From the NCBI GenBank assembly GCA_910577095.1, contig CAJTLY010000007.1, positions 34,317 through 98,316 of the forward strand: a DNA stretch of 64,000 bases. Reading direction: 5' to 3'. Origin of the DNA: an uncultured Alphaproteobacteria bacterium (GTDB lineage Bacteria; Pseudomonadota; Alphaproteobacteria; RF32; CAG-239). Shown here piece by piece: positions 1 through 64,000 of the stretch. Positions within the stretch are counted from its first letter, which is position 1. The number at the start of each line of letters is the position of its first letter. The position numbers were made by a program, and so were the translations under genes. The notes below the pieces were generated by a model that worked only from the letters and a program-made list of their open reading frames with translations, searched no databases and was not told where the DNA came from.

Positions 1-105
1 TTCAATATAAGAAATGTCTTTGTCGTTTCAAGCCGACACGGATGGCAGGCTGCTCAAAAGCAAAGGCCGCATCAAATAAGACACGGCCTTTGTTCATCTC
101 GTCGC

Positions 106-1080
106 TTATTGCGGCGTTGCCTCGGCATTTCGGGTTTTCCACAATGAAATTCCGATCCCGGCAAACAGCAAACCGAACGTAACCGTCAACGAATGCCAGG
201 CTTCAAGTTCAAAGCCCAAAATATACGGCGCAAAAATCTTAAGGCCGATAAAGATCAGAATGATCGAAAGCGCCGGTTTCAGATAAGTGAATTTGTGTAC
301 CGCTGCTTCCAACAGAAAATAGAGTGCGCGCAGTCCCAAAATCGCAAAAATGTTGCTGGTATACACAATGAAAACATCGTTGGTAATCAGAAAAATGGCC
401 GGAATACTGTCCAACGCAAAAATCACGTCCATCGTCTCAATCGTCAACAGGGCAAAAAACAGCGGCGTAATGTAATGGCGTCCGTTTTCTTTGACAAAGA
501 AATGTTCCCCGTGAATTTTGCCGGTGACATGAAAAATTTTCGACAGGAACTTAAACAGCCGCGTCTCTTCGAATGCCGGTTCGTCTTCCCCTTTGTGCAA
601 CAGCATTTTAACACCCGTATAAACCAGAAAAGCGGAAAAGACGTACAAAATCCAATGAAAGTTGGAAATCAGCGTTTCGCCGACCCAGATCAACAGGGCG
701 CGCATGACAATCGCACCCAGAATTCCCCAGAACAAAACGCGGTGCTGATACATCCGCGGTACCCCGAGAGAGGCAAAAATCAGAGACATGATAAAAATAT
801 TGTCCAGCGAAAGGCTTTTCTCAACCAAAAAACCGGTAAAGAAATCCATCCCCTTGTCCAGCCCTTCTTCATAAATGATAAACACGCCGAAGACACAGGC
901 GGCAAGAATATAGATGATACACAAAACCAGGGTATGCCAAAAGTTCGGCACTTCGTTTTTGCGGTTAAACAAAAACAGGTCGAAAAACAGCAGCAAGAGC
1001 ACAACCACACCGAAAATTGCCCACAACCATTCCTGAGGAATGACATAATGGTTGGTAAACAAATCTTTGAGCTTTTCCAT
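106..1080 (-). CDS. TerC family integral membrane protein (Alx/YkoY-like)
   Basis: 324-aa ORF with ATG at 1078-1080 and AAGGA about 8 nt upstream. Multi-TM, with EKSLSLDNIF and DSIPAIF motifs typical of TerC proteins. Confidence 0.85.
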   Translation of the reverse strand: MEKLKDLFTNHYVIPQEWLWAIFGVVVLLLLFFDLFLFNRKNEVPNFWHTLVLCIIYILAACVFGVFIIYEEGLDKGMDFFTGFLVEKSLSLDNIFIMSLIFASLGVPRMYQHRVLFWGILGAIVMRALLIWVGETLISNFHWILYVFSAFLVYTGVKMLLHKGEDEPAFEETRLFKFLSKIFHVTGKIHGEHFFVKENGRHYITPLFFALLTIETMDVIFALDSIPAIFLITNDVFIVYTSNIFAILGLRALYFLLEAAVHKFTYLKPALSIILIFIGLKIFAPYILGFELEAWHSLTVTFGLLFAGIGISLWKTRNAEATPQ

Positions 1081-1443
1081 TTTTTTATCCTTTAAAGTCT
1101 TAAATCTGCCCTGTTATAGACTGATTTTCCCGATCCGTCAATCGTCTCGCAACGGTTATTCATCGGCTTATTACAACAAAAAATGCCATACCCCCTTGTC
1201 AAACCGCTAAAAAAATAGTATAATAAATTTGTTAAAGGAAGGTCGGCTTTCGATCCGCCTTTGACATCGGATTAACAAGTATGGAGTTTTTATGTACGCT
1301 GTAACACCGTTTGCGGTGCAATGCAAAACAAACGCTCGGAATAATTTTTTCCGGGAATCAAACAATTTATTTCAATTTTCGAACCAGATTGCTGGTTTTT
1401 CTTACACAAGTGAGGGCTTATCGGTTCTGAAAGGAGTGTAATT

Positions 1444-1968
1444 ATGCTTTCTTTCAGAGATAAATTAAACACCCGTGATCCCGAAATCATTCGTAACATC
1501 ACGGCTTCGACCGGATTTTTTGACGATACCGACATTGAAATCGGCGTTAATTTGGCTCATGCCGTCCTAAACCGGCAATATGCCAACGACAATGCGGAAA
1601 AACCCGAATTTCTGTTTGCCGAAGACGGCGACAAAACCGTCGGCTATGCCTGTTTCGGCAAAATTCAGGACTGCTGTTCCGCTTATGAGCTCTATTTGAT
1701 TTCTACCCTAAACAGTTATCGCGGGCACGGGATCGGCCGCCAGCTGGTTCAACGCCTGTTGGAAACCGTTCGCCGTCTCGGCGGTAAAAAGGTTTTTGTC
1801 AAAACAGAGGGAACCCCGCAGTATCTTCCCACCCGCAAATTTTACGAATTGTGCGGTTTCAAGCTGGAAGCCGTCCTAAAAGAATATTATGACGACAAAG
1901 ACGACTGTTATATATATTCTTACAAGTTTTGCGAAAACGAAGCGGCAAATTTGATTCCGGCCGAATAA
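1444..1968 (+). CDS. GNAT family N-acetyltransferase
   Basis: 174 aa with AAGGAG RBS before the ATG. Has the acetyl-CoA binding motif RGHGIGRQLVQRLL and a C-terminal FYELCGF block. Confidence 0.8.
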   Translation: MLSFRDKLNTRDPEIIRNITASTGFFDDTDIEIGVNLAHAVLNRQYANDNAEKPEFLFAEDGDKTVGYACFGKIQDCCSAYELYLISTLNSYRGHGIGRQLVQRLLETVRRLGGKKVFVKTEGTPQYLPTRKFYELCGFKLEAVLKEYYDDKDDCYIYSYKFCENEAANLIPAE

Positions 1969-1990
1969 ACCGCCGCAACCGAAAACAAAA

Positions 1991-2022
1991 CATCCTCCGG
2001 AAAACTCCGGAGGATGTTTTTT
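1991..2022. terminator. Rho-independent terminator hairpin between convergent genes
   Basis: Perfect 10-bp stem catcctccgg/ccggaggatg with a 6-nt loop, followed by a T-run. A-rich on the 5' side, so usable from both strands. Confidence 0.65.
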
Positions 2023-2035
2023 CTGAAAACCGCAT

Positions 2036-2452
2036 TCAATTGCGGCTGTTACGCATCAATTCACAAAAAATCTGATAACGCATTTCTCTGGAGCTCTCTC
2101 CGCCTTCATGCAGCAGATAGCCCAAAAACACATTCATCTCGTCACTTCCGACAAAATGAAAATAAGCCTGACGGCGAGCGGGGGAACAGCAGCGCAAATA
2201 GCGCATGCGAAGTTCATCTCCACGATTTTCCAGCTTTGCAGATATCTTACGATAACGGCGATACAGCCAGAAGACACGAACGGCATATACGACCGAACCC
2301 AGCAAAATGCAGGAACTCACAACCGTGTTGAACCACACGAAGCCATTCTTAGTCCCGTCATCAGCCGTGAAAACACACGCCAGCCCCAGCAAACTCCCGC
2401 AAACAAACACCATCAACGCCTGCAGCAGGTAATTTCTAAAAAACTTGTTCAT
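2036..2452 (-). CDS. hypothetical membrane protein (2 predicted N-terminal TM helices)
   Basis: 138-aa ORF with hydrophobic N-terminal half. No family recognised. The antisense ORFs look like shadows. Confidence 0.5.
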   Translation of the reverse strand: MNKFFRNYLLQALMVFVCGSLLGLACVFTADDGTKNGFVWFNTVVSSCILLGSVVYAVRVFWLYRRYRKISAKLENRGDELRMRYLRCCSPARRQAYFHFVGSDEMNVFLGYLLHEGGESSREMRYQIFCELMRNSRN

Positions 2453-2526
2453 AAAACTTGATTAATAATATAAGAAGCAAACAGAATATAACCTTTTTGC
2501 TTTTAAAAGTCCACTCCTAAATATTC

Positions 2527-2554
2527 TTGACAAAATTTTCATTATGTGTACAAT
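2527..2554 (+). promoter_or_regulatory. sigma70-like promoter candidate for the 2612 gene
   Basis: TTGACA (2527-2532), 16-nt spacer, TACAAT (2549-2554) in an AT-rich divergent intergenic region. Confidence 0.4.
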
Positions 2555-2611
2555 TTTAAGTCAGATACCAATTATTTAATAACCTATTATTCACAACAAA
2601 ACACATAAAAT

Positions 2612-3430
2612 ATGGTAAAAAGAATTATTATTAAGGGGAAACATCCGGTCTTTGAGAAAAGGGCTGCCGAAGAAAGCGCTCTCATGAAGAACGGCTCGGA
2701 TCAGGAACGCTTTTACTACATCTGTAGTCGAGGCATTCGGAGTTTGGAAGGTCAAAATGCGCTCGCACAAAGCGACGCCAGATGGATTCGTCTGCAAAAC
2801 ACCGTCCATGCCGAGATGTGGCACTACGACATTTTGCAACGCCTGCGGCAGCAAGGAATACTCCCGCCGGACGAAATGTCGGAAGCAGAGGCAAAAGAAG
2901 CCTTTCAGAACTGGTTGCGTCACAACATGTTTCGCTCACCAACCGCTTTTGCAAGCGAAGAGGAATATGGTAAAACATCACAATGGTTGATGGCCGCCGG
3001 TGCCAAACCTTCTAAAGCAAGAAACGAAAGCGAAGAGATTTCGTTGCTGCTGACCAAGGACTGGGACCGTGTGCAAAAATATCTGCGCAAATTTCATCCC
3101 AAGGCGGAAGTTCTGTTCTGTCAGACCGCGCCGTTGGAGTTGCTTTTCGCATATATTTTCCTTTTTCGCCCCCAAAGCGTCGAGGCTGAGCGCGCTCTGA
3201 TCTTCCGCAATGACAGCGTTCTCACCTGGGAACTGGTCTTTCATCACATGCTGAGCTACGAAGCCAGCCGGATCATCAAAAAGTCGGGCAACCGCTATAT
3301 CTGGAAACTGGCGGTAATGCGTAACTACGGCTTTGTGTATCAGTTTGAGCACAAGTTCGGCAGCATTGCCAAATGGCAGCAGCAGCTCGAACGCAGCTTT
3401 GACCGCAAGTATTTCAGAAAACGTTGTTAA
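2612..3430 (+). CDS. hypothetical protein
   Basis: 272-aa ORF with no signal peptide and no recognised domain. Divergent from the 2036-2452 gene. Confidence 0.55.
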   Translation: MVKRIIIKGKHPVFEKRAAEESALMKNGSDQERFYYICSRGIRSLEGQNALAQSDARWIRLQNTVHAEMWHYDILQRLRQQGILPPDEMSEAEAKEAFQNWLRHNMFRSPTAFASEEEYGKTSQWLMAAGAKPSKARNESEEISLLLTKDWDRVQKYLRKFHPKAEVLFCQTAPLELLFAYIFLFRPQSVEAERALIFRNDSVLTWELVFHHMLSYEASRIIKKSGNRYIWKLAVMRNYGFVYQFEHKFGSIAKWQQQLERSFDRKYFRKRC

Positions 3431-3442
3431 AATTCCCCTGTC

Positions 3443-3482
3443 AAAGCAAAAGTCCCGGTTTGATCAACCGGGGCTTTGCTTT
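3443..3482. terminator. bidirectional terminator hairpin
   Basis: Long imperfect palindrome aaagcaaaagtcccggtt/aaccggggctttgcttt between convergent genes, with A/T runs on both sides. Confidence 0.6.
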
Positions 3483-4032
3483 ATCCGCCGTAACCCGGCA
3501 GCGATTCTTTGCTTTCGTCATAAAGTTTTAAGGCTTCCGCGACTGCTTTGCGAGCGTCGTCAGGACCGAGGAAAGTCTCGATAATCACTTCTTTGTTTTC
3601 CAAAATTTTATAATCTTCAAAAAAACGTCTCAGCGTTTTCAGACAGTGCGGCGGCAGCTCGTCAATCGACGTATAATGGTTATACTCCGGATCGTCGACA
3701 TGAACGGCGATAATCTTGTCGTCGTTCTCGCCCTGGTCAATCATCTTCATAACACCGATCGGCCGGGCCCGCAAGATCGACAACGGCAAAACAGGCTCTT
3801 GTCCCAGTACCAAAATATCCAGCGGATCATTGTCACCGCAATAACTGCGCGGAATAAAACCATAGTTGGCCGGATAGTGAACCGCGCTGTACAAAATGCG
3901 ATCAACTTTCAGCAGACCGCTCAGTTTGTCAAGCTCATACTTGACGTTGGAACCTTTGGGTACTTCAATAATTGCATTGATGATTTCAGGCCTTGTTTTC
4001 CCGGCGCTGACGCCGTGCCATGGATGCAGCAT
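3481..4032 (-). CDS. ppa: inorganic diphosphatase
   Basis: 183 aa with family I pyrophosphatase motifs: [38 protein letters not shown]. Confidence 0.95.
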
Positions 4033-4149
4033 TTATTCAATCCTTTCCAAAAATAATTTAATTTCAATGTCGATGACAATATAATAAAAAACAGCCTGTT
4101 TCAAGGATTTTTAAATTGACAAAAACAAATTTGACCACCCGCCGCGGCG

Positions 4150-5238
4150 CTATTGCCGTTCGCCGCGGCCGGCCGCAAGCTGATTTCCCGAAAGCAGCAC
4201 TTTGTCCCAATAACGTTTCATGATCCGATGATAATCGGGATTTTCTTTCAAGTAGCCGCTTATCCTGCAGCAGGCTTCGGGCGGATAAAATTTATTTCCC
4301 GGCAGCGCTTCCACTTGCGGAATTGCATTGGCTGCCACGTTAAACGGATGACGCAAAAGAGCCCGATACCCTTCGGTACGTTTCACTTCGTCAATCGGCG
4401 GAAATTCGGTTGCCAGCGTTGCCGAAAGCCGCAGAAAAAACTTGCTTCCCTGCGCGCTGCCCAGTTCCCGCACATAATTGCCGATCATCTCGACGCACTC
4501 CTCCCGGCCGCCTTTTTCCGACACTTTGCGCAAGTTGTCACTCATCATCGAAATGGCTTCGGTCTCAGGCGTACCAATCCCGGGAACCTGAAAATCATGC
4601 ACCCATCTCACATGGCGACCGCTTTCCCACAAAGACGTATCCAAAGGTTTCGGCATTTCGCGGTTAAACATATACATCATCGTTTGCCGTCGGGCTTCCT
4701 TGCGCTGCTGCCATTCCGGGCTCGACGGATATGACGGGTCCATATTTTCGACGACCCGCACATTATACCCGGCCGCATCCATCATCTTGAGCGCATTGAT
4801 ATCACAAGCGGCTTCCTCATTGCCGTGCAGCCCCCTGATTTCGGGATCGCCGTGCTGCCAGCCAAGATGTGAGAGTTCATGTGCCAGTATAAACGCCAAC
4901 TCATCCTCGCTTTGCAGCTGTTGCAGCTTGTCACGGTTAAACATCACCACAAAATCGTTACCGCTCAAATCGGCAGAATTCATACGATCCTCAACGCTGC
5001 TGATTCGCGCCGGACTGTCATCTTCGCGGTCTTGCAAATAAAAACAAACCCGATAATCCTTCAGAACGCGCGCACCGCTGTAGAAGTTATCGACCAGTTT
5101 ATGCGCCATTTGCCGCATAAACACGCCAAAGCTGCGCCCTGCCTCACTTTCCGGCGAAACGAAATGATTAAAATTTGCCAAATCCAAATCAACGTTCGGA
5201 TTTTTCACTCTGTAGACATCTTGCCGGTTATCAGACAC
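4150..5238 (-). CDS. hypothetical protein with M48-like HExxH metallopeptidase core
   Basis: 362 aa with GTG start. HELSH encoded at 4867-4881, followed by GNEEAACDINALKMMDAAGYN (E-x-x-A-x-D ... AGY layout). No signal peptide or TM. Confidence 0.6.
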   Translation of the reverse strand: MSDNRQDVYRVKNPNVDLDLANFNHFVSPESEAGRSFGVFMRQMAHKLVDNFYSGARVLKDYRVCFYLQDREDDSPARISSVEDRMNSADLSGNDFVVMFNRDKLQQLQSEDELAFILAHELSHLGWQHGDPEIRGLHGNEEAACDINALKMMDAAGYNVRVVENMDPSYPSSPEWQQRKEARRQTMMYMFNREMPKPLDTSLWESGRHVRWVHDFQVPGIGTPETEAISMMSDNLRKVSEKGGREECVEMIGNYVRELGSAQGSKFFLRLSATLATEFPPIDEVKRTEGYRALLRHPFNVAANAIPQVEALPGNKFYPPEACCRISGYLKENPDYHRIMKRYWDKVLLSGNQLAAGRGERQ

Positions 5239-5319
5239 TGTTTAAGTCCCCCGTATTAAATATTGCTCCAATATAACATTTGGGACATAAACTTGTCAAA
5301 AATAAATTTATCGTTTTTT

Positions 5320-5910
5320 TCAAATCACCGGATTATAGGCCCATTGTAACAAAGCCTGGCGTTGCCGCGCCCGGCAGCCGACGTCAAAAGGCATGCAGTT
5401 TTTTTCCACCTGAGCCAGATGACGGCGAAACGAGCGCCACCTTTTTATCTGAACTTCGTCAATTTCGGGCAGCCGCCGTCCGTAATAATAACGGCAATAC
5501 CATTGAAACCAACCGCGCACGTCCGGGCCGATAATCCAGCCGCGCCGGCGCCATTCCGACAACGAAAGTCGTGACTTGACACCGAAATAATTATACAGCG
5601 GGTTGCTCCTTTCCGGTGATAAAATGGCATGATCAAACCATCGTTCGGGGAACTCTTCCCAACAATCGGTCATATACTTTCCTTCAAAAACTCCCATGTC
5701 CAACATCTGGATCGGCGTCAACTCCGGTTTGAAATCGGGATGAAAATTCTGCCCCTCCGGTTCACTGAGCAGATAGCGATAATTTTGCTGCATCTTGTCG
5801 TTCACGACCACTTCTTTGGGAATCCAGTTGACTTCCGGTATCGGACGGCAACAATTGCAGGGTTGAAAATTTCTGCTCTGCCAAGTTTCGGTCCGCATTT
5901 GTTCTGCCAT
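5320..5910 (-). CDS. hypothetical protein (Trp/Arg/Cys-rich, conserved-looking)
   Basis: The ORF runs to 5949 (GTG), but the ATG at 5910 has AGGAGA 6 nt upstream. Has motifs CNCC and GWFQWYCRYYYGRR. Family not recognised. Confidence 0.55.
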   Translation of the reverse strand: MAEQMRTETWQSRNFQPCNCCRPIPEVNWIPKEVVVNDKMQQNYRYLLSEPEGQNFHPDFKPELTPIQMLDMGVFEGKYMTDCWEEFPERWFDHAILSPERSNPLYNYFGVKSRLSLSEWRRRGWIIGPDVRGWFQWYCRYYYGRRLPEIDEVQIKRWRSFRRHLAQVEKNCMPFDVGCRARQRQALLQWAYNPVI

Positions 5911-6108
5911 AAACATTCTCCTGTAAAACTCATTGATCGACGTTATCACCCTCCTTAGCTTCCGATACTATATAATCGGTCGCGCTCTTTTTTGAACGTT
6001 TATATAAATAATTGTTTATCCTCAATTTATCAAAAAAAATATAAATCTGACAATTTTTTGCTTGATTTATTAATTTAATGCGTGTATAAAGCTTTCCGTA
6101 AACACGAT

Positions 6109-6184
6109 GGGCGCTTAGCTCAGCTGGAAGAGCATCTCGTTTACACCGAGAGGGTCGGGAGTTCGAACCTCTCAGCGCCCACCA
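6109..6184 (+). tRNA. tRNA-Val (anticodon UAC)
   Basis: The cloverleaf can be drawn: acceptor GGGCGCT/AGCGCCC, D stem GCTC/GAGC, anticodon stem TCTCG/CGAGA with loop TTTACAC, T-loop TTCGAAC, encoded CCA. Confidence 0.9.
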
Positions 6185-6192
6185 TAAAAAAT

Positions 6193-6214
6193 CCGCCGCA
6201 AGGCGGTTTTTTTT
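6193..6214 (+). terminator. Rho-independent terminator after tRNA-Val
   Basis: ccgcc-gcaa-ggcgg hairpin followed by T8. Confidence 0.75.
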
Positions 6215-6362
6215 ATGGATGCAGCTCAGGTGAGAACTCCCGAGAGAGGGAGTTTGCTTTTGCAGATTTTAGGCGAACGGGGGCACGCCGACGGCACAAC
6301 CGGAAAAGCAAAAATAGGTTACGGACTGTCGTCATCACAAATACAAGCAACATTACAACGGG

Positions 6363-8195
6363 TTAACGCCCTTCCTGATGCCTTCCCAGCATTTTTTCGG
6401 CACAACTTTGCGTCGGCGAAGTCCGTTGCATTAATACCGCTCCGCCCTGATCGGTTTCTGCATACCCGCCGCGAAGATAAACCCGGTGATGATCCCGGAT
6501 CAGATCGCAAAACAACCCACAGCTGTCACAAACATAACCGATATTATGATTCTTCAGTTTGCCGTCTTTAATATCATTGTTAAATCCGTAAAAACAATGT
6601 TCACCGCTTTTATCCTTTCCGGCATACAACATCAAATGATTATGGCTTCCTTCCAAGGTAACGTTGTCGGCCATTTCCGGATCCATCGTCACGCAAACCA
6701 GCGCTCCCGGCTTAATTTGGTGTTTGTCGATAATATCCTGAACCCTGCTGCAGCCGTCATCGCCGCTGCGGTGAATATGTCCGGCATAACGGCCGTTTTC
6801 CATCTTCATCAAATGCTTAAACAGCGTCGCCGGATGAGCCAGTTCCTCGGTATCGGTATTAAAAACGGCATCAAGCTCACCGTTACGGTCACTTTTACGT
6901 AAACATTGCATGATGGAGGCCGTGCAATATCCTTTATTGCGTTCACTGTCAAAATCGGGATTAAAGCGAGAATTGATTTTGACAGCAGCCAAACGGTTAT
7001 ACAAATGCGCCTTGACCACATTTTCAAACAGAGCCGCCCGGGCTTCGGCCGCCGATATTTCCCGCCCGGAAAATTTTTTCTCGTTTTCGCGGTGTTTTTC
7101 CGCTTTTTCTTCTATTTTCGCCATCTTCTCTGCCGACGACAGCCCCGCACAATCCCTTTGTTTGCCTATCTCATCGAGCACGATCTTAAGTTTTTGCTCT
7201 TCGGAAAGCGTTTCGTAACTTCGATCGGCTTGTTTTTTTTCTTTTTCCCAAGCGTCAAAGAACTGATCGACTTCATTTATAAAAGCGCGTACTTTGCGAC
7301 CGGCCGGCGTTTGAGGAAGAACTTCCAGACGGCGTTGTAAATCGGCTTTTTGATAGATCTGCTGAAACTGCTCCAACGCTTTGCCTCGTGCCTGCAAAAA
7401 ACCGTTGTTTTTACCTTTCAGTTCCCGACTGAAAGCAATTGTTTTATAACCGGCGTTCAACGCCGCTTCCGCCCCCAGAATATCTGCCGTATGTTCCTCA
7501 CCTTCCGCCAGGTGAGCGCGAAAATCCGTCGGACGGCCGATACTGTCAATATAATGCCCCAACTCATGCGCAATCAACATCGGCAGCAAGCGTTCGTCGG
7601 CAAAGGCGCCCTCGTTCAGGCATATCAGGCATCGCCTGCCCTTTTCGTCATCAATCATCCGACACTCGCCGTCTTTGTTTTGCCCTTCGACAACTCCAAA
7701 AGAAACCGGATACTGCTCGCTCATCGCCTGCAGATGACGGTTGATTTTTCCGTCAGCGGCGCACAAACGTGCAAAAATCTCTTCCGCCTTTTTGATTTTA
7801 TCCGTATTCTCGCTGTCCGGCAGCATTTTACCCGAACGCCACAGTTCTTTAACGTTCAGACTGCGGTTGAGCGTTTCGCCTTCTTGTTGCAAATTGCGGT
7901 AAAACGACTGCCCGTTCTGTCCCTCAATCATGTCAGCCAGACCGGACAGATGAGCATGCAAATCAAAATCCGTATTCCCGACAGAGCTACCGGGCAACGG
8001 TTCGGATATAAATTCCAACAAAGACATCAGCTTTTTCCGCGTCTCCGGTTCATCTCGTCCGGCATAAAGGAAATCGAGCGTTTCGGCAATTTCCGACTTT
8101 TGTTCCGGTCGCGCATTTTCATAGCCGGAGAGCTTCAAATGCCCTGCCAACGCAGCAATTTTTTCCAGATTTTCGACCGAATCAAGTTTTACCAT
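6363..8195 (-). CDS. large hypothetical protein: M48-like HExxH core plus C-terminal Cys/His (papain-fold-like) region
   Basis: The ORF extends to 8279, but the ATG at 8195 has AGGAAG 7 nt upstream. HELGH encoded at 7554-7568, followed by EGEEHTADILGAEAALNAGYK. The C-terminus has GYCTASIMQC ... GSHNHLMLYAG. No signal peptide. Confidence 0.6.
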   Translation of the reverse strand: MVKLDSVENLEKIAALAGHLKLSGYENARPEQKSEIAETLDFLYAGRDEPETRKKLMSLLEFISEPLPGSSVGNTDFDLHAHLSGLADMIEGQNGQSFYRNLQQEGETLNRSLNVKELWRSGKMLPDSENTDKIKKAEEIFARLCAADGKINRHLQAMSEQYPVSFGVVEGQNKDGECRMIDDEKGRRCLICLNEGAFADERLLPMLIAHELGHYIDSIGRPTDFRAHLAEGEEHTADILGAEAALNAGYKTIAFSRELKGKNNGFLQARGKALEQFQQIYQKADLQRRLEVLPQTPAGRKVRAFINEVDQFFDAWEKEKKQADRSYETLSEEQKLKIVLDEIGKQRDCAGLSSAEKMAKIEEKAEKHRENEKKFSGREISAAEARAALFENVVKAHLYNRLAAVKINSRFNPDFDSERNKGYCTASIMQCLRKSDRNGELDAVFNTDTEELAHPATLFKHLMKMENGRYAGHIHRSGDDGCSRVQDIIDKHQIKPGALVCVTMDPEMADNVTLEGSHNHLMLYAGKDKSGEHCFYGFNNDIKDGKLKNHNIGYVCDSCGLFCDLIRDHHRVYLRGGYAETDQGGAVLMQRTSPTQSCAEKMLGRHQEGR

Positions 8196-8341
8196 TGCCT
8201 GTCTTCCTATTTTTTCTAATTTAACATAACTGCCTATTTTGTCTATAAAAAAGTGGAACACTTTGCTGCCGACAATCACAAAAAAAGGAACAGCATAAGA
8301 TCACTGTTCCCTCAAGTTTATCAAACCTGTAAAAAGTACAA

Positions 8342-8614
8342 TTAGTTGACAGAATCCTGCAAAGCTTTACCCGGTTTGAATTTAGCAACTTTACGTGCAG
8401 GGATTTTGATAGCTTCGCCAGTGCGGGGATTGCGGCCGGTCGTGGCAGCACGTTTGGTAACACCGAAAGTACCAAAACCGACCAGACGAACTTCTTTGCC
8501 GTCTTTCAAAGATTTGGCAACAGAATTAATGAATGCGTCCAGAGCCTTGGCAGAATCAGTTTTTGTCAGACCGGTTGCAGCGGCAATGCTGGCGATAAGT
8601 TCATTTTTATTCAT
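8342..8614 (-). CDS. hupB: DNA-binding protein HU
   Basis: 90 aa, starting MNKNELI with GFGTF...RNPRTGE..I..A motifs. Confidence 0.95.
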   Translation of the reverse strand: MNKNELIASIAAATGLTKTDSAKALDAFINSVAKSLKDGKEVRLVGFGTFGVTKRAATTGRNPRTGEAIKIPARKVAKFKPGKALQDSVN

Positions 8615-8934
8615 GAAGAAACTCCCTATAAATGTAAGTTATGTTAAACAAAGCGGCACAACACCGCCACAACGGAATTTAAGAACGTTTTTACGCTTAA
8701 GTCAAATAAAATCAAAGCTTTTCCGCATAAAAAAGGCATTTTTCGTTGTCATTTTACCTATTGCGACAGTTATTAACAGGATTTTGCGTCCATTTTCGCC
8801 GATCGTTACCGATTCTGCCGCTTTGCGCCGACTCCCCGATTTTTTCGCTGCCGCGATTCCTCCCATACGTTTTTTTAACGTTTTTCCTGCAAGAAAACGG
8901 GACAATGTCCACATAACCGCCGCCCGCATATCCC

Positions 8935-8977
8935 AAAAACAAACGGCACCGTTTTGTTAACAATGCCGTTTGTTTTT
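8935..8977 (-). terminator. terminator hairpin downstream of lon
   Basis: Stem aaacaaacggca/tgccgtttgttt with A/T runs on both sides, just after the lon stop. Confidence 0.55.
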
Positions 8978-9003
8978 CGAAACATCGTCATCAACGTGAC
9001 GAA

Positions 9004-11325
9004 CTATTCAGGAAGTTTGCAATCGCGATGCAGCGCAATCTCCAAAACCTCATCGGCGGTCGAAACCGGAATAATCTTAAGACCTTCTTTAACATTGTCG
9101 GGTATCTCGACCAGATCCTTCTCGTTGTCCTTGGGAATAATAACCGTTTTAATACCGCCGCGCAAAGCCGACAACAGTTTTTCCTTAAGACCGCCGATCG
9201 GCAGTACCCTGCCCTGAAGCGTGATTTCACCGGTCATCGCAACGTCTTTGCGTACCGGAATTTTCGTCAAAACCGACACCAAAGTCGTATACATGGCGAT
9301 ACCGGCCGACGGACCGTCCTTGGGGGTTGCGCCTTCCGGGACGTGAACGTGAATATCGGTTTTTTCAAACACTTCCGGCTGAATTCCCAGTTTTTCGGCA
9401 TGAGAGCGAACCACCGAATAGGCGGTTTCAATCGACTCTTTCATCACGTCACCCAGTTTTCCGGTTTGTTTGACTGTCCCTTTTCCGGGCATATCGACCG
9501 CTTCGATAAACAGGATGTCGCCGCCGACTTCGGTCCATGCCAGTCCGGTTGTGACGCCGATATGGTCTTCGTCTTCCGCTTCGCCGTAACGGAATTTGCG
9601 CACGCCGAGATAGTCACCGAGGTTGGCGGCGTCAACCGTCACTTTGTCACTGCATTTGTTCAGCAGCAAATTTTTTATCGCCTTGCGCGCAATGTTGGTA
9701 AGCTCGCGTTCCAAATTGCGCACCCCGGCTTCACGCGTATAATAACGGATAATATCGCGGATCGCTTCGTTACTGATAAACAGCTCTTCCGGCTTAACCG
9801 CATTCTCGGCAAAAATTTTCGGCATCAGATGGCGTTTGGCAATCTGAATCTTTTCATCTTCGGTATAGCCCGACAAACGAATGATCTCCATACGGTCCAG
9901 AAGCGGCCGCGGCATGTCCAGACTGTTAGCGGTGGTAACAAACATCACATCCGACAAATCGTAATCAACTTCCAGGTAATGGTCGTTAAAGCTGTTGTTT
10001 TGTTCCGGATCCAAAACCTCCAGCAGCGCCGATGACGGATCACCGCGCCAGTCGCTGCCCAACTTATCAATCTCGTCAAGCAAAAACAGCGGGTTGGAGG
10101 TTCCGGCTTTTTTCATTCCTTTAATGATTTTTCCCGGCATTGATCCGATATAAGTACGGCGGTGGCCGCGAATTTCGGCTTCGTCCCGCATGCCGCCCAA
10201 CGATGTACGGACAAAACTGCGTCCGGTGGCGCGGGCAATCGATTTGCCCAGCGAAGTTTTGCCCACGCCCGGCGGTCCGAACAAACACAAAATCGGTCCT
10301 TTAATTTTGTCGGCCCGCGACTGTACCGCCAGATATTCGATAATCCGCTCTTTAACCTTTTCCAGCCCGTAATGATCGGCGTCAAGAATCTCCGCCGCTT
10401 TTTTCAAATCTTTGTTGACTTTGGAACGTTTATGCCACGGAATGTCCAACAGCCAGTCCAGATAATTGCGCACGACCGTGGCTTCTGCCGACATCATGCT
10501 CATGGTTTTCAGCTTTTTGACTTCGGAAAGCGCTTTTTCTTTGGCTTCTTTGGAAAGCTTGGTCTTTTCGATCTTTTGCATATAGGCGTCGATTTCGCTT
10601 TCCTCGTCACCGTCACCGAGTTCTTTCTGAATGGCGCGCATTTGTTCGTTCAGATAATACTCTTTCTGACTCTTTTCCATTTGTTTTTTAACGCGCGACT
10701 TAATTTTATTTTCCACCTCCAGCAAGGTGATTTCGCTGTCCATGAATTCGAGAATTTTATTGAAGCGGTCTTTGAGCGTACGCCCTTCCAAAAGGATTTG
10801 CTTCTCGTCAATTTTTAACGTCAGGTGCGAAGCAATCGTGTCCGCCAGTTTGTTGTAATCGTCAATCTGGCTGACCGAAACCAAAACTTCGGGCGGCACT
10901 TTTTTAGACAGCTTGACATATTCTTCAAATTGCGACAGAACCGCACGCGCCAACGCTTCGGTCTCAACGTCGGTGACATCGTCTTCCGGCAGTATTTCCG
11001 CCGTCACTTTCATAAAACCTTCGCCGGGAACGAATTCGTCTATTTTTACCCGTTCCAGCCCTTCGACCAACACCTTCACCGTTCCGTCAGGCAGCCTGAC
11101 CAACTGCACGACGGTGCCCAGCGTCCCTATTTTGAAAATATCATCGGGGACCGGATCTTCGACGGCGGCGTCTTTCTGAGTTGCCAGCACGATATTTTGA
11201 TCATTATCAATCGCCGACTGCAGGGCTTTTATCGATTTCTCCCGGCCGACAAACAACGGCACGATCATTTTCGGATAAACAACGATATCACGCAGCGGAA
11301 GGATTGGATATATTTCTTTGTTCAT
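9004..11325 (-). CDS. lon: ATP-dependent Lon protease
   Basis: About 773 aa. Has the [11 protein letters not shown]-domain, Walker [10 protein letters not shown], and protease motif PKDGPSAG. The ATG at 11325 is preferred over the GTG at 11331. Confidence 0.97.
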
Positions 11326-11437
11326 TAGCACTTTGTCCTGATTAATTATGATTTCTAATATATAGGTAATTATATTTAAACTGCAACCTCTGTGATGTAT
11401 TTATTGCACCGAATTCTTACCCGAAGCCGCAAACCGC

Positions 11438-11474
11438 AAAAAAAATCCCCGGTTAACAAAAAGTTATCCGGGGA
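11438..11474 (-). terminator. terminator after the aminotransferase gene
   Basis: On the minus strand, a tccccgg...ccgggga hairpin followed by T8. Confidence 0.55.
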
Positions 11475-11509
11475 GGTTGTTTTATATTTTTTGAGACCGA
11501 TCTCTCCGC

Positions 11510-12670
11510 TTAGGCGGCTTTGCTCATTTTTCTGGAAGCAAACTCGTTCATTTTTGCAATAACATAATCCAGATCTTCGTCATCCAGATACGGAGTCATC
11601 GGGATAGACAGAGCCGTTTTGGAAAGATGTTCGCAAACCGGCAGCGAGCGGGTATTCCATTTGGCATAGGCCGTCTGGGTATTGACCGGACGCGGATAGT
11701 AAGCGCCGCAGGGAATTCCGTTTTCTTTCAAAAACGCCATCAATTCGTCTCTTTCTTCGCAATGAACGGTATACAAAGCGTAAGCCGACCGGCAGTTGTC
11801 AAGAATCTTCTGTTTGCCGAAATATTCGCTCAATTCGTCATCATAACGTTTGGCAACCCGGCAGCGGTCTTTCAGTTCCTGATCAAATACCGTCAGTTTT
11901 TGTAACAAAACCGCACCCTGGAACGAATTCATACGGCCCGTCATTCCCAAACGGACGTTGTCGTAGTGGTCTTCGGGACTCATACCGTGAACACGGCAAG
12001 ATTTAACCAGTTCGTTTTCTTCTTCCGAATTGCTGAATACGGCACCGCCGTCACCGTAGCAGCCGAGCGGTTTGGTCGGATAGAAAGAGGTGGCGGACAT
12101 ATCGGCAATTGAGCCGGCTTTTTTGCCTTTATAAACCGAACCGTAAGACTGGCAGGAGTCAGACAAAACTTTCATTCCGTTGTCATGGGCAATTTTGATA
12201 ATGGCGTCGTAATCGCACGGAGAACCGAAAATGTCAACCGCAACCACGGCTTTCAAATTCAGTTTTCCTTCTTTTTTGACTTCGTCAATTGCCCGTTGCA
12301 AGTCCTTGGGATCCATGTTGTAAGTATCGGGATCGGAATCTACAAAAATCGGGGTCGCACCCAACAAGACCGGTGCTTCGGCCGAGGCAACGAAAGTAAA
12401 GGAAGACACAAAGACGGCATCGCCTTCCTTAACGCCCCAGGCCATCAGGGCCAAGGTCAGCGCATCGGTTCCCGAACCGCAGGTTGAGCAGTATTTGGTG
12501 CCGGAATAAGCAGCCAGTTTTTCATCCAGTTCTCTGGTTTCCGGTCCCTGGCAGTAGGCACCGTGGTTAAGAATATTTTCAAAAGCTTTCAAAAACTTGT
12601 CCTGACCGATAACGCTCTGGGAAGTTTTGCAGTCAAACAACATAATCGGTTTGTTGGGTTTGCTCGTCAT
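11510..12670 (-). CDS. DegT/DnrJ/EryC1/StrS family aminotransferase
   Basis: The ORF extends to 12817, but the ATG at 12670 has AAGGA 8 nt upstream. Sugar aminotransferase layout (GTDALTLAL, FYPTKPLG). Confidence 0.85.
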   Translation of the reverse strand: MTSKPNKPIMLFDCKTSQSVIGQDKFLKAFENILNHGAYCQGPETRELDEKLAAYSGTKYCSTCGSGTDALTLALMAWGVKEGDAVFVSSFTFVASAEAPVLLGATPIFVDSDPDTYNMDPKDLQRAIDEVKKEGKLNLKAVVAVDIFGSPCDYDAIIKIAHDNGMKVLSDSCQSYGSVYKGKKAGSIADMSATSFYPTKPLGCYGDGGAVFSNSEEENELVKSCRVHGMSPEDHYDNVRLGMTGRMNSFQGAVLLQKLTVFDQELKDRCRVAKRYDDELSEYFGKQKILDNCRSAYALYTVHCEERDELMAFLKENGIPCGAYYPRPVNTQTAYAKWNTRSLPVCEHLSKTALSIPMTPYLDDEDLDYVIAKMNEFASRKMSKAA

Positions 12671-12899
12671 ATTTGGTATCCTTATCAAAAAGTTTTCAAC
12701 TGGAAGGCATACTATGTCAAAAAACCGCCGATTGCAAAACACAAAAAATTTCCGGATTGTAACAATCGGCGCTCCGCTGAGCGAAATTTTTCCCAAAATC
12801 GGCAAAGTTATACCCACGACAATGCTTTTTCCCGTTGATATTAAGTTATACTGTTGCTATATTAGGCAAAAATTTACCGATTTAACGAGAAAGGGTCAT

Positions 12900-13661
12900 A
12901 TGTTGTTCAAATATTCATTACTGCTGGCCGTTTTACTGAGCGGAACCGCTTTCGGCGTTCATGCCGCCGAAGACAACTCCGATTGGCTGGAAAGCTATAA
13001 CCGCGCCGTTTTCAATTTCAACTACCAACTCGATAAATATACGCTCAAACCGATTGCCAAAGGTTATCGCGCCGTTACAACACCCGATATCCGCAACCGG
13101 GTCAATTCGGCACTGTTCAATGTTATTGAACCGGTTTCTGCAGGCAACCACGCGCTGCAGGGAAACGGACAAAAAGCTGTAACGTCGGTGGCGCGTTTCC
13201 TGATTAATTCTACGCTCGGTCTCGGCGGTATGTTTGATGTTGCCGAAGGCTGGGGGCTCAAAAAGAACCGTACCAACTTTGATGAAACTCTTGCAACGTG
13301 GTGTGTGCCGGACGGCCCGTTCTTTATGATGCCGATATTAGGTCCCACAACCCCGCGGGCTTTAACCGGAACCGCCGTCGGCGCCGTCAGCAATCCGGTT
13401 TACCTGTCAACGTTAAACGATGCCAACTACAGAGATAAAATTACTTGGAGTTATACTGCCGTTGATGCAATTGCCAGCCGCGAACGTTCGCTGGACCTGC
13501 TTGACGATCTGGAAAAGAACTCGGTTGATTTTTACACCACCGTTCGTTCCGCATATATGCAAAACCGCCAGTCTCTCCGGCAATTGTGCCGTTCGAACAA
13601 AGACGACGGCAAAGCCAGCTATGACTTTGATTTTGAAATCGAAGACGAAGACGAATTTTAA
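12900..13661 (+). CDS. mlaA: MlaA/VacJ family lipid-asymmetry protein
   Basis: Internal ATG at 12900 gives the signal peptide MLFKYSLLLAVLLSGTAFGVHA. Motifs FNFNYQLDKY, INSTLGLGG, DFGQTL-like DETLATWCVP, LGPTTPR. No lipobox Cys. Confidence 0.85.
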   Translation: MLFKYSLLLAVLLSGTAFGVHAAEDNSDWLESYNRAVFNFNYQLDKYTLKPIAKGYRAVTTPDIRNRVNSALFNVIEPVSAGNHALQGNGQKAVTSVARFLINSTLGLGGMFDVAEGWGLKKNRTNFDETLATWCVPDGPFFMMPILGPTTPRALTGTAVGAVSNPVYLSTLNDANYRDKITWSYTAVDAIASRERSLDLLDDLEKNSVDFYTTVRSAYMQNRQSLRQLCRSNKDDGKASYDFDFEIEDEDEF

Positions 13662-13683
13662 TTTTTTTACAGGAGACTGTCTG

Positions 13684-14289
13684 ATGAAGAAAAATATTTT
13701 TGGCGTTTTAATTTCCTGCCTGATGCTGACGGCCTTTTCCGCCTCGGCCGCGGTAGACGCCGGCAACGCAAAGGCTTTTGTTGAAAAAGTCACTCAGGAA
13801 GGGTTGGTCGACATCATTAACTCCAACGTTTCGCAACAGGAAAAAGACCGCCGGTTTGAAAAACTGTTCAACGAAGCGCTGGATCTTAAATTCATCGGCC
13901 AGTTTGTTCTCGGCCGTTACTGGAGAACCGCCACGCCGGAACAAAAGAAAGAGTTTATTGAGGTTTATCGCCAGTTGAACGTCAAGACCTGGTCGCAACG
14001 TTTTGACGAATTCAGAGGCAAAAAATTCATTTTTAACGGAACCTCCCCTTCTTCTTCCGCCAACCAGATTTTTGTAAATTCGTCGGTGCCGATGGATCAG
14101 GGAAATCCGGCTTCGGTGGTTTGGCGGGTCAAACAAAGCGGCAACAGTTTCAAAATCGTTGACATTATTATCGAAAACGTCAGCCTTGCCATTACCGCCC
14201 GCAACGAATACACCGCCTTTATCAAAAAGTCGCCGAACGGCATTGACGGGCTGATTAAGGACCTGAAAGCCAAAGTTCGGCAAAACTAA
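13684..14289 (+). CDS. mlaC: MlaC/Ttg2D family phospholipid-binding periplasmic protein
   Basis: ATG at 13684 with AGGAGA RBS. Signal peptide, then the LGRYWRTATPEQKKEF motif typical of toluene-tolerance Ttg2D proteins. Confidence 0.8.
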   Translation: MKKNIFGVLISCLMLTAFSASAAVDAGNAKAFVEKVTQEGLVDIINSNVSQQEKDRRFEKLFNEALDLKFIGQFVLGRYWRTATPEQKKEFIEVYRQLNVKTWSQRFDEFRGKKFIFNGTSPSSSANQIFVNSSVPMDQGNPASVVWRVKQSGNSFKIVDIIIENVSLAITARNEYTAFIKKSPNGIDGLIKDLKAKVRQN

Positions 14290-14310
14290 ACCACCGCTGA
14301 CTTTTGTCCG

Positions 14311-14353
14311 CATTAAAAAAACGCTCCGAATATTTCGGAGCGTTTTTTTAATG
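14311..14353. terminator. bidirectional terminator
   Basis: Near-perfect palindrome cattaaaaaaacgctccgaa/ttcggagcgtttttttaatg. Confidence 0.75.
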
Positions 14354-14483
14354 CGTTGCATTCACAAATAAATATTTTGCGAGTGCCTTACAAAAGAGCG
14401 AAAAAAGAATATATAAATCCGGTAAAAAGTTTTTTTCTTATTAAGATTTGTCTTTTTAGTTTTGTTCAGAAAGGATTATCTCA

Positions 14484-15056
14484 ATGAAAATTTTAATTCC
14501 GATTGTCATTATCGCCGTTTTGCTGGGCATTTGGGGCGTCAACGGCGTTAACGGTCTGGTCCGCCAGGACGAAGACGTCAATGCCGCCTGGGCACAGGTA
14601 CAGAATCAATATCAACGCCGCATGGATCTGATACCCAACCTGGTTTCAACCGTCAAGGGCTATGCTTCCCACGAAAAAGAAACCTTGCAGGCGGTTATCG
14701 AAGCGCGTGCCAACGCCACCAAAGTTTCGGTCAATCTCGATAACGCCAAACAATTTCAGGAATACATGAACGCCCAAAGCGGTTTAAGCTCGGCACTTTC
14801 CCGCCTGTTGGCCGTCTCCGAAAGATACCCGGATCTGAAGGCCAACCAGAATTTTCTGGCCTTGCAGGATCAGTTGGAAGGAACCGAAAACCGCATTGCT
14901 GTGGCCCGCAAGGATTACATTGCGGTTGTGCGGCATTTCAATCAGCAGGTTCGAACCTTTCCGGGCGTTCTGTGGGCCATGATTTCGGGGTTGGGCGCCA
15001 AACCGACTTTTGATGCCGCCCAAGATGCACAAAAAGCGCCGATTGTCGCTTTTTAG
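14484..15056 (+). CDS. lemA: LemA family protein
   Basis: 190 aa with an N-terminal TM. Motifs RRMDLIPNLV and SERYPDLKANQNF. Confidence 0.9.
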   Translation: MKILIPIVIIAVLLGIWGVNGVNGLVRQDEDVNAAWAQVQNQYQRRMDLIPNLVSTVKGYASHEKETLQAVIEARANATKVSVNLDNAKQFQEYMNAQSGLSSALSRLLAVSERYPDLKANQNFLALQDQLEGTENRIAVARKDYIAVVRHFNQQVRTFPGVLWAMISGLGAKPTFDAAQDAQKAPIVAF

Positions 15057-15068
15057 GCAGAAAATCCA

Positions 15069-15749
15069 ATGAAAAAGATTCTCCTTGCATTCATACTGTT
15101 TTGTATTTTTCTTCACCCGGTTCGGGCAGCGGAAACCGATTATCCGCTCCTGACCGGACAGGTTGTGGACGAAGCCGGCGTCCTCACCCCGCAACAAAAG
15201 TCGCAGCTGCTGCAACTGCTGGCTGCCGACAAAAACAATCAGGTGGCCGTTGCCGTGGTCAAAGACCTGCGGGGACAAAACGGACGCGAATACGGGATCG
15301 AACTGGCCCGCCGCTGGCAATTGGGACAAAAAGGCAAGGACAACGGCGTGTTGATTTTGCTTTCGCCCAAAGACCGCTACGCCGGCATCGAAGTCGGCTA
15401 CGGACTGGAGGATATTTTACCCGACAGCCTTACCGGCCGGATTTTAAGACAGGAAGTTTTTCCGCCGTTGCAGCGCAATCTCGACTACGGCACTGCCTTG
15501 TTTAACGGAACCAAAGCGGTGATGACGGTATTGGCAGGCGGCGAGCCGGGGTTGGCGGACGAAGAGGCCTCTCCGCTGGAAGACGCCGCTTCCGCACTGC
15601 TGACCTTGCTTATGATTTATCTCATTCTTTCGGGACGCGGGCGTTTTTTGGGCGGCGGCGGATCTTTCTTTCGCCGCGGCGGCGGAGGCGGCGGTTTTCG
15701 CGGCGGCGGCGGCAGTTTCGGCGGCGGCGGTGCCGGCGGACGATTTTGA
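15069..15749 (+). CDS. TPM domain-containing protein (YgcG-like) with Gly-rich tail
   Basis: Signal peptide, a TPM-like core (VVDEAGVL...VAVAVV...NGVLILL...GYGLE), a C-terminal TM and a GGGGxF repeat tail. Sits 12 nt after lemA. Confidence 0.8.
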   Translation: MKKILLAFILFCIFLHPVRAAETDYPLLTGQVVDEAGVLTPQQKSQLLQLLAADKNNQVAVAVVKDLRGQNGREYGIELARRWQLGQKGKDNGVLILLSPKDRYAGIEVGYGLEDILPDSLTGRILRQEVFPPLQRNLDYGTALFNGTKAVMTVLAGGEPGLADEEASPLEDAASALLTLLMIYLILSGRGRFLGGGGSFFRRGGGGGGFRGGGGSFGGGGAGGRF

Positions 15750-15904
15750 GGTATTTTAAATACCGTCAGGCCATGTTTTGCCCCGGTGCCGGCAAGCGCA
15801 AACTCAAATGCCAAAATCAATTTATTTCCGCCCGAAACCTTGAAAAGCGATCACCGCTGCTTATCTAGAAATCAGTTATATTTTCATAAAAAGAGGAAAA
15901 TGCC

Positions 15905-16219
15905 ATGGGAACCATATTAAAATATATCTTTTACGTTGCACTTATCTTGGTCATCTATCTGGTCGCCAGAGGTATCTACGAAGGCCGAATTACCGAAGAC
16001 ACCACGGTTAAAGAAGTCGGCAGCAACATTGCCGACGGCACGGAACAACTGGTCAACGAAACCAAACGTGCAATTGACGACAACAGCAGCGATGCCGCAC
16101 GGGTTGCCGATCAGGCACCGGTTACCCGTCCGGCCGCTCCCGACTCCCAACGCGTTGCCGCGGCTGCCGATTCACAGCGTGCCGCCGCCCGTCGCCCGGC
16201 TCAACAACCGGTCGACTGA
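15905..16219 (+). CDS. small membrane-anchored hypothetical protein
   Basis: 104 aa with GAGGA RBS 7 nt upstream and one N-terminal TM. The C-terminus has a short repeat (A)ADSQR(V/A)AA. Confidence 0.5.
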   Translation: MGTILKYIFYVALILVIYLVARGIYEGRITEDTTVKEVGSNIADGTEQLVNETKRAIDDNSSDAARVADQAPVTRPAAPDSQRVAAAADSQRAAARRPAQQPVD

Positions 16220-16244
16220 CAACACTTCCCCCTATCCGTCCTCC

Positions 16245-16277
16245 GGCTCTCCGTCAAATACGGAGAGCCTTTTTCTT
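16245..16277 (+). terminator. Rho-independent terminator
   Basis: ggctctccg-tcaaata-cggagagcc hairpin followed by a T-run. Confidence 0.75.
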
Positions 16278-16447
16278 ATGCTGATCCCGTTTCCCTATCG
16301 CTTTTTGACAAATATTCGTTAACAAACCTTTCAAATTTATACAAAAAGTTGTGGATAAAAGTTAATAAACCATTTACTTTTAGGTGTATTTATTATATTG
16401 TTCGCGCGTAGCTTGAATCAGGTCCGTCCTGTTTCAGGCTTTTTTTG

Positions 16448-16482
16448 ACCGCCATAGCCGTGTGCTATGGTGGTTTTGTTTT
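16448..16482 (+). terminator. strong terminator-like hairpin only ~27 nt upstream of the 16509 start codon
   Basis: 11-bp stem accgccatagc/gctatggtggt with a 5-nt loop, then TTTGTTTT. Lies downstream of an already terminated gene. Confidence 0.5.
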
Positions 16483-16508
16483 AAACGTATAACTAAGGAT
16501 AAAATAAA

Positions 16509-17831
16509 ATGACTAACAAATTGCAAAACACTAACGATAATCGCCACGGCAGACACAACCGCTTTAACGTCGCGGCGCCGGTGCTTGCCCGACAGATTGA
16601 GGCTTTGTCAGACCCCGGACGGGAACCGCTCCGGCAGATACAAGACCGGCTCAACCGGCTGGGATACGGCGGTTTGGACAACAGCCTGATCGCCGGAATC
16701 AAACAGTTTCAGAAAGATCACGGCCTGCAGGCGGACGGTGTGATCAAAGCCGGCGGCGAAACCCTCCGCAAACTCAATCAACTCAGCAGTGACCCGCAAA
16801 ATTTCCGGCCGATTGCAACAGCGTTGCCCGATACTTCGGGTCTGAGCCTGCGTGAAGAACTGGAAGGCCGCTTTAACGGAACCCTTCCGATCGTCCGAAC
16901 CGATCCGCAAACCGGTTTTCGCTCCGCTTATTATTTCGGCCGCGAGAACGAAACCACGCCGCTTTCTTCCGACCGGGCAGCTCTGTCCATGTTGCCGCAA
17001 GCGCTGACGAAGAAAGATATTAACGCCAAGCCGCACAATTATTTCCGACTGCCGGAAGATTGTCACAATCCTCGTCATCTCTTGCGGATGCACCTGAGAA
17101 GGCTAAATCGGGGTGGCCGGCGTACTGGTTCATTTCAACCCGACCATACCGGTTACAGCATGATCTCCACTTGTGACGACGGCCGCCAGTTCATCAATAT
17201 GCAGGATTTGGAAAGAACTGATGATGGTAAGATCATCTTTAACCACAGTTATACACCGGCACGGAATTACCTCACCGACCACGGCATCGTCACCTGGAGT
17301 ACCGAAATACCGGAAGAGATGAAAGCTCATTACGATAACATGACAGATTATCTCAATGCCAAAAATGCTTCTCACCGCATTGTGGCATTGGGAAATGAGG
17401 CGGAACGCATTTATAATCTGATGGGATTTGAAAACGAGCTGATAAACGCAGTACCGGATCAACAAAAACCGGAATACGGCCTTTCCTTTGATAACTGCAA
17501 TACTTCCACTCAATGGAAAAAAGATAACCACCTTTCCAATTTTGAAGGTGATATAGAAGATATGATGGGCAATCATGTTGCCGGAGAAGGATGGGAAATG
17601 TGGAGAAATGTTAACGACCATTATCAAATTGTCGATGCGGCCAGAAATGCCTTGCTGGCACACAACCCGAAAATTGATTTTGCCGAGATCTGCAATATTC
17701 ATTGGAGTGATATCAACCAACCGCAGGGCGAAATGATGCGTTTTTCCGACAATCAGCGCAACTATATCGTTGATAAAAATCCCAACTATAGGGGTACATA
17801 TCAAGTTATGGTACAGTCGCGGCGGAAATAA
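16509..17831 (+). CDS. hypothetical modular protein with N-terminal peptidoglycan-binding (PG_binding_1-like) domain
   Basis: 440-aa uninterrupted ORF. LGYGGLDNSLIAGIKQFQKDHGLQADGVIKAGGETLRKL matches the PG-binding repeat pattern. The C-terminal ~220 aa are unrecognised and lower in G+C. Confidence 0.7.
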   Translation: MTNKLQNTNDNRHGRHNRFNVAAPVLARQIEALSDPGREPLRQIQDRLNRLGYGGLDNSLIAGIKQFQKDHGLQADGVIKAGGETLRKLNQLSSDPQNFRPIATALPDTSGLSLREELEGRFNGTLPIVRTDPQTGFRSAYYFGRENETTPLSSDRAALSMLPQALTKKDINAKPHNYFRLPEDCHNPRHLLRMHLRRLNRGGRRTGSFQPDHTGYSMISTCDDGRQFINMQDLERTDDGKIIFNHSYTPARNYLTDHGIVTWSTEIPEEMKAHYDNMTDYLNAKNASHRIVALGNEAERIYNLMGFENELINAVPDQQKPEYGLSFDNCNTSTQWKKDNHLSNFEGDIEDMMGNHVAGEGWEMWRNVNDHYQIVDAARNALLAHNPKIDFAEICNIHWSDINQPQGEMMRFSDNQRNYIVDKNPNYRGTYQVMVQSRRK

Positions 17832-17840
17832 TCCGGGCTT

Positions 17841-18362
17841 TTAATTACGCAAAAAAGCAAAATAAGTGGAAAAAAGGGTAAAATAAAAAATTATCCTCAG
17901 CACTTGGGTGGTTCGGGTCGGCTGATGGTCCAAGAAACAGTCTTTGGGCAAACATAAGCCGACCATTCCCCAAAAAGTGGAAGCAAAGAAAATATACATG
18001 GAACCCGTTTCCAACTGATGACGAAAAGGAATAAGAGAATATATTATGCTCATAATAAAAAACACAACTGTCATAGATAAGGATATCCATGTTGCCCGTG
18101 CAAGAAATTGTCGCTTATTGTAACTGAAAACAGCAAAAATGTACGCTAAAAATGCTATAATGTATGGTGTCCCAAACAATAGCTTTTCAAATCCATAACA
18201 CGCCATCTGTTGGGGGGTGTGAGAATCATTCGGATCTGCAAGCATCAACAGATAAAATAATCCCGCTAAAATCGCGCCGATAAAATACAGCGCCCTCACC
18301 ACCTCAAACAATATCCGGCCGTATTTCAAAAATTTCTCATTCTTTAAAACTTGCAACATCAT
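17841..18362 (-). CDS. 5-TM paralog, array copy 1
   Basis: 173 aa, N-terminus MMLQVLKNEKFLKYGRILFEVVRALYFIG. Five hydrophobic segments and the conserved CLPKDCFLDHQPTRTTQ block. Confidence 0.75.
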   Translation of the reverse strand: MMLQVLKNEKFLKYGRILFEVVRALYFIGAILAGLFYLLMLADPNDSHTPQQMACYGFEKLLFGTPYIIAFLAYIFAVFSYNKRQFLARATWISLSMTVVFFIMSIIYSLIPFRHQLETGSMYIFFASTFWGMVGLCLPKDCFLDHQPTRTTQVLRIIFYFTLFSTYFAFLRN

Positions 18363-18473
18363 TCTTCCTCCATTTCTAAAACTCTAGGCTAAATGAAAAA
18401 TGATGTAAAGCTAAATTGTAAAATCCTCCGTCCTCAACAATCGTCCCCTCTCACGGCTAAATAATCGGAGATT
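18363..18473 (-). promoter_or_regulatory. conserved 111-nt leader of array copy 1
   Basis: Near-identical to the three other leaders. Contains GGAGGA just before ATGATG and a twice-repeated ATTTAGC motif. Confidence 0.55.
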
Positions 18474-18529
18474 TTAACCAAAGATATAATAAAGCAAAAA
18501 AGCACAGTAAGTGAATAAAAGGATAAAAA
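18474..18529 (-). pseudogene. relic of the 3' end of a further array paralog
   Basis: ttaaccaaagatataataaagcaaaaaagca... aligns with the last ~55 nt (stop included) of copies 3 and 4, then the homology breaks. Confidence 0.65.
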
Positions 18530-18581
18530 TTCTAACTATACAGATGTATATCAGGTTATGGGACAGCCAAAAGCCGAATAA
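18522..18581 (+). pseudogene. relic of the 3' end of a second copy of the 16509-17831 gene
   Basis: Ungapped alignment to 17772-17831. Translates in frame as DKNSNYTDVYQVMGQPKAE* versus DKNPNYRGTYQVMVQSRRK*, with the stop at the same position. Confidence 0.65.
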
Positions 18582-19107
18582 TTCGGTATACGGGGAAGGA
18601 TAAAAAAGAAATTGATACAATAAAATAAAAAATTATCCTCAGCATTTGGGTGGTTCGGGTCGGCTGATGGTTCAAGAAACAGTCTTTGGGTAAACATAAG
18701 CCGACCATTCCCCAAAAAGTGGAAGCATAAAAGATATATAAGGAGGTCAACGCAAAAATATCGTTATCTATTCGAGGAAAATTATAAGGTATATATTGAG
18801 ACAAAAAAACGATTAGAATTGAAAAAACAGATATCCATGTCACACGCTTTATAAATTGTCTCTTATTATAACTGAAAACGGCAAAGATGTACGCTACAAA
18901 TGCGATCGCCGGAGGAAAACTAAGTAAATCTTTCAGTCCGCTCAAGGCGGCTTGTAATATCGTTTGTCTACCGTTCGGATCTGCAAGCACAACTGTATAG
19001 AATAATCCGACTATAGTCGCACCGATAAAATACAGCGCTCTCACCACCTCAAACAATATTCGACCGTATTTCAAAAATTTCTCATTCTTCAAAACTTGCA
19101 ACATCAT
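18556..19107 (-). CDS. 5-TM paralog, array copy 2
   Basis: 183 aa. Same N-terminus and conserved blocks as the others. Its C-terminus differs because the ORF reads into the plus-strand relic. Confidence 0.7.
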   Translation of the reverse strand: MMLQVLKNEKFLKYGRILFEVVRALYFIGATIVGLFYTVVLADPNGRQTILQAALSGLKDLLSFPPAIAFVAYIFAVFSYNKRQFIKRVTWISVFSILIVFLSQYIPYNFPRIDNDIFALTSLYIFYASTFWGMVGLCLPKDCFLNHQPTRTTQMLRIIFYFIVSISFLSFPVYRIIRLLAVP

Positions 19108-19218
19108 TCTTCCTCCATTCCTAAAACTTTAGGCTAAATGAAAAATGATGTAAAGCTAAATTGTAAAATCCTCCGTCCTCAACAATCGTCCCCTCTCACG
19201 GCTAAATAATCGGAGATT
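19108..19218 (-). promoter_or_regulatory. conserved 111-nt leader of array copy 2
   Basis: Near-identical to the other leaders. Confidence 0.55.
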
Positions 19219-19746
19219 TTAGCCAAAGATATAATAAAGCAAAAAAGCAAAATAAGTGGAAAAAAGGATAAAATAAAAAATTATCCTCAGCACTTGGGTG
19301 GTTCGGGTCGGCTGATGGTCCAAGAAACAGTCTTTGGGCAAACATAAGCCGACCATTCCCCAAAAAGTGGAAGCATAAAAGATAAATACAGACCCTATAT
19401 ATAACAGACCATTGAAAGGAAGGTAAAAAAGCCTCATGTTCGTTATCAAATAAATAGCTCCCCCACTAAGTGATATCCAAGTTGCTCGTTTAATAAATTG
19501 CTCCTTGCTATAACTGAAAACGGCAAAAATGTATGCCGCAAACGCTATTGTCAGAGGAAAACCAAGTAAATCTTTCAGTCCCTCCCATGCGGCTTGTAAT
19601 ATACTCTGTCTGCCATTTGTATCCGAAACCACCAGATAAAACAATCCGATTAAAACTCCGCCGATAAAATACAGCGCCCTCACCACCTCAAACAATATCC
19701 GGCCGTATTTCAAAAATTTCTCATTCTTCAAAACTTGCAACATCAT
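19219..19746 (-). CDS. 5-TM paralog, array copy 3
   Basis: 175 aa. Same N-terminus and conserved blocks, ending LLYYIFG. Confidence 0.75.
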   Translation of the reverse strand: MMLQVLKNEKFLKYGRILFEVVRALYFIGGVLIGLFYLVVSDTNGRQSILQAAWEGLKDLLGFPLTIAFAAYIFAVFSYSKEQFIKRATWISLSGGAIYLITNMRLFYLPFNGLLYIGSVFIFYASTFWGMVGLCLPKDCFLDHQPTRTTQVLRIIFYFILFSTYFAFLLYYIFG

Positions 19747-19857
19747 TCTTCCTCCATTTCTAAAACTCTAGGCTAAATGAAAAATGATGTAAAGCTAAAT
19801 TGTAAAATCCTCCGTCCTCAACAATCGTCCCCTCTCACGGCTAAATAATCGGAGATT
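19747..19857 (-). promoter_or_regulatory. conserved 111-nt leader of array copy 3
   Basis: Near-identical to the other leaders. Confidence 0.55.
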
Positions 19858-20388
19858 TTAGCCAAAGATATAATAAAGCAAAAAAGCAAAATAAGTGGAA
19901 AAAAGGGTAAAATAAAAAATTATCCTCAGCACTTGGGTGGTTCGGGTCGGCTGATGGTCCAAGAAACAGTGTTTCGGCAAACATAAGCCGACTATCCCCC
20001 AAAAAGTGGAAGCAAAGAAAATATACATGGAACCCACGACTACCAGATCATTAAAAGGAACATGAAAAAATCTCATCTGAGTTATAATAGAAATAGCCAA
20101 CGTCAACAACGATATCCATGTCACACGTTTTATGAATTGTCTCTTATTATAACTGAAAACGGCAAAGATGTACGCTACAAATGCGATCGCCGGAGGAATG
20201 GTAAGTAAATCTTTCAGTCCGCTCAAGGCGGCTTGTAATATCGTTTGTCTACCGTTCGGATCTGCAAGCACAACTGTATAGAATAATCCGACTATAGTCG
20301 CGCCGATAAAATACAGCGCTCTCACTACCTCAAACAATATTCGGTCGTATTTCAAAAATTTCTCATTCTTTAAAACTTGCAACATCAT
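19858..20388 (-). CDS. 5-TM paralog, array copy 4
   Basis: 176 aa. The N-terminal half is nearly identical to copy 2 and the C-terminal end to copies 1 and 3. Confidence 0.75.
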   Translation of the reverse strand: MMLQVLKNEKFLKYDRILFEVVRALYFIGATIVGLFYTVVLADPNGRQTILQAALSGLKDLLTIPPAIAFVAYIFAVFSYNKRQFIKRVTWISLLTLAISIITQMRFFHVPFNDLVVVGSMYIFFASTFWGIVGLCLPKHCFLDHQPTRTTQVLRIIFYFTLFSTYFAFLLYYIFG

Positions 20389-20499
20389 TCTTCCTCCATT
20401 CCTAAAACTTTAGGCTAAATGAAAAATGATGTAAAGCTAAATTGTAAAATCCTCCGTCCTCAACAATCGTCCCCTCTCACGGCTAAATAATCGGAGATT
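20389..20499 (-). promoter_or_regulatory. conserved 111-nt leader of array copy 4
   Basis: Near-identical to the other leaders. Confidence 0.55.
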
Positions 20500-20523
20500 T
20501 TAACCAAAGATATAATAAAGCAA
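20500..20523 (-). pseudogene. truncated 3'-end relic of another paralog at the array edge
   Basis: ttaaccaaagatataataaagcaa matches the terminal codons plus stop of copies 3 and 4. Homology ends at about 20523. Confidence 0.55.
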
Positions 20524-20566
20524 GTGGAATTCTTCGTATTCGCAGCGGGCACGGAATTTTCGAGAC

Positions 20567-20596
20567 ACAAAAAAACTCCCCAAAATCGGGGAGTTT
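20567..20596 (-). terminator. Rho-independent terminator after the TPR gene
   Basis: On the minus strand, aaactcccc-gatttt-ggggagttt followed by a T-run. Separates the TPR gene from the array. Confidence 0.7.
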
Positions 20597-20613
20597 CAAA
20601 ATTCGGATCAAGC

Positions 20614-21552
20614 CTATTCTTCTTCGGCAGGCACCAAATCGGGCAGCATTCCGGTAGCCTTTTTGCGTTTAAGTTTGCTGACAAACTTAATCGAACGCTG
20701 GGCATCCCACTTTTTCTTGCCTTCTTCGATCTGGAAGATCTGTTTATAAATCTCTATCGCCTGATCAAACTCGGAAAGCTTGGTCAAACAACTGGCCAGA
20801 CCGTCATAGAGCTTGTGATGATAACGGTTTTCGTTAATCATCTGCGCTTTTTTATAACACTTAAGAGCATCGTTAAATTTCATCATTTTCTGATAAACAA
20901 AACCGATACTGATCCATGCCTGAATTTCGCGACTGTTGATATTCAGAATTTTGGTAAAGCATTTCAAAGCAGAATTGTTATCCCCCATCAGCTGATATGT
21001 TACACCGATACCGTTCCACGCTTTGATGTTCGACTTATCGTATGTCAGAACCTTTTTGAAGAACGAAATCGCACGTTCAAACTGTTTCAGCTTTTGCAGC
21101 GTTACCGCAATGCTGAGCAGTGTCTGGGTGTGTTTGTTGTCAATTTTCATTGCCTGTTCCAACACATCCAACGCTTCTTTATACAAATACATATGCTGCA
21201 GGGCAATTGCTTTGCCGTTCAGAGCTTCGAGCGACGTCGGGTCATTTACCACCGCCTGATCGAACTGGGCAATGGCATCTTTATACAGGCCGCGCATAGA
21301 CAGCGTCACGCCTTTGTTATTAATGACTTCAACCGATTGCGGATTGAGTTCCAGCGCCTTGTCAAAACACTCGACGGCTTCGGTATATCTGCTCAGTTTC
21401 TGCAGGGCAAACCCCTTAGAATTAAGAGCTTTCCAAGATTGCGGCTGTTCTTTAATTGCTTCGTCAAACTGGGCAATTGCTTCTTTGTACATACCTTGGT
21501 CCAACAGCTCCTGACCTCTCCGGTATGCGTTATTTTCATTTGTCTTAACCAT
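20614..21552 (-). CDS. tetratricopeptide (TPR) repeat protein
   Basis: 312 aa with about 8 tandem 34-aa TPR units (W/Y..G.....G.Y..A...F..A...P pattern). Confidence 0.85.
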   Translation of the reverse strand: MVKTNENNAYRRGQELLDQGMYKEAIAQFDEAIKEQPQSWKALNSKGFALQKLSRYTEAVECFDKALELNPQSVEVINNKGVTLSMRGLYKDAIAQFDQAVVNDPTSLEALNGKAIALQHMYLYKEALDVLEQAMKIDNKHTQTLLSIAVTLQKLKQFERAISFFKKVLTYDKSNIKAWNGIGVTYQLMGDNNSALKCFTKILNINSREIQAWISIGFVYQKMMKFNDALKCYKKAQMINENRYHHKLYDGLASCLTKLSEFDQAIEIYKQIFQIEEGKKKWDAQRSIKFVSKLKRKKATGMLPDLVPAEEE

Positions 21553-21622
21553 TAATTTCTCTCTTCACAAAATAATTTGAATTTGAAATTATCACCAAAA
21601 ACGTTTTTTGTCAACATCGCCG

Positions 21623-22573
21623 TTAAATAAATTTCAACTGGCGAAACAGTTCGACATCAGTCCGGGCTTCCATGTACCGGCAATTGAATTTGCGGCAAAA
21701 ATCACGCACGGCAGCCCTTCTGAGGGCAAAAAAGTTTTGATATTCTTTGCGGAAAGACGGGGGACGGCTGTCAAACACCAAGGTTTCGCCGTTGTTTTCC
21801 ACCATATATTCCCCGCTTTTCGGCGCCAGTTCTTCCAACATGTCAAAAACATTAATGCAAAAAACCTGGCTTTTTTTGGCTAATGCCGCCAACGCTTTGC
21901 GGGCTGCGTCGTCAAAAAAGGCAAAATCACTGATCACAAACACCGCCGCCTGACTTTTGATCATTTTGGTCATCAATTGCAACGGCCGCGTCAGGCCGTC
22001 GTCCGCTTTGGCTTTTCCGGCGTTGGGCAGAACTTTGCGCCCGGTTTCCGAAATTTTTTTCAAAACTGCCAGCAGATGAGCACGGTTTTGCTGCGGTTTA
22101 AACGTCCAAGTTTCTTTGCCGTCATAAAGGGCTGCGCCGAATCGGTCTTTATTTTCCTGCGCCAGCCAGCCGATCAAAGCGGCCGCCTTGCTGGCGGTGA
22201 CCGATTTCAGTTCCTTGCGGGTTCCGAAAACCATGCTCGGCGACAAATCGAGCAGCACATAAATTTCACGGTCTTTTTCTTCGGCATAAATTTTGGTATA
22301 AGGGCTTTTTTTGCGCGCCGTAACCCGCCAGTCAATGTCGCGCACGTCATCCCCGAAACTGTAAGCGCGGATTTCTTCCATTTCGATGCCGCGGCCCTTA
22401 AAAGCCGACTTCACCTCGCCGACACGATCCGAAGGCTGTATTTTGCCGCTTTGGCGGAGATATGCCAGATTCTTTCGCTGTTCCATCAGTTCTTCCAGCG
22501 ACGCATACAGGCCTCCGGCGTTTTCTTCGCGGCGACGGAACCAACCGGCCGCCATTTCGGCAAATTTTTGCAT
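21623..22573 (-). CDS. DUF58 domain-containing protein (vWA-like, MoxR partner)
   Basis: 316 aa. DVRDIDWRVTARK signature followed by the VLLDLSPSM vWA-like strand. Immediately downstream of the MoxR gene. Confidence 0.85.
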   Translation of the reverse strand: MQKFAEMAAGWFRRREENAGGLYASLEELMEQRKNLAYLRQSGKIQPSDRVGEVKSAFKGRGIEMEEIRAYSFGDDVRDIDWRVTARKKSPYTKIYAEEKDREIYVLLDLSPSMVFGTRKELKSVTASKAAALIGWLAQENKDRFGAALYDGKETWTFKPQQNRAHLLAVLKKISETGRKVLPNAGKAKADDGLTRPLQLMTKMIKSQAAVFVISDFAFFDDAARKALAALAKKSQVFCINVFDMLEELAPKSGEYMVENNGETLVFDSRPPSFRKEYQNFFALRRAAVRDFCRKFNCRYMEARTDVELFRQLKFI

Positions 22574-22599
22574 AACATTCCTCCTGCCGTTGCGGCTGC

Positions 22600-23571
22600 T
22601 TACGGCAGCGGTACCAGATTGAGCAGACGGCCGATAATGTCATCGGTACTGTAACCTTCTGCCTGGGCTTCAAAACTCAGGATAATCCGATGACGCAAAA
22701 CATCATAGACCACGGCATGAATATCTTCCGGCGTCACAAAATCGCGATCGTCCAGCCAGGCATTGATTTTTGCGCAACGGTCCAGAGCGATTGTCGCCCG
22801 CGGGCTGGCACCGAACATCACCATCCCCGCCAATTCCTGATCATATTTTTCCGGCTTGCGGGTCGCTACAATCAACTGCACCAGATATTCTTCCAGTTCC
22901 TTGCTGATATGTACCGACAGCGCTTCCCGCGTTGCCGCTTCCACATCGGCAATTTCGATCTTGTCAAAGCTTTTTTGCAGATTCGGCGTGCTGAGTGTCC
23001 CTTCGCCGCGGACCAGTTCAAGGATTTTGTGTTCGTCTTCAGCGCCCGGCTGATCAATGCGGATATACATTAAAAAGCGGTCCAACTGGGCCTCGGGCAA
23101 ATTGTAGGTTCCTTCGTGTTCGATCGGATTTTGAGTTGCCATCACCATAAACAGACGCGGCAGCAAAAAACGCTGGCCGCCGACGCTGACCTGACGTTCC
23201 GCCATCGCTTCCAGCAAAGCCGACTGAACTTTGGCCGGCGCACGGTTGATTTCATCGGCCAAAACCATGTTGGCAAAAATCGGTCCCTTGCGAAATTCGA
23301 ACTCGCCTTTCTGACTGACGTAAATCTCGCTTCCGGTAATATCGGACGGCAGCAGGTCGGGCGTAAACTGAATCCGGTTAAAGCTGGCGGAAATGCCGTC
23401 GGCCAGCGTTTTGACCGCCTTGGTTTTGGCCAGACCGGGCGCCCCTTCGACCAAAGCGTGTCCTTCGGCCAACAGGGTAATGATCATTTTTTTCACCAGA
23501 TCCCTCTGACCGATGATTCTGCTTTCCATATATTTCTTTAAGCCGATGATTTTATCGCGTGTCTCTGACAT
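22600..23571 (-). CDS. MoxR family AAA+ ATPase
   Basis: 323 aa with Walker A GAPGLAKT, Walker B VLADEINRA, and the QNPIEHEGTYNLPEAQLDRF motif. Confidence 0.92.
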   Translation of the reverse strand: MSETRDKIIGLKKYMESRIIGQRDLVKKMIITLLAEGHALVEGAPGLAKTKAVKTLADGISASFNRIQFTPDLLPSDITGSEIYVSQKGEFEFRKGPIFANMVLADEINRAPAKVQSALLEAMAERQVSVGGQRFLLPRLFMVMATQNPIEHEGTYNLPEAQLDRFLMYIRIDQPGAEDEHKILELVRGEGTLSTPNLQKSFDKIEIADVEAATREALSVHISKELEEYLVQLIVATRKPEKYDQELAGMVMFGASPRATIALDRCAKINAWLDDRDFVTPEDIHAVVYDVLRHRIILSFEAQAEGYSTDDIIGRLLNLVPLP

Positions 23572-23671
23572 AACTATCCTCTTGTTTATAGTTTAATAAA
23601 GCGCTTTTATTTAGATCAATAATAATATAATATAGGCGGAGACAAATAAAAAAACAAGAAGTATCCTGACA

Positions 23672-26020
23672 ATGAACGACATATTTGATTTGGCCGACGA
23701 AGAGCCTGCGGCCACTTATGACAATACCGCCCGGCTGATGCCCGAACTGCCGTGGCTGGAACAGCTTAACCCCGAACAGAAACTGGCCGCCACCACCACC
23801 GAAGGTCCTTTGTTGGTGCTTTCGGGTGCCGGTACCGGCAAGACTAAAGTGCTGACTGCCCGGCTGGCTTATATTTTGGCCACCATGAAAGCCAATCCGT
23901 GGAACTGTCTGGTGGTTACCTTTACCAACCGTGCCGCCCGCGAAATGCAAAACCGCGCCCACGGGCTGATCGGCAATATTGCGGATTCGGTGTGGATGGG
24001 AACTTTTCACGGCATTGCCGCCAAAATTCTGCGCCGTCATGCCGAAGTCGTCGGCTTAAAGAGCAACTTTACCATTCTCGGCGAAGACGACCAGCGCCGT
24101 TTAATCAAGCAAATTCTCGAAGCGGAAGGAATCGACGACAAGAAATATCCGCCGCAATCAATTTTGGACAAGATTCAGTTATGGAAAGACAAAGGACTGA
24201 CCGTGGATAAAATTGACAGCGGTTTCCGCGCCAACGTCGTCACCGAAGTTTATAAAAAATATCAGGCCCGCCTGCTCGAACTCAATTGCGTCGACTTCGG
24301 CGACATTCTGCTCTATACACTGAGCATTTTGATGTCGGATTCCGAAATTTTGGACCAGTATCAGGAACGTTTCAAGTACATCATGGTCGACGAGTATCAG
24401 GACACCAACGTCACCCAGTATCTGTTCCTGCGCCTGCTTTGCCAAAAATACCGCAACTTGTGCTGCGTCGGCGATGACGACCAGTCAATTTATTCGTGGC
24501 GCGGCGCCGAAATTGAAAACATCCTGCGTTTTGAAAAAGATTTTGCCGACGCCAAAGTGGTACGGCTGGAGCGCAACTATCGTTCCACCGCCAACATTCT
24601 GGCCGCCGCTTCCGCTTTAATTCGCCACAACCAGGGACGCCTCGGCAAAACGCTGAAAGTGGCCGAGAACTCCCCTGCCGCCCGCTGCGACAACGCCAAA
24701 ATCAAAGTCGTCAGCACCTACAGCGGTTCGGAAGAAGCCGCTTATATCGCCGACGAAATTGAAAACCTGCGCCGGGACGGCACCGAATACAGCCAAATGG
24801 CCATTCTCGTACGCACAGCCGCGCAAACCCGGGAATTTGAAGAGAAGTTTATTGCCGAAGCGATCCCCTACCAGGTCATCGGCGGACCGAAATTCTATGA
24901 ACGGGCCGAAATCCGCGATGCCCTTGCCTATTTGCGCGTGGTGATGCAACCGGCCGACGATCTGGCCTTGGAACGCATCATTAACAAGCCGGCGCGCGGC
25001 ATCGGCGCCAAAACAATCGAAAAATTTCAGATTGAGGCCCGTACCAACCATATTTCGATGTTTATGGCAATTGAGAAAATGCTTGCCGAAGGAACCCTGA
25101 GCGGCAAAGTCAAAACCAACGCCGCACAGTTGATCGCCAATTTTTACCAATGGCGGCAAATCATCAACGCAGTGTCTCCCGACGATCTGGCCGCTCAGGT
25201 GCTGGAGGATTCCGGCTATATGGAAATGCTGAAAAACGACAAGTCTGCCGAAGCCGAAGGAAGAATCGAAAACCTCAAAGAACTGATCAACGTTATGAGC
25301 GATACCGAGCAATATCCGACTTTAAACGACTTCATGGAACACGTCAGCTTGGTAATGGATACCGACAATAATTTCGATACCAACAAAGTGATGCTGATTA
25401 CGTTGCATTCCGCCAAGGGGCTGGAATTTGACGCCGTTTTTCTGCCCGGTTGGGAAGAAGGGCTGTTCCCGCATCAGCGCGCCCTCGACGAAGGCGGCAG
25501 CAATTCGTTGGAAGAAGAACGGCGGCTGGCCTATGTGGCCATCACCCGCGCCAAGCAGAAACTGTATATTCTGACTGCGCTCAACCGGCGGATTTACGGC
25601 CAATGGCAAAACAACATGCCGTCGCGTTTTATCAATGAGCTTCCGCCGGCAAACATCGAGATCTGCAATCAGGCCGCGGCTTATTTCGGCAACGGCGGCG
25701 CAAGTTATTCCAACAACTGGAGCAGCAAATACAAAAGCAGTTCCAACTGGTACAATCAAAAACAGGCTGCGGACGAACAAGTCATTCACGACAGCGAACG
25801 TTTCAGTTATGTCCGTGACGATTTCGGTTGGAGCGGCAGCATGTACCGTGCCAAACAAAAAGCCAAAAACGACGCTTCCGACACCCCGGTCGGTTCCCGC
25901 GTCTTTCACGAAACTTTCGGTTACGGCAAAGTGCTGAAAATTGAGGGTAACAAGCTGGAAATCTGGTTTGACCGGGCCGGTCACAAAAAGCTGTTAAAAG
26001 ATTATGTCCAAAAGGCATAA
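23672..26020 (+). CDS. uvrD: UvrD/Rep/PcrA family DNA helicase (DNA helicase II)
   Basis: 782 aa with GAGTGKT, MVDEYQDTN, YRS, TLHSAKGLEF and VAITRAK motifs. Confidence 0.93.
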   Translation: MNDIFDLADEEPAATYDNTARLMPELPWLEQLNPEQKLAATTTEGPLLVLSGAGTGKTKVLTARLAYILATMKANPWNCLVVTFTNRAAREMQNRAHGLIGNIADSVWMGTFHGIAAKILRRHAEVVGLKSNFTILGEDDQRRLIKQILEAEGIDDKKYPPQSILDKIQLWKDKGLTVDKIDSGFRANVVTEVYKKYQARLLELNCVDFGDILLYTLSILMSDSEILDQYQERFKYIMVDEYQDTNVTQYLFLRLLCQKYRNLCCVGDDDQSIYSWRGAEIENILRFEKDFADAKVVRLERNYRSTANILAAASALIRHNQGRLGKTLKVAENSPAARCDNAKIKVVSTYSGSEEAAYIADEIENLRRDGTEYSQMAILVRTAAQTREFEEKFIAEAIPYQVIGGPKFYERAEIRDALAYLRVVMQPADDLALERIINKPARGIGAKTIEKFQIEARTNHISMFMAIEKMLAEGTLSGKVKTNAAQLIANFYQWRQIINAVSPDDLAAQVLEDSGYMEMLKNDKSAEAEGRIENLKELINVMSDTEQYPTLNDFMEHVSLVMDTDNNFDTNKVMLITLHSAKGLEFDAVFLPGWEEGLFPHQRALDEGGSNSLEEERRLAYVAITRAKQKLYILTALNRRIYGQWQNNMPSRFINELPPANIEICNQAAAYFGNGGASYSNNWSSKYKSSSNWYNQKQAADEQVIHDSERFSYVRDDFGWSGSMYRAKQKAKNDASDTPVGSRVFHETFGYGKVLKIEGNKLEIWFDRAGHKKLLKDYVQKA

Positions 26021-26025
26021 CCGTA

Positions 26026-26051
26026 AAAAGCCCGGATATTCGGGCCTTTTA
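26026..26051. terminator. short bidirectional hairpin between convergent genes
   Basis: aaaagcccg-gatatt-cgggcctttt. Confidence 0.45.
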
Positions 26052-26067
26052 CATAACCTTAAACTTC

Positions 26068-28506
26068 TCAGGGCTGGGTCTGAAACTCTTGTAATTGTCG
26101 TTGCAGCAAATCGGCACGGATCGAAGTCGGACGGACAATGCCGCTGCTGATCGTTTTTGAACTGCGAAGCCGGCGGATGGCTTCCGTATTGTCATGACGT
26201 TCCAGAAACTCCGCATACATCGCCGTTCTCTCTGCCCCATGTCCGGCGGCAACCTTTGCCCGCATTGCCGCAATCCGGTCGTGACCGCGTTTCATGTCCT
26301 CTGCCACTTTTTGCACGCTGTCAACCGGCTGGGTTAGAGTTTCGGCCGACTGCGCTTCCGCTTTTTCTTCCGCGGACACCGGTGCCGTCTCTGCTGTTTC
26401 GGCTTCCGTTTCCTGACGGCCGCTGTTTTCTGTTTCCGCTTTTTCTGCCGTAACAGGTTCCGGCATTTTTTCCGGCACCACTCTCTGCACACTATCTGCC
26501 AAAACCTCAGGCGCCGACATTTCCGCTTTTTCTTCCGCGGGCACCGGTGCCGGTTTTGCGGCGTTTTCCGGACTGCGGTCCGGTTTACCGCCGGAGACGT
26601 ATTCTTCCGTTTGCGTCATTTTGGCGTTGGGCGCGCCTTCCATCCTGACACCTTTACTGTCGTAAAAATCAGCTTTGGTTCCGGCAGAACTTTTCTCAAC
26701 AACGGCCCCAAAAAGCTTTCCGTCCAACGTAACTTCCGTCCGCGAAACTTCTTTGCCGTTTTCAATATACTTTCCGTCCTTGATGTTTATCTTGTGTTTG
26801 CTTAAATCAATTTCCTTGCCCTGATCATAAAGCTTCACATCCTTGATGTTTCCGTTTTCGTCCCGCAAAAAAGCAGCGCCGTGTTTTTTGCCGTCAATCA
26901 TTGTCACTTCAATTTTTTCGCCCTGCTCGTTGACATATGATTTCAGCTCTGCCTTTTGAAACACCTCGGGACGGTTGAAATAGAATTTAACCCCGTCCAA
27001 CATTCCGTAACTTCGCGGTTGCGGCTTAACGGTTAAAGGTTCCACTTTTTCCGCTTCTTCCTGTTTTTTTATTCTTTCCAACTCCTGATTAATCGCCCGG
27101 CTCTCCCGCTCGGCTTTCAAAAAGTCGGAACCGCTGTCCAAAACTTCCATTTTCAAAACGTCGGAAACTCTGTTTTCTTCGGAATGTTCCTGCCATTTGG
27201 TCTCACCCTGATTGTATTCGAGGGCGCTTGAAAGCATCGGCTTATAAGGATGATCACGACGATATTGTTCGGGGTTGCGGCGAAACTCATCAATCGCCGG
27301 ACACTCTTTGATCGGAACATTGTTGGGATCAAAACCTTCAATATGCGTCGTCAGGTCAATATCCGTACCCGGCACCGTGTATATTTCTTTAAGCTTTTTC
27401 AAATATTCCGCCTGATTTTCTCCGGCTTTGCCGTCACCGCTGTTCAAAGCCAGCGCCATGTTAACATCCAAAAAACTTTCCATGGCGTTATCGCCGGACA
27501 TTCCGCGATAAACGCTCAGCTCGTTAAACAGATCATAACTCTGGGAGATTTGCTCGTCATACATCCTCCCGCCGGATTGGAGGTCTTTTTTCATATTATC
27601 GTCAAGGTTATGGAAAACACTCTCCGCAATTTTTTGATGTTGAAGCAGATTATGGTATTGTTCCAAGCTCACCGTCCCGTCATAAACCAAACCGTTAACC
27701 GACAACATTTGGGCATTATCGGCGTTGCCGTCCTGAGCCAGACTGGCGCCGGCATTTTCAATTCGTTCGGGAACATAAATACTGTCTTGCCAATCATTTG
27801 CCAGATATTTGCGAAAATCGAGTCCGCCGATTGTCATATAGTGCCGGGCAAAACGGTCAAATTCTGCATCATCTTGCTGAAACTTACGGTCGGAAGTGTT
27901 CATGAACAACCGCGTTGCAGTTTCAAAATCCTTGACATATCCCGAATTTTTCGCCGCCATATTTTTGAACTGTTCGCCTACCAACAGTTGCATTTCTTTG
28001 TCAAACTCTTTTGGATCTTTGCTTTCCGGATTAACTTTTCCCTCTCGGATCGCTTCCAGATATTCATAAGGAACGGCAGCACTGACCCAGGAGGATGACT
28101 TACCGGCTTCTTCCAAAAACTTTTCCTTGTCTTCGGCTGCCAGATATTCTTCCCGCCAACACAGCACCGAGACTGTCCATGCCGAAACTTCGTCCAGCAC
28201 CCTCAGCTTATAAAACTGCTCGGCACTGAGATCCGGAATCCCCAACCGGGCATTCGCCGCATGTTTAGCCTCGTGCGAAATATTTTCTTTTATTTTGCTT
28301 TCGGTATCCTGATAAGAATAAACGTTTCTCACCACCCGGCCGCTTTGAGGATCATAATAGGCGCTGGTGGCCGAATAACGACTCAGTGTGTCGGCCTGAA
28401 ACTCTACCGTCGTCCTTCTTTGCGCCATTTTCCGCTGCGAATCCTGCAAACGCTGTTCCAGTTCATGTTTTCTTTTTTCTCTGATCGAAACGTTTACATC
28501 CGGCAT
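26068..28506 (-). CDS. large hypothetical repeat-containing protein (effector-like)
   Basis: The ORF runs to 28563 (TTG), but the ATG at 28506 has GGAGAGGA upstream. About 812 aa, no signal peptide. HEAKH encoded at 28261-28275. Has Gly/Lys beta-hairpin-like repeats and an acidic Ala/Glu/Pro tandem repeat near the C-terminus. Confidence 0.6.
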   Translation of the reverse strand: MPDVNVSIREKRKHELEQRLQDSQRKMAQRRTTVEFQADTLSRYSATSAYYDPQSGRVVRNVYSYQDTESKIKENISHEAKHAANARLGIPDLSAEQFYKLRVLDEVSAWTVSVLCWREEYLAAEDKEKFLEEAGKSSSWVSAAVPYEYLEAIREGKVNPESKDPKEFDKEMQLLVGEQFKNMAAKNSGYVKDFETATRLFMNTSDRKFQQDDAEFDRFARHYMTIGGLDFRKYLANDWQDSIYVPERIENAGASLAQDGNADNAQMLSVNGLVYDGTVSLEQYHNLLQHQKIAESVFHNLDDNMKKDLQSGGRMYDEQISQSYDLFNELSVYRGMSGDNAMESFLDVNMALALNSGDGKAGENQAEYLKKLKEIYTVPGTDIDLTTHIEGFDPNNVPIKECPAIDEFRRNPEQYRRDHPYKPMLSSALEYNQGETKWQEHSEENRVSDVLKMEVLDSGSDFLKAERESRAINQELERIKKQEEAEKVEPLTVKPQPRSYGMLDGVKFYFNRPEVFQKAELKSYVNEQGEKIEVTMIDGKKHGAAFLRDENGNIKDVKLYDQGKEIDLSKHKINIKDGKYIENGKEVSRTEVTLDGKLFGAVVEKSSAGTKADFYDSKGVRMEGAPNAKMTQTEEYVSGGKPDRSPENAAKPAPVPAEEKAEMSAPEVLADSVQRVVPEKMPEPVTAEKAETENSGRQETEAETAETAPVSAEEKAEAQSAETLTQPVDSVQKVAEDMKRGHDRIAAMRAKVAAGHGAERTAMYAEFLERHDNTEAIRRLRSSKTISSGIVRPTSIRADLLQRQLQEFQTQP

Positions 28507-28619
28507 GACATCCTCTCCATAATAGTCTGAATCACAGTCAAATGATAACATTAGGCGGCGCAATAGTCAACCATCGCGCCGCCCGGCTTCAAAATGTCAT
28601 TATTTTGTAATAATGCCTT

Positions 28620-29495
28620 CTACAGGTCAAACAAATCCGCATAAGCGAACGAAAGCCCGATCAGGAAATTTGATCCTTCCCGGCTGGCGCCTCTTGCTTT
28701 TCCCTGAAAATAGCTGACATAAGGTGCCAAACTGAATTTTTGATAGACTTTCACATCCATCCGTCCAGTCACGCTCAGTTCATACTCCAAATCCGTTGCC
28801 ACATATTCGCTGTAGCTCAAATAGTCGCGGAAATATCCTTCCAATTGAAATTTTACCTGGTCGGAAATCGGTTTTTCGGCCCGGATTCCGATTTCATAGG
28901 CGCTTTTTGTCACTTCGGCATTGCTGTAGGTAAAGTCATATTCACCAACCGCCGCCGCATACAATTCCTTGATAACGTCGCCGTTAAACAGCTTCAACCC
29001 GCTTTTGCCGCGAACAACTTTCATCCGCGGGGCATCATTGTTACGGGTAAACTCGGTCTGATATGCCACGCTTGCAAACGGTCCGGCATCGGCATCGTCA
29101 AAATCAAGTTTCCACAATTTGCAGTTATAATCACTGGTCAGAAGGATTTTATCGGCATCTTCGTTGGTCGTATGCTCTTCGTCAACCGGTTTCAATTCGG
29201 TACGCCCATATTCCATAAACAAGCTGTTGTTCCACTGCCAGTTCGGCTGTTCGTATTCCAACACAAAGTCAAACACGCCTTTGATCATTGTTTTGCTGTC
29301 AGCACTGAGCTGAGAGTTGGGATTGTCAACATACAAATCGGCATTTTTTACCTCGGTTGATGACATCTCCAACGCCACCCGCCGGAAATTTGCCCGCAGA
29401 TCGCTTTTTTCGCCGTCATCAGCCGCCGCCGTATTAAGTCCCAAAAAAACGCCGGAAAATAAAACCGCCGTCATTAAGTTATATTTGATAGTCAT
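28620..29495 (-). CDS. outer-membrane beta-barrel protein (DUF3078-like)
   Basis: 291 aa with a signal peptide and alternating amphipathic beta-strand pattern, ending in an aromatic-rich segment LSFAYADLFDL. The family call is tentative. Confidence 0.5.
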   Translation of the reverse strand: MTIKYNLMTAVLFSGVFLGLNTAAADDGEKSDLRANFRRVALEMSSTEVKNADLYVDNPNSQLSADSKTMIKGVFDFVLEYEQPNWQWNNSLFMEYGRTELKPVDEEHTTNEDADKILLTSDYNCKLWKLDFDDADAGPFASVAYQTEFTRNNDAPRMKVVRGKSGLKLFNGDVIKELYAAAVGEYDFTYSNAEVTKSAYEIGIRAEKPISDQVKFQLEGYFRDYLSYSEYVATDLEYELSVTGRMDVKVYQKFSLAPYVSYFQGKARGASREGSNFLIGLSFAYADLFDL

Positions 29496-29635
29496 GTAGC
29501 CTCCGCTGTCTGTAAGTTCATTAGCACCTTAACGTATATAAAGAGAGAGTTCGCTTGACAAGTATAAAAATATGCAATACTAACAAGTTTTTAATCCGAC
29601 CTTTTAATTTTCGGCTTTATATTTGGAAAAACATC

Positions 29636-30175
29636 ATGAACATTGACAAACTTGCTGAAGTCGTCTGCACCCTCAAAGACACCTCCCGCAACGGCTGGAT
29701 CCGCCGTGAGGTTGAAAACCCGGAATCGGTTGCCGATCATTCTTACGGACTGTGTCTGCTGACTCTTATTTTGTGCCCTCCGGAACTTGACCGCCTGAAA
29801 TGCCTTGAATTCGCCGTCGTGCATGATCTCGCGGAATCCGTCACCGGCGACTATACGCCCGGCGACCACATCAACCCTCAACAAAAATATGCCCTCGAGC
29901 TGAAGGCCATGCAGGATATCGCCGCCAAAGCGAACTGTCCGCGTCTGGTCGACCTGTTTGTCGAATATGAGCGGCGCGACACCCCGGAGGCGGTCTTTGT
30001 CAAGAAAATGGATAAACTGGACGTCGTTTTACAGGCACGTTATTATGACATGCACAACCGCAGCCGCTATTTTGACCGCAAAAGAGAATGGACGTCGCTG
30101 TTTGAGGAATATGAAAAGAACGCCCGCCCGATCCTCGGTGCCCTGTGGGAAAATTGTGATTTTTCTCAAAAATAA
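29636..30175 (+). CDS. HD domain-containing 5'-deoxynucleotidase-like hydrolase (YfbR-like)
   Basis: Internal ATG at 29636. Motifs ESVADHS and HDLAESVTGDYTP. Confidence 0.8.
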   Translation: MNIDKLAEVVCTLKDTSRNGWIRREVENPESVADHSYGLCLLTLILCPPELDRLKCLEFAVVHDLAESVTGDYTPGDHINPQQKYALELKAMQDIAAKANCPRLVDLFVEYERRDTPEAVFVKKMDKLDVVLQARYYDMHNRSRYFDRKREWTSLFEEYEKNARPILGALWENCDFSQK

Positions 30176-30222
30176 TGCTTGACAATTGCACAAAATAACC
30201 TTAATAAATGTGCTGTCACGAT

Positions 30223-30299
30223 GGCGGGGTAGCTCAGGTGGTTAGAGCAGCGGAATCATAATCCGCGTGTCGTTGGTTCGAATCCGACCCTCGCTACCA
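30223..30299 (+). tRNA. tRNA with CAU anticodon (elongator Met, or Ile2 if lysidine-modified)
   Basis: Cloverleaf with acceptor GGCGGGG/CCTCGCT, anticodon stem GCGGA/TCCGC, loop ATCATAA, T-loop TTCGAAT, encoded CCA. No GGG/CCC anticodon stem, so not an initiator. Confidence 0.88.
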
Positions 30300-30307
30300 T
30301 CAAAAAA

Positions 30308-30338
30308 CCCTAGGTTTTCCTAGGGTTTTTCTTTTTTT
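30308..30338 (+). terminator. Rho-independent terminator after the tRNA
   Basis: ccctagg-tttt-cctaggg hairpin followed by T-runs. Confidence 0.75.
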
Positions 30339-30364
30339 AAATTTTACTTCGGAAGTATCGTTGG

Positions 30365-30580
30365 TTATTTGGTGTCCGACAATCTGGTTACCGGAACAAA
30401 CCACGAAAAAATAAGTACCACCGCTGAAGCGCCGACCAAAATATATACGATACGGCTTAAAACGCTCAGAGGACCGAAAAGGAAAGCCACGGCGTCGAAG
30501 CCGAACAAACCGATCAGCCCCCAGTTCAAACCGCCGATAATAGTCAAAATCAAGGCGATATTGTAAATCAAATTATTCAT
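30365..30580 (-). CDS. DUF378 family small membrane protein
   Basis: 71 aa with two TM helices and the GGLNWGLIG motif. Confidence 0.8.
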   Translation of the reverse strand: MNNLIYNIALILTIIGGLNWGLIGLFGFDAVAFLFGPLSVLSRIVYILVGASAVVLIFSWFVPVTRLSDTK

Positions 30581-30705
30581 AACTTATCTCCTGTATGTTT
30601 TTTAATACTTTTATGATATTATAGCAGAAACTGATTTTTCAACATCCGCCGCCTAAAATACCTGATGTGGCGGCCAAAACCGGCGCGGCAGCGGTTTTTC
30701 CGAGC

Positions 30706-33030
30706 CTACTCGCTCAAAACCGGCCGCACCGTGACCCGAACAGCCGTAAAGCGTCCTTTGTCGTCAACCGCTTTTAACTCCCACTCTCCTTGTCCAAACT
30801 CCGTTTCCAGGGTTTCTCCGACGTCGCAAACCCCGATCAGCGTTCCGTTTTGAAACCAGAAAATGCGCCGGGCGTCGGCATCGGCAGAAGCCTTCAGCAA
30901 AACTTTTTCCTTGCCGCCGTCGGTCAGACCGGTCAACAAAACACTGCCGTCAGCCGGATTTAATATTTGCGGTGCATTGCCGATGTGCGCGGTTTCGATC
31001 AAATCGCAATCTTCACCGAATTCGGGCGGACGGCGCACCGCCACCCCGGCGGCACGATACGCCGCCAACACGTCCGACGGCCAGAACTCGAAACTTTTCA
31101 TCACTGTCTGCGGCGGACGATGACGGCAGGCTCTTTTTCCGCTAACGCGGTCGATCGGAACCCGCCGCGATATGTTCGAAACCTTAATTCGGGTCACGCC
31201 GGGAATAAAATACGACTTGATCGTTTCCTGACAATCGGCATCGGCAATGTCGCCGGTGGAACGACAAACATCCGTTTGGGACAGATTAAGCCCCGCGGGT
31301 GAAATGGCATCCCCGTTTATTCCCAAGTTTTTGGCAAGACTGCGGACAATTCTGAAAAACAACGGTGCGGCAGCCTCTTGTCCCGTCAGGGCCGGATTCG
31401 GCCGCCCGTCAAAATTGCCCAGCCATACCACCACCACATAATCGCCGACGACGCCGGCCGCCCAGGCGTCGCGATAACCAAACGACGTTCCGGTTTTCCA
31501 GTATACTCTGTAAGGCTCGTGCGCCGCGGCAAAAGCATAATAATCCCGATCCGCCGGAGGATTATGCCTTAACATGTCCATGGTCAGAAAAGCCGCCTCG
31601 GGACTGATCAGCTGCTTTCCGCTGTCTGTTTGCGCCTCCCTGATCCATTTCAGTTTGCGAAAACGGCCGCCGTCCGCCAACATCGCATACATCTCCGCCA
31701 CATTTTCCATCGTCAGTTCATAGCCGCCCAACGCCAGCGCCAAACCATAAAAATCGACGCTTTTCAATCTCTTAATTTCACTTTCTTTCAGCAACATATA
31801 ATATTTGTCGATTCCGATTTTCAAAAGCAGTTCCACCGCCGGAACATTGCGGCTTTTTACCAGCGCCGAAGTGGCATCCATCATTCCGTAAAACCGGCGG
31901 TCATAGTTTTCGGGCGTATAATTGGCAAAATTGCGCGGAACGTCCTTCAAACGGCTGTGGGGATGGATAAGTCCCTGTTCCAGCGCCAGAGCATAAATAA
32001 ACGGCTTCATCACCGAACCCGGCGACCGAAAAGCCCGCGTACCGTCCACCTGACCTTCAATCGCCGCATTGAAAAAACCGGCCGACCCCACTTTGGCCAA
32101 CACGCTCATATCCCGTCGGTTAACAATCAATACCGCCGCATTCTCAATGCCGTATTTTTTGCTTGCTTTAACATACCGCAAGACAATATCTTCCGTCATT
32201 TGCTGATAATTGAGGTCAATCGTGGCGTATACGCTGCCGCGTCGCAGTTTTTTAAGCTGCTGCACCAGATGCGGCGCCGCAAACGGCCGGTGAAGACTGA
32301 CGGCCGGCGGCATGGCGGCCGATTTCCCGTCATTGCCGTATTCTTTTTGCCACATTTCCGCCAGTCTTTGATAAGCCCGTACGGCTTCTTTTTTGCCGTG
32401 GCGGCTGCCCGGACTTCTTTTCGACGGGTTTTGCGGAATAACCGTCAACGTTATGATCTGATCGCGATTCAGTTTTTCCGGAACGGTTTCAAAATAGATT
32501 TGCGCCGCGGCCGCAATGCCTTCAATATTCATGCCGTAGGGTGCCAAATTAAAATAGGCTTCCAGAATTTCCTGCTTGGAATAGAACATTTCTATCTGCA
32601 ACGCCCGCAAAATCTGTTCAAATTTACCGCTGAGGGTTGACGAGTCGATACCATACACCATTCGTGCCAGCTGCATCGTAATCGTCGACGCTCCCTGTTT
32701 GCGCGCACCGGCCAGCATTAACAGCGCCGATTTAACCGCCCGCAGCGGATTGACCCCGAAATGAAAGAAGAAATAACGATCCTCATAAAGCAACAACGCT
32801 TTTACCGCTTCCGGCGGAATTTGCCGATAAGAAACACGCAGCCGGTATTTGTCGTCCATGCTGAGTCCCAAATGCAGCAAACGTTCGTTGCGGTCATAAA
32901 CGGCCGTAGAATAAGTATACTTTTCCAACAGTTCGGGCCGCGGCACCGCCGCATAAAGGGCTGCGGCAACGACCGCCGTTGCAACCGCCCCCAACAATAC
33001 CTTGCGAAGAATTTGCTTACGGTTCCACAT
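30706..33030 (-). CDS. pbpC: penicillin-binding protein 1C
   Basis: ATG at 33030 overlaps the A2M stop by 14 nt. Glycosyltransferase motifs (EDRYFFFH, GASTITMQ), a transpeptidase SxxK-like GSVMKP, and a KTGTS motif. Confidence 0.9.
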   Translation of the reverse strand: MWNRKQILRKVLLGAVATAVVAAALYAAVPRPELLEKYTYSTAVYDRNERLLHLGLSMDDKYRLRVSYRQIPPEAVKALLLYEDRYFFFHFGVNPLRAVKSALLMLAGARKQGASTITMQLARMVYGIDSSTLSGKFEQILRALQIEMFYSKQEILEAYFNLAPYGMNIEGIAAAAQIYFETVPEKLNRDQIITLTVIPQNPSKRSPGSRHGKKEAVRAYQRLAEMWQKEYGNDGKSAAMPPAVSLHRPFAAPHLVQQLKKLRRGSVYATIDLNYQQMTEDIVLRYVKASKKYGIENAAVLIVNRRDMSVLAKVGSAGFFNAAIEGQVDGTRAFRSPGSVMKPFIYALALEQGLIHPHSRLKDVPRNFANYTPENYDRRFYGMMDATSALVKSRNVPAVELLLKIGIDKYYMLLKESEIKRLKSVDFYGLALALGGYELTMENVAEMYAMLADGGRFRKLKWIREAQTDSGKQLISPEAAFLTMDMLRHNPPADRDYYAFAAAHEPYRVYWKTGTSFGYRDAWAAGVVGDYVVVVWLGNFDGRPNPALTGQEAAAPLFFRIVRSLAKNLGINGDAISPAGLNLSQTDVCRSTGDIADADCQETIKSYFIPGVTRIKVSNISRRVPIDRVSGKRACRHRPPQTVMKSFEFWPSDVLAAYRAAGVAVRRPPEFGEDCDLIETAHIGNAPQILNPADGSVLLTGLTDGGKEKVLLKASADADARRIFWFQNGTLIGVCDVGETLETEFGQGEWELKAVDDKGRFTAVRVTVRPVLSE

Positions 33031-36000
33031 CGATCCGGTCTGCTTTGGTGGTCGCACGCACGGCCGGATCGTATAAAGCTTCGGCAACTGCCGGCGGAAC
33101 CACAAAACTGCCCCGTGCAATCACCTTGGTTTTATAAGTCACAGTTCTTGCCGAAGGTGACGCCGTCAGATACACCAGCGCCCGGTCCTCACGCAACTCA
33201 TAGTTGTCCGTTTCTCCTTTGAGCGAGTTCTGTACCATCTCCAAACATCCGGGTATCAAATCAACAATCGCCACGTCGTTAACATACTTGCCGTTTTGGC
33301 TGCGGATTTTCAAAACCACCGTAATTTCATCGCCGATTTCCGCTTTCTGCAGCCGCTCGCCGTCTTTGTCGAGGTAGGTCTTGCTGATTTCCAGCCCTTG
33401 CGAAAGCGGTTTGCCGGCCGGTTCTTTCAAAAAGCCGTTTTCGCTGATCACATAGTAAAACGGTCGGTCGGAAGCAACTTCCAGTTCTTTGACCGAAGCG
33501 TCCAGCGGAAAACGGGCAAAGCCTTTTCCCTGATACTTTGTACCGTTAAACGAAATATCGTTGTCGCTGTCGCTGCGTCCGACGGCGTTCAGCGCCAGCA
33601 ACGCATTTCCGGCCGAAGCGGTGGTGAAGTTGCCCTGCTTTAACGGTTTCAGCAATGCCTCAACGCTCTTCTGCCCCAAACTCTTAAGGTCATCGGGAAA
33701 ATGAACTGCTGTCAGATAAATATAGCGGGCATCTTTTACCGTATTCCGGCCGGTTTTGTAATAACCGGTCAGTTGCCGCGCTTTGGCGTCGTTTTGCAGC
33801 AGTTTATAAGAAGCGGCCAGATAAACCGAAGCCAGCGAAGAACGCGCTTGGGAAGAATCCGGCAACCCGAGATCCCGCTCAATCCGTGTCAGATATCCTG
33901 AGGTTATTTCACCGTTCAGCGTCAGCAGATAAGCCGCATACGCCGGATTGTCATCCAAGTCTCCCCGCACCGGACGTGCAGCCACATTGCGCGCATACTG
34001 CAACGCTTTGTTCAGCAACGAAGCCGGAACCTCAAGGTTGTTCTTGCGTGCCGAGAGTAAAAAGTGCAAAGCATAGAGGCTGTCATACTCTCGGGCCTGC
34101 GACCACTCGGAAGACCAGGCCTTGAAACTCCCCTCCAGCGTTTGCCGTTCCGTCAGCTTGGCCAAAACGTCGTCATAAAGCGCATAAATGTCCGCGTCTT
34201 TCAACAATTCCGGCTTGTTAAAGAATATTTCCATTGCCGGAAACACCTTACTGACCGACTGCTCGGTACAAAAATGCGGAAAGGCGTTCAAGAACGTCAG
34301 CAACCCTTGTGTCAACACCAACGGCGAAGCCGACGCAACAACTTCCTGAGAACGGTATTCTTCAAACATCGGCCGTACAAAATCTTTCAGCTTCAGGGTG
34401 TTGGCGGCAAAACCCATTTTATTCTCGGAAACAAACGAACTTGCCGGACGTATCCCCACTTCGTAAGAAATTCGGGACGACTGATCGCCGTTATCACGGT
34501 TGGAAGCGATGAAGGCCAGCGGCACCGATCCCAGACGTTCGCCGCTCTTAACCTTAAAACGCGCTTGTCCCTCTTCGCCGTAAGCCAACTTCAGAACCTG
34601 AACGTCGTCGCCGACAACTTCCAGTCCCTTCCCCGCCATCAGACGCACTTCTACCGGAATTGCCGGTGAATTTTCCATCATGTTGGCAACACTGACGGCC
34701 GCGTCGAAAACATCTCCCGGCGAAACATTGTAAGCGCCGGAAGGAACCAATGCAAAGTCTCCGCGCACGGCCGTCTGCCGTTCCGTCTCTCCCATCCGGC
34801 GCTCGGAAACGCCGACCGCTATGATTTTGATTTCGCCGTTAAAGTTTTCGGGAACCTGATAAGTGTAGGTCCGGGGCGTTGTTTCAACGGGCACAATTCC
34901 GCTCCAGAAAACGACCGGACGGTTCTGCTTGCGGGCAAACGGATTGACCCGCAAATCGGGTTTGGCGCCCGTTTCCATATCGCCGCCGATTCCTTTCAGA
35001 TAACGCACGATTTTGATGTCGGGCAAAATCAGGTCAAGAATTTGCGAAGTCACCACCTGCAGCGCTTTCTTTTGGATAAAATAGTTCAACGGCTGCGGCA
35101 TTTGGTACCGGGCCACTTGTAAAATACCGGTATTGACACCGTAAATAATCACTTCTCCCGGATAATCCGCCTGATATTCAATCGTCAGTTCGCGTCCGGG
35201 TTTTACCGTTGCCGGCGCATTCAGACCGATCTTGAGGCGGCGCGCCGCCTTGTTGATCGAAAACGGAACCACGGCATAACTCAGCGGCGAAACGAATATC
35301 TTGTCGGAATCGAGATTCCGGATCCACGAAACATTGATATAAGCGTTCCCCTCTATCCCCTGCGGCAGTTCAATTTCCTGCGTCGTGGACGAGGTCTCGG
35401 ATTTGAACCATTTGTAAGCATACACCTTGTCCCGTTCAATCGTGATCAGCCCGTAACCGGAATACGGCGCCGATATTTGCATCTGAATCTGCTCACCGTC
35501 GTTATATTCGCTGCGATTCAGCTTAATTTCCAACCCGGCTTCGGTATCGGCGGCATAAGTCGAATTGGTGTCTCCGGTCACGCTGTAATCGATCCGCATC
35601 ACAATATTTCCGTCCGCATCTTCCGCCTGCAAATAATAGTCGCCCGGCGCTTCGGTATTGAGAAAACGGCTGCTTCCGCCGGCGTCAATCGAAAAATCCT
35701 CGCTTTTGAGTTTTTTTTCTGCCGGAACCGCTTTGTAACGATAGGTACGGTCCGGCATCTGAACCAGACTGGAAACATACTCGCGTTGATACAGGCTCAG
35801 TTTCAAATCATTAAGCGCAATCGGCTGCAGAGACGAATCAACCGCCACCAGCCGCACCCGGCGAACCGAAGACTTGTAGATATAGTTCAGGGCGCCGTCG
35901 GCCTTAAAACCTACCAGATAAGCGTTCGGCGACACCAGCATTCCTGCCGATGCCGACACGCCGCGGCCTCCGGTCAGTTCCAACCCGTCGACATTGATAT

Positions 36001-38542
36001 TCAAACGATAGGTTCCTTCGGTATATTCATTAAGGTCAATCGCCAGCGAAGCCCGGCCGTCGGCATCGGTTTCAGCCTCGGGAAGCGTTTTTTGGTAACT
36101 TGCCAGACCTGCCCCCTCGACACGCAACGGATCACGAAAATGATAGCCCTCAAATTCCTTAAACGAGAAAGAAGCCGGAACCAGCGTATAACTCCCCTTC
36201 ACCTTATGACCCGACGCCGGATTGCCGTAAAGGTTCTGCAAATCGACCGTTGCCCGCACATTTTTCTTCCGGTACCAGCCTTTGGCCGGCGCGTCTTCCA
36301 ACTTGAGTTTTATCCGCATCGTATCGGGCATAAATTCCTGAACGCTGAAACTGACCGACGCCACATGATAATATTCGTTGTTTCCGCGGATTTGCCGAAG
36401 ATTAAGGCTGTAACGCCCCAACCCCGCCGTTTGCGGAACCGGATATTTGTATTCTATCAGGCCGAATTTGTCGGGCCAGACTTTTTTCTCAGCCACTTTA
36501 TCATCGTTTTGATTGCGGATTTCCAAACTCATCGGCAAATTCTGCGGTATACTGAGATCTTTTTGCCGGACGATCAGCCCGAAATAAGCTTCTTCGCCGG
36601 GGCGGTAGATTCCGCGATCGGAAAAGCCGTAAGCTGAAACAATATCTTTGGGCATATAATCGTCATCATAAACGCCGCCGACATCAAAACGCGAAACGTC
36701 GGTACGGCGATCGTAACGGTTGACCGGCAAATAAGAAAGATCTCCCTCCCGACTTACTTTATAGACCACGGCCTGCTTGTCATTGCGAAACGCCGAAAAA
36801 TCGGGAATCTCCGTAAAACCCTGCGTATCGGTATACCCGGAAACGACCGGGCGTCCGTTTTTGCCCAACACTTCTACCAACGCGCCCTCAACCGGCCCTT
36901 CCTCGGCAATCGAAGAAACCAAAACCGCATGCGTGCCGTCGGCATTGTCTTTGACAATAATGCCCAGATCGGTAATAACGATCAGCCGCGAGTCTTCCGC
37001 GGTGGTGCCCGATTGACGCAAACTTCCGCTCACCTTAACCAGAAAAATGCCTTTTTTATCCTGAAAATATTCGCCGAGATCAAGTGACGAATAAACCTGA
37101 TCTGCCGGATGCTGCAAATTAATGCTCAATTCTTTTTCAAAAACTTCGGCAATGTTGTCTTCGTTAAAACTGTATCGGTTAATAAAATAAGGCGTCGCAA
37201 AATTGCCGCCGGTCTGAGTCACCAAGTGATTAAGATTATCGGAAGCAATCCGCGCCACTTTGACTTTCAGCTTATCTGCCCCGCGCGAAACCAACGGCAG
37301 ATTTTTGTCGCTTTTAAGCGGAAGAACAGCGCCGTCAAAGGCTATTCCCGCTTCAACCGGATAAGCCGGCGCCTGAAGCAGGTAAACTTCGTCATTTCCG
37401 AGTTTATACCCTTCTTCCGAACGGATATTCTGCCTGATCAACACCGCGAGACAACGCGGTTCGCCGCTGTAATCATACCGAAAATTATATGTCTTGGCTG
37501 CCTTTTGTTCCGAATCAATCCGGTTCAGTTCTAATTTGCGGAAGGCCGAAACAAGCGCTGTTTTTTCGTTTTCTTTCTTCTTGGCCAACTTTGATTGCAA
37601 ATTGCCGCAATAGTTTTCATCACTGACATACAGTTCAATATTGGCTTTTGCTTCTTCGCTGCTGACCGCGGTCGAAAACTCCGTCAGCAAAATCTGTTCC
37701 GGCCGGTTTTCTTTTTGCTCATTGCGAACAATACGGCTGTCTACCGACGTCACTTTGAAAAAATCGGAAATTCCCGGTACCGAAACCACTGCCCGTACCA
37801 CAGTCTGCAGTTTGCGATCGTTATAGGCGTTGGCAACCTTATCTACTTCGATATTGATAAAATCGGCGTTTTTCTTTATCGTTACCGGGGAAGACATCAC
37901 ATGCAGCTTGTGATCCCGGTCGGTCAGATTATAAGTGAAATCATATTCTTCGCCGTTGTCCGAATAAACCCGGATTTGTTTCTGAAGATCTTTGGTTTGC
38001 AGCGGATAGGTAAAGGAAAAGGTGGCCACGGCGTGTTTGGAACGCACGTCCAGGGGCGATTCGTAAAAATCCTTGTTTTCCGCTGTTGCCCGAAAATCGG
38101 GAGCACGGAAAGAAAAAGTCCGGTCTTTTAAGACAATCCCGTCACTCAGAACACTGTCGGCAATCCTTACCGTATATTCGGCAGCGGGAATCCAATCGGC
38201 GGAAGGCGTCAGCCGCAAGGTACGATCGTTGGGCAAAGACCAGCTGCCCTTGACCGGCGGATTGACCGTCAGTCCCCGGTTTAATTCTTCTTCGCTCAGT
38301 CCCAGCTTAAACGCCGCATCACTGAAATATGCCTCAACCGTATCCACAACAATCCCGTCATCACGGACAGTCGTGTACATCGGATGTGAAATCGAACGCA
38401 CGGAAACCACTGTCCGCTGTTTTTCATGCAGAGTGTAACTCTTAGGCATTAAGTACAAATAAACGGCGCCGGCGGACAGACCCAAAAAGACGGTTGCGGC
38501 TCCGATGATTAAAAAAATTTTTGACGAAAAAAGCTTTTTCAT
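33017..38542 (-). CDS. alpha-2-macroglobulin family protein (YfhM-like)
   Basis: 1841 aa with an N-terminal hydrophobic anchor. Thioester motif CTEQ encoded at 34259-34270. Classic pairing with pbpC. Confidence 0.9.
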   Translation of the reverse strand: MKKLFSSKIFLIIGAATVFLGLSAGAVYLYLMPKSYTLHEKQRTVVSVRSISHPMYTTVRDDGIVVDTVEAYFSDAAFKLGLSEEELNRGLTVNPPVKGSWSLPNDRTLRLTPSADWIPAAEYTVRIADSVLSDGIVLKDRTFSFRAPDFRATAENKDFYESPLDVRSKHAVATFSFTYPLQTKDLQKQIRVYSDNGEEYDFTYNLTDRDHKLHVMSSPVTIKKNADFINIEVDKVANAYNDRKLQTVVRAVVSVPGISDFFKVTSVDSRIVRNEQKENRPEQILLTEFSTAVSSEEAKANIELYVSDENYCGNLQSKLAKKKENEKTALVSAFRKLELNRIDSEQKAAKTYNFRYDYSGEPRCLAVLIRQNIRSEEGYKLGNDEVYLLQAPAYPVEAGIAFDGAVLPLKSDKNLPLVSRGADKLKVKVARIASDNLNHLVTQTGGNFATPYFINRYSFNEDNIAEVFEKELSINLQHPADQVYSSLDLGEYFQDKKGIFLVKVSGSLRQSGTTAEDSRLIVITDLGIIVKDNADGTHAVLVSSIAEEGPVEGALVEVLGKNGRPVVSGYTDTQGFTEIPDFSAFRNDKQAVVYKVSREGDLSYLPVNRYDRRTDVSRFDVGGVYDDDYMPKDIVSAYGFSDRGIYRPGEEAYFGLIVRQKDLSIPQNLPMSLEIRNQNDDKVAEKKVWPDKFGLIEYKYPVPQTAGLGRYSLNLRQIRGNNEYYHVASVSFSVQEFMPDTMRIKLKLEDAPAKGWYRKKNVRATVDLQNLYGNPASGHKVKGSYTLVPASFSFKEFEGYHFRDPLRVEGAGLASYQKTLPEAETDADGRASLAIDLNEYTEGTYRLNINVDGLELTGGRGVSASAGMLVSPNAYLVGFKADGALNYIYKSSVRRVRLVAVDSSLQPIALNDLKLSLYQREYVSSLVQMPDRTYRYKAVPAEKKLKSEDFSIDAGGSSRFLNTEAPGDYYLQAEDADGNIVMRIDYSVTGDTNSTYAADTEAGLEIKLNRSEYNDGEQIQMQISAPYSGYGLITIERDKVYAYKWFKSETSSTTQEIELPQGIEGNAYINVSWIRNLDSDKIFVSPLSYAVVPFSINKAARRLKIGLNAPATVKPGRELTIEYQADYPGEVIIYGVNTGILQVARYQMPQPLNYFIQKKALQVVTSQILDLILPDIKIVRYLKGIGGDMETGAKPDLRVNPFARKQNRPVVFWSGIVPVETTPRTYTYQVPENFNGEIKIIAVGVSERRMGETERQTAVRGDFALVPSGAYNVSPGDVFDAAVSVANMMENSPAIPVEVRLMAGKGLEVVGDDVQVLKLAYGEEGQARFKVKSGERLGSVPLAFIASNRDNGDQSSRISYEVGIRPASSFVSENKMGFAANTLKLKDFVRPMFEEYRSQEVVASASPLVLTQGLLTFLNAFPHFCTEQSVSKVFPAMEIFFNKPELLKDADIYALYDDVLAKLTERQTLEGSFKAWSSEWSQAREYDSLYALHFLLSARKNNLEVPASLLNKALQYARNVAARPVRGDLDDNPAYAAYLLTLNGEITSGYLTRIERDLGLPDSSQARSSLASVYLAASYKLLQNDAKARQLTGYYKTGRNTVKDARYIYLTAVHFPDDLKSLGQKSVEALLKPLKQGNFTTASAGNALLALNAVGRSDSDNDISFNGTKYQGKGFARFPLDASVKELEVASDRPFYYVISENGFLKEPAGKPLSQGLEISKTYLDKDGERLQKAEIGDEITVVLKIRSQNGKYVNDVAIVDLIPGCLEMVQNSLKGETDNYELREDRALVYLTASPSARTVTYKTKVIARGSFVVPPAVAEALYDPAVRATTKADRIDVEP

Positions 38543-38648
38543 GGCAGGTTTCCTTACAGTTGGCTGACCCTGTCATAATACACCCGCTGTCCGGCTTGGC
38601 AAACAAATTGTCGCACTTATTTACACCGATTACCGGCGGTGTGTCTTT

Positions 38649-39209
38649 TCACAAATAAGGGGTTAAATCGAACACTTCCGTATTTTTCCACACCGGCTGC
38701 TGCACAAATACCGACAGTTCCGGCGGCAGCTTGTGCAAACGCAACATAACCGCCCGCATAAAGTTTCCATGGCTGAAAACGACCACATTATGCTTGCGCA
38801 GCTTTCGCAAACGGGCCAGCATATCATCAACCCGCGACAACATTTGGTTGAAGGATTCGGCACCACGTCCGTCAACATAATCGGGATCGTTACGGGCAAA
38901 ATACGCTTCCGCCCACGGAAGCCTTTCTTCCTGAGTCGTGTTGTTGCAACGGTCTGCATCCAAAAACGAAAACTCCTGCACCGGCCAGATCTCGACCGGT
39001 GTCTCAGGATATTTTTCCGACAACGGCGCCGCCGTCTGCTGTGTGCGTACAAACGGCGAAACAACTATCAGATCCGGTCGGAAACTCAGCTTTTCGGCAA
39101 GCGCCAGCGCTTGTTTTTTTCCGTTTTCCGACAACACCGCACCGCCGTGGCTCGAGGTTCTGCCACCGGCATTACTGACGCTTTCCCCATGTCTAATCAT
39201 ATATATCAT
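38649..39209 (-). CDS. histidine phosphatase family protein
   Basis: 186 aa with an N-terminal RHGES motif and a later SHG motif. Confidence 0.8.
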   Translation of the reverse strand: MIYMIRHGESVSNAGGRTSSHGGAVLSENGKKQALALAEKLSFRPDLIVVSPFVRTQQTAAPLSEKYPETPVEIWPVQEFSFLDADRCNNTTQEERLPWAEAYFARNDPDYVDGRGAESFNQMLSRVDDMLARLRKLRKHNVVVFSHGNFMRAVMLRLHKLPPELSVFVQQPVWKNTEVFDLTPYL

Positions 39210-39267
39210 TGTTGTCTCTTCACATTTAATTCTTTAAAGCGCCCGCCTGTCGCCCCGGCCCTCGTTT

Positions 39268-40221
39268 TCAGGCCAGTTCGGTACGCACAATATCTTCAAT
39301 GGAAGTGTAAACCGGTTTCCACCCCAGCTCGGTTTCGGCTTTGCGGTTGGAAGCAACCAACACAGCCGGATCCCCCGGGCGCCGCGGCGCATACCGCACC
39401 GGAAGCGGCTTGCCGGTCACTTTTTCCGTCGCCGCCGCCACTTCCTGCACAGTCACGCCGTTGGTTGTCCCCAAATTGAAGACCGCGGACGGCTTGCCTT
39501 CGAGCAGACGGTTAATTGCCAGCACATGGGCGGCCGCCAGATCGGACACATGTACATAATCCCGCACGCAGGTTCCGTCACGGGTTTCATAATCATTGCC
39601 GAAAATCTGCAGGCATTCGCGTTTGCCGTCTACCACTTCGCGAATAATCGGCAACAGATTTTGCGGATTGCGGTCACGGCCTTTAATTGCCCCGCCGGCA
39701 TCGTAACCCGCCGCATTGAAATAACGCAACGCCGTATATTTTATGCCTCGCAACCGGTCATACCACTCCATCAGACGTTCCATTTCAACTTTGGTAAAAC
39801 CGTAGAAACTGATCGGATTGAGCGGATGTTCCTCGTCAATCGGCCAATATTCGGGCATGCCGTAAACCGCTGCCGAGGAAGAAAAGACCAACGCCTTTAC
39901 ATTGCTTTTGGCCATTGCGTTCAAGACGTTAACCGCCCCGATCAAATTGTTTTCGGCATAAAGCTCGGGATTCTCCATCGACTCTCCCACCGCTTTTTTA
40001 GCAGCCAGATAAACCACGGCGTCAATTCCGTCTTCCATGGCCGTTTTGAGCTTCGGATAATCGAGGATATCTCCTTCGACAAAGCCGGCACCGGGGAACA
40101 GGTTAATTTTGTGGCCGCTTGAGAGATCGTCATAAACCACCGCTTGCGCGCCCCGGTCCAAAAGCTCTTTAACAACATGAGAACCGATATAACCTGCACC
40201 GCCGATTACCAAAACTTTCAT
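39268..40221 (-). CDS. galE: UDP-glucose 4-epimerase
   Basis: ATG at 40221 gives MKVLVIGGAGYIGSH. Has YGxxK (YGFTK) and typical GalE length. The longer GTG-started ORF is an upstream extension. Confidence 0.9.
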   Translation of the reverse strand: MKVLVIGGAGYIGSHVVKELLDRGAQAVVYDDLSSGHKINLFPGAGFVEGDILDYPKLKTAMEDGIDAVVYLAAKKAVGESMENPELYAENNLIGAVNVLNAMAKSNVKALVFSSSAAVYGMPEYWPIDEEHPLNPISFYGFTKVEMERLMEWYDRLRGIKYTALRYFNAAGYDAGGAIKGRDRNPQNLLPIIREVVDGKRECLQIFGNDYETRDGTCVRDYVHVSDLAAAHVLAINRLLEGKPSAVFNLGTTNGVTVQEVAAATEKVTGKPLPVRYAPRRPGDPAVLVASNRKAETELGWKPVYTSIEDIVRTELA

Positions 40222-40225
40222 TTGC

Positions 40226-41533
40226 TTATTTCCTTTGTCCGATACATTGATACTCAAAACCGGCCTGTTTAACCGCCTCGGCACTGAGCATATTGCGCAG
40301 ATCGACGATTTTGGCACAGTTCATAATTTTTGCCAACCGCCCGAGATCAAGCGTGCGGAAATCTTCCCATTCGGTCAGAATTACCGCGACATCGGCCCCC
40401 GAGCAGGCTTCTTCCGCATCATTGGCATAAGACACCGTATTGTTGAGGATAGATTTGGCGTTGTTCAGCGCTTTCGGGTCGTATACCGTGATATTGCGGG
40501 AATATTTAATCATTTCCTTGATAATATCAATCGCCGGAGATTCGCGGCAGTCGTCGGTTCCGCCTTTAAATGCCAACCCGAGAACGGCAATCTTTCCTTC
40601 CGGATGTTCTTTAATCGCTTCAATGACGCGTCGGCCCATTTTCACCTTGCGGTTGTCGTTTTCGGCAATTGTGGTTTCAATCAGATTGAGATGCGAACCG
40701 AATTTTTTGCCCATTTGCGCCATCGCGTTGGTATCTTTCGGAAAGCATGACCCGCCGTAACCGGGTCCCGGATTGAGGAATTTTTTGCCGATACGGGAGT
40801 CCAACCCCATCCCCTTCGCCACTTCGCGGATGTCGGCCCCGGAACATTCACAGAAATCCGCCATTTCGTTAACATAATGAATTTTCATTGCCAAAAAGGC
40901 ATTGGATGCATATTTGATCGTTTCTGAAGAACGGCGTTTAACACACAAAAACTCGCTTTTTCCTTCAAAGGGACGATACAATTCCAACATCACTTTCCGC
41001 GCTTTTTCGCTGTCGGTGCCGATTACAATCCGATCCGGATTGAAAAAGTCGTGAATGGCAAAACCTTCGCGCAGAAACTCGGGCAGAGAAACAACGTCAA
41101 AATCGGCTTTCGGATTGACTTTGGCAATGATTTGTTCAATCTCGTCGCCGGTACCGACCGGAACCGTCGATTTGGTTGCCACAACCGTATAACCGTCCAA
41201 ATATCCGGCCAACTCTTCGGCCGCTGCATAAATATATTTAAGATCGGCTTCCTTTGTCACCGGATGCGGCGGTGTTCCGACGGCCAGCATGACAATATCC
41301 GCCCCTTTCACCGCCGATTCCATATCGGTGGTAAAAGAAAGCGCGCCGGCCGCAACGTTTTTGCGAAACAATTCTTCCATTCCGTCTTCATATAAAGTTA
41401 ACTCGCCCCGATTGAGTTTGTCGATCTTGTCCGCCAGTTTGTCGACGCAAACGACGCGGTTACCAAGTTCGGCAAGGCCGACCCCGGTTGGCAGTCCTAC
41501 ATATCCGGTTCCGATAATAGCAACTTTCTTCAT
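40226..41533 (-). CDS. ugd: UDP-glucose 6-dehydrogenase
   Basis: 435 aa with GTGYVGL Rossmann motif and GGSCFPKD catalytic Cys motif. Ends 4 nt before galE. Confidence 0.93.
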   Translation of the reverse strand: MKKVAIIGTGYVGLPTGVGLAELGNRVVCVDKLADKIDKLNRGELTLYEDGMEELFRKNVAAGALSFTTDMESAVKGADIVMLAVGTPPHPVTKEADLKYIYAAAEELAGYLDGYTVVATKSTVPVGTGDEIEQIIAKVNPKADFDVVSLPEFLREGFAIHDFFNPDRIVIGTDSEKARKVMLELYRPFEGKSEFLCVKRRSSETIKYASNAFLAMKIHYVNEMADFCECSGADIREVAKGMGLDSRIGKKFLNPGPGYGGSCFPKDTNAMAQMGKKFGSHLNLIETTIAENDNRKVKMGRRVIEAIKEHPEGKIAVLGLAFKGGTDDCRESPAIDIIKEMIKYSRNITVYDPKALNNAKSILNNTVSYANDAEEACSGADVAVILTEWEDFRTLDLGRLAKIMNCAKIVDLRNMLSAEAVKQAGFEYQCIGQRK

Positions 41534-41713
41534 TATAGAATATCCTCACTAATACAATTATTACATACTTTTAGTTTAGTCAGATCACAACTAATTATAG
41601 TATCGCAACATTAAAACACAAGTACTGATTACATTTTGCACACGACTTATAATTTGTATTGCGCAAGTCGTTAAAAAACACTATATTTTTTAAAACTTAA
41701 TTTGAGGAAAAAG

Positions 41714-42388
41714 ATGCAAAAAGAGCTTTACCTGTTTATTGTGTGGCAGAACGCCCGGTTTATGGAAAAACAGATCGCGGCCGATCTCAAAAAGAAATTC
41801 GAAATTTTCCGAATTCTCGAAGTGACTTGGAAACCGGAAAATTTTTCCCTCAATTTGGCACGGTTCTACGGCAAAAAACTGCCCAAAGGATGTAAAAAAG
41901 AAAAAGAAACCGGCGCCGGCTCTTTTCGGGTGTATTTGGTTTATGACCACAACCCCCAGTATGCAGACGGCAAAAATGTCAACATTGTCAAAAGCAAATA
42001 CGAATACCGCCAGTTAACCGGCGGCGGCAATCTGATACACGCCAGCGACAATCCGTCCGAAACCAACGAAAACCTTTTGCTGTTGTTCGGAAAAACAATT
42101 AAGGATTTTGAACAGGAAGGCCCTGACACCGCAATAACGCCTTACGGGCGGGATCTGATCGGCTGCCCGGTATGGGAAAGTTTGGAACAGGCTCTCGAAG
42201 CCGTTAAGAAAGTTCCGTTTACCCGGGTCAAAGCCTATAAAAACTCTTATCTGATTCACAGCCGCAACGCCGATCTCGCTCGCCGGATTCTCAACGCTTC
42301 CAGCCATTTTTCAATTCCGGGAATCCATAAATATTCGATCGAAATCGGCAAATCGCGGCAACCGGTATATATCCGCAAGGTCAACTAA
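41714..42388 (+). CDS. hypothetical protein, possible NDK-like fold
   Basis: ATG at 41714 with GAGGA 5 nt upstream. NLIHASDNPSETNEN resembles the NxxHGSDSxxxAxRE loop of nucleoside-diphosphate kinases. Otherwise unrecognised. Confidence 0.55.
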   Translation: MQKELYLFIVWQNARFMEKQIAADLKKKFEIFRILEVTWKPENFSLNLARFYGKKLPKGCKKEKETGAGSFRVYLVYDHNPQYADGKNVNIVKSKYEYRQLTGGGNLIHASDNPSETNENLLLLFGKTIKDFEQEGPDTAITPYGRDLIGCPVWESLEQALEAVKKVPFTRVKAYKNSYLIHSRNADLARRILNASSHFSIPGIHKYSIEIGKSRQPVYIRKVN

Positions 42389-42744
42389 ATCTTACGGTGT
42401 TTTTTTGCGGTAACGTCATCATCGTCGTCGTCGTCCGCTTCGGCATCCGGCGTTCTGGTAAACAAAACGTTCCATATCTGGCGTCTGAACATCCAGATGT
42501 TGATCAGTCCGAGTACTACCATCAGCGAAGCAAAAAGATACAAAATATAATACCAGCTGAGTTCGGTCGCATTCATCATCACTTCCTGGTTGGTAAAACG
42601 CAAAAAGCTGATCGACACCGCGGTGACAATAAAAGAAACCAAAAAAGCCCCCATCCACACCCGGCGCATCACAAACTTATCCGCCATCAGTGATGTCAGG
42701 GCATAAATTAAAAACAAAGCCACAAATAAATATAATTCCATCAT
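42385..42744 (-). CDS. small membrane protein with poly-Asp tail
   Basis: 119 aa with 3 predicted TM helices and a C-terminal DAEADDDDDDDV. Its stop codon overlaps the stop of the convergent 41714-42388 gene by 4 nt. Confidence 0.5.
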   Translation of the reverse strand: MMELYLFVALFLIYALTSLMADKFVMRRVWMGAFLVSFIVTAVSISFLRFTNQEVMMNATELSWYYILYLFASLMVVLGLINIWMFRRQIWNVLFTRTPDAEADDDDDDDVTAKKHRKI

Positions 42745-42911
42745 CGTATACCTCTTAATTATCTTTCGCTAAATAAGATAATGATGCTTCCGGTCTTTTC
42801 AACAACCGCCGCATTTTTTATTTGCCTGCAAACAGTTATTTGACATCCCGCTATTTTCACATAAGAAAAGACTGCTACCTTACGGCAGCAGTCTTTTCTT
42901 TGATTTCGGGG

Positions 42912-43160
42912 TCAACCTCTGTAGAACCACCACGAAATCAACACGTTTCTTTTACCGGTAATCCAGCAAAAGATCGTATAGATCCCGCCGATCACAGCAC
43001 CAAAAGCCCACATACCGCCGAAAATCCAGCCGATAAGCGCGCCGAGAAACGCCGTGATCACCAGTTCGAGCACATAGCTCAAACCGTTGTAGAACAATTC
43101 TTTGCACGCACCGCAAAGAACACATACTATAAAACCGCCGAAAATAATACTTGCTATCAT
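42912..43160 (-). CDS. small Gly-rich membrane protein
   Basis: 82 aa with 3 hydrophobic segments carrying GxxxG-like spacing. Confidence 0.45.
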   Translation of the reverse strand: MIASIIFGGFIVCVLCGACKELFYNGLSYVLELVITAFLGALIGWIFGGMWAFGAVIGGIYTIFCWITGKRNVLISWWFYRG

Positions 43161-43229
43161 AGTTTTAATTTTTTTAAATTTTACATTTGTCTCCGATTAT
43201 CAGCTCTCAACGCCGGAGACTTGGCGTTG

Positions 43230-43544
43230 TCAGAACAAAAACTTATTATCATTTTTTCTCCAAGATCCCCAGTGAACAATCACCAGAAAAACATTGACAA
43301 TCACGATGCCTGTTAAGGTCACAATCATCTCCGTATATCCCGGGAAAAACTTATTAATGATACCGTCGATTATCCCTCCTACCAAAACCGGTAAGAAATT
43401 TACAAACAAAGATACCCATGTCTGTATGGCATCATCGGTTTTAGTGGTAAACATCAACCATAAACCGGTCAATATCATTACACCCAAACCAATTTTTAGA
43501 GATAAACATAAAGTTACGGTCTCAGTTATTGTCGTTGTTTCCAT
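43230..43544 (-). CDS. small membrane protein
   Basis: 104 aa with 3 predicted TM helices. Preceded by a 370-nt AT-rich region. Confidence 0.45.
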   Translation of the reverse strand: METTTITETVTLCLSLKIGLGVMILTGLWLMFTTKTDDAIQTWVSLFVNFLPVLVGGIIDGIINKFFPGYTEMIVTLTGIVIVNVFLVIVHWGSWRKNDNKFLF

Positions 43545-43916
43545 AATATTTAGATTTAAAGGTTATTACTGTTGTCTGTTCAAGTTTTCACTCAAATGTT
43601 CGACAGTTACAACCGATAAAAAAGGCAAAACCTAATTTTATGACGGCAAGCTTGCGAATAATTGAATAGAAAAATTGAACAGACTAATTTTGTTATACCT
43701 TTATTATATGTTTTTTGTCACAAATTGCAAGCAAAATCCTGCTTTTTTGTCATTTTTTTTAATTAACCCTATATTCTTGACAAAATACAAGCTGATAAGC
43801 TTCGCAATTGTGCAAACAACTTCTCTCAAATTCAAAAATCCGCTGGAGCAGCCGATATTTAGCCTTACCGAAAGAATTCCTTATTTCACAAAAAAAGCCC
43901 CGTCTCCGGGGCAAAA

Positions 43917-45680
43917 TTATGATTGCGGCACTTCATCCAACAACGGCCACTTGCCTTCCAGAAATTGCTGCAAACTTTGCTGCTTTTGCCGCAACCGCGA
44001 CCCATACATCCAATAGTTGGTAATCACCCGCTTAACGTACAATCGAGTTTCCCGCCACGGAATCATTTCCATAAACAACAGGGGATCGTTTTGATAATCA
44101 ATATTTTCAACCCATCGTTTCAGGTTATGCGGACCGCCGTTATAAGAAGCCGCCAAAAAAATCAGATTATCGCCGACATGTTCCTTTTGCCGCAACAGAG
44201 AAACATAATCCTGACCGATCTTCAGGTTAACCTGGCGGTCAAACAACGGCCGCCAGTTGGTTTTAAAAGATTTATCGCCGGTCACTTCGGCTGCGGTTGC
44301 CGGCATCACCTGCATCAATCCGCAAGCACCGGCATGGCTGCGCACCGTCGGCGCAAATAAAGATTCCTGCCGGGTGAGCGCCCATACCCATGCCGGATTG
44401 ACCGTCCACCCCGGTTCCGGCTGCCACGCCGGCCGCGGGTACAAAAACGGATCATAGGCGCGACCTTTGTCATAGTTTTTCAGATCGTTAGCCACCACAA
44501 AACTCAAATTCGCCAAGCTGTACTGGCTGCTGATATAAAGCAAAAGTTCTTTCTGGCGAATATTCATTTTGCCGTAATTGCGGCGCAAATCGCTTTCGGC
44601 CAAATCCGGCTGCCCCGCTTCCGCCAGCAAAACCCCGCGCCGGATCGCCGGAGAAGCCACGATTTCTTTTATGTAAGATTTGTCGTCCAAACGGTTAAAA
44701 TAATGACGCGGCTGCCAGTCATAGCTGACTTTGTCGGTCAGCATATAACGGGCCAAAATCCCGTAAAAAGTACGCGGATATTTGGTGGCAAGCCGTAAGT
44801 TGGCGGTTGCTCCGTCGGGACGCTTTAACTTGATGTTGGCACGATAAGCCCAATACGCACCGGCAGCTGTCAACCAGGGATCATTATCCTTCAGGCGTGC
44901 CAGCCTGCCAAAATAATCGGCCGCCAGTTTATAATTTTTTTCCTTCCAGGCCGCCAGACCGCCAAACCAGCTCGCCGTTGCGTCATGGCTGCGCAAGATC
45001 GGCTGCCGGCTCCATTTTAAGGCCGCTTTATTGTCACCTTCCAGAAAATAAGCCGATGCCAAAGTCGCGCTCATCGCATCATAATTCTTTACCGGCATCA
45101 GTTTTTTGAACTTTTTGTCATTTAATATTTTGACCGCCGTCTCATGCTTGGAACTGCGGATCGATTTGAGGAATTCGTCAATTTTGGTTTTGACATATTT
45201 GCGGTCGGCCGCTTTCAGACGCGTATAGCCGTCCTTATACCAACTGTAGGATGCATAAATCTTTTTCTTTTCCTTGACCGGCTTGGGAGGCTTGTAGCCG
45301 GGCGCTTTCGTCACCGCCAGATTTTTGATCCGTTGATATTGCGGAAGCATCGGATACCTTTTTAACCAGCTCTGCAATTCTTCATAAGAAGATTTGTAAT
45401 CTTTATGCAGGTATTTCTCCGCCAACACATGCCCGAGCAACGCATGGCCTTTGAGTTTTTTCTGCAGTTCTTCCGCCGTTTTAATATCGTTGGCTTTCAA
45501 AGCAGCGAAAATATCACGGTAATTTTTGACGTCGGCTTCGGAAACAGCGGCCTCTTCCCGTACCCGACGATAAACCGTCGGGTCGATAATTTTAAAATTT
45601 TTTGACGCTGCCGCGGCCTCCCACGGAAGCATCAGCAACGCCAAAAACACTGTCAAAACTTTTTTCAATTTTTTACTCAA
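43917..45680 (-). CDS. slt: soluble lytic murein transglycosylase (Slt70-like)
   Basis: 587 aa with a signal peptide, a long helical N-domain, and the SLT catalytic block RQESLF...GLMQVMPATA. Confidence 0.88.
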   Translation of the reverse strand: MSKKLKKVLTVFLALLMLPWEAAAASKNFKIIDPTVYRRVREEAAVSEADVKNYRDIFAALKANDIKTAEELQKKLKGHALLGHVLAEKYLHKDYKSSYEELQSWLKRYPMLPQYQRIKNLAVTKAPGYKPPKPVKEKKKIYASYSWYKDGYTRLKAADRKYVKTKIDEFLKSIRSSKHETAVKILNDKKFKKLMPVKNYDAMSATLASAYFLEGDNKAALKWSRQPILRSHDATASWFGGLAAWKEKNYKLAADYFGRLARLKDNDPWLTAAGAYWAYRANIKLKRPDGATANLRLATKYPRTFYGILARYMLTDKVSYDWQPRHYFNRLDDKSYIKEIVASPAIRRGVLLAEAGQPDLAESDLRRNYGKMNIRQKELLLYISSQYSLANLSFVVANDLKNYDKGRAYDPFLYPRPAWQPEPGWTVNPAWVWALTRQESLFAPTVRSHAGACGLMQVMPATAAEVTGDKSFKTNWRPLFDRQVNLKIGQDYVSLLRQKEHVGDNLIFLAASYNGGPHNLKRWVENIDYQNDPLLFMEMIPWRETRLYVKRVITNYWMYGSRLRQKQQSLQQFLEGKWPLLDEVPQS

Positions 45681-45688
45681 ACCAACTT

Positions 45689-46405
45689 CTAAATTTCCTT
45701 AAGCCAACGGATTTTTGCCGCACATTGTCGCTGTGTCATTCCTTTGACCCGGCAGCGGTTGACGATGATGTTGGGCTGTTTGTCCATACTGTAACAACCG
45801 TCTCCCAACAAACCGTAATCAAAATGGTTTTCTACCCCGGGTTCAACGTCGCTGAAAGTCAAGACCGTTTCCATCCCCGGCCACTTGAGCCGATAGCTGA
45901 TGTTGGACAGTTTAACCGGCAAGGTTGTCATCACCGCAAAACGGGCACTGCAGCGGATTCGTCCCGATGGGCTGCGATAAATGCTAAAATCGCGCATAAA
46001 CAACATAATCAATTCGTCTTCGGGATGATCCTCGGTTGTTTCGACCGTTATTCCTCCGACCTGCGAATAGCGGCGAAACGGTTCCTGTGTCTTTTGTGCC
46101 TGCGGTTGAGGTTGTTTTTTGCCGTAGGCATAATCAAAAGGAGAATTGACCGGCTGTTTTTCGACCTCGCCGGCTTCGGTGTTTTCAGCCGTCTCGACAA
46201 CCGAATGCTTAGTTTCCGGCAGGGAGGAGTTGGCGTCAGCTTTTTGGACCGCCTGAGCATCGGAAACCGGAGCGGTCGTCGGAGACTGAACCGGCACGCG
46301 GTTGCCGGTTGCATTAAAAAACTGGGCGGCTGCCGGTTGTGCAAGCACAAGCCCGGCAACAACAGCCGAAAATATTCTGAATATATTTATTCTCTTCATC
46401 GGCAC
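45689..46405 (-). CDS. secreted hypothetical protein (paralog pair, member B)
   Basis: 238 aa with a signal peptide ending AQPAAAQ, a low-complexity linker, and a Cys-containing C-terminal domain. Confidence 0.6.
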   Translation of the reverse strand: MPMKRINIFRIFSAVVAGLVLAQPAAAQFFNATGNRVPVQSPTTAPVSDAQAVQKADANSSLPETKHSVVETAENTEAGEVEKQPVNSPFDYAYGKKQPQPQAQKTQEPFRRYSQVGGITVETTEDHPEDELIMLFMRDFSIYRSPSGRIRCSARFAVMTTLPVKLSNISYRLKWPGMETVLTFSDVEPGVENHFDYGLLGDGCYSMDKQPNIIVNRCRVKGMTQRQCAAKIRWLKEI

Positions 46406-46420
46406 ACCCTTGTTAAAATA

Positions 46421-47155
46421 TTATTTGATTCCGCTGATAATACTTCCGGCGGCTCCCAAAGTTTCAACCGTTTTGGCATAAATGCTTTCGGCTTCGTCCT
46501 TGCTTTCCTGCTTTTTGGCATCTTCGCGGGCTTTTTCTTCATCAGGGGTAATTTCCTTAAAGTCCAGATAATACTGGGCATCTTCCGGAGAAACGTACTT
46601 GAACATCCGGCTGCAGGCATTTCCCTGGCTGCTGCGACGCGCGGACCGGTTGGCGCCGGAAAGACCGTCGGCACTACAGGATTTGACATTAAAATCAACT
46701 TTTTCGATCAAAAGAAAGCAGCGGTCGGTATTGATACGGTTATTAATGGTAACCTGCTTATAAGACTTGACGGAAGGAACTTCGATCATAACGCTGACGT
46801 CTTTGGAAGTTCTTCTCTCGGTTTCCGAATAAGAACGGTTAACATTGCGGTTTTGTTTGGCGGCATCCTCTTCTTTTTCTTCGCTGATAACTTCTTCAAG
46901 AGAAGTATCTTTCCATGCAAAATCCAACAAAGCTTCTTTGATGTTATAAGACGAACGGTTATAGAAAGTGGTGTTAAAGTCACAGGCAATGACTTCGCCG
47001 TCACGATTTTTAACCGGTGTAACGTCATGAATTTTAAACAGCACTTCTTCGACATTGTCGCTGTCGCCGGCAGCCGGCGCTGCTCCCGCCGAACTGATGT
47101 TGGTTGCCAACAGAAGGCTGAGTGCCAAACCGAAAACTTTTTTGTTAATGTTCAT
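46421..47155 (-). CDS. secreted hypothetical protein (paralog pair, member A)
   Basis: 244 aa with a signal peptide ending SSAGAA. Its domain has spaced Cys residues similar to the downstream neighbour, plus a charged C-terminal tail. Confidence 0.6.
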   Translation of the reverse strand: MNINKKVFGLALSLLLATNISSAGAAPAAGDSDNVEEVLFKIHDVTPVKNRDGEVIACDFNTTFYNRSSYNIKEALLDFAWKDTSLEEVISEEKEEDAAKQNRNVNRSYSETERRTSKDVSVMIEVPSVKSYKQVTINNRINTDRCFLLIEKVDFNVKSCSADGLSGANRSARRSSQGNACSRMFKYVSPEDAQYYLDFKEITPDEEKAREDAKKQESKDEAESIYAKTVETLGAAGSIISGIK

Positions 47156-47241
47156 TTTGCTTTCCTCAAAAGTTATTTATCAAGATTTACCGAATAATAA
47201 TTCAATTTTTTTAAATTTACCAACAAATTATGAATAAAAAC

Positions 47242-48015
47242 CTAATTATTGTGCAATTTTTTTGCCAAACGCAGCAAATCTGCCCACACTTTGGACTTTT
47301 GCGCCGGATTGCGCAGCAGATAGGCGGGGTGGAAACTCGCCAACACCGCACAGGCATCGCCTTTTAAGGTCTTATATTCAAGCCACTTGCCCCGCAGCCG
47401 CGAAATGGATTCTTCGTTATCCAACAGACTGTTGGCCGCGCTTCCGCCCAAAACCAAAATAATCTCCGGTTTCATCAATTCAATCTGGCGTTTCAGAAAA
47501 GGCAGGCATACCGCCACTTCCGCATCCGTCGGCGTCCGGTTTCCGGGCGGCCGCCACGGCAAAACGTTGGTGATGTAAACCGTCGTACGGTCTAATCCGA
47601 TTGCAGACAGCATCTTGTCCAAAAGACGGCCGCTGCGACCGACAAAAGGTTCCCCGATTCTGTCCTCGTCTGCCCCCGGCGCTTCGCCGACAATCATGAT
47701 TTTGGCATTCGGGTTGCCGCCGCCGAAAACGGTTTTGTTGGAAGTCAGTTTCAGCGAACAGCCGTCAAAAGCCTCCACCGCTGCCCGCAGCTCGGTCAAC
47801 GATGAGGCCGCTTCGCAGACATCGCGGGCGTTTTTGCAGGCTTTCAGGCTCATTTGCGCCAAATCGGTAATGGCCGGACGCGGCGAATTTTCCAAAGGAC
47901 TTTCGGTTTTTGCCGGCCGCACCGGTGTTTTCTGCACACAACCGGGAACATCGCCGAAGATCGCGTCGACCCCGGCGGCAATATACCATTCCAGCAATTC
48001 TTTTTCGTTCATCAT
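47242..48015 (-). CDS. uracil-DNA glycosylase, family 4
   Basis: 257 aa with GEAPGADED and FVGRSGRLL motifs and a C-terminal HPAYLLR. Confidence 0.88.
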   Translation of the reverse strand: MMNEKELLEWYIAAGVDAIFGDVPGCVQKTPVRPAKTESPLENSPRPAITDLAQMSLKACKNARDVCEAASSLTELRAAVEAFDGCSLKLTSNKTVFGGGNPNAKIMIVGEAPGADEDRIGEPFVGRSGRLLDKMLSAIGLDRTTVYITNVLPWRPPGNRTPTDAEVAVCLPFLKRQIELMKPEIILVLGGSAANSLLDNEESISRLRGKWLEYKTLKGDACAVLASFHPAYLLRNPAQKSKVWADLLRLAKKLHNN

Positions 48016-48133
48016 AAGATTATGCTATGCCGTTCTGTTTTCTTTTGCAAACAAATAATTAAATTATCTTCATATTATTACAATTATGTTGTAAGATGGG
48101 CGAGTCTGAACTAAACTGGAGACGCCTGGAAAA

Positions 48134-49975
48134 ATGAACGGAGTTATCAAAGTGATTGAAAAAGCAGCATATCTACTTTCCATCCTGATCGGAATTGTCA
48201 TTGCCAATTCCTGCACCCTTTTTAAAGCGGAAACAACGCATGTTTCCGATCTCCCGGCATCGGCGGAAACCACGGCAAATTCCATGCCCGCGCCGCAAGC
48301 TGCCGCAACCAACTACGGCAGTTACCTTGCCGGACGGGTTGCGCATATCCGCCATGACCTCAACACTGCCGCCGATTATTACATGGCCGCCGTCGCCGAC
48401 ACACCCGACAACCAGATGCTGCCTAACCAACTATATATCATCCTCACCTCTCAGGGCAGAATTGACGAAGCGATCAAATATGCCAAAATCGCTCAGAAAA
48501 AAGGCGATGAAAGTCCGTTTATCTACACCCTCGAAGCCATCCATCTGGTTAAAAACAAACAATATCAGCAAGCGGCAGAAACCATATCCAAATGTGACAA
48601 CCCGTTTGCTCAGGCCGTTTTCAATCCGTTGATCACCGCTTGGAGCCATGCCGGCATGAACGACGGTCCCGCCGCCCTCAAAGCCCTTGCGCCGCTCGGT
48701 GAGAACGAAGCTTTTAAACCGTTGTACTTTTTCCATGCCGGCGCCATCAACGACTATCTCGGCAATACCAAAGCCGCCGCGGCGCATTACACGGCGCTGA
48801 TGAATATCAAACACATGGAACTCGCGGTTTTTCCGCTGCAGGTGATTACCAACTTTTATTTGCGGCAAAACGAACCCGACAAAGCCCTGTTTGCCACCCG
48901 CAATGCCGTCAACAAAAACAATCTGATGATGAAAACGGTGATCGAAGGCATTAAGAAAAGCGATTCGTCCGTTGCCCCGGTTTTGCAATCCCCCGACATC
49001 GGACTGTCCGACGCCCTGTTCAGCATTGCTCTGCTTTTGCAACAGGACAATAACAACAACGATCTTGCCCTCTTGTTCTCCTCGCTGGCTTCGTACAGCA
49101 ATCCCGGTTATCCGCTGCCGCTTTTGCTTACCGCCGACATGCTTGAAAAAAGGGAATTGTATGCCGAAGCCAACCAAGTTTACAGGAAAGTGGCACCCGA
49201 CAGTTACGCCGCTTATACGGCATTGTTCCAACGCGGCAAAAATCTGATGCGGCTGAACGACACCGCCGCCGCAGAAGAAATTTTCCGCAAACTGTACAGC
49301 GATTATCCGCCCAACCCGGATATTTTGACCAACCTCGGCGAAGTGGCACGCCTTAATCACAAATATGCCGAAGCGGCTCAGTATTATCAAAAGGCGATCG
49401 ACCTCTATCCCGGCGAAGCCGTTGCCGAAGTCTGGCCGCTCTACTTTGCCATCGGGGTTTCTTACGACGCCGCCGGCGATCACGATACCGCCGAACGCTA
49501 TTTCCGTAAAGTTCTGCAGCTCCGGCCCAACCGGATGACCAAAAATCATCTCGGATATATTCTGTTGCAGCAGAACAAAAATATTGAAGAAGCTTTTGAA
49601 TTGATTGTTTCCGCTTATGCGCCCGCTGCCGCCGAAGGAACCATCACCGACAGCGTCGGTTGGGCTTTCTACAAAATCGGCGAATATGACCGGGCGGCGG
49701 AATATCTGGAGAAAGCTTCCGATCAGGCTTCTTCCGAGGCCCTGATTTATGATCATCTCGGAGACGCCTACTGGCAAATCGGACGTAAACGGGAAGCCGT
49801 TTTTCAGTGGAATCATGCTCTGAGCTTAAAAGACAATACCGGAGAATTTGACCGTGAAGCCACGCTCAAAAAGCTTGAAAACGGCCTTGACAAACCACTT
49901 GTCCCGGCTTATGACCGTTCCAGAATCGAACGGCAAATCAAAGCGTTGGAATTTAAGGAAAAACAGGCGGAATAA
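48134..49975 (+). CDS. TPR repeat protein (large, probably exported)
   Basis: 613 aa with a hydrophobic N-terminus ending IANSC (weak lipobox) and multiple TPR-like units. Confidence 0.75.
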   Translation: MNGVIKVIEKAAYLLSILIGIVIANSCTLFKAETTHVSDLPASAETTANSMPAPQAAATNYGSYLAGRVAHIRHDLNTAADYYMAAVADTPDNQMLPNQLYIILTSQGRIDEAIKYAKIAQKKGDESPFIYTLEAIHLVKNKQYQQAAETISKCDNPFAQAVFNPLITAWSHAGMNDGPAALKALAPLGENEAFKPLYFFHAGAINDYLGNTKAAAAHYTALMNIKHMELAVFPLQVITNFYLRQNEPDKALFATRNAVNKNNLMMKTVIEGIKKSDSSVAPVLQSPDIGLSDALFSIALLLQQDNNNNDLALLFSSLASYSNPGYPLPLLLTADMLEKRELYAEANQVYRKVAPDSYAAYTALFQRGKNLMRLNDTAAAEEIFRKLYSDYPPNPDILTNLGEVARLNHKYAEAAQYYQKAIDLYPGEAVAEVWPLYFAIGVSYDAAGDHDTAERYFRKVLQLRPNRMTKNHLGYILLQQNKNIEEAFELIVSAYAPAAAEGTITDSVGWAFYKIGEYDRAAEYLEKASDQASSEALIYDHLGDAYWQIGRKREAVFQWNHALSLKDNTGEFDREATLKKLENGLDKPLVPAYDRSRIERQIKALEFKEKQAE

Positions 49976-49992
49976 ACCGCGTCACGTCATCT

Positions 49993-50023
49993 AAAAAATG
50001 CGGCTTGTTCAGCCGCATTTTTT
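49993..50023. terminator. bidirectional terminator
   Basis: aaaaaatgcggct-tgttc-agccgcatttttt. Confidence 0.75.
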
Positions 50024-50064
50024 ATATTCGTTTCCGACCGTTCGCCGACACATCAGCTTACAAA

Positions 50065-50301
50065 TCAATGAACGCTTTTGGGATCGAGGTCGTTTTGACG
50101 AGCCAGAATAAAGGCAAAATCTCTGCTGTCGGCAATTGCCAGCTGCGTTCCGTCGGCAGTATAAATTTTCCACACTTCGTTATCGGAGATTTTATCGCTT
50201 TTGATAAAAGCAACTTCCTGATCTCCCCAGCTCAACATAGCTTCATAATCTTCCTCCGTAAGCAAGGCCCGGCGGTTTTCCTGCAGCATATCTTTTTTCA
50301 T
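50065..50301 (-). CDS. DUF1150 family small protein
   Basis: 78 aa. The pattern VAFIK...W.IY.ADGT.LA.ADSR..A...A.. ends in VH. The family call is from memory. Confidence 0.6.
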   Translation of the reverse strand: MKKDMLQENRRALLTEEDYEAMLSWGDQEVAFIKSDKISDNEVWKIYTADGTQLAIADSRDFAFILARQNDLDPKSVH

Positions 50302-50469
50302 TTTAATGCCCTATACAAAAATTTTCATTCATCTGCTTTTATATATACCCCTCTTATTAACATTTGGCTAATAAAAAATGCACTTTTTGCCAAAGGATTG
50401 CAGAAATAATTTGCCAAAAAAGAATTTAGGGTTTATACACTTAGCTAAAAAACAATGAGGTAACAATTT

Positions 50470-50688
50470 ATGAAAGAAGAATTGCTGGAGTTGGCCGGTA
50501 CGGTTATTGAAAAACTGCCTAATGCCATGTTCAGGGTAAAATTGGAAAACGGCGTCGAAATTCTGGCTCACACTGCCGGAAAAATGCGCAAATTCCGCAT
50601 ACGGGTCATGGTCGGAGACAAAGTTGACATCGAAATGACCCCTTACGACTTAACCAAAGGCCGAATCACTTTCCGCCACAAAGATTGA
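50470..50688 (+). CDS. infA: translation initiation factor IF-1
   Basis: 72 aa with [13 protein letters not shown]...GKMRK..IR...GD.V..E..PYDL.KGRI..R. Confidence 0.97.
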
Positions 50689-50704
50689 CGGAAACAAACA
50701 ATTG

Positions 50705-50740
50705 ACGACAAAACCCGGCAACGCCGGGTTTTGTCGTTAT
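50705..50740. terminator. bidirectional terminator
   Basis: 15-bp stem acgacaaaacccggc/gccgggttttgtcgt. Confidence 0.7.
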
Positions 50741-50765
50741 CTTATACTTTCGAACCGTTAGCCTT

Positions 50766-51350
50766 TTACAGATATTTTATCGCGGCAAAACCGCCGATTA
50801 ACAGCAGCAAAAACAAGACAGAAAGTATTCCCAGATTCTTTTCGATAAAAGTCCGGATCGGTTCTCCGAATCTTTTTAACAACCATGCGACGATAAAAAA
50901 GCGCAAACCGCGCGCTGCCACCGAAGCCAGCCCGAAAACCCACAGATTCAGATCAACCGCACCGCTGGCGATCGTAATCACTTTATAGGGAAACGGCGTA
51001 ATTCCGGCTCCGAAAACGATACACGCCCCCCATTCATGATAATAGCCCTTAAAAACGTCAAACTGATGACTGTAACCGTAAAAATCCAAAATCGGCCGCG
51101 CAATCAGATCATATCCGTAAAAACCGATTGCGTAGCCGAAATATCCGCCGATCACACTGGCAACCGTTGCCCAACCGGCAATATGCCACGCCTTTTTCGG
51201 CGTAGCCAGAACCATCGGAATCAACATAATATCGGGCGGAATCGGAAAAAAAGAACTTTCCATAAACGATACCGTCAACAGTACCGGCAGCGCATAAGGC
51301 CCCGAGGCTGCATTAATCAGCCAGTCGTACATTCGTCTCAAATATTTCAT
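50766..51350 (-). CDS. YqaA/DedA-superfamily membrane protein
   Basis: 194 aa, multi-TM, with ESSFFPIPPD and the G..P(F/Y)K motif. Confidence 0.8.
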   Translation of the reverse strand: MKYLRRMYDWLINAASGPYALPVLLTVSFMESSFFPIPPDIMLIPMVLATPKKAWHIAGWATVASVIGGYFGYAIGFYGYDLIARPILDFYGYSHQFDVFKGYYHEWGACIVFGAGITPFPYKVITIASGAVDLNLWVFGLASVAARGLRFFIVAWLLKRFGEPIRTFIEKNLGILSVLFLLLLIGGFAAIKYL

Positions 51351-51395
51351 CAGTCACCACCCCGTCATATTTATAAGTCAGGGTTATAACACAAC

Positions 51396-52019
51396 TTATT
51401 TGAGAAACGAAAATAATTTTTGCAGATTGTTGCGATTTTCCACATAAAAAGTATTTTTAAAGCCTATCTCGCTTTTTATTTTATCATAATTTTCTTCCGC
51501 ACTGTGAACAATCAACGCCTGCGGCGCATTGCGCTGCAAAAACATTTTGGCGCCGTGGGGATCATAAACTTTGAAATAAGAAACCCGGAACTCGTCCATG
51601 CCGCTGAAGTCTTTGTCCGAATAAGGAAGGTTATCCTCCAACAGCAGCACCCGGTAACCGGCGCCGCCCTTGAAATAAGCGTCAACAATCTCAAGCAGCC
51701 GATCCGCATCCTGTGGGGCAACATAATGAGCCGCCCCTTTAACAACATCCGGTGAAGCCTCAGCGTTCAACATGACGGCCGGCGCTTCGTCCAAATAACG
51801 ATTGGATGCCAGATAGTTCAGCACCTGCCATGCGTCAACGTTTTCCGCCTCATTGTCAACCACATACAATCCCGGTTGGAGTTCCGGCGCATAACGGATC
51901 AACTTATATGCGTTATTGGTGGCAAAAACTTCATAACCATGCTCTTCCAACAGATGCTGGTAACGGCTGTTCAGACCGTTATTGCCGTCAATCATAAAGA
52001 TGCGCCCCGCCTGCTCCAT
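51396..52019 (-). CDS. hypothetical protein with degenerate receiver-like domain(s)
   Basis: 207 aa. IFMIDGN...LYVVDNEAENVDAW...PAVMLNAE mimics the REC beta-alpha pattern but lacks the conserved Lys and part of the acidic pocket. Confidence 0.4.
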   Translation of the reverse strand: MEQAGRIFMIDGNNGLNSRYQHLLEEHGYEVFATNNAYKLIRYAPELQPGLYVVDNEAENVDAWQVLNYLASNRYLDEAPAVMLNAEASPDVVKGAAHYVAPQDADRLLEIVDAYFKGGAGYRVLLLEDNLPYSDKDFSGMDEFRVSYFKVYDPHGAKMFLQRNAPQALIVHSAEENYDKIKSEIGFKNTFYVENRNNLQKLFSFLK

Positions 52020-52081
52020 GTTTTTATTCCCTTTTCGGCATGATGAATAAACAACTCAGAGTCTATATAATATTTCTGCGC

Positions 52082-52936
52082 CTATTTTTTAAGATTGTTA
52101 TTTTGGTTTAGATAGGCCCGACAGGTATTGTCGAGCAGCATGGCAATCGTCATCGGACCGACCCCGCCGGGCACCGGCGTGATATAGGCGGCCTGCTCTT
52201 TTACTTCCTCAAAATCAACGTCTCCGCACAATTTTCCGTCGATCCGGTTGATGCCGACGTCAATCACCGTCGCTCCCTTTTTAACCCAGTCTCTTTTCAC
52301 CATTCGCGGGCATCCGCAGGCCGCAACCAAAATATCGGCCTGCCGCGTCATTTCCGGCAATCCCTTTGTCTTGCTGTGGGTGACGGTTACCGTGCAGTGA
52401 TGATTAAGCAAAAGCGAAGCCAACGGACGGCCGACAATGTTGGAACGGCCGATAATAACCGCATGTTTACCGCTCAAATCACCGAGATGCTGCTGCAAAA
52501 GATACAAAATGCCTTTCGGAGTTGCCGCCACCATGGCGCGCGGATCATTTTCATGCAGCAACCCGGCATTATAAGGGCCAAAACCGTCCACATCCTTTTC
52601 GTGGGCAATCGTTTCGATAATTCTTGAGCTGTCAATATGACGCGGCAGCGGCATTTGCACCAAGATGCCGTTCACTTCACGATCTTCGTTCAAACGACGG
52701 ATTAAAGCGGACAATTCGGATTCGGTCGTTGTTTCGGGCAAATGATGAATATCGCATTTCATCCCCATTTCCCAAGCTGCTTTTTGTTTATTGCGGTCAT
52801 AAATCAGACTGGCCGGATCATCCCCGACCAAAATGACCGCCAGATAAGGCTTGACCTGCCATTCCGCAATCTTTTCCGCCAGTCGGTCGCGCAATTCCCG
52901 CGCCGCCGTTTTACCGTCAATTATCTGCGCCGTCAT
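52082..52936 (-). CDS. folD: bifunctional methylenetetrahydrofolate dehydrogenase/cyclohydrolase
   Basis: 284 aa with typical FolD motifs (DGFGPYN, GRSNIVGRP, PGGVGPMT). Confidence 0.96.
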   Translation of the reverse strand: MTAQIIDGKTAARELRDRLAEKIAEWQVKPYLAVILVGDDPASLIYDRNKQKAAWEMGMKCDIHHLPETTTESELSALIRRLNEDREVNGILVQMPLPRHIDSSRIIETIAHEKDVDGFGPYNAGLLHENDPRAMVAATPKGILYLLQQHLGDLSGKHAVIIGRSNIVGRPLASLLLNHHCTVTVTHSKTKGLPEMTRQADILVAACGCPRMVKRDWVKKGATVIDVGINRIDGKLCGDVDFEEVKEQAAYITPVPGGVGPMTIAMLLDNTCRAYLNQNNNLKK

Positions 52937-53249
52937 TTTGATTCTCCTTTACCCAAATTTCGATCTGTCTTAAAACATTTTGCCGGTCACCGGTGATCAG
53001 AATTTTTTTATAGTGGGAAATTTCGCCGCTGACAAGCTCTAATTCCGACTTGGCAATTTTCAATTTTGCACTCAGAAGTTTGATCAGTTCCCGGTTGGCA
53101 CGTCCTTTTTCGGGGACGCTGACAACACTGATTTTTAAATACGCCGTTCCCTTCTCGTCGACAAAGATTCCCTTTATCGCGGCAGCAGCGGCATTCGGTG
53201 TCAGTCGCACCCGCAGAATAATTCCGTCATCGTTTTCCGTAAAAAACAT
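52917..53249 (-). CDS. yggU: DUF167 (YggU) family protein
   Basis: Internal ATG at 53249. EKGRAN motif. Overlaps the folD start by 20 nt. Confidence 0.8.
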   Translation of the reverse strand: MFFTENDDGIILRVRLTPNAAAAAIKGIFVDEKGTAYLKISVVSVPEKGRANRELIKLLSAKLKIAKSELELVSGEISHYKKILITGDRQNVLRQIEIWVKENQNDGADN

Positions 53250-53314
53250 TTTTTTCCTTTTAAAAGTATAATCGGGCAGCAAAAGCCGCCCGACCTGTTT
53301 TTCGAGTTCGCCGG

Positions 53315-53614
53315 TTACATCAGCATCACGTCAAGGCGATAGATGAAACGGCTTAAAAACAACAATGCCATCAATAAAATAAACGGAGAGAAGTCCACTC
53401 CCGAAAAGGCGGGAACTTTTTCCGAAATTTTCTTATAAACCGGCTGGGTAACCTTGGTTAAAATTTCGACGGCCTTAGCCACATAAACGTTTTTAACGTC
53501 CAAAATTTTGAAATGAATCAGCCAGTGAACGGCAACTTCCGCCAAGACGACCGTAAAATAGATATCTACGATAATTCCAAGCATCCACACAAACGGTTCA
53601 AGCAAAGCACCCAT
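53315..53614 (-). CDS. yggT: YggT family membrane protein
   Basis: 99 aa with 2-3 TM helices. Adjacent to yggU as in many bacteria. Confidence 0.75.
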   Translation of the reverse strand: MGALLEPFVWMLGIIVDIYFTVVLAEVAVHWLIHFKILDVKNVYVAKAVEILTKVTQPVYKKISEKVPAFSGVDFSPFILLMALLFLSRFIYRLDVMLM

Positions 53615-53686
53615 AAAAAATTCTCCTCATAATTTTAAAACATTGCAGAATTAATTTAAACAATTTCCGATCAATTGTCCAGTTTT

Positions 53687-54802
53687 TTATGCATATTGCC
53701 GCCGGGCTGCCGACAACGAATTGTAATGCATGCTGCTGAACGCCCGCGCCCGGTCCATCGTATAACCGGACGGACGGTTTTTCAGCGGCGGACGGCGACC
53801 GGAAAGGCGGGCAATATGATCACGGATGTCTTCTTCGGTCTGCAACGCCGGTTGGGCCTCGTCAATCTTTTCGATAAACTCTTCGGCAGCGCTGCGTTCA
53901 TACGATTGCATCCGATCATCATCCCAGTGGAAAAGGATTTCTTCTTTCAGGGAATCGTTAAAGCTGAAATTCAATTCGGTAATTTCATTTGCTTCGCCCT
54001 GATAAATCCGGTTTTCTTCGTCGGAACGACGCAGATCCTCATCTTCGTACTGTTCGTAGAAATCATCATAATCGTCGTCCAGATCGTCATCATCGCCGTG
54101 ATACATGTTAAGTTTTTGCAAAGTGCGCTTGGGCATATTCCAGCGCGGCGGACGTTTCATAAACTCGCGCATCGCCGCAACATAGACGACCGCCTTTTTA
54201 TAATCGTTTTCTTTTTTCTTGATGTCGACTTCCTGCGGCTTGTCCGCTTTGTTGGCGGTACTTTCTTTGATCGCATTGCGAATCTGACGCAGTTTGACCA
54301 GCTTATTGTAAATCTCCGCATATTTTTTCTTGGCTTCGGGGAAGGCACTTCCCTGATACAAACCGAGACAGGTCAGTATTTCCGCCTCACGGGAATATGA
54401 CATCTCAATCCATTCGTTGCGTTCTTTCAGATCGTCTTCGGATACAAAACCGTCGTTCATATGCTGCATGATTTCCGAACTTTCGGTAAACCAACTGAAA
54501 TATTCCTGCGAAGAAGAAGTTTCCGAACTGATTATTTCGAGAGATTCGGCAATCTGAAACTGCAAATCGGCGACTTTGATTTCGTCGTTGCCGATCTTAA
54601 TTGTCGATTTTTTCGGCGCCAGCACCAGTTCGCGAGTGACCTTTTCGGCCTGCATACGGTCCATATCGGGATACTCGCGCTGAACCGCCCGTTGAATAAT
54701 GTTCTTCGGGCTGTCGAGACGATCCTGTCGTCCCAGCTGAATCCGCCGCAGGCGTTCCAGCCTTTCCTGCTGTGCCATTCTGCTTTTTTCAGTTTCGTCC
54801 AT
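53687..54802 (-). CDS. acidic hypothetical protein
   Basis: 371 aa with no signal peptide and the DDDDLDDDYDDFYEQYEDED tract. The antisense 241-aa ORF looks like a shadow. Confidence 0.55.
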   Translation of the reverse strand: MDETEKSRMAQQERLERLRRIQLGRQDRLDSPKNIIQRAVQREYPDMDRMQAEKVTRELVLAPKKSTIKIGNDEIKVADLQFQIAESLEIISSETSSSQEYFSWFTESSEIMQHMNDGFVSEDDLKERNEWIEMSYSREAEILTCLGLYQGSAFPEAKKKYAEIYNKLVKLRQIRNAIKESTANKADKPQEVDIKKKENDYKKAVVYVAAMREFMKRPPRWNMPKRTLQKLNMYHGDDDDLDDDYDDFYEQYEDEDLRRSDEENRIYQGEANEITELNFSFNDSLKEEILFHWDDDRMQSYERSAAEEFIEKIDEAQPALQTEEDIRDHIARLSGRRPPLKNRPSGYTMDRARAFSSMHYNSLSAARRQYA

Positions 54803-54819
54803 GATAAAACCTCCTGAGT

Positions 54820-55263
54820 TTACGCTTGACTTCCGACTTCTTCGAAAATAATTTTAGCTTCTTCGGCAAGAATAATTTTATCAATAACCCAGTTGCTGAT
54901 CTGTTCAATCTTATCCAGTTCAACGCCCATCGCCTGTCCGACCCGGCCGATAAACAGCGTTTCTTCGTCAGTCAGAACGTCGTCGGCATGCGCCAAAACA
55001 CACAATTCTTTGATCAGTTCCAACGCAACCCGGCGGTTTTTAATTTTTTTGACTTCTTCAATAATCGCATCGTCATCTTCGCAGTTCAACACTTCGTCGA
55101 GACGGTTTTCCGATATTTCATAGGTCTTGGCCAAATTCTTTACAAAACGTTTTTCGTTTTCATCGAAATAGCCGTCAGCACAGGCCAGACGGACAAACGC
55201 CTTCAGATAGGCGACCCGCGTTTCTTCATCCAGTTTAAGCATTTCTTCCAAGTGCTGATCCAT
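54820..55263 (-). CDS. TerB-like domain protein
   Basis: 147 aa with two half-repeats, ACADGYFDENEKRF and AHADDVLTDEETLF, characteristic of the TerB/DjlA-N fold. Confidence 0.6.
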   Translation of the reverse strand: MDQHLEEMLKLDEETRVAYLKAFVRLACADGYFDENEKRFVKNLAKTYEISENRLDEVLNCEDDDAIIEEVKKIKNRRVALELIKELCVLAHADDVLTDEETLFIGRVGQAMGVELDKIEQISNWVIDKIILAEEAKIIFEEVGSQA

Positions 55264-55442
55264 CAGAATTCTCCCAAAAAAATTAATTTAACCGCTTATT
55301 TTTTCCTTATGATAACAAAGAGCCGTCCAATTGGCAACAAAAAAACACTTTTTACGCCAAAAAAACGACAAAATTTCTAAAAAAGCAAATTTTCCTTCTG
55401 CGAAAGAAAAAACATTTGAAAATCTTTCCGTTTGAGGCTAAT

Positions 55443-56822
55443 ATGCGTCTGTTTAACATAATTTTAAAGGATATTCGAGACAAGGTGAAATACTATATCA
55501 AAACCTTTGGCTGCCAGATGAACGTTTACGATTCTCAGCGCATTGCCCACATTCTGCAAAACATGGGACATACGGCTGCCGACGCCCCTGCGGATGCAGA
55601 CATAATCATCTTCAACACTTGTCATATCCGCGAAAAAGCCGCCGAGAAACTGTTTTCCGATCTCGGACGCATTAATTTGATCAAAGAAGAACGTCAAGCC
55701 GCCGGCAAAGAAACAATCATCGGCGTCGTCGGCTGCGTTGTTCAGGCAGAAGACGAGCAAATCGCCAAACGCGCTCCCTTTGTCAATTTTGCCACCGGTC
55801 CGCTGACTTATTACCGTATTCCCGAAATTTTGGGCAAAATCGCGCAACAGAAAAATATTTGTCTGATTGACACCGAATTCACTTCGGAGAGCAAATTCGA
55901 CCATCTGCCGCAAAACCGCGCCGAGGGCGGATGTTCCTATCTCGCCATTCAGGAAGGCTGCAACAATTTCTGCACCTATTGCATTGTTCCCTATACCCGC
56001 GGTGTCGAGACCTCGCGTCCGGTGGAGGAAGTGTTAAAAGAAGCCCGCCGGCTGGTCGAGACCGGAACTCTCGAAATCAACCTGTTGGGACAAAACGTCA
56101 ATGCCTATCACGGCGAAGACGCCGCCGGCCGGGAAAGAGACCTGGCCCATCTGCTGCGCCGTTTGGCGGAAATTGACGGCTTGCAACGTCTTCGTTACAC
56201 CACTTCCTATCCTGCCGACGTCAACGACGACCTGATCGCCTGCCACCGGGATTTAAAAAAACTGATGCCTTACCTGCATTTGCCGCTGCAATCGGGTTCG
56301 GACCGCATCCTGAAGGCCATGAACCGTCGTCACAACCGCGGACAATATCTCGAAATTATCGCCAAACTGCGTGATGCCAACCCCGAACTGGGCTTCTCCT
56401 CCGATTTTATCGTCGGTTTTCCCGGTGAAACCGATCAAGATTTTGAAGCCACTCTCGACATGGTGGAACAAGTCGGCTATATTCAGGCGTTCTCATTTAA
56501 ATACAGCCGCCGTGCCGGCACCCCGGCCGCGGTATATCCCGATCAGATTGACGAAAAAGTCAAATCGGAGCGTTTAAACATTTTACAGGAAAAATTATTT
56601 TCCCAACAGTTAAACTTTAATAAAGGATGTATCGGTAGAATTATGCCGGTACTCTTCGAGAGCAAAGGCAGAAAAAAGGGCCAGCTGTTCGGCAGAACCC
56701 CGTATATGCAAAATCTGCATGCCCGGGTTCCGGCCGAACTGATCAACCGCATTTTGCCGGTGCGCGTCACCGACGCCACTGCAAACTCGCTTGGCGGAAC
56801 CGTTATTCAACAATCAGATTAA
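55443..56822 (+). CDS. miaB: tRNA-2-methylthio-N6-dimethylallyladenosine synthase
   Basis: ATG at 55443 with GAGG 5 nt upstream. TFGCQMN motif, radical-SAM CNNFCTYC, and a TRAM C-terminus. Confidence 0.93.
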   Translation: MRLFNIILKDIRDKVKYYIKTFGCQMNVYDSQRIAHILQNMGHTAADAPADADIIIFNTCHIREKAAEKLFSDLGRINLIKEERQAAGKETIIGVVGCVVQAEDEQIAKRAPFVNFATGPLTYYRIPEILGKIAQQKNICLIDTEFTSESKFDHLPQNRAEGGCSYLAIQEGCNNFCTYCIVPYTRGVETSRPVEEVLKEARRLVETGTLEINLLGQNVNAYHGEDAAGRERDLAHLLRRLAEIDGLQRLRYTTSYPADVNDDLIACHRDLKKLMPYLHLPLQSGSDRILKAMNRRHNRGQYLEIIAKLRDANPELGFSSDFIVGFPGETDQDFEATLDMVEQVGYIQAFSFKYSRRAGTPAAVYPDQIDEKVKSERLNILQEKLFSQQLNFNKGCIGRIMPVLFESKGRKKGQLFGRTPYMQNLHARVPAELINRILPVRVTDATANSLGGTVIQQSD

Positions 56823-56832
56823 AGGTGCAATT

Positions 56833-57813
56833 ATGGCAGAAACAGAATTAGAACTTTTTAATAATCAATTGGTTCAGCAGCTTGTCGGCCCGCAGGACGG
56901 CAACCTGAAAATCATTGAAGAGGCTTTGAACGTCGAAATTGCCACTTTCGGCAATCATATTCACATCAAAGGCAACGACGAAGCCGTCGGTCAGGCCAAA
57001 AGCGCCATCGATTCCCTTTATTCAAAAGTCAGCCGCGGCATTGAAATCGGCGATCAGGAAGTGCGCGCCGCCGTCCGCATCAGCGGTGCCGAAACCGACC
57101 AAAAGCCGAAAATCAATATCGACGAAATTGTTTTGAAAACCAAAAAACGTCATATCTATCCGCGCTCGGCCACACAGGCACAATATATTGTCGAAATGAT
57201 GAATAACGAACTGGTTTTCGGCCTCGGACCCGCCGGCACCGGTAAGACCTATTTGGCGGTGGCACTGGCCGTTACCATGATGTTGGAAGGAGCGATCGAC
57301 AAAATCATCCTTTCGCGTCCGGCCGTGGAAGCCGGCGAAAACCTCGGTTTTCTGCCCGGAGACCTTAAAGACAAGGTCGACCCTTACCTGCGCCCCCTTT
57401 ACGACGCTCTGTATGAAATGCTTCCGGCCGAACAGGTCGATAAAAAATTGGCTGCCGGCGAAATCGAAATTGCACCGCTGGCGTTTATGCGCGGCCGCAC
57501 GCTTTCCAACGCTTTTGTCATTCTGGACGAAGCCCAGAACACCACGCCGATGCAGATGAAAATGTTTCTGACCCGCCTCGGTGAAAATTCCCGCATGGTC
57601 GTTAACGGCGACTTAAGCCAGGTCGACCTGCCGCGGGGCGTTATCTCAGGTCTTCGGGACGCGCTGGACACCTTGCATAATGTCAAAGGAATCGGTTCCG
57701 TCACCTTCAGCGCCAACGACGTTGTCCGTCACGGACTGGTTGCCAAAATCGTCCGCGCTTACGAACAGAAAAATCATCAGGAAGAAAAACAGAATCATGA
57801 AAACAACAATTAA
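56833..57813 (+). CDS. phoH: PhoH family ATPase
   Basis: ATG at 56833. Walker A GPAGTGKT and ILDEAQN motifs. Confidence 0.92.
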   Translation: MAETELELFNNQLVQQLVGPQDGNLKIIEEALNVEIATFGNHIHIKGNDEAVGQAKSAIDSLYSKVSRGIEIGDQEVRAAVRISGAETDQKPKINIDEIVLKTKKRHIYPRSATQAQYIVEMMNNELVFGLGPAGTGKTYLAVALAVTMMLEGAIDKIILSRPAVEAGENLGFLPGDLKDKVDPYLRPLYDALYEMLPAEQVDKKLAAGEIEIAPLAFMRGRTLSNAFVILDEAQNTTPMQMKMFLTRLGENSRMVVNGDLSQVDLPRGVISGLRDALDTLHNVKGIGSVTFSANDVVRHGLVAKIVRAYEQKNHQEEKQNHENNN

Positions 57814-58306
57814 CCTGACCTTCGGCGACGAAAACTGGAGCAGCCGCCTGCCCGATGCCGCGGCCTTATCCGCCGCGGTCTTCGAAAAGGTCATTGCCGA
57901 ACTGAAACCCGGTTTTTTGGACGGCAAGTCGGAGGTTTGCCTCAATTTGGAACTTGGAAACGATGAAGAAATCCGCTGTCTTAACCGCGAATTTCGCCAA
58001 ATTGACAAACCGACCAACATTCTTTCCTTTGCCAACCTCGACGATGACGATTTTTTTGAGACACTGCCGCAAACGGAAGAAGTTGAGCTCGGTGATATCA
58101 TCATTGCGCGGGAAACAATGGAAAACCAGAGCCTTGAACAGGAAATCAGTTTTAATGACCATTATGTACACATTTTAATTCACGGCATTTTGCATCTGTT
58201 GGGCTATGACCATATTGAAGAAGCGGACCGGCTTGAAATGGAAGCTGTGGAAACCCGTCTGCTGCACGGTTTCGGTATTGCCGATCCTTATGAGGAGAAA
58301 GCCTGA
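57797..58306 (+). CDS. ybeY: rRNA maturation endoribonuclease YbeY
   Basis: Internal ATG at 57797 overlaps the phoH end. HGILHLLGYDH zinc motif. Confidence 0.9.
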   Translation: MKTTINLTFGDENWSSRLPDAAALSAAVFEKVIAELKPGFLDGKSEVCLNLELGNDEEIRCLNREFRQIDKPTNILSFANLDDDDFFETLPQTEEVELGDIIIARETMENQSLEQEISFNDHYVHILIHGILHLLGYDHIEEADRLEMEAVETRLLHGFGIADPYEEKA

Positions 58307-58308
58307 AA

Positions 58309-59181
58309 ATGAACGATATCCCTCACGGTTTGGGCAGTTACTTTAAAAAACTGTTCACCACTCACGCCAACAACGAAGACGTGCGCGAAACCATTGAAGA
58401 TCTGATCGAAGAGGCCGGTTCGGGTGATGACGGTTTCAGCCCTCACGAGCAGCAATTGTTTAACAACTTGCTCTACCTCAAAGACAAAAAAGTCTGCCGG
58501 GTAATGATTCCGCGCGCCGACATTGTCGCTTTTCAGCAAAACGGAACCGTCGAAGAACTGGCGCGGCTGATGGTCGAAAAAGGCCATTCGCGCATTCCGG
58601 TTTACGGCGAATCTCTGGATGACGTTACCGGTGTTCTTCACATTATTGACCTCGCAAAATGTTTATTGAGAGGGGACGGTAAAATGCCGGTTGCACAAAT
58701 TGCGGCACCCAACCTCAAAATCGTTTCGCCGGACAGTCTGGTTCCCGATCTGCTGCAGGAAATGCAGCAGGAAAAGACCCATATGGCGATGGTGATGGAC
58801 GAATACGGCGGTTTGTGCGGTCTGATTACGATTGAAGATCTGCTGGAAGAAATCGTCGGCGATATCGAAGACGAGTATGACCTGGAACAGGATCCGGTGA
58901 TCTCTCTTCAGGAAAACGGCATTTACGTTGCCGACGCCAAAGCGCCGTTGGAAGACGTCGAAGAAAGGACCGGCATCAGCCTGTTTAAGGATGATTGGGA
59001 AGAAGAAGAAAGCAGCGTCGATACCATCGGCGGCTACGTCTTTCAGTTGGCGCAAAGAATTCCGGGACACGGCGAAATCGTTAACGGTCCTACCGGAATC
59101 CGATTTAAAATTCTGGAAGCGGACCCCAACCGCATCAAGAAAATCATGATTATTACCACTCCCTCCGCAACAGGTGAATAG
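58309..59181 (+). CDS. corC: CBS-pair/CorC_HlyC domain protein (CorC/TlyC family)
   Basis: 290 aa. Has a CBS pair followed by a transporter-associated domain. Conserved position between ybeY and lnt. Confidence 0.88.
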
Positions 59182-59182
59182 A

Positions 59183-60715
59183 ATGCCCGGCAAGCTGGCA
59201 CAATATCCCAAAACCACAGCCTTTGTTCTCGGCTGTCTGTCCGTGGCCGCGTTGCCGCCCTATTACCTGCTGCCGTTTCTGATAATTTCTTTCAGCGGCC
59301 TGCTGATTATGCTGGAGCAAACTTCTTCAGCAAAAAAATCGTTTATGCTCGGCTACTGGTTTGGTTTCGGTCATTATGCCTGCGGTTTTTTCTGGGTCAC
59401 CAACGCCTTGATGCTCGACCTGCCGCGCTTGGGCTGGCTGATCCCGCTGGTTTTTGTCGGCAGCGGGGGGTTCTTCGGTTTGTTCACCGCTTTCCCGGCT
59501 TTGTTTTGCAGCCGCTTCAAAACCTTTTGGGCCAAGCTGCCGGCCTTTGCCGCGGCATGGACCGTTTTTGAGTGGTTACGGAGTTTTGTTTTGACCGGTT
59601 TTCCGTGGAACCTTCTCGGTACGGTATGGAGTTTCAGCAATGCGGCCATTCAGGCCGCCTCATGCTTCGGAACCTACGGTCTGTCGCTGCTGACCGTTTT
59701 TGCGGCCGCGGCACCGGGATTCTTATTTTTCGGCCGCAACCGCAAAGCGGCGATTCTGGCTGTTTCAATTCCGATTCTTGTCTCCGGATTTTTGTTCGGT
59801 TACGGAACCTGGCGGCTCAGCCTCTATCCCGATGACCGCTTTTCAGAAATAAAAGTCCGGATTGTCCAGCCGGCAATTCCTCAGCAAATGAAATGGCAGC
59901 CGGAAATGCTCGAACAAAATTTGCAAACATACGTAAATATGTCGCGGTCTGCCGCCGACGATTCCGAGCGCCTGTTCAATCCTGATTTGGTCATTTGGGG
60001 CGAAACGGCAACGCCGTTTGTCCTCCGGCTGGAGCCGCAATATCTGGAGATGCTGTTGCCGGCCGTTCCGCCGCAAGGATTTCTGATCACCGGTATCCTC
60101 GACTATGATTATGACGGTGAAAAATGGCGCCCGTTAAATGCCATGCAGGCCTTTGACCGCAATGGAATTGTCGCCTCTTATGCCAAATCGCATTTGGTTC
60201 CGTTCGGCGAATATATCCCGCTGCGCCGCTACCTTCCCGACCGCCTGAAACCGGTTACCAACGTCATTGCCGACTTCATGCCGGGAAACGGCGTTGAAAC
60301 CATACGGCTGCCCGGCATCCCGCCGTTCGGCGTCTTGATCTGTTACGAGATCATTTTTCCCGCCGAAGTTGCTGACAATGCCGACCGTCCTCAATGGCTG
60401 ATCAATCTGACCAACGACGGCTGGTACGGCGACAGTGCCGGCCCGCGTCAACATCTGGTTGCAACTCGGATGCGCGCCGTTGAAGAAGGATTGACAATTG
60501 TTCGCGCAGCCAACTCGGGCATCAGTGCCCTGATTTCCAAAACGGGAAACGTCATCAGACAACTTCCGCTCAATGTTTCCGAGACTTTAGACGTTTATCT
60601 GCCTCAGTCTTTATCTATTGATACTTGGTATAAAAAGTACCACAACTTTCCGGTATTGTTTCTTTGCCTTCTCGGCATCGTTTCAGCCGTTATTTTAGAT
60701 CGCAAACGCCATTAA
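59183..60715 (+). CDS. lnt: apolipoprotein N-acyltransferase
   Basis: ATG at 59183 (an alternative GTG lies at 59174). N-terminal multi-TM region, then a CN-hydrolase domain (ICYE, NDGWYG). Confidence 0.92.
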   Translation: MPGKLAQYPKTTAFVLGCLSVAALPPYYLLPFLIISFSGLLIMLEQTSSAKKSFMLGYWFGFGHYACGFFWVTNALMLDLPRLGWLIPLVFVGSGGFFGLFTAFPALFCSRFKTFWAKLPAFAAAWTVFEWLRSFVLTGFPWNLLGTVWSFSNAAIQAASCFGTYGLSLLTVFAAAAPGFLFFGRNRKAAILAVSIPILVSGFLFGYGTWRLSLYPDDRFSEIKVRIVQPAIPQQMKWQPEMLEQNLQTYVNMSRSAADDSERLFNPDLVIWGETATPFVLRLEPQYLEMLLPAVPPQGFLITGILDYDYDGEKWRPLNAMQAFDRNGIVASYAKSHLVPFGEYIPLRRYLPDRLKPVTNVIADFMPGNGVETIRLPGIPPFGVLICYEIIFPAEVADNADRPQWLINLTNDGWYGDSAGPRQHLVATRMRAVEEGLTIVRAANSGISALISKTGNVIRQLPLNVSETLDVYLPQSLSIDTWYKKYHNFPVLFLCLLGIVSAVILDRKRH

Positions 60716-60791
60716 CCTCTTGTTTTTATAAAGAAATACAAGGGTGCCTTCGGCCCATCTAATTGTCTATATAAAATATTATATAAAAATA

Positions 60792-60820
60792 TTGACATTA
60801 ACCACTAAAAATTGCAATAT
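60792..60820 (+). promoter_or_regulatory. sigma70-like promoter candidate for the HTH gene
   Basis: TTGACA (60792-60797), 17-nt spacer, CAATAT (60815-60820). Argues that the CDS starts at the ATGATG at 60845, not at the upstream TTG. Confidence 0.5.
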
Positions 60821-60844
60821 GTGGATAGACTTTTGTGGAGCTAT

Positions 60845-61369
60845 ATGATGAACATGACTAAATCAAAGAAGGCCAGCCGCGGCCGGACGCCTAACGGACA
60901 ACCAAATCCGATTGATGTCCATGTCGGCAACCGCATCCGGTTACGCCGGACATTGCTCGGATATTCTCAGGAAAAATTAGCCTCTCTGCTGGGCCTTACA
61001 TTTCAACAGGTTCAGAAATATGAGCGCGGTAACAACCGCGTCGGCGCAAGTCGTCTGTGGGATATCGGCAACGTTCTGAACGTGCCGATCAACTTCTTCT
61101 ACGAAGATATGGATAAGGAAGTTGCCCAACAAAGTCCGCGCGTTTTCAGTTCTCCCGAAACCGCAATGTGTTTTGAAGAAAACTATCAGGAAATTGATAT
61201 GGACCCGATGAAGCGTCAGGAAACGCTGGAACTGGTCAAAGCATATTATCGCATTCCCAACCGCAAAGCGGCAAAACATCTTTTTGATCTGATCATTACC
61301 ATGTCAAAAACCACTTTCAATCGGGATGACGACGAGAACGAGAACGAAATCGAAGTCGAAGACGAATAA
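60845..61369 (+). CDS. XRE family helix-turn-helix transcriptional regulator with acidic tail
   Basis: HTH_3-like segment IRLRRTLLGYSQEKLASLLGLTFQQVQKYERGNNR. Conserved position between lnt and metK. Confidence 0.85.
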   Translation: MMNMTKSKKASRGRTPNGQPNPIDVHVGNRIRLRRTLLGYSQEKLASLLGLTFQQVQKYERGNNRVGASRLWDIGNVLNVPINFFYEDMDKEVAQQSPRVFSSPETAMCFEENYQEIDMDPMKRQETLELVKAYYRIPNRKAAKHLFDLIITMSKTTFNRDDDENENEIEVEDE

Positions 61370-61467
61370 ATCAAAATACACACATCTTAAAAAAAAAAGC
61401 TGGCATTTTGAACGCCGGCTTTTTATTATGCGCAAAAAGACACTAAAACAAATACGAAAGAATCACG

Positions 61468-62610
61468 ATGAGCTACCTTTTTACCAGTGAAGCCGTTTCG
61501 GCCGGACATCCTGACAAAATATGCGATCAAATTTCCGACACCCTGCTCGATTTGCATCTGCAGGCAGATCCTTGCGCCCATACGGCTATTGAAACCATGG
61601 CCACCACCAACCGGGTAATCATTGCCGGCGAAACACTGAGCAGGAACCCCGTAGATCCTGAGACGGCAGAAGAAACGGTCCGTACTTTAATTAAAAAAAT
61701 CGGCTATGATCAGCCCGGGTTCAGCTACAAAAACCTGCAAATCGACAACCTTCTCCATTGCCAATCGGCTGACATTGCCAACGGCATCAAAGATTGCGGC
61801 GCCGGAGATCAGGGAATTATGTTTGGCTATGCCAAAAAAGAAACCGGTTTTGAAACCTGTTACATGCCGATGGCCATTTACTTGGCCAACCGGTTGCTGA
61901 CCAACTTGCGTCAGGCCGCCTTGCCGGGACTGGAACCCGATGCCAAATCGCAGGTCACGCTCGAGTATGACGATCAAAACCGGGTTTGCAGAGTCGGCTC
62001 GGTTGTTTTATCCACCCAGCACAGCGAGCATTTGTCTCTGGAAGAAGTTCGGGAACTGGTTTTGCCGATCATCCGCCGCAGCATTCCGGAAACGCTTTTT
62101 TCCGATGACATTCGGCTGCTGATCAATCCGGCCGGACGTTTTGTCATCGGCGGACCTGACGGTGACTGCGGCCTTACCGGACGCAAAATCGTTGCTGATA
62201 CCTACGGCGGTTATGCGCCTCACGGCGGCGGAGCTTTTTCGGGAAAAGATCCCAGCAAGGTTGACCGTTCGGCAGCTTACATGATGCGCTATTTGGCAAA
62301 GAATATCGTTGCCTCCGGAATTGCCGACGAGTGTCTGTTGCAGGTTTCTTACGCCATCGGCAAAAAAGAACCGTTGTCGTTGTATATTGACTGCAAAGGA
62401 ACCGCCAAGGTTGACCAACAAAAGATTTTGCAAAAAATTTCCGAGTTGGCGGACCTGACGCCGGCCGGCATTATCCGCCGTCTTCGGCTTTGCCGTCCGA
62501 TCTACGCATCTTCTGCCGCTTACGGGCATTTTGGACGTCTTCCGGGCGAAAACGGTGAATTTTCATGGGAAGAAACCGATTTAAGCAAGGAACTCGCCTC
62601 ATGTTTTTAG
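61468..62610 (+). CDS. metK: S-adenosylmethionine synthase
   Basis: 380 aa with GHPDKICDQISD, GAGDQG and GGGAFSGKD motifs. Confidence 0.97.
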   Translation: MSYLFTSEAVSAGHPDKICDQISDTLLDLHLQADPCAHTAIETMATTNRVIIAGETLSRNPVDPETAEETVRTLIKKIGYDQPGFSYKNLQIDNLLHCQSADIANGIKDCGAGDQGIMFGYAKKETGFETCYMPMAIYLANRLLTNLRQAALPGLEPDAKSQVTLEYDDQNRVCRVGSVVLSTQHSEHLSLEEVRELVLPIIRRSIPETLFSDDIRLLINPAGRFVIGGPDGDCGLTGRKIVADTYGGYAPHGGGAFSGKDPSKVDRSAAYMMRYLAKNIVASGIADECLLQVSYAIGKKEPLSLYIDCKGTAKVDQQKILQKISELADLTPAGIIRRLRLCRPIYASSAAYGHFGRLPGENGEFSWEETDLSKELASCF

Positions 62611-63314
62611 ATGACAAGCCTCAGTTCTTCGGGCGCCGCAAAGGACGCCGCATCCGCAAGGCCAAAACCGCATTGTTGGAAAGCTTTTTGCCGCAGGTAG
62701 CCCTCAATCCCCGACAACCGTTGCAATTCGGTGCCGAAGTCCGTCAAGTTTGTTTGGAAATCGGCTTCGGCGACGGCGCGCATTTGGCAGGAATTGCGGC
62801 TGCCAACCCGAATATCGGTTATATCGGCGCCGAAGTTTTTCAAAACGGGGTTGCCAACCTCCTCAGTTTGCTGACCGGCATCAAAGAAGGGGCGGAAATT
62901 TGCGATGAAATTAATCTGCTGCCCGGACGCACCGACAATATCCGCGTATACGGCGACGACATTCGGCTGTTATTTCCGCTGCTGCCGGCCCAATCACTCG
63001 ACAAAGTGTTTTTATTGTTTCCGGATCCGTGGCCAAAAAAACGTCACGAAAACCGCCGTTTTGTTAATCCCGACAATTTGAAACAACTGGCACGGATCTT
63101 AAAAAAAGGCGGAATTCTGCAAATTGCCACCGACCATCCGGTTTACAAACGCTGGGTACTGCAACAACTCGGACGCCATCCCGATTTTCGTTGGACCGCC
63201 GCCTGCGGCAACGACTGGAAACGTCAGCCTGCCGATTGGGTCGAAACCAAATATCAGCGCAAAGCCATCCGTGAAGGACGCCGCCCCGTCTTTTTCGAAT
63301 TTGAGCGCCGATAA
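62601..63314 (+). CDS. trmB: tRNA (guanine-N7)-methyltransferase
   Basis: Internal ATG at 62601 overlaps the metK end by 10 nt. LEIGFGDG and FPDPWPKKRH motifs. Confidence 0.9.
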   Translation: MFLDDKPQFFGRRKGRRIRKAKTALLESFLPQVALNPRQPLQFGAEVRQVCLEIGFGDGAHLAGIAAANPNIGYIGAEVFQNGVANLLSLLTGIKEGAEICDEINLLPGRTDNIRVYGDDIRLLFPLLPAQSLDKVFLLFPDPWPKKRHENRRFVNPDNLKQLARILKKGGILQIATDHPVYKRWVLQQLGRHPDFRWTAACGNDWKRQPADWVETKYQRKAIREGRRPVFFEFERR

Positions 63315-63333
63315 TAAAAGCAGCGTAAAGATT

Positions 63334-63864
63334 TTAAACCAAGCGCGGTTTGCAACCGCAATAATCCTGAGAATACAGTCCGAGCTGTTTGATCAGGGCC
63401 TGTCGCCGTTCCTGCATACCGCCCTTGCGTCCTTCCACGGCAACATAAGCTACGCCGGTTTCTGCCGAAGCTTTGGCGGCCGCCCGATTGACTTGTTCCA
63501 AATTTTTATAGCGCGAAACCCCGAGAACGGAAGCGACGGCATCAAATCCGCCTGTTTTGGCATATTCCATCGCCCGTTTCAAACGCATATAAAAACAAAT
63601 GTCACACCGGTGCCCGCGTTCGGGTTCGTTTTCCAACCCCTTGATCAGCGAACACCAGCGGAAATTATCATACTCAAGCTCAATAAACGGCACCTGCCAT
63701 TGCCGGCACAGACGGCGGTTCTCTTCTTTTCTCTTTTCATATTCTGCTGCCGGAACAATATTAGGATTGTAAAAAAGTACCGAAAAATCGGTTCCTTCCT
63801 GCGCCATTTTCTCAATCACGGCACAAGAACAAGGCGCACAGCATGACAAAAGTAAAATTTTCAT
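63334..63864 (-). CDS. queH: epoxyqueuosine reductase QueH (DUF208)
   Basis: ATG at 63864 gives MKILLLSCCAPCS. The CCAPC cluster plus the later C..C and CGC motifs are typical of QueH. Confidence 0.85.
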   Translation of the reverse strand: MKILLLSCCAPCSCAVIEKMAQEGTDFSVLFYNPNIVPAAEYEKRKEENRRLCRQWQVPFIELEYDNFRWCSLIKGLENEPERGHRCDICFYMRLKRAMEYAKTGGFDAVASVLGVSRYKNLEQVNRAAAKASAETGVAYVAVEGRKGGMQERRQALIKQLGLYSQDYCGCKPRLV

Positions 63865-64000
63865 CTCTTTATCCAAACATTTTTACCTTTTATAGCATAA
63901 ATACTTTAAAAAGCAAGAAGCCCGGGCACACGGGCGCGGGCTTCTTGCATTAAGACTTTGACCGTCAGGGGGATCAGTCGGCTTTTCGCATCAGCTTGTC

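Follow-up and report, generated by a model that had tools for sequence, protein, structure and literature searches.

A probable polymorphic toxin gene convergent on an array of membrane-protein genes in an uncultured gut alphaproteobacterium

What might be encoded by a gene that joins a peptidoglycan-binding domain to a long C-terminal region of unfamiliar sequence, and that converges on an array of four membrane-protein genes? The gene lies at 16509..17831 on the + strand of the window, a 64,000-nucleotide stretch of contig CAJTLY010000007.1 from an uncultured member of the Alphaproteobacteria. It had been singled out, from the letters of the DNA, as a possible polymorphic toxin. Sequence comparison largely supports this reading: the gene probably encodes a bacteriocin-like polymorphic toxin directed against other bacteria, and the four convergent genes a cognate and "collected" immunity array.

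The 440-aa ORF begins with an ATG that has AAGGA 9 nt upstream, and a terminator-like hairpin (16447..16475, + strand; a 12-bp stem, then a T-run, with no match in Rfam) ends 33 nt before this start codon. Residues 39-89 (16623..16775, + strand) form a PG_binding_1 domain (Pfam PF01471, E=2e-8), whose 34.7 bits exceed the curated gathering cut-off of 23. The N-terminus, which reads MTNKLQNTNDNRHGRHNRFNVAAPVLARQ..., has no hydrophobic core and is therefore judged to carry neither a Sec nor a Tat signal. On all three of these counts, the reading frame, a PG_binding_1-like repeat near the N-terminus and the absence of a signal peptide, the original prediction is borne out. Pfam and NCBIfam yield nothing beyond PG_binding_1, with Rhs, PAAR, LXG, TPS, MuF and XVIPCD all lacking a match, and sequence searches of the PDB with the single sequence and with a profile returned zero matches. 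None of the secretion and trafficking modules considered (signal peptide, TPS, PAAR/Rhs, LXG/WXG, MuF, PVC) is found in the protein.

A fall in GC content along the gene was among the features that had first drawn attention to it. The five hand counts of 60-nt lines on which that claim rested are exact on recount (0.633, 0.567, 0.433, 0.350 and 0.450), and the shift survives a proper change-point and shuffle analysis. GC content is 0.566 (GC3 0.64) across aa 1-176 and 0.447 (GC3 0.48) across aa 177-440, with the genome at 0.48 and the array at 0.376; none of 500 codon shuffles reached this contrast, and only 0.3% of the 651 long ORFs in the genome show a half-to-half difference as large. The drop is real, but it is not abrupt as had been supposed. 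Rather, GC declines gradually from within the C-terminal domain, with the strongest change point at nt 17190 (aa 227) instead of at the junction (aa ~146-176).

A sister strain shows replacement of the C-terminus directly. In the syntenic position (locus L001, genome G020), protein P0006 keeps aa 1-146 at 91% identity, and the remainder is unrelated, divergence beginning right behind a ~35-aa motif that occupies aa 112-146 (LSLREELEGRFNGTLPIVRTDPQTGFRSAYYFG; 16842..16946, + strand) and follows the pattern ..LEGxFNGxxP[IV]xRxNPQTG..YY, or more loosely ..LxGxFNGxxP[IV]xRxNPxTG..YY. The new C-terminus is 42% identical (E=8e-42) to that of a free-standing motif-led protein, and downstream of P0006 there remain the final ~126 nt of the former gene, closely matching the window, together with one array-type gene. 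The donor of the swapped C-terminus is absent from the two loci examined in G020. The incoming C-terminus falls ~45 aa short of its free-standing relative and may be inactive. The proposed polymorphic-toxin architecture, in which a conserved delivery or anchoring N-terminus precedes a C-terminus that can be exchanged, thus holds for P0006, with the correction that the conserved module is wider than the PG-binding domain: it also contains the motif, common to many putative effectors, and the swap junction lies directly after it.

The motif is covered by neither a Pfam nor an NCBIfam model. Profile matches place it at the extreme N-terminus of numerous ORFs from the same genus, each 170-300 aa in length, and it was found in 44 of the 201 genomes of the order, all 44 belonging to one family. 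Altogether, 45 unnamed protein clusters carry the motif N-terminally, followed by at least eight unrelated C-terminus types, among them GH108 (Pfam E=5e-15), SAA (2e-8) and Tlde1 (precomputed PF10908), so that the coupling of one N-terminal region to alternative, unrelated C-termini expected of polymorphic toxins is seen across this family as well as in P0006. A positively charged tail (at least two K/R in the last eight residues) occurs in 71% of the motif family and 38% of background ORFs, a lead only, since the samples are not independent.

The region behind the junction contains a candidate toxin domain of lower GC content (aa ~176-440; 17034..17828, + strand), recognised from remote homologues and an AF2 model. 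AlphaFold assigns the whole protein a pLDDT of 66.6, and the domain alone, which is modelled confidently, a pLDDT of 85.9 and a pTM of 0.85. The C-terminal half had been called unrecognisable and free of visible toxin motifs, and so it proves: no Pfam family covers it, two Foldseek searches of the PDB and one of BFVD gave nothing significant, and no toxin fold is recognisable. As the top matches are unrelated beta-rich or lipid-binding proteins (TM <0.25), the fold is left unassigned, and by this model the domain appears to be a new family without a structural neighbour among solved structures. Two residues are invariant, H213 (17145-17147) and C330 (17496-17498), and H195 (17091-17093) is nearly so; their order agrees with the permuted papain-like pattern, as does C330 in opening a helix. 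A permuted papain-like/NlpC-P60 (LRAT-like) fold is nevertheless unsupported, as neither NlpC/P60 nor LRAT appears in the Foldseek output for the PDB (best E=0.047, TM 0.16) and Pfam gives no match. Remote homologues of the domain, found by whole-library HMMER, include the N-termini of RTX proteins, and this location in exoproteins suggests that the domain works outside the cell.

Variation within the domain is strongly localised. In the closest variant, P0002, the DNA encoding aa 1-176 and 373-440 is 100% identical and all differences fall within aa 177-372. Here, a hypervariable patch of two allelic types (aa 318-372; 17460..17624, + strand) is 65% identical to P0002 in nucleotides and 56% in amino acids, with 24 non-synonymous and 5 synonymous codon differences, and in the alignment types A and B reappear on differing genetic backgrounds. 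Uniform conservation along the whole length, named at the outset as a finding that would count against the toxin reading, is therefore not seen. The accompanying expectation, that orthologs share their N-termini and vary in their C-termini, holds for P0006 but is too simple as a rule: the closest variant retains the last 68 aa, and in comparison with distant homologues it is the C-terminal domain, not the PG-binding domain, that is the better conserved.

Opposite the gene are four copies of a membrane-protein gene, all on the - strand. The first (17841..18362), the candidate cognate immunity gene, encodes a 173-aa predicted 5-TM protein with five hydrophobic segments and an N-terminus that is predicted from its K/R content to lie inside; copies 2 (18556..19107), 3 (19219..19746) and 4 (19858..20388) encode proteins of 183, 175 and 176 aa. 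The stop codons of the toxin-candidate gene and copy 1 are 9 nt apart, in agreement with the convergence originally described, and because no terminator lies between them overlapping convergent transcription is possible. Among the paralogues, the N-terminus is 97-100% identical and the cytoplasmic loops 83-100%, whereas two blocks mapping to predicted periplasmic loops are 19-67% identical and reassort among the copies. The placement and the 5-TM prediction accord with the downstream, convergent immunity gene with a membrane or periplasmic product that is expected of colicin-like systems. The array leaders are repeats (83-95% identical), and a consensus scan places a promoter-like site in each, TTTACA-17-TAGAGT for copy 1 (18381..18409, - strand) and its equivalents at 19126-19154, 19765-19793 and 20407-20435; neither leader nor array has a match in Rfam. 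The suspected relic of the gene's C-terminal end is also present. Repeat comparison identifies 18522..18581 (+ strand) as what is left of a second, diverged toxin copy, namely its 3′ end with the stop codon. The match is 36 of 45 nt (17772-17816 against 18522-18566), and the relic reads DKNSNYTDVYQVMGQPKAE plus stop against DKNPNYRGTYQVMVQSRRK plus stop.

Similar arrangements can be found elsewhere in the genome, which holds four motif loci including that of the window, each with immunity-like neighbours. On C3, a GH108 protein gene is convergent on one for a signal-peptide protein, and on C12 a truncated copy is convergent on two tandem signal-peptide paralogues. On C18, the same strand carries a putative toxin, a polytopic protein, an orphan C-terminus (C18:17188-17493) and two further polytopic proteins. 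Displaced C-terminus fragments and extra immunity cassettes, which are characteristic of polymorphic toxin loci, are thus represented by the relics at 18522-18581 and L001, the orphan C-terminus at C18 and the four array copies.

Homologues of the 440-aa protein are rare, numbering seven among 5.8 billion clustered proteins, and none is named by any source. A 5-TM homologue adjoins every intact toxin homologue for which a flank is available (the window, L003, L004 and L043); in L004 the chromosomal context is different, and a diverged array-protein homologue is again convergent on the gene. Remote homologues of the C-terminal domain (L024) are also followed by polytopic membrane ORFs. Alignment of the array-protein profile by hhalign with the membrane ORFs beside distant homologues (L023, L024) revealed no homology, and the similarity there appears to be one of kind only. 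P0003 has patch type A and P0005 type B, yet the candidate immunity genes beside them are identical over the 94 available C-terminal residues (block 1 being off the contig), a stretch that the patch types thus do not track.

Some members of this wider group occur in a phage-like setting, and a phage-derived function, either as an endolysin-like or virion peptidoglycan hydrolase with holin-like partners or as a toxin carried in the manner of MuF proteins by phage or GTA-like particles, is the foremost of the rival readings, albeit an unlikely one. PG_binding_1 is typical of endolysins, which likewise lack signal peptides, and PHROG endolysin families align to the 440-aa protein over its PG-binding stretch alone. 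A 43%-identical homologue without a PG domain, P0007, directly follows a portal gene (phrog_12082, E=3e-113); the contig is phage-like, and a further protein encoded on it is of the Ntox44-LysM-MuF type. P0020 combines Ntox44, LysM, PG_binding_1 and the motif. In these relatives, Ntox44 and LysM are paired either with MuF or with PG_binding_1 plus the motif, and delivery by MuF-containing capsids has already been described for polymorphic toxins (PMC3482391). However, the 440-aa protein itself lacks the N-terminal MuF domain and prophage context of a MuF toxin, phage context being confined to the distant P0007: the window around the gene contains no phage genes, and searches of IMG/VR and of 50,697 GenBank phage records returned nothing for the protein. 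The convergent genes are, moreover, unlike a holin-endolysin operon, and four diversified 5-TM copies with their own promoter-like leaders, relics and C-terminus swapping are ill-suited to a lysis cassette.

Less probable still is that the protein is an ordinary envelope-maintenance enzyme or scaffold on the wall, situated beside an unrelated, fast-duplicating family of membrane proteins, the GC shift being the trace of an old fusion. The absence of a recognisable toxin motif would fit this view, as would the envelope-related genes that flank the island (MlaA/MlaC, LemA, TPM), the neighbours in the window being LemA/TPM and MoxR/DUF58/TPR. In one lineage, a broken copy is tolerated, split by a frameshift into 156 + 279 aa and seen in 12 contigs, from which it follows that the gene is dispensable. 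Yet the island is accessory, occurring between core genes in just 3 of the 29 genomes of the genus, and an enzyme of envelope upkeep accounts poorly for the repetition of the membrane-protein pairing in another context, for C-terminus replacement and relics, and for a motif held in common with GH108, Tlde1 and SAA effectors that have immunity-like partners of their own. The protein might also belong to an intracellular module of the toxin-antitoxin or abortive-infection kind and be sensed or countered by the membrane proteins within the producer. This would suit the missing export signal and the tight linkage of the genes but is highly improbable, given that both the PG-binding domain and sister effectors such as the muramidase and Tlde1 operate outside the cytoplasm, that the partners of the latter carry signal peptides, and that the variability of the 5-TM proteins sits in predicted periplasmic loops.

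On the favoured reading, that of an interbacterial toxin, the protein would comprise a disordered N-terminus, the PG-binding domain, the ~35-aa motif, which would mark a lineage-specific effector family, and, at the C-terminus, a killing domain that belongs to a new family. It would leave the producer without the Sec pathway and arrive in the periplasm of related cells, with the PG-binding domain anchoring it to the wall. Damage would be done by the C-terminal domain, which is probably an enzyme using H213 and C330, either in the wall or on the periplasmic side of the inner membrane; peptidoglycan, a phospholipid or a lipid-linked wall precursor could be its substrate. The 5-TM proteins would neutralise the toxin via their two periplasmic loops, and placing each immunity gene under its own promoter would afford protection against incoming toxin. 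Recombination, both at the shared motif and within the C-terminal domain, could generate new toxin-immunity combinations, leaving relics and piling up immunity genes. Set against the toxin reading are the lack of a known trafficking domain, of TssC and of a recognisable toxin fold, the broken copy in one lineage, the possible inactivity of the replacement C-terminus in P0006, the apparent lack of clean co-variation between patch types and candidate immunity genes, and the convergent orientation, which classical CDI, Rhs or Maf loci seldom show.

As to delivery, candidate routes are colicin-like release and import, a genus-wide T4SS and phage-like particles. A T6SS is probably absent from the genome, since TssC (PF05943) has no match in this 100%-complete assembly and did match in a control genome; a T6SS effector would be expected to have that apparatus at hand. 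VirB4 is present in 26 of the 29 genomes of the genus, with or without motif proteins, a spread that is compatible with the T4SS route yet does not discriminate. Colicin-like bacteriocins have receptor-binding and translocation domains with a TonB or Tol box, are released by a lysis protein and stand under SOS control; here none of the nearby ORFs is an evident lysis gene, and no TonB or Tol box or SOS box was noticed.

In ColM-type bacteriocins, which degrade lipid II, immunity genes lie downstream in the opposite orientation, and some encode polytopic proteins with 3-6 membrane helices, such as BmiA (3 TMH) and PmiC (6 TMH) (PMC5821083). The present locus resembles ColM and pesticin systems in protein size (200-450 aa), modularity and lack of a signal peptide, in its opposite-orientation downstream candidate immunity gene and, for some of them, in its polytopic inner-membrane partner; killing domains that hit the wall or its precursors and recombination that yields hybrids are further putative parallels. 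It differs in lacking ColM (PF14859) and lysozyme domains in Pfam searches and identifiable receptor-binding and translocation domains, in being chromosomal and in gut Alphaproteobacteria, and in the new shared motif. CDI (CdiA-CT/CdiI), Rhs and MafB systems likewise combine a conserved N-terminal part with variable C-termini across a short junction motif (Zhang et al. 2012, PMC3482391), and the ~35-aa motif is analogous to the VENN or PxxxxDPxGL motifs of these classical polymorphic toxins. Also shared are displaced C-terminus relics, arrays of putative immunity genes and diverse tips, including that of the prok-SAA type, a described polymorphic-toxin tip with predicted action on lipid head groups (PMC12419801). 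Unlike those systems, the present proteins are small (170-440 aa) and have no T5SS, T6SS or T7SS trafficking domain or signal peptide, and the candidate immunity genes are convergent, though co-directional on C18. In the X-Tfe/X-Tfi pairs of Xanthomonadales, T4SS effectors that attack the wall or lipids from the periplasm are matched by immunity proteins in that compartment, the effectors being recognised via a C-terminal XVIPCD domain. A conserved T4SS in a genome without TssC is a point of likeness; in contrast, no XVIPCD is detected in the 440-aa protein, and the shared motif is N-terminal or internal.

A bolder form of the toxin reading, which is possible though doubtful, holds that the motif is the address tag of a new delivery route, used for antibacterial effectors by one family of human-gut Alphaproteobacteria, and the C-terminal domain a new-fold, membrane- or wall-directed Cys/His toxin countered by polytopic immunity proteins. 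Conceivably, the motif could be recognised by the genus-wide T4SS as an N-terminal or internal signal unlike XVIPCD. It is also conceivable that it serves as an import epitope for crossing the outer membrane of the target.

Polymorphic toxins shape strain competition in the gut and, to our knowledge, nearly all described systems rely on a known secretion apparatus or trafficking domain. Here, a small-genome, uncultured lineage of human-gut Alphaproteobacteria appears to possess a whole family of swappable effectors, with four loci in one genome, that have only a short, unannotated motif in common and no recognisable export signal. If this is true, the family would provide a trafficking or junction motif and a toxin domain that are both new, the latter without a structural neighbour among solved structures, and a polytopic immunity protein whose specificity seemingly resides in two periplasmic loops, and it would offer a route to annotating dozens of "hypothetical" genes in gut metagenomes.

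The locus is a candidate toxin-immunity island of the polymorphic kind. Its candidate toxin, a protein of 440 aa, is encoded by an ORF at 16509-17831 (+) with AAGGA as its ribosome-binding site. The N-terminal PG_binding_1-like repeat of the original prediction is matched by Pfam at aa 39-89 (E=2e-8, exceeding the curated cut-off), and the proposed lack of a signal peptide agrees with an N-terminus devoid of a hydrophobic signal sequence; beyond PG_binding_1, the protein has no matches in Pfam, NCBIfam or PDB sequences. Five hand counts of GC content, which had suggested a compositional shift along the gene, proved exact on recount, and the shift persists under change-point analysis and codon shuffling. 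GC is 0.566 (GC3 0.64) over aa 1-176 versus 0.447 (GC3 0.48) over aa 177-440, with an optimal change point at nt 17190; the contrast is matched by 0 of 500 codon shuffles, and an equal half-to-half difference occurs in just 0.3% of the genome's long ORFs (n=651). The drop is gradual, with its onset within the C-terminal domain. A strong terminator-like hairpin (16447-16475; 12-bp stem plus T-run) stands 33 nt 5′ of the toxin start codon and 3′ of the upstream gene's own terminator (16245-16269). This hairpin, which gave no match in an Rfam search, may be a leader or attenuator governing toxin expression; promoter and terminator calls here are consensus matches only.

On the opposite strand, 3′ of the toxin gene, are four paralogous genes (17841-20388; 173-183 aa, GC 0.376), the candidate immunity array. 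The convergence originally described is borne out, as copy 1 ends 9 nt from the toxin stop codon. No terminator separates the two stop codons (17829-17843), and with this spacing the convergent transcripts of toxin and copy 1 would overlap, making antisense interference between them possible. The diverged relic of the gene's C-terminal end that had been reported downstream was recovered between copies 1 and 2 as a stretch of 45-60 nt, down to and including the stop codon, left from the 3′ end of a second and diverged copy of the 440-aa gene. A nearly identical leader precedes every array copy and contains a promoter-like consensus match, TTTACA-17-TA(A/G)AGT.

Hydropathy and K/R distribution predict five membrane helices for the array proteins, with the N-terminus inside. 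Identity among the paralogues is 97-100% over the first 29 residues and 83-100% in the predicted cytoplasmic loops, against just 19-67% in blocks 30-70 and 95-125, which map to two predicted periplasmic loops and the adjoining helix halves. These blocks reassort: block 1 is common to copies 2 and 4, and block 2 is common to copy 1 and the array-type gene that a sister strain carries at the corresponding chromosomal site (G020; locus L001). In another chromosomal context (L004), a diverged homologue of the array proteins (37% identical) is convergent on a toxin homologue, and the same pairing of homologues is found at two more loci (L003, L043). On a 1.5-kb contig from another strain (L042), the membrane gene of the copy-1 type is found at least three times in tandem, in nearly identical form, and thus array size and content vary between strains. 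Contigs frequently break at the array (L005, L006).

The syntenic site of the sister strain retains toxin aa 1-146 at 91% identity, followed by an unrelated C-terminus of 104 aa, a hydrophobic ORF of 41 aa, a remnant of the original gene (its final ~126 nt, a close match to the window sequence) and one array-type gene. This displacement pattern is familiar from CDI, Rhs and Maf loci. The new C-terminus shares 42% identity (E=8e-42) with that of a free-standing protein encoded in another species of the genus; it falls about 45 aa short of this relative and may be a dead end. Relative to the closest variant of the toxin (P0002), DNA identity is 100% over aa 1-176 and 373-440, 92-93% over aa 177-317, and just 65% over aa 318-372, where 24 codon differences are non-synonymous versus 5 synonymous. 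The patch comes in two types, which reappear across different backgrounds, and its type does not follow the portion of the adjacent immunity gene available for comparison. In comparisons with P0004 and P0007, two distant homologues, conservation is higher in the C-terminal domain than in the PG-binding domain, which is wholly missing from P0007. Taken with the pattern in P0002, this makes the expectation of a conserved N-terminus and a variable C-terminus only partly right.

Remote homologues of the C-terminal domain were found by a whole-library HMMER search, several of them heading large RTX (HemolysinCabind) proteins as the N-terminal domain and one (P0015) in a mobile-element context, with a polytopic membrane ORF after it. 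H213 (in HTGY) and C330 (in NCNT) are invariant in all of them, and H195 nearly so, marking a probable Cys/His active site. AlphaFold models the isolated domain confidently (pLDDT 85.9, pTM 0.85) as five long antiparallel strands followed by helices, one of which is opened by C330. The His-His-Cys order is like that of permuted papain-like (LRAT or NlpC/P60) enzymes, yet membership of the domain in that group was not supported, and it is consequently treated as a new family; Foldseek against PDB and BFVD returned no significant neighbor, and the domain profile had no match among PDB sequences.

Searching with a profile of the C-terminal part brought an unexpected result: many ORFs of 170-300 aa in the genus matched it, solely over toxin aa 112-146 (LSLREELEGRFNGTLPIVRTDPQTGFRSAYYFG). 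These ORFs carry the motif right at their N-terminus (for example, MSETGDYLRGIFNGEIPVKRKNPQTG..., MPDTTYEYLQGVFNGEHPIQRQNPQPG..., MANETYNILQGIFNGQTPIQRSNP...). The motif, for which Pfam and NCBIfam have no covering model, was found in 45 clusters, none of them named; in the order, 44 of 201 genomes carry it, spread over four of 22 genera and confined to a single family. The C-termini that follow it include GH108 muramidase (E=5e-15), Tlde1 (precomputed PF10908), several unknown types and serum-amyloid-A-like domains (E=2e-8); prok-SAA has been described as a polymorphic-toxin tip, with a predicted action on lipid head groups (PMC12419801). Because the C-terminus of the swapped variant P0006 changes directly after the motif, the motif acts as a conserved junction, and it may also be a trafficking tag. 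A metagenomic protein (P0020) carries Ntox44, LysM, then PG_binding_1 and the motif at its C-terminal end, and its gene is convergent on a polytopic ORF. The motif also resembles the HU beta-arm sequence (R-N-P-Q-T-G), and in a 243-aa protein from one 3.2-kb metagenome contig (P0039) an HU-type DNA-binding protein is fused to a motif-led toxin exactly at RNPQTG; the fusion may be genuine recombination or an artefact of assembly caused by the microhomology.

The genome contains four motif loci (on contigs C3, C12, C18 and C7), the last being the present one, with the 440-aa gene and four-copy array. C3:16301-17089 (L009 1486-2274, +) encodes a 262-aa GH108 muramidase protein led by the same N-terminal motif, convergent with a 158-aa signal-peptide protein (L009 2280-2756, −) that bears a conserved (Y/L)(Q/R)xELEKCD and is likely a periplasmic lysozyme inhibitor or immunity protein. 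At C12:10353-11781, a shortened (98-aa) motif-led GH108-type gene faces a tandem pair of signal-peptide paralogues in convergent orientation; in the sister genome (L026 2618-3900) this gene is intact (254 aa) and has one partner. Beside secY/adk, C18:15497-18831 is a classical toxin/immunity/orphan array, in which a motif-led candidate toxin of ~289 aa with a C-terminus of no known type comes first and, on the same strand, a polytopic protein of 203 aa, a fragment of an orphan C-terminus (17188-17493) and two further polytopic proteins come after it.

The organism is an uncultured human-gut alphaproteobacterium (1.67-Mb assembly, 48% GC). Just seven homologues of the 440-aa protein exist among 5.8 billion clustered proteins, none named by any source. 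The gene is present in three of 29 species representatives of the genus and the adjoining TPR gene, which is core, in 28 of 29; between MlaC and TPR other species carry different genes, which identifies the locus as an accessory island in a variable spot. In one lineage (L003 6510-7840, equivalent to G015:C2), a frameshift near aa 150 splits the toxin gene into ORFs of 156 and 279 aa. The frameshifted form is represented by 12 contigs from different samples; the break falls at the linker that follows the motif, and the lone immunity gene is intact.

TssC was not found in the genome, so a T6SS is probably absent. A VirB4-type T4SS adjoining pilus-like genes is present in 26 of 29 genomes of the genus; together with its single-copy VirB4, this indicates a core system rather than a sporadic conjugative element. 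Here, the VirB4-like ATPase (821 aa) resides within a large region (C5:~61900-96200; L022) that also encodes pilus-type components (an ATPase and platform of GspE-like and GspF-like type, and a secretin-like protein) and repeat proteins of very large size (1293-1507 aa). One toxin homologue is phage-borne and lies directly 3′ of a portal gene: positions 235-5337 of the phage-like contig L002 encode a GroES-like fragment, a 161-aa polytopic ORF, an Ntox44-LysM-MuF protein, the portal protein and then P0007, which is homologous to the toxin C-terminal domain and has an N-terminus of its own (..VEVKAHTRDGYDVVAHTRS..). This contig looks like a phage with two toxin-like proteins around its portal gene. 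T4SS and phage are among the candidate delivery routes.

The signal peptides of the sister partners, the periplasmic-face variation of the array proteins, the wall-binding domain and the sister wall and lipid-carrier enzymes together point to a putative toxin that would act from the periplasmic side. Functionally, it comes closest to the ColM-type and pesticin-type bacteriocins, which are small, lack signal peptides and often have convergent immunity genes, some of them for polytopic proteins (PMC5821083). The polymorphic-toxin reading originally offered for the gene keeps its core, a stable N-terminal part with an exchangeable C-terminus, with its details refined. What is undescribed here is the shared motif and the candidate toxin domain, within a putative polymorphic toxin or bacteriocin system that has a polytopic candidate immunity family.

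Follow-up and report, generated by a model that had tools for sequence, protein, structure and literature searches.

The window, the 64-kb stretch of DNA that was analysed, contained a tandem array of four minus-strand genes for small proteins with five hydrophobic segments (5-TM proteins) convergent with a plus-strand, toxin-like gene for a protein of 440 aa. The toxin-like gene comprised a constant N-terminal module (aa 1-148; 16509-16952, plus strand), with a PG_binding_1 domain at aa 39-89 (PF01471, E = 2e-8), and an exchangeable C-terminal domain, CT-A (aa 149-440; 16953-17831, plus strand). GC content fell stepwise from 0.563 in the N-module through 0.458 in CT-A to 0.375 in the array, compared with 0.480 in the window. 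The four ORFs of 173-183 aa were all present at the positions given in the initial annotation. They shared the start MMLQVLKNEKFLKY(G/D)RILFEVVRALYFIG, and the listed invariant blocks were recovered. Pairwise identity among the copies was 63-78%.

Copy 1 (173 aa; 17841-18362, minus strand), the toxin-proximal 5-TM gene and putative cognate immunity gene, had its stop codon 9 nt from that of the toxin-like gene. Its 111-nt leader (18363-18473, minus strand) carried a promoter-like element, TTTACA-17-TAGAGT, at 18409-18381 and GGAGGA before ATGATG. The minus-strand spacer past the copy 2 stop (18474-18555) held the 3'-end stub of another copy, ..CTTTATTATATCTTTGGTTAA, encoding LLYYIFG*, at about 18474-18530. 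The remaining genes and 111-nt leaders also lay on the minus strand: copy 2 (183 aa; 18556-19107), with a 5' half resembling copy 4 and a unique second variable block and tail, and leader 2 (19108-19218; promoter-like site 19154-19126); copy 3 (175 aa; 19219-19746) and leader 3 (19747-19857; promoter-like site 19793-19765); and copy 4 (176 aa; 19858-20388), a mosaic resembling copy 2 to about nt 270-290 and copies 1 and 3 thereafter, and leader 4 (20389-20499; promoter-like site 20435-20407). At the head of the array, a further 3'-end stub (..LLYYIFG*; about 20500-20530, minus strand) preceded the first leader and was also found in single-copy relatives. A strong intrinsic-terminator-like hairpin (20572-20597, minus strand) ended the upstream TPR gene and would insulate the array from the MoxR-DUF58-TPR operon. 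The common leader with GGAGGA before every ATG was verified, with 109-111 of 111 bases identical (98-100%), and two leader SNPs paired copy 4 with copy 2 and copy 3 with copy 1. What stood of the proposal that each leader has its own promoter was the conserved consensus match in the leaders.

Similarity between the copies was distributed in blocks. The two variable windows claimed at residues ~30-70 and 95-125 were located at aa 30-68 (var1) and aa 94-119 (var2), and the variable blocks had diverged to about 40-50% nucleotide identity beside blocks at 92-100%. The reported near-identity of copies 4 and 2 followed by abrupt divergence was reproduced, with 93-97% identity over nt 90-285, about 68% in a 40-nt window from nt 260 and 49% over nt 285-375. 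Copies 4 and 1 had the described common block, with 95-100% identity over about nt 360-500, and the LLYYIFG end was common to copies 4 and 3. In a single-breakpoint test that scanned about 140 positions, copy 4 was resolved as copy 2 on the left and copy 1 on the right, with a breakpoint at nt 269-282 (Fisher p = 6e-18); copy 3 as the right parent gave p = 8e-19. The blocks were also reassorted. Type var1-A was joined to var2-a in copy 4 and to var2-c in copy 2, and var2-d was joined to var1-C in copy 1 and P0004 and to var1-D in P0005.

Comparison with a near-identical genome (L001) revealed 14 mismatches in 20,143 gap-free bases, all 14 inside the array (chance under a uniform expectation, about 6e-13). 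The other allele was found in a paralog for 14 of 14 differences, and the exchange was non-reciprocal. Because all of these differences match paralogous alleles, they point to gene conversion between array copies, although consensus artefacts of short-read assemblies could mimic some conversion tracts. The pattern indicates that recombination in the array is probably ongoing. The leaders, 98-100% identical within the window, showed 63-66% identity to those of L002 and L012, where the flanks were 89-92% identical; this likeness within a genome and unlikeness between genomes has the appearance of concerted evolution. The whole locus diverged faster than its flanks. The number of 5-TM copies differed between genomes (1, 2, 4 and at least 2-3), and since the comparison genomes were all short-read metagenome assemblies, repeat collapse could understate it; the array of L022 contained a gap of 100 N. 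Tandem 5-TM arrays were also present in the most distant lineage, L021. Variable copy number and a strong recombination signal are thus at odds with an invariant, non-recombining array.

The 5-TM family was a lineage-restricted orphan, represented by seven clusters in a set of 5.8 billion proteins. When 1.84 billion representatives were searched with a profile of the family, only two clusters came back, both of its own kind. No match was found in Pfam, NCBIfam, PHROG, PADLOC or PDB, and three copies scanned against Pfam at E <= 1 gave only sub-threshold noise (DUF5090, GhoT_OrtT, DUF2070) and no DUF443. A single-copy housekeeping family, considered in the initial annotation, did not emerge from these searches. 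The five hydrophobic segments also appeared as helices in an AF2 model, and hydropathy and the positive-inside rule predicted an N-in/C-out topology. Column entropy peaked in predicted periplasmic loops 1 and 3 (1.31 and 1.46, respectively) and, in each of the five helices, in the outer half; it was lowest in predicted cytoplasmic segments (0.15, 0.58 and 0.30). Variability thus appears to map to the predicted periplasmic face.

In the convergent protein, CT-A was hypervariable at aa 321-380 and had invariant Cys, His, Asp and Glu residues, and it had no Pfam, PDB or BFVD match. The AlphaFold models were weak (pLDDT 61 and 58.5), that of the toxin-like protein being mixed alpha/beta. The 440-aa protein had no signal peptide and no hydrophobic segment (maximum 19-residue hydropathy, KD19, 0.40). 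PG_binding_1 was its sole detected domain, no recognised trafficking or secretion domain was found, and the only PHROG matches, obtained with the peptidoglycan-binding part, were to endolysins (phrog_2649, E = 1e-5).

Relatives of the host were deposited as 'uncultured Azospirillum sp.'. In L013, L014, L017 and L007, the N-module (91% over aa 1-148) was fused to an unrelated domain, CT-B, followed by an overlapping same-strand 41-aa one-TM ORF and then by aa 392-440 of CT-A as a stub. Accordingly, P0013 and the window protein were 91% identical over aa 1-148 and completely divergent beyond, and at the nucleotide level window positions 16952-17704 were replaced in L013. The suggestion that the neighbour is a polymorphic toxin agrees with this constant N-module, swapped C-terminal domain and displaced CT-A stub. 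In a phage, CT-B and the small TM gene formed a conserved two-gene module between terminase and portal. Each CT-A homolog with visible downstream sequence had a convergent 5-TM gene within 0-36 nt. The pair occurred in three unrelated contexts: the syntenic locus, another chromosomal context (L009) and a position after a phage portal gene (L008), where the CT-A homolog P0014 directly followed the portal (phrog_12082, E = 3e-113) and had a convergent 5-TM partner. This conserved convergent pairing supports the claimed functional link between the array and the protein at 16509-17831. The 5-TM gene was intact in L012 and L015, where the toxin gene was frameshifted, and was kept in L013, where CT-A was displaced and CT-B had a nonsense codon. 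Displaced or orphan parts comprised the CT-A stub in L013 and the extra 5-TM copies and 3'-end stubs in the window. The window locus was flanked by syntenic housekeeping genes, with no portal or terminase nearby, and did not lie in a prophage.

On balance, the locus is probably a cognate-plus-orphan immunity array analogous to the TspA/TsaI and esaG/tipC arrays, and the comparative in silico data support an immunity-like array linked to the convergent protein. The 440-aa protein would be a polymorphic toxin, with a constant peptidoglycan-binding N-module and CT-A as a presumably toxic, exchangeable effector, and the locus would represent a new sequence family of polymorphic toxin-immunity in an uncultured human-gut alphaproteobacterium. 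The four 5-TM proteins would act as protective inner-membrane immunity proteins. At the periplasmic side of the membrane, their two variable periplasmic loops and outer helix halves may neutralise domains of the CT-A type, through direct binding of the effector or through protection of its membrane-associated target. Copy 1 would be the cognate immunity gene, and copies 2-4 orphan immunities against CT-A variants of competitors. Each copy would be transcribed from the promoter in its own leader, independently of the convergent toxin gene. The leader with the first ~90 nt, and the block at nt 375-490, are presumably kept near-identical within the genome by gene conversion; as homology arms, these conserved blocks would allow recombination to reassort the two variable blocks and alter copy number. 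Several observations count against the immunity reading: the 5-TM genes are convergent, whereas most polymorphic toxins have their immunity gene downstream in the same direction; neither CT-A nor CT-B matched a known toxin, enzyme or fold; and no secretion system was found among the scanned large ORFs of the window. Endolysins of Gram-negative phages typically have PG_binding_1 at the N-terminus as well, which likewise counts against it.

The closest precedent for the array is in Staphylococcus aureus, where ten DUF443 genes for 5-TM proteins stand in tandem next to TspA (Ulhuq et al. 2020, PMC7456083). As in TspA/TsaI (PMC7456083, PMC9484751), a polymorphic toxin stands beside non-identical genes for small proteins of ~5 TM, a toxin-gene fragment lies within the locus, and the sequence is conserved in a 5' block and variable beyond it. 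The present locus differs in that it has no DUF443 match, belongs to a Gram-negative alphaproteobacterium instead of a firmicute and has no T7SS or LXG-type domain. Its 5-TM proteins are predicted to be N-in/C-out, unlike TsaI (Nout-Cin, PMC7456083), and their genes are convergent with the toxin and have a leader each. Recombination between copies is strong, whereas little was found in tsaI (PMC9484751), and no channel-forming region is predicted in the toxin, unlike TspA. Homologous recombination between tandem immunity paralogues, by way of conserved blocks, has been described for esaG and tipC (Garrett et al. 2022, PMC9484751). Here too, variable segments lie between conserved blocks at the ends and in the middle of the gene, recombination within these blocks appears to alter copy number and make mosaics, and strain differences are concentrated in the array. 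In that study (PMC9484751), EsaG is described only as the protein giving immunity to the EsaD nuclease and TipC as a beta-strand/alpha-helix protein whose concave face binds the toxin; neither is called polytopic, in contrast to the integral-membrane 5-TM proteins. The esaG/tipC loci are firmicute T7SS loci; at the present locus, the conserved block takes in a non-coding leader of 111 nt that bears a promoter-like element.

In colicins, the immunity gene is expressed from a promoter of its own, and its product is a small protein of the inner membrane with 3-4 TM helices. Pore-forming colicins have the immunity gene on the strand opposite the toxin gene (Jamet and Nassif 2015, PMC4436062). The analogy drawn to them in the initial annotation held for the opposite-strand orientation and failed for a hydrophobic hairpin in the toxin and for a colicin-immunity family match, the 5-TM proteins having no match to these families in the Pfam scan. 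CT-A is instead predicted to be mixed alpha/beta, with a maximum KD19 of 0.40, and the locus is chromosomal, has no lysis gene and carries four shuffled paralogs as putative immunity genes. By the general definition of polymorphic toxin systems (PMC4436062), an N-terminal trafficking domain serves a secretion route such as T5SS, T6SS, T7SS or Sec, the toxic C-terminal domain is neutralised specifically by its partner, and the cognate immunity gene adjoins the toxin gene, typically downstream on the same strand. The locus shares with CDI, Rhs and Maf loci (PMC4436062) a constant N-terminal region, alternative C-terminal domains with a partner gene per domain, displaced C-terminal stubs and modules that differ between related strains. 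Unlike in these systems, the N-module spans no more than about 148 aa, in which PG_binding_1 was detected and no domain for secretion or trafficking was recognised; CT-A has a convergent partner instead of one downstream on its own strand; and the orphans in the window are putative immunity genes only, with no pairs of C-terminal domain and immunity gene. The muf genes are defined by their place immediately downstream of the phage portal gene (Jamet et al. 2017, PMC5576092). Like MuF toxins of temperate phages, P0014 is encoded immediately after a portal gene, CT-B homologs occur in the same packaging module, and each CT-A or CT-B homolog has a small partner ORF downstream or facing it. The Phage_Mu_F domain was not detected in P0014 or the window protein, and, unlike MuF toxins, the window locus lies outside a prophage. 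A holin-endolysin lysis cassette was rejected as a match, the genes being convergent, the 5-TM proteins without PHROG match, only the peptidoglycan-binding part endolysin-like and the flanks housekeeping.

The phage relatives allow a different account, in which the 440-aa gene is a captured phage gene, the 5-TM proteins block, at the inner membrane, a CT-A-type virion protein that phages deliver as an ejected or capsid-carried effector (superinfection exclusion or anti-phage defence), and the array diversifies against phages and not rival bacteria. Both exchangeable domains have homologs in phage packaging modules, with P0014 directly after the portal gene and CT-B homologs between terminase and portal; the convergent, self-promoted arrangement resembles phage morons, and periplasmic-face variability fits equally well. 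This account is nevertheless improbable: the L008 phage itself encodes a convergent 5-TM partner beside CT-A, as predicted for toxin and immunity and not for host defence, the chromosomal gene has retained its conserved bacterial N-module alongside exchanges of the C-terminus, PADLOC and PHROG gave no match, and no homologs were found in 50,697 phage records or in IMG/VR. Less probable still is a role in export or lysis, with the signal-less 440-aa protein as an endolysin-like murein hydrolase and the membrane proteins (5-TM for CT-A, the 41-aa one-TM protein for CT-B) as holin-like partners for release or lysis. It would account for the endolysin architecture without signal peptide, the PHROG matches, the small membrane protein accompanying each alternative C-terminal domain and the phage relatives of the domains. 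Four diverged paralogs, each with a conserved promoter-like element, are not a holin pattern, however, and hypervariable outward-facing loops have no obvious use in a holin. Being convergent, the genes do not share a transcript with the supposed lysin gene, genomes with a decayed lysin still have an intact membrane gene, the locus is outside any prophage, and neither protein matched a holin or muralytic family in Pfam or PHROG. The weakest account, an unrelated lineage-specific membrane family (a transporter subunit or envelope structural protein) with meaningless adjacency and neutral gene conversion, draws on the facts that homology assigns no function and that tandem duplicates gene-convert whatever their function, but is very unlikely given the always convergent CT-A pairing in three unrelated contexts, the strongly diverged blocks beside near-identical ones, the restriction of variation to one predicted membrane face and the faster divergence of the locus than of its flanks.

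Returning to the toxin-immunity reading, the four copies are most likely a set of immunity genes, a known strategy executed here by protein families without earlier description. If this reading is correct, the locus contributes three things that databases do not recognise: a toxin domain, a family of membrane immunity proteins and possibly a delivery module. To our knowledge, nothing is known of interbacterial antagonism in this uncultured but common group of human-gut Alphaproteobacteria. The array is an unusually clean natural case of immunity diversification, and the recombination process can be read directly because the sole differences between two genomes otherwise identical over 20 kb are array changes derived from paralogs. 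Both effector-partner cassettes are common to phage packaging modules, linking chromosomal polymorphic toxins to phage-borne ones. More speculatively, and with rather low confidence, the PG_binding_1 module (~148 aa) might define a new class of Gram-negative gut polymorphic toxins without a known secretion apparatus, with cassettes derived from phage packaging modules (capsid-carried or moron toxins). CT-A might then be a periplasm-acting enzyme, possibly a Cys-His hydrolase, blocked by a new polytopic immunity family whose specificity resides in two outward-facing blocks reshuffled by gene conversion.

The variable periplasmic blocks and the toxin patch at aa 321-380 form a candidate specificity interface. 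In the proximal copy, the var2 type followed that of CT-A, type d going with A1 and type e with A2, a relation observed for two toxin types and confounded by phylogeny. The type d block of copy 1 also adjoined the CT-A1-type stub in L013.

The four minus-strand open reading frames of the initial annotation were real, and the quoted N-terminus and invariant blocks were common to all of them. Copy 1, proximal to a toxin-like gene, was located at 17841-18362 (173 aa), copy 2 at 18556-19107 (183 aa), copy 3 at 19219-19746 (175 aa) and copy 4 at 19858-20388 (176 aa). Pairwise identity was 63-78%. The same 111-nt leader preceded every copy, as had been claimed, with 109-111 of 111 positions identical when the nucleotide sequences of the units were aligned. 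Two leader SNPs paired copy 4 with copy 2 and copy 3 with copy 1, and the leader ended in GGAGGAAGAATGATG. Nucleotide identity between copies was 98-100% in the leader, 92-97% in gene nt 0-90, 53-97% in nt 90-210 (variable block var1), 75-93% in nt 210-285, 38-62% in nt 285-375 (var2) and 91-97% in nt 375-490. The proposed mosaic structure was recovered, with copy 4 tracking copy 2 to nt ~270-290 and thereafter copies 1 and 3. Informative sites were distributed 67:5 versus 16:51 (Fisher p = 6e-18) and, in a second table, 3:53 versus 53:12 (p = 8e-19); with ~140 breakpoints tried, the mosaicism of copy 4 was therefore far beyond chance. The observation as a whole was fully confirmed. The array was AT-rich, with a GC content of 0.375 versus 0.480 in the window. 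Stubs of the gene's 3' end (LLYYIFG and stop) were located ahead of the first leader, where single-copy relatives also carried one, and after copy 2. Each copy additionally held an ORF of 53-81 aa that read the conserved 3' block in a different frame (MGNGRLMFAQRLFLGPSADPNHP...), at 17845-18090, 18551-18715, 19202-19363 and 19841-20002. These were rejected as genes, being most likely by-products of 3' block conservation.

The window and L001, a four-copy locus from another assembly, could be aligned without gaps across 20,143 bases and differed at 14 of them. Every mismatch was inside the array (18345-20371), which accounted for 13% of the aligned span, giving a uniform expectation of ~6e-13. 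At each of the 14 sites, the base in L001 was that of another copy at the homologous column. The eight differences of copy 4 all matched copy 2, and copy 2 was unchanged, so the exchange was non-reciprocal. Subject to the caveat that both sequences are short-read assemblies, the differences carry the signature of non-allelic gene conversion and provide direct evidence that block shuffling is ongoing. Leaders were 98-100% identical within the window and 63-66% identical to those of the relatives L002 and L012, with flanks at 89-92%. The N-terminal 29 residues were 97-100% identical within the window and 66-72% between lineages. Evolution of the conserved blocks is thus concerted. The variable blocks showed the reverse pattern: the var2 block of copy 1 was 65% identical to that of the distal copy in L002 and only 11-27% identical to those of its own neighbours. 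Blocks were also reassorted: var1-A occurred with var2-a or var2-c, and var2-d with var1-C or var1-D. A diversity-generating retroelement or invertase was rejected, since reverse transcriptase and recombinase genes were absent nearby and the differences were not adenine-specific.

The toxin-like gene at 16509-17831 on the plus strand was convergent with copy 1 and encoded a soluble protein of 440 aa that lacked both a signal peptide and any hydrophobic stretch (maximum KD19 0.40). PG_binding_1 was detected at aa 39-89 (E = 2e-8) within an N-terminal module (aa 1-148), and no known trafficking domain was found. The C-terminal domain of ~290 aa, CT-A, had no match in Pfam, NCBIfam, PHROG, PADLOC, PDB or BFVD. 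The protein was likewise an orphan with seven clusters, and its AlphaFold2 model was poor (pLDDT 61). Many Cys, His, Asp and Glu residues were invariant in the CT-A alignment. ADP-ribosyltransferase motifs were rejected, as the candidate residues were neither invariant nor canonically ordered. A papain-like Cys330-His398-Asp/Asn arrangement would fit the predicted secondary structure and is only a lead, because it is partly within a low-confidence region of the model. Compared with P0009, a 90% identical variant, 27 of the 45 differences were within aa 321-380 (60 residues; ~17469-17648) and only one within the first 200 residues. This hypervariable patch may be a specificity interface. Copy 1 and the toxin-like gene ended in stop codons 9 nt apart (17832-17840), and 0 nt apart in L002 and L012. 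No terminator was found between the two genes, and the convergent transcripts should therefore overlap.

Relatives were found in human-gut metagenome assemblies, including one GTDB representative, 'uncultured Azospirillum sp. UMGS149'. The flanks were syntenic everywhere, formed by MoxR-DUF58-TPR at one end and by a 104-aa protein, TPM, LemA, MlaC and MlaA at the other, and the content between them varied. The window and L001 held four copies and an intact toxin gene. The five assemblies L002-L006 held two copies and an intact toxin gene, 72% identical in L002-L005 and visible only in part in L006. A single copy was present in L012 and L015, where the toxin gene was frameshifted, and in L013, L014, L017 and L007, where CT-A was replaced. 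In L012 (10001-11331) and L015, the toxin was split by a frameshift or stop into ORFs of 156 and 282 aa next to an intact membrane gene. In the latter four loci, the N-terminal module (aa 1-148, 91% identical) was joined to an unrelated domain, CT-B (L013:10529-11707), which was interrupted in frame by a premature stop. Next, 3' of CT-B and overlapping it, came a 41-aa ORF with one transmembrane segment, and then a CT-A stub (aa 392-440). C-terminal displacement is the defining pattern of polymorphic toxins (PMC4436062), and the replacement of CT-A by CT-B is of this pattern. The membrane gene evidently outlives the toxin gene. Toxin-proximal var2-d adjoined A1-type CT-A (window; L013 stub) and var2-e adjoined A2-type CT-A (L002, L012). 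As there were only two types, this link between proximal var2 and CT-A type is suggestive only. In L009, CT-A and a convergent membrane gene were located in a different chromosomal neighbourhood, with a toxin identity of 61%; the same metagenome also carried a tandem array, L021. GC content stepped from 0.563 (N-terminal module) to 0.458 (CT-A) and 0.375 (array), which fits acquisition as a cassette. The close relative L022 (GCA_948652595.1) was rejected as a two-copy variant and dropped as copy-number evidence because of a 100-N scaffold gap (3690-3790) in the array, inside the first leader. The other compared loci had no N runs. Given the L022 gap, short-read assemblies of the array are not reliable as they stand.

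The five-transmembrane (5-TM) proteins had no match above noise in Pfam, NCBIfam, PHROG and PADLOC scans. Seven related clusters were found among 5.8 billion clustered proteins, and a profile search against 1.84 billion representatives brought in just one more, the distant relative P0015 (E = 2.8e-19). Neither single-sequence nor profile searches of PDB gave a match. The AlphaFold2 model was poor (pLDDT 58.5), and Foldseek with the toxin and 5-TM models against PDB and BFVD gave nothing at E <= 0.001. No relatives were found in IMG/VR scans, the INPHARED phage collection or PLSDB plasmids. On these searches, the family is a lineage-restricted orphan rather than a housekeeping family. Hydropathy indicated five hydrophobic segments, in agreement with the helices of the low-confidence model, and the positive-inside rule predicted an N-in/C-out topology. 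K+R counts were 4 at the N-terminus, 4 in loop 2 and 2 in loop 4, and loops 1 and 3 had a net charge of zero. Column entropy peaked in the predicted periplasmic loops 1 (1.31) and 3 (1.46) and the outer half of each helix, and was lowest in the predicted cytoplasmic segments (0.15, 0.58 and 0.30).

Every leader contained TTTACA-17-TA(A/G)AGT (9/12 match), and the number of promoter-like matches in the region was not above shuffled expectation. The form TTTACA-17-TAAAGT was present in the window, L002, L013 and L021_a. Leaders that were otherwise only 46-66% identical still kept the CTAAAGT element and Shine-Dalgarno sequence. We infer one promoter per copy. A strong terminator-like hairpin (20597-20572) was located at the end of the upstream TPR gene. 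Comparable sites with a stem and clear T-run were absent from the spacers separating the copies and from the gap that divides copy 1 from the toxin gene; the remaining weak hits of the scan lay within coding sequences or at their ends. The leader RNA (20383-20499 and three other leaders) folded at -29.8 kcal/mol (z = -2.7 versus shuffles), and in the predicted fold CAUCAUUUUUC paired with the Shine-Dalgarno sequence and AUGAUG in a 3' hairpin. This hairpin could mask translation on read-through transcripts and not on those from the copy's own promoter. No RNA family was found by Rfam at 15500-21000.

CT-B had nothing above noise in Pfam, NCBIfam, PHROG and PADLOC scans. CT-B and its small membrane partner, here a 40-aa ORF, recurred as a unit in a phage, between terminase and portal genes (L018:6001-6562). 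On the phage-like contig L008, a CT-A homolog lay directly 3' of a portal gene (phrog_12082, E = 3e-113), and the final 102 nt of L008 specified, in convergent orientation, 21 C-terminal residues of a 5-TM family member (HILRIMFYLTILLTYLVNYMF and stop). Since the pair recurs in the L009 and L008 contexts, CT-A and the 5-TM gene form a mobile two-gene module. Effector-partner cassettes are common to the chromosomal locus and phage packaging modules. A role of the membrane proteins in anti-phage exclusion is unlikely, and a holin-like partner for export or lysis is less likely still. L008 also encoded a 346-aa protein with Ntox44, LysM and partial Phage_Mu_F (235-1788), adjoined by a divergent 161-aa multi-TM gene. 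The latter was rejected as a 5-TM relative (hhalign probability 0.1%).

The C-terminal swap and the recurring CT-A/5-TM pair support the immunity function suggested in the initial annotation as far as sequence data allow. We consider it fairly likely that this candidate polymorphic toxin locus encodes a CT-A that the 5-TM proteins neutralise on the periplasmic side of the inner membrane. Under this model, copy 1 would confer cognate immunity and copies 2-4 would be orphan immunity genes, and gene conversion and unequal exchange would proceed through the conserved blocks as homology arms. An unrelated membrane family beside the toxin gene is the least probable alternative. The nearest described parallels include TspA, which is accompanied by ten tandem genes for five-TM DUF443 (TsaI) proteins (PMC7456083), although the proteins here had no DUF443 match, and the recombining esaG and tipC arrays (PMC9484751). 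Immunity genes of pore-forming colicins lie on the opposite strand to the toxin (PMC4436062), but the likeness is limited to this arrangement; no colicin-immunity match was found and the toxin had no pore-forming hairpin. MuF toxins are phage-linked (PMC5576092), which is their likeness, but no MuF match was present. As membership in described families fails on sequence, the locus would represent two new families that together function in the manner of a known kind of system, from a gut lineage so far unstudied.

Upstream of the array and on the same strand, 20614-23571 held the MoxR (AAA_3), DUF58 and TPR gene set. The 312-aa TPR protein was 100% identical in all relatives, even with flanking DNA at only 89-92%. 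Elsewhere in the window, the AT-rich stretch at 42800-43900 (GC 0.378 in 43001-44000) contained nothing beyond short low-complexity ORFs, with no gene apparent. At 30706-38542, a bacterial alpha-2-macroglobulin (1841 aa) adjoined a PBP1c-type penicillin-binding protein (804 aa), a recognised gene pairing.

Follow-up and report, generated by a model that had tools for sequence, protein, structure and literature searches.

A recombination scar joins the tails of a lost membrane-gene copy and a diverged 440-aa-gene copy in a membrane-gene array of an uncultured alphaproteobacterium

How did the 3' ends of two different genes come to lie back to back between two copies of a tandem membrane-gene array? 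The window, that is, the whole stretch of 64,000 nucleotides analysed here (contig CAJTLY010000007.1 of assembly GCA_910577095.1), carries a gene for a 440-aa protein, which converges on an array of membrane-protein genes (Table 1). Through comparisons with shuffled sequences, related strains and independent assemblies, we found that a 114-base segment between copies 1 and 2 is a genuine recombination scar, joining the tail of a lost membrane-gene copy with the tail of a diverged copy of the 440-aa gene. The original prediction, made from the letters of the window, had described both pieces and read them as the remains of two collapsed modules, each a plus-strand gene converging on a membrane paralog.

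Table 1. Coordinates of the 440-aa gene, the scar and the membrane-gene array in the window.
Feature	Position	Strand	Description
Resident 440-aa gene	16509-17831	+	ORF; PG_binding_1, linker and C-domain
T1	17772-17831	+	Last 19 codons and stop of the resident 440-aa gene; reference for relic 2
Copy 1	17841-18362	-	173 aa; tail-to-tail with the 440-aa gene
Upstream region of copy 1	18363-18450	-	97-100% identity in all four units; promoter-like site
Promoter-like TTTACA-17-TAGAGT	18409-18381		Upstream of copy 1; consensus match only
Older 26-nt relic	18451-18476	+	440-aa gene tail and spacer (TCACGGCTAAATAATCGGAGATTTTA)
Exact copies of the 26-nt relic	19196-19221, 19835-19860, 20477-20502		Four exact copies in all
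Relic 1	18474-18528	-	Last 55 nt (17 codons and stop) of a lost copy-1-like paralog, cX
Junction microhomology GATAAAA	18522-18528		Common to paralog tail and 440-aa gene tail; three-way comparison
Relic 2 (T2)	18522-18581	+	Last 19 codons and stop of a diverged second copy of the 440-aa gene
Spacer and diverged 3' coding segment, module 2	18582-18622	-	Encodes ...IVSISFLSFPVYR of copy 2
Copy 2	18556-19107	-	183 aa; last 26 nt antisense to relic 2
Copy 3	19219-19746	-	175 aa
Copy 4	19858-20388	-	176 aa
Terminal partial unit	20500-20523	-	Right array end; further truncated paralog tail (TTAACCAAAGATATAATAAAGCAA)

The right relic, T2, aligned with the end of the resident gene, T1, without gaps and with 42 of 60 positions identical. 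As the original prediction had described, the two share their frame and stop column, and their translations are DKNPNYRGTYQVMVQSRRK for T1 and DKNSNYTDVYQVMGQPKAE for T2. When 18363-18640 was shuffled 2000 times with dinucleotides preserved, the top score averaged 27.0 (sd 1.5) and reached a maximum of 34, so the observed score lies about 10 sd above the shuffles and the proposed shuffling check upheld the match. When both strands of the window were scanned, T2 was the sole other match to T1 at 36/60 or better; the shuffles and this uniqueness exclude a chance A-rich match. The T1/T2 match also constitutes family D7. The left edge of T2 is sharp, with an identity of only 4-6 of 30 positions directly upstream of 18522. 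The differences between T1 and T2 are confined to 10 of the 20 codons (clustering p=0.01). We obtained a dS of about 1.05, a dN of 0.31 and a dN/dS of 0.29, the last based on 19 codons with the differences falling 6/6/6 by codon position. The dS between T1 and the L020 tail, a comparison of live alleles, was 1.07, and the divergence between T1 and T2 appears to be like that between live alleles.

The left relic matched the 3' ends of copy 3 (50/55) and copy 4 (49/55), compared with a mean of 28 and a maximum of 33 in the shuffle control, and its minus-strand translation is IFILLFTYCAFLLYYIFG*. This bears out the predicted stop-proximal end of a paralog resembling copies 3 and 4, and an intact relative was found in L017, a metagenomic scaffold of 1.5 kb and the one source from which intact cX is known. 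There, the diagnostic bases of the relic (GCACAGTAAGTGAATAAAAGG) are continuous with an intact 176-aa gene, whose 3' end differs from relic 1 at 1 of 55 positions and whose product ends ILLFTYCAFLLYYIFG. The body of this gene is copy-1-like (97%), and its likeness to copy 2 is 83%. Because relic 1 differs from copies 3 and 4 of the same genome at 5-6 of 55 positions, it has not been homogenised within the genome. These comparisons indicate that relic 1 is the tail of a fifth paralog, which is still intact in another strain.

The two relics differ in how far they have diverged from their counterparts, relic 1 at 1/55 positions from the intact gene and T2 at 18/60 from T1 (Fisher's exact p=2.6e-5). 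By these counts, T2 had already diverged from the resident tail by about 30% at the time the junction formed. At least the 3' part of the gene therefore existed in a second, diverged copy, and a one-step duplication of the resident gene is ruled out.

The microhomology at the junction had been given as 9 nt (gataaaaat), but the actual overlap is the 7 nt of GATAAAA. We compared the junction across five independent assemblies from different samples. The results showed that the stretch 18440-18640 is 100% identical in four of them (L001, L002, L003 and L023), that the fifth (L024) has 99% identity over 18450-18640, and that the junction is fixed in every copy-2-bearing strain sampled. An assembly artefact, by collapse or chimera of repeats of about 85% identity, would be in keeping with the way in which short-read metagenome assemblies break inside the array, for example in L004, which stops at 18472, and in L002, which has a 100-N gap after copy 2. 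With four other assemblies agreeing exactly and a fifth at 99%, a misassembly is excluded, which upholds the prediction on this point. The tail reading into the relic is also present in 8/8 members of the copy-2 cluster, and an artefact can hardly be credited.

In the centre of the membrane paralogs lies a hypervariable block (40-60% identity), flanked by blocks of 93-100% identity. In hydropathy plots, copy 1 exceeds the cut-off in 3 segments, of which one was reported twice, and the other copies do so in 3-4; the aligned set suggests that the proteins probably have up to 5 helices. The same promoter-like site, a consensus match only, lies upstream of each copy. Rfam gave no RNA family within 16-21 kb, and the conserved upstream block thus corresponds to no known riboswitch or leader; Tandem Repeats Finder gave no match, the array period being above the program limit. 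Copies 2 and 4 are 100% identical over 18856-19002 versus 20137-20283, which indicates gene conversion.

Copy 2, whose protein is 63% identical to that of copy 1, ends in ...SFLSFPVYRIIRLLAVP, as had been predicted; the further proposal that this aberrant C-terminus was made by reading into the relic did not hold. The stop codon (18556-18558) is 28 nt beyond the junction on its right side, and the overlap with the relic is limited to the last 26 nt, so the C-terminus was not made by the junction, and 8/8 members of the copy-2 protein cluster have it in common. The odd ending is native to the module of copy 2. T2, spacer and copy 2 are colinear with T1, spacer and copy 1; within this order, 18582-18622 is colinear with 17832-17882 of module 1 and has an identity of about 37-43% to the other units. 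The scar itself has no function, and it is coding only in so far as copy 2 draws its final 8 codons and stop from the antisense of the last 26 nt, an arrangement that predates the junction.

An older and shorter trace of the 440-aa gene lies at the array boundaries. The 26-nt relic matches T1 and spacer at 22/28 positions, a score reached by 15 of 2000 shuffles, and the homologous boundary repeats are much clearer in L020, L007 and L014. Because every unit boundary in the window and in related genomes bears only this 26-nt relic of the gene tail, tail-only capture is the rule at this locus, and the routine duplication unit is a membrane gene plus the gene tail. To call the whole module the unit of duplication, as had been done, is therefore too strong.

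Taken together, the likely explanation is a microhomology scar in a tandem array, combined with the effector/immunity reading discussed below. The scar arose by illegitimate recombination within the tandem membrane-gene array beside the 440-aa gene, with the two relics joined at the 7-nt GATAAAA, and with T2 and copy 2 forming one module. The body of cX and everything but the tail of the T2 gene may have been lost in one of two ways: in a single deletion mediated by microhomology, or when the locus exchanged unequally with an allele of different build. It is fairly probable that T2 once belonged to a gene of full length, whether here or in the genome of a donor. An intact second 440-aa gene, for which related genomes were to be checked, was found in no related contig or protein database: full-length T2-type genes were absent from the related contigs, the 7 protein clusters and an exhaustive profile search, the T2-type ending was absent from all 7 homolog clusters, and neither an exact-pattern scan nor a relative scan of viral contigs gave an intact T2-type gene. 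Of the predicted two modules with later collapse, the diverged second 3' part and the colinearity therefore stand, but a full-length second gene was not found.

Three other origins of the scar were weighed. An old duplication of the tail only (at least 60 nt plus a membrane gene), which diverged in place, was later fused to the cX tail and was never full-length, would fit the 26-nt tail relic at all unit boundaries in the window and in L020, L007 and L014, the norm at this locus of breakpoints just inside the 3' end of the 440-aa gene, and the absence of an intact T2-type gene from every database searched. However, the codon clustering (p=0.01) and the dN/dS of 0.29 suggest divergence while translated, the dS of about 1.05 between T2 and T1 is at the level of live alleles and about 4-7 times the genomic background, and routine exchange at 26-nt repeats cannot yield a 60-nt relic. 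We regard this origin as rather unlikely.

A single tandem duplication of T1 and copy 1, by microhomology-mediated unequal exchange between the GATAAAA at 17772 and that in the next paralog, would make the two modules recent duplicates. The microhomology is present at both sites and the parts are in exactly the expected order. This origin is nevertheless strongly disfavoured and very improbable, since both halves of the junction would be of the same age, yet they differ at 1/55 and 18/60 positions (p=2.6e-5); moreover, the 3' segment of copy 2 is merely 37-43% identical to the other copies, and its protein is 63% identical to that of copy 1. We think it equally far-fetched that a 94-nt stretch (18529-18622) was inserted between ATAAAA repeats in the 3' end of an otherwise intact paralog, with relic 1 as the displaced end of copy 2. 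ATAAAA does flank the 94-nt stretch on both sides, and removal of the stretch would restore a normal paralog tail. However, ATAAAA is trivial where the sequence is so rich in A, the tail and spacer of module 1 run colinear with the stretch, and the body of the L017 gene with the relic 1 tail resembles copy 1 (97%) rather than copy 2 (83%).

What the locus encodes was approached through the resident protein and its relatives. The 440-aa protein has an N-terminal PG_binding_1 domain (aa 39-89, Pfam 2e-8, the sole Pfam match), a linker that ends in YYFGREN (about aa 148) and a C-domain of about 290 aa, which was assigned to no family. It has no hydrophobic segment (maximum KD19 0.4), and no signal peptide or known secretion/trafficking domain was found by hydropathy, Pfam and NCBIfam. 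The 15 called genes beside the locus in L001 include no secretion system and no two-partner secretion genes, and an NCBIfam search gave nothing further. The homolog family is tiny, with 7 clusters from 5.8 billion sequences. A first C-domain model from 5 sequences (pLDDT 57) was too poor for use; a second model from 11 sequences (pLDDT 86) is mixed alpha/beta and had no match in PDB or BFVD. The C-domain has invariant His and Asn-Cys-Asn-Thr residues; in the 440-aa protein, invariant His residues lie at aa 195 and 213 and an invariant Cys at aa 330. The order of invariant His...His...Asn-Cys gave the idea of a permuted NlpC/P60 or LRAT-like hydrolase, which was rejected on finding no Pfam match to E 10, no PDB sequence match and no fold match. 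Remote homologs of the C-domain form the N-terminus of RTX proteins, a class known for export by type I secretion; the window protein has no RTX repeats. The neighbours of the 440-aa gene are housekeeping genes (Mla, LemA, MoxR and UvrD), with no prophage. Between the window and L020, the 440-aa gene has a dS of 0.77 and a dN of 0.17, compared with 0.15-0.26 and 0-0.03 in the flanking genes, a synonymous divergence about 3-5 times the background.

Related strains showed how the locus is rebuilt. In the L010 type, aa 1-148 are kept (P0006, 91% identity), and the C-domain is replaced in frame after YYFGREN by a two-gene phage cassette, which comprises a homolog of a 151-aa protein and a small ORF (about 40 aa) that has a single transmembrane segment, and comes from a phage terminase-portal gap. 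This is the one alternative C-domain seen. A tail relic of 42 codons, displaced by the swap, persists behind the cassette together with an orphan membrane gene, so that sister strains provide an independent precedent for a displaced tail relic with a membrane gene. In the syntenic loci L007 and L020, the C-domain gene has a membrane gene behind it in convergent orientation, and the same pairing occurs in L008 in a different chromosomal context. A homolog, P0007, directly follows a phage portal gene; in L009, the sequence after the portal-adjacent homolog suggests the same convergent pairing, and a neighbouring protein combines Ntox44, LysM and MuF domains. In L007, the effector gene is frameshifted and the membrane gene is intact, and across strains the membrane genes number 1, 2 or 4. 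The effector of L018 has an alternative variable patch (about aa 322-372), yet is paired with the same copy-1 type, so there is no simple toxin-immunity covariation; covariation of the effector patch with the adjacent membrane gene fails in this one available case.

A toxin-immunity reading of the locus is plausible; the in-frame C-domain swap in sister strains, the raised synonymous divergence and the convergent genes for membrane proteins with 4-5 helices speak for it. We somewhat favour the view that the 440-aa protein is a polymorphic antibacterial effector and that the membrane proteins are its immunity proteins, a putative role in keeping with the pairing conserved in several contexts, the hyper-divergent alleles, the varying copy number and the membrane gene kept beside a broken or replaced partner. 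The effector would consist of a constant PG-binding and linker module with an exchangeable C-domain, and each immunity gene would be expressed from its own opposite-strand promoter, as with pore-forming colicins. The array and its relics may then serve as a store of immunity variants, which grew through unequal crossing-over at the 26-nt effector-tail repeats and through exchange between alleles. More tentatively, and as a joint proposal, the locus may represent a hitherto undescribed polymorphic effector-immunity system, harboured by uncultured Alphaproteobacteria of the human gut ('Azospirillum sp.' UMGS149-type MAGs), in which the effector swaps C-domains with phage head-module cargo genes, one of these domains with a confidently predicted fold unmatched among solved and viral structures, in which arrays of convergent 4-5-helix membrane genes expand, contract and capture foreign modules at the 26-nt repeats, and in which T2 would be the last trace of a third effector allele class, now found intact nowhere.

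The genes might instead encode no toxin-immunity pair, but a phage-derived cell-wall enzyme (endolysin-like or virion-associated) with holin-like or envelope factors, and the relics would then reflect array turnover only. The family matches of the 440-aa protein are PG_binding_1 and the PG-binding parts of endolysin PHROGs only, it has no secretion signal, a phage portal gene neighbours one homolog, and a terminase-portal gap is the source of the swapped-in cassette. However, holins are not organised as convergent arrays of membrane genes with 4-5 helices, each with a promoter-like site, RTX proteins, a class known to be exported, begin with the same C-domain core, and the hyper-divergence, membrane-gene retention and copy-number variation fit immunity genes. 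We consider this alternative unlikely.

The scar alone is genome archaeology, and its value is that of a dated marker. It shows that the array merged modules from effector alleles that had diverged beforehand, that immunity-type genes outlive their partner genes, and that pieces of effector tails serve as recombination substrate for array growth. This draws attention to a pair of proteins that lack a family assignment, may include a new fold and behave in the manner of a toxin-immunity system. They come from a gut lineage that is common but uncultured, and the locus differs sharply between close genomes whose flanking genes are 2-8% different in nucleotide sequence. If the reading is true, a new class would be added to the known effectors, and strains of this lineage could be typed at the locus.

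The original prediction had likened the pieces to the orphan modules that are a hallmark of Rhs/CDI loci, and this proved to be an analogy only: VENN, DPxGL and the YD and haemagglutinin repeats are absent, the relic has 19 codons, and the genes are convergent. CdiA has haemagglutinin-type repeats, a CdiB partner and a VENN motif where its CT begins, and the YD/RHS core of Rhs toxins ends in PxxxxDPxGL. Pfam and motif scans of the 440-aa protein found no CdiA/CdiB domain or VENN, there was no RHS/YD Pfam match, and DPxGL was absent; the only DPxGL-like string, PIVRTDPQTGF (aa 127-137), has one extra residue and lies about 10 residues before the swap point. The locus is not a CDI or Rhs locus. 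CDI/Rhs orphans keep the whole toxin domain from VENN or DPxGL on and can be reloaded onto the main gene, and their immunity genes are co-directional and encode small soluble proteins (Poole et al. 2011, PMC3150448). As in those systems, a full-length gene is followed here by an array of immunity-type genes with toxin-gene fragments between them, copy number and content differ among strains, the fragments have no translation starts and the immunity genes are still expressible, and a C-terminal domain is exchanged at a fixed boundary (in L010). Unlike in those systems, the surviving toxin-gene piece is only 19 codons (42 in L010) of a C-domain of about 290 aa, and the immunity-type genes encode convergent membrane proteins.

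The immunity proteins of pore-forming colicins are small inner-membrane proteins with several helices. As with these colicins, the immunity-type gene is convergent, has its own promoter-like site and encodes a product with 3-4 hydrophobic segments. Unlike in colicins, whose channel domain is a helical bundle with a hydrophobic hairpin, the C-domain is mixed alpha/beta with no such hairpin (maximum 19-residue hydropathy 0.4) and no Pfam colicin domain, and the locus is chromosomal, has no lysis gene and carries its immunity-type genes in a tandem array. The constant N-terminal module and replaced C-domain of the broad polymorphic toxins (Zhang et al. 2012, PMC3482391) are found here in L010 (P0006); as to their export route, no signal or trafficking domain was found, nor secretion genes among the 15 genes in L001. 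Three features recall the MuF phage-head toxins (Zhang et al. 2012, PMC3482391), namely P0007 after a portal gene, the L010 cassette from a terminase-portal gap and the L009 neighbour with Ntox44, LysM and MuF domains, whereas the window protein has no MuF domain and its locus lies among housekeeping genes, not in a prophage. Like tandem arrays under concerted evolution, the array has unit ends of 93-100% identity around a variable central block, gene-conversion tracts, short direct boundary repeats and a strain-variable copy number. In contrast to such arrays, its boundary repeats are pieces of the neighbouring convergent gene, and one boundary carries a longer, older and diverged piece.

We compared the two gene remnants that the original prediction had placed back to back at 18474-18587 with the genes around them, and both were confirmed. 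In an ungapped comparison, relic 2 matched the tail of the resident 440-aa gene at 42/60 positions; the best scores in 2000 dinucleotide shuffles of 18363-18640 averaged 27.0 (sd 1.5) and never exceeded 34. The two tails agree in frame and stop column (DKNPNYRGTYQVMVQSRRK versus DKNSNYTDVYQVMGQPKAE, each followed by the stop), no other site in the window matched the resident tail at 36/60 or more, and a repeat search of the window returned 17772-17816 and 18522-18566 as a repeat family of their own (80%). The left edge of relic 2 is sharp, because identity with the resident region falls to 4-6/30 upstream of 18522. Relic 1, whose minus-strand translation is IFILLFTYCAFLLYYIFG followed by a stop, matched the 3' ends of copy 3 at 50/55 and copy 4 at 49/55 (shuffle maximum 33). 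The relics overlap in GATAAAA, the sole stretch that the tail of the paralog has in common with that of the 440-aa gene, which gives a microhomology of 7 nt rather than the 9 nt first claimed. The stop of copy 2 lies 28 nt right of the junction, so copy 2 was not altered by it; its C-terminus is native to its own module and was not, as had been proposed, made by reading into the relic.

Coordinates of the genes, relics and repeats (window positions unless a contig is named)
Feature	Position	Strand	Remark
440-aa gene	16509-17831	+	precedes four minus-strand paralogs of 173-183 aa
Resident tail	17772-17831	+	end of the 440-aa gene
Copy 1	17841-18362	-	membrane paralog
Relic 1	18474-18528	-	tail of lost copy-1-like paralog
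Relic 2	18522-18581	+	second 440-aa gene tail
Relic overlap	18522-18528		GATAAAA
Copy 2	18556-19107	-	membrane paralog
Copy 3	19219-19746	-	membrane paralog
Copy 4	19858-20388	-	membrane paralog
Partial unit	20477-20523		right end of array
Exact 26-mer of window	18451-18476, 19196-19221, 19835-19860, 20477-20502		all four unit boundaries
26-nt repeat, L020	7299, 7931, 8562
26-nt repeat, L007	8816, 9448
Swapped cassette, L010	6353-6960
Phage cassette, L025	5001-5560

An assembly artefact, which the original prediction had allowed for as misassembled repeats, is ruled out, as the junction stretch recurs in other assemblies: 18440-18640 is 100% identical in four contigs (L001, L002, L003, L023), and 18450-18640 is 99% identical in L024. 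L001 and L003 match 16200-20700 at 99.6-99.7%, L002 matches the same stretch up to 19118, followed by a 100-N scaffold gap, and L004 ends at window position 18472. The exact 440-aa protein is present on many contigs, and the copy-2 protein cluster has the same tail in 8/8 members.

The lost fifth paralog is real and has an intact counterpart in L017, a 1.5-kb scaffold from a separate sample with tandem copy-1-like genes. L017 is 98.3% identical to window 17842-18528 and past ...GCACAGTAAGTGAATAAAAGGATAAAA runs directly into an intact gene body; its product P0011 ends in ILLFTYCAFLLYYIFG, an ending found in no other protein of the cluster. Relic 1 has 1/55 differences to the L017 gene, as against 5-6/55 to copies 3 and 4, which share its genome, and is therefore the ortholog of the L017 gene and free of local homogenisation. 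The intact fifth paralog is known from this one short scaffold, for which an assembler chimera is unlikely because unique SNPs lie no more than 20 nt from the critical bases.

Relic 2 belongs to the module with copy 2. The segment 18582-18622 (spacer and 3' coding segment of copy 2) is colinear with 17832-17882 of module 1 and shares only ~37-43% identity with the other units; the 120 nt beyond 18622 are 83-100% identical in all units. The halves of the junction differ in divergence, with 1/55 changes on the left versus the intact relative and, against the resident tail, 18/60 on the right (p=2.6e-5, Fisher's exact test). Since one event formed both, relic 2 had already diverged when the junction arose, and on this difference we reject a microhomology-mediated duplication of the resident tail in a single step. 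The changes are confined to 10/20 codons (p=0.01 under uniform placement). The Nei-Gojobori method applied to the 19 codons gave dS ~1.05, dN 0.31 and dN/dS 0.29, similar to the dS of 1.07 between the resident tail and the live allele of L020, a close relative in which the 440-aa allele is intact and two membrane genes are present. These values point to divergence as coding sequence, in a very small sample whose differences per codon position are 6/6/6. Against the tails of L005, L010, L007 and L009, relic 2 scored 42/60, 43/60, 39/60 and 34/60, and on these scores it is not nearer to any known allele than to the tail in the window.

In L020, the 3'-terminal 26 nt of the gene, TATGGTACGGTCACGGCGAAGATGAT, were found at two more places, at the boundary between the membrane genes (3 mismatches) and past the upstream region of the last gene (2 mismatches), with spacings of 632 and 631 nt. 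The repeat also flanks the single membrane gene in L007, L011 and L015 and lies on both sides of the membrane gene in L014; every membrane-gene unit is flanked by it, single-copy loci included. The window counterpart, TCACGGCTAAATAATCGGAGATTTTA, is more decayed (22/28 versus resident tail plus spacer, reached by 15/2000 shuffles), and the repeat search gave unit spacings of 745, 639 and 642 nt. With tail repeats at the unit boundaries, a routine duplication therefore comprises the 26-nt gene tail, spacer, membrane gene and upstream region, so that the proposal of a whole duplicated module gives way to a membrane gene with only the tail of its partner. Membrane-gene copy number among strains is 1, 2 or 4, owing to unequal crossing-over at the tail repeats. 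The repeat may simply be a substrate for this process, or it could be a trace of the first arrival of the membrane-gene cassette.

At 60 nt, relic 2 exceeds a 26-nt repeat exchange and thus requires a separate source with more of the gene. It probably came from a full-length ancestor gene, in the locus or in a donor allele. An old capture of the tail only would also have left such a relic, and no protein ending like relic 2 was found in seven clusters (5.8 billion sequences), an exhaustive profile search or viral contigs; given the length of the relic, we regard this capture as rather unlikely. Of the predicted second copy of the 440-aa gene, the diverged copy itself is real, and a full second module is putative.

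Each of the membrane paralogs has 3-4 hydrophobic segments that exceed the cut-off and probably up to 5 helices; no family assignment was found for them. The same promoter-like site lies upstream of each copy. The copies show concerted evolution at both ends and a hypervariable centre (18736-18830 and the equivalent blocks of copies 1, 3 and 4), where they share only 40-60% nucleotide identity (flanks 93-100%). Over ~150 nt (18856-19002), copy 2 matches copy 4 at 100%, a sign of recent gene conversion. The G+C content of the array (17841-20388) is 37.6%, that of the window 48% and that of the 440-aa gene 49%.

The 440-aa protein contains PG_binding_1 at aa 39-89, no other domain in Pfam, NCBIfam or PHROGs, and no hydrophobic segment. 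Its family is tiny, with 'uncultured Azospirillum sp. UMGS149' as the sole GTDB species representative. The C-domain core (aa 180-440, window 17046-17828) was modelled confidently by AlphaFold with remote relatives added (pLDDT 86, pTM 0.84), and Foldseek gave no significant match to the model in PDB (best E 0.05, TM 0.16) or BFVD. The C-domain profile detected remote relatives with the same core N-terminal in RTX-repeat proteins, and the invariant residues (His, Arg, His-Thr-Gly-Tyr, Asn-Cys-Asn-Thr) suggest an enzyme of unrecognised fold. Between window 16509-17831 and L020 6001-7323, the gene has dS 0.77 and dN 0.17, versus dS 0.15-0.26 and dN 0-0.03 for the flanking LemA, TPM, TPR and MoxR genes; by these rates it is a hyper-divergent island. 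Its alleles come in two forms at a mosaic variable patch (~aa 322-372). The scar itself is without function, and its interest lies in the light it sheds on this uncharacterised, fast-evolving gene pair.

Four related loci (L010, L012, L013, L016) keep aa 1-148 (91% identity) and then switch in frame to a sequence homologous to a 151-aa phage protein (64-72% identity), encoded between terminase and portal in L025-L028. A small transmembrane ORF, homologous in L010 and phage, follows in the cassette, and beyond the cassette come 42 codons left over from the original tail and a single membrane gene. The ORF has ~40 aa, one transmembrane segment and a hairpin, and the homolog of the 151-aa protein is itself split by a frameshift. 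In L008, a different chromosomal context, a convergent membrane gene comes after a C-domain gene; in L009 the C-domain gene stands after a phage portal gene and before a short stretch resembling a membrane-gene 3' end, where the contig ends, so that the pairing appears convergent as in L008. In L007 a frameshift interrupts the 440-aa gene at the domain boundary and the membrane gene is intact; from this locus, the candidate immunity gene seems to outlive the candidate effector gene. The split (L007 7510-8840, also L011 and L015) falls at aa 149/151, the boundary of the L010 swap, and L020 holds the same allele class unsplit.

Because of the domain swap, conserved pairing, hyper-divergence, membrane gene outliving the effector and colicin-like arrangement, we lean towards a polymorphic toxin-immunity-like system with putative toxicity and immunity. 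Against it count the lack of a recognisable export route for the 440-aa protein, of an activity assignable to the C-domain by family or fold searches, and of more than one alternative C-domain, as well as a different effector patch beside the same copy 1 in L018. We consider a phage-derived cell-wall or lysis function unlikely.

PG-binding domains within polymorphic toxins have been noted already (PMC3482391), and in P0023, a 445-aa protein, Ntox44 occurs with PG_binding_1 and the same linker motif (...FNGTVPVTKTNPDTGFKSNYY) at the C-terminus; the PG-binding and linker module thus also stands behind an N-terminal toxin domain. Orphans of CDI/Rhs loci retain a complete toxin domain, starting at the VENN or DPxGL motif, next to an immunity gene that runs in the same direction, and such orphans can be transferred back to the main gene (PMC3150448). 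In contrast, the relic here has 19 codons, its partner gene is convergent, and VENN, DPxGL, YD repeats and haemagglutinin repeats are absent, which places the locus outside the CDI, Rhs, MuF and colicin families; the Rhs/CDI link of the original prediction holds as a reasonable toxin-immunity analogy and not as membership. As in ionophoric colicins, whose immunity gene is convergent with its own promoter (PMC9517006), the candidate immunity gene is convergent and has its own promoter-like site. By analogy, the locus would function as polymorphic toxin loci do, with a stockpile of immunity genes.
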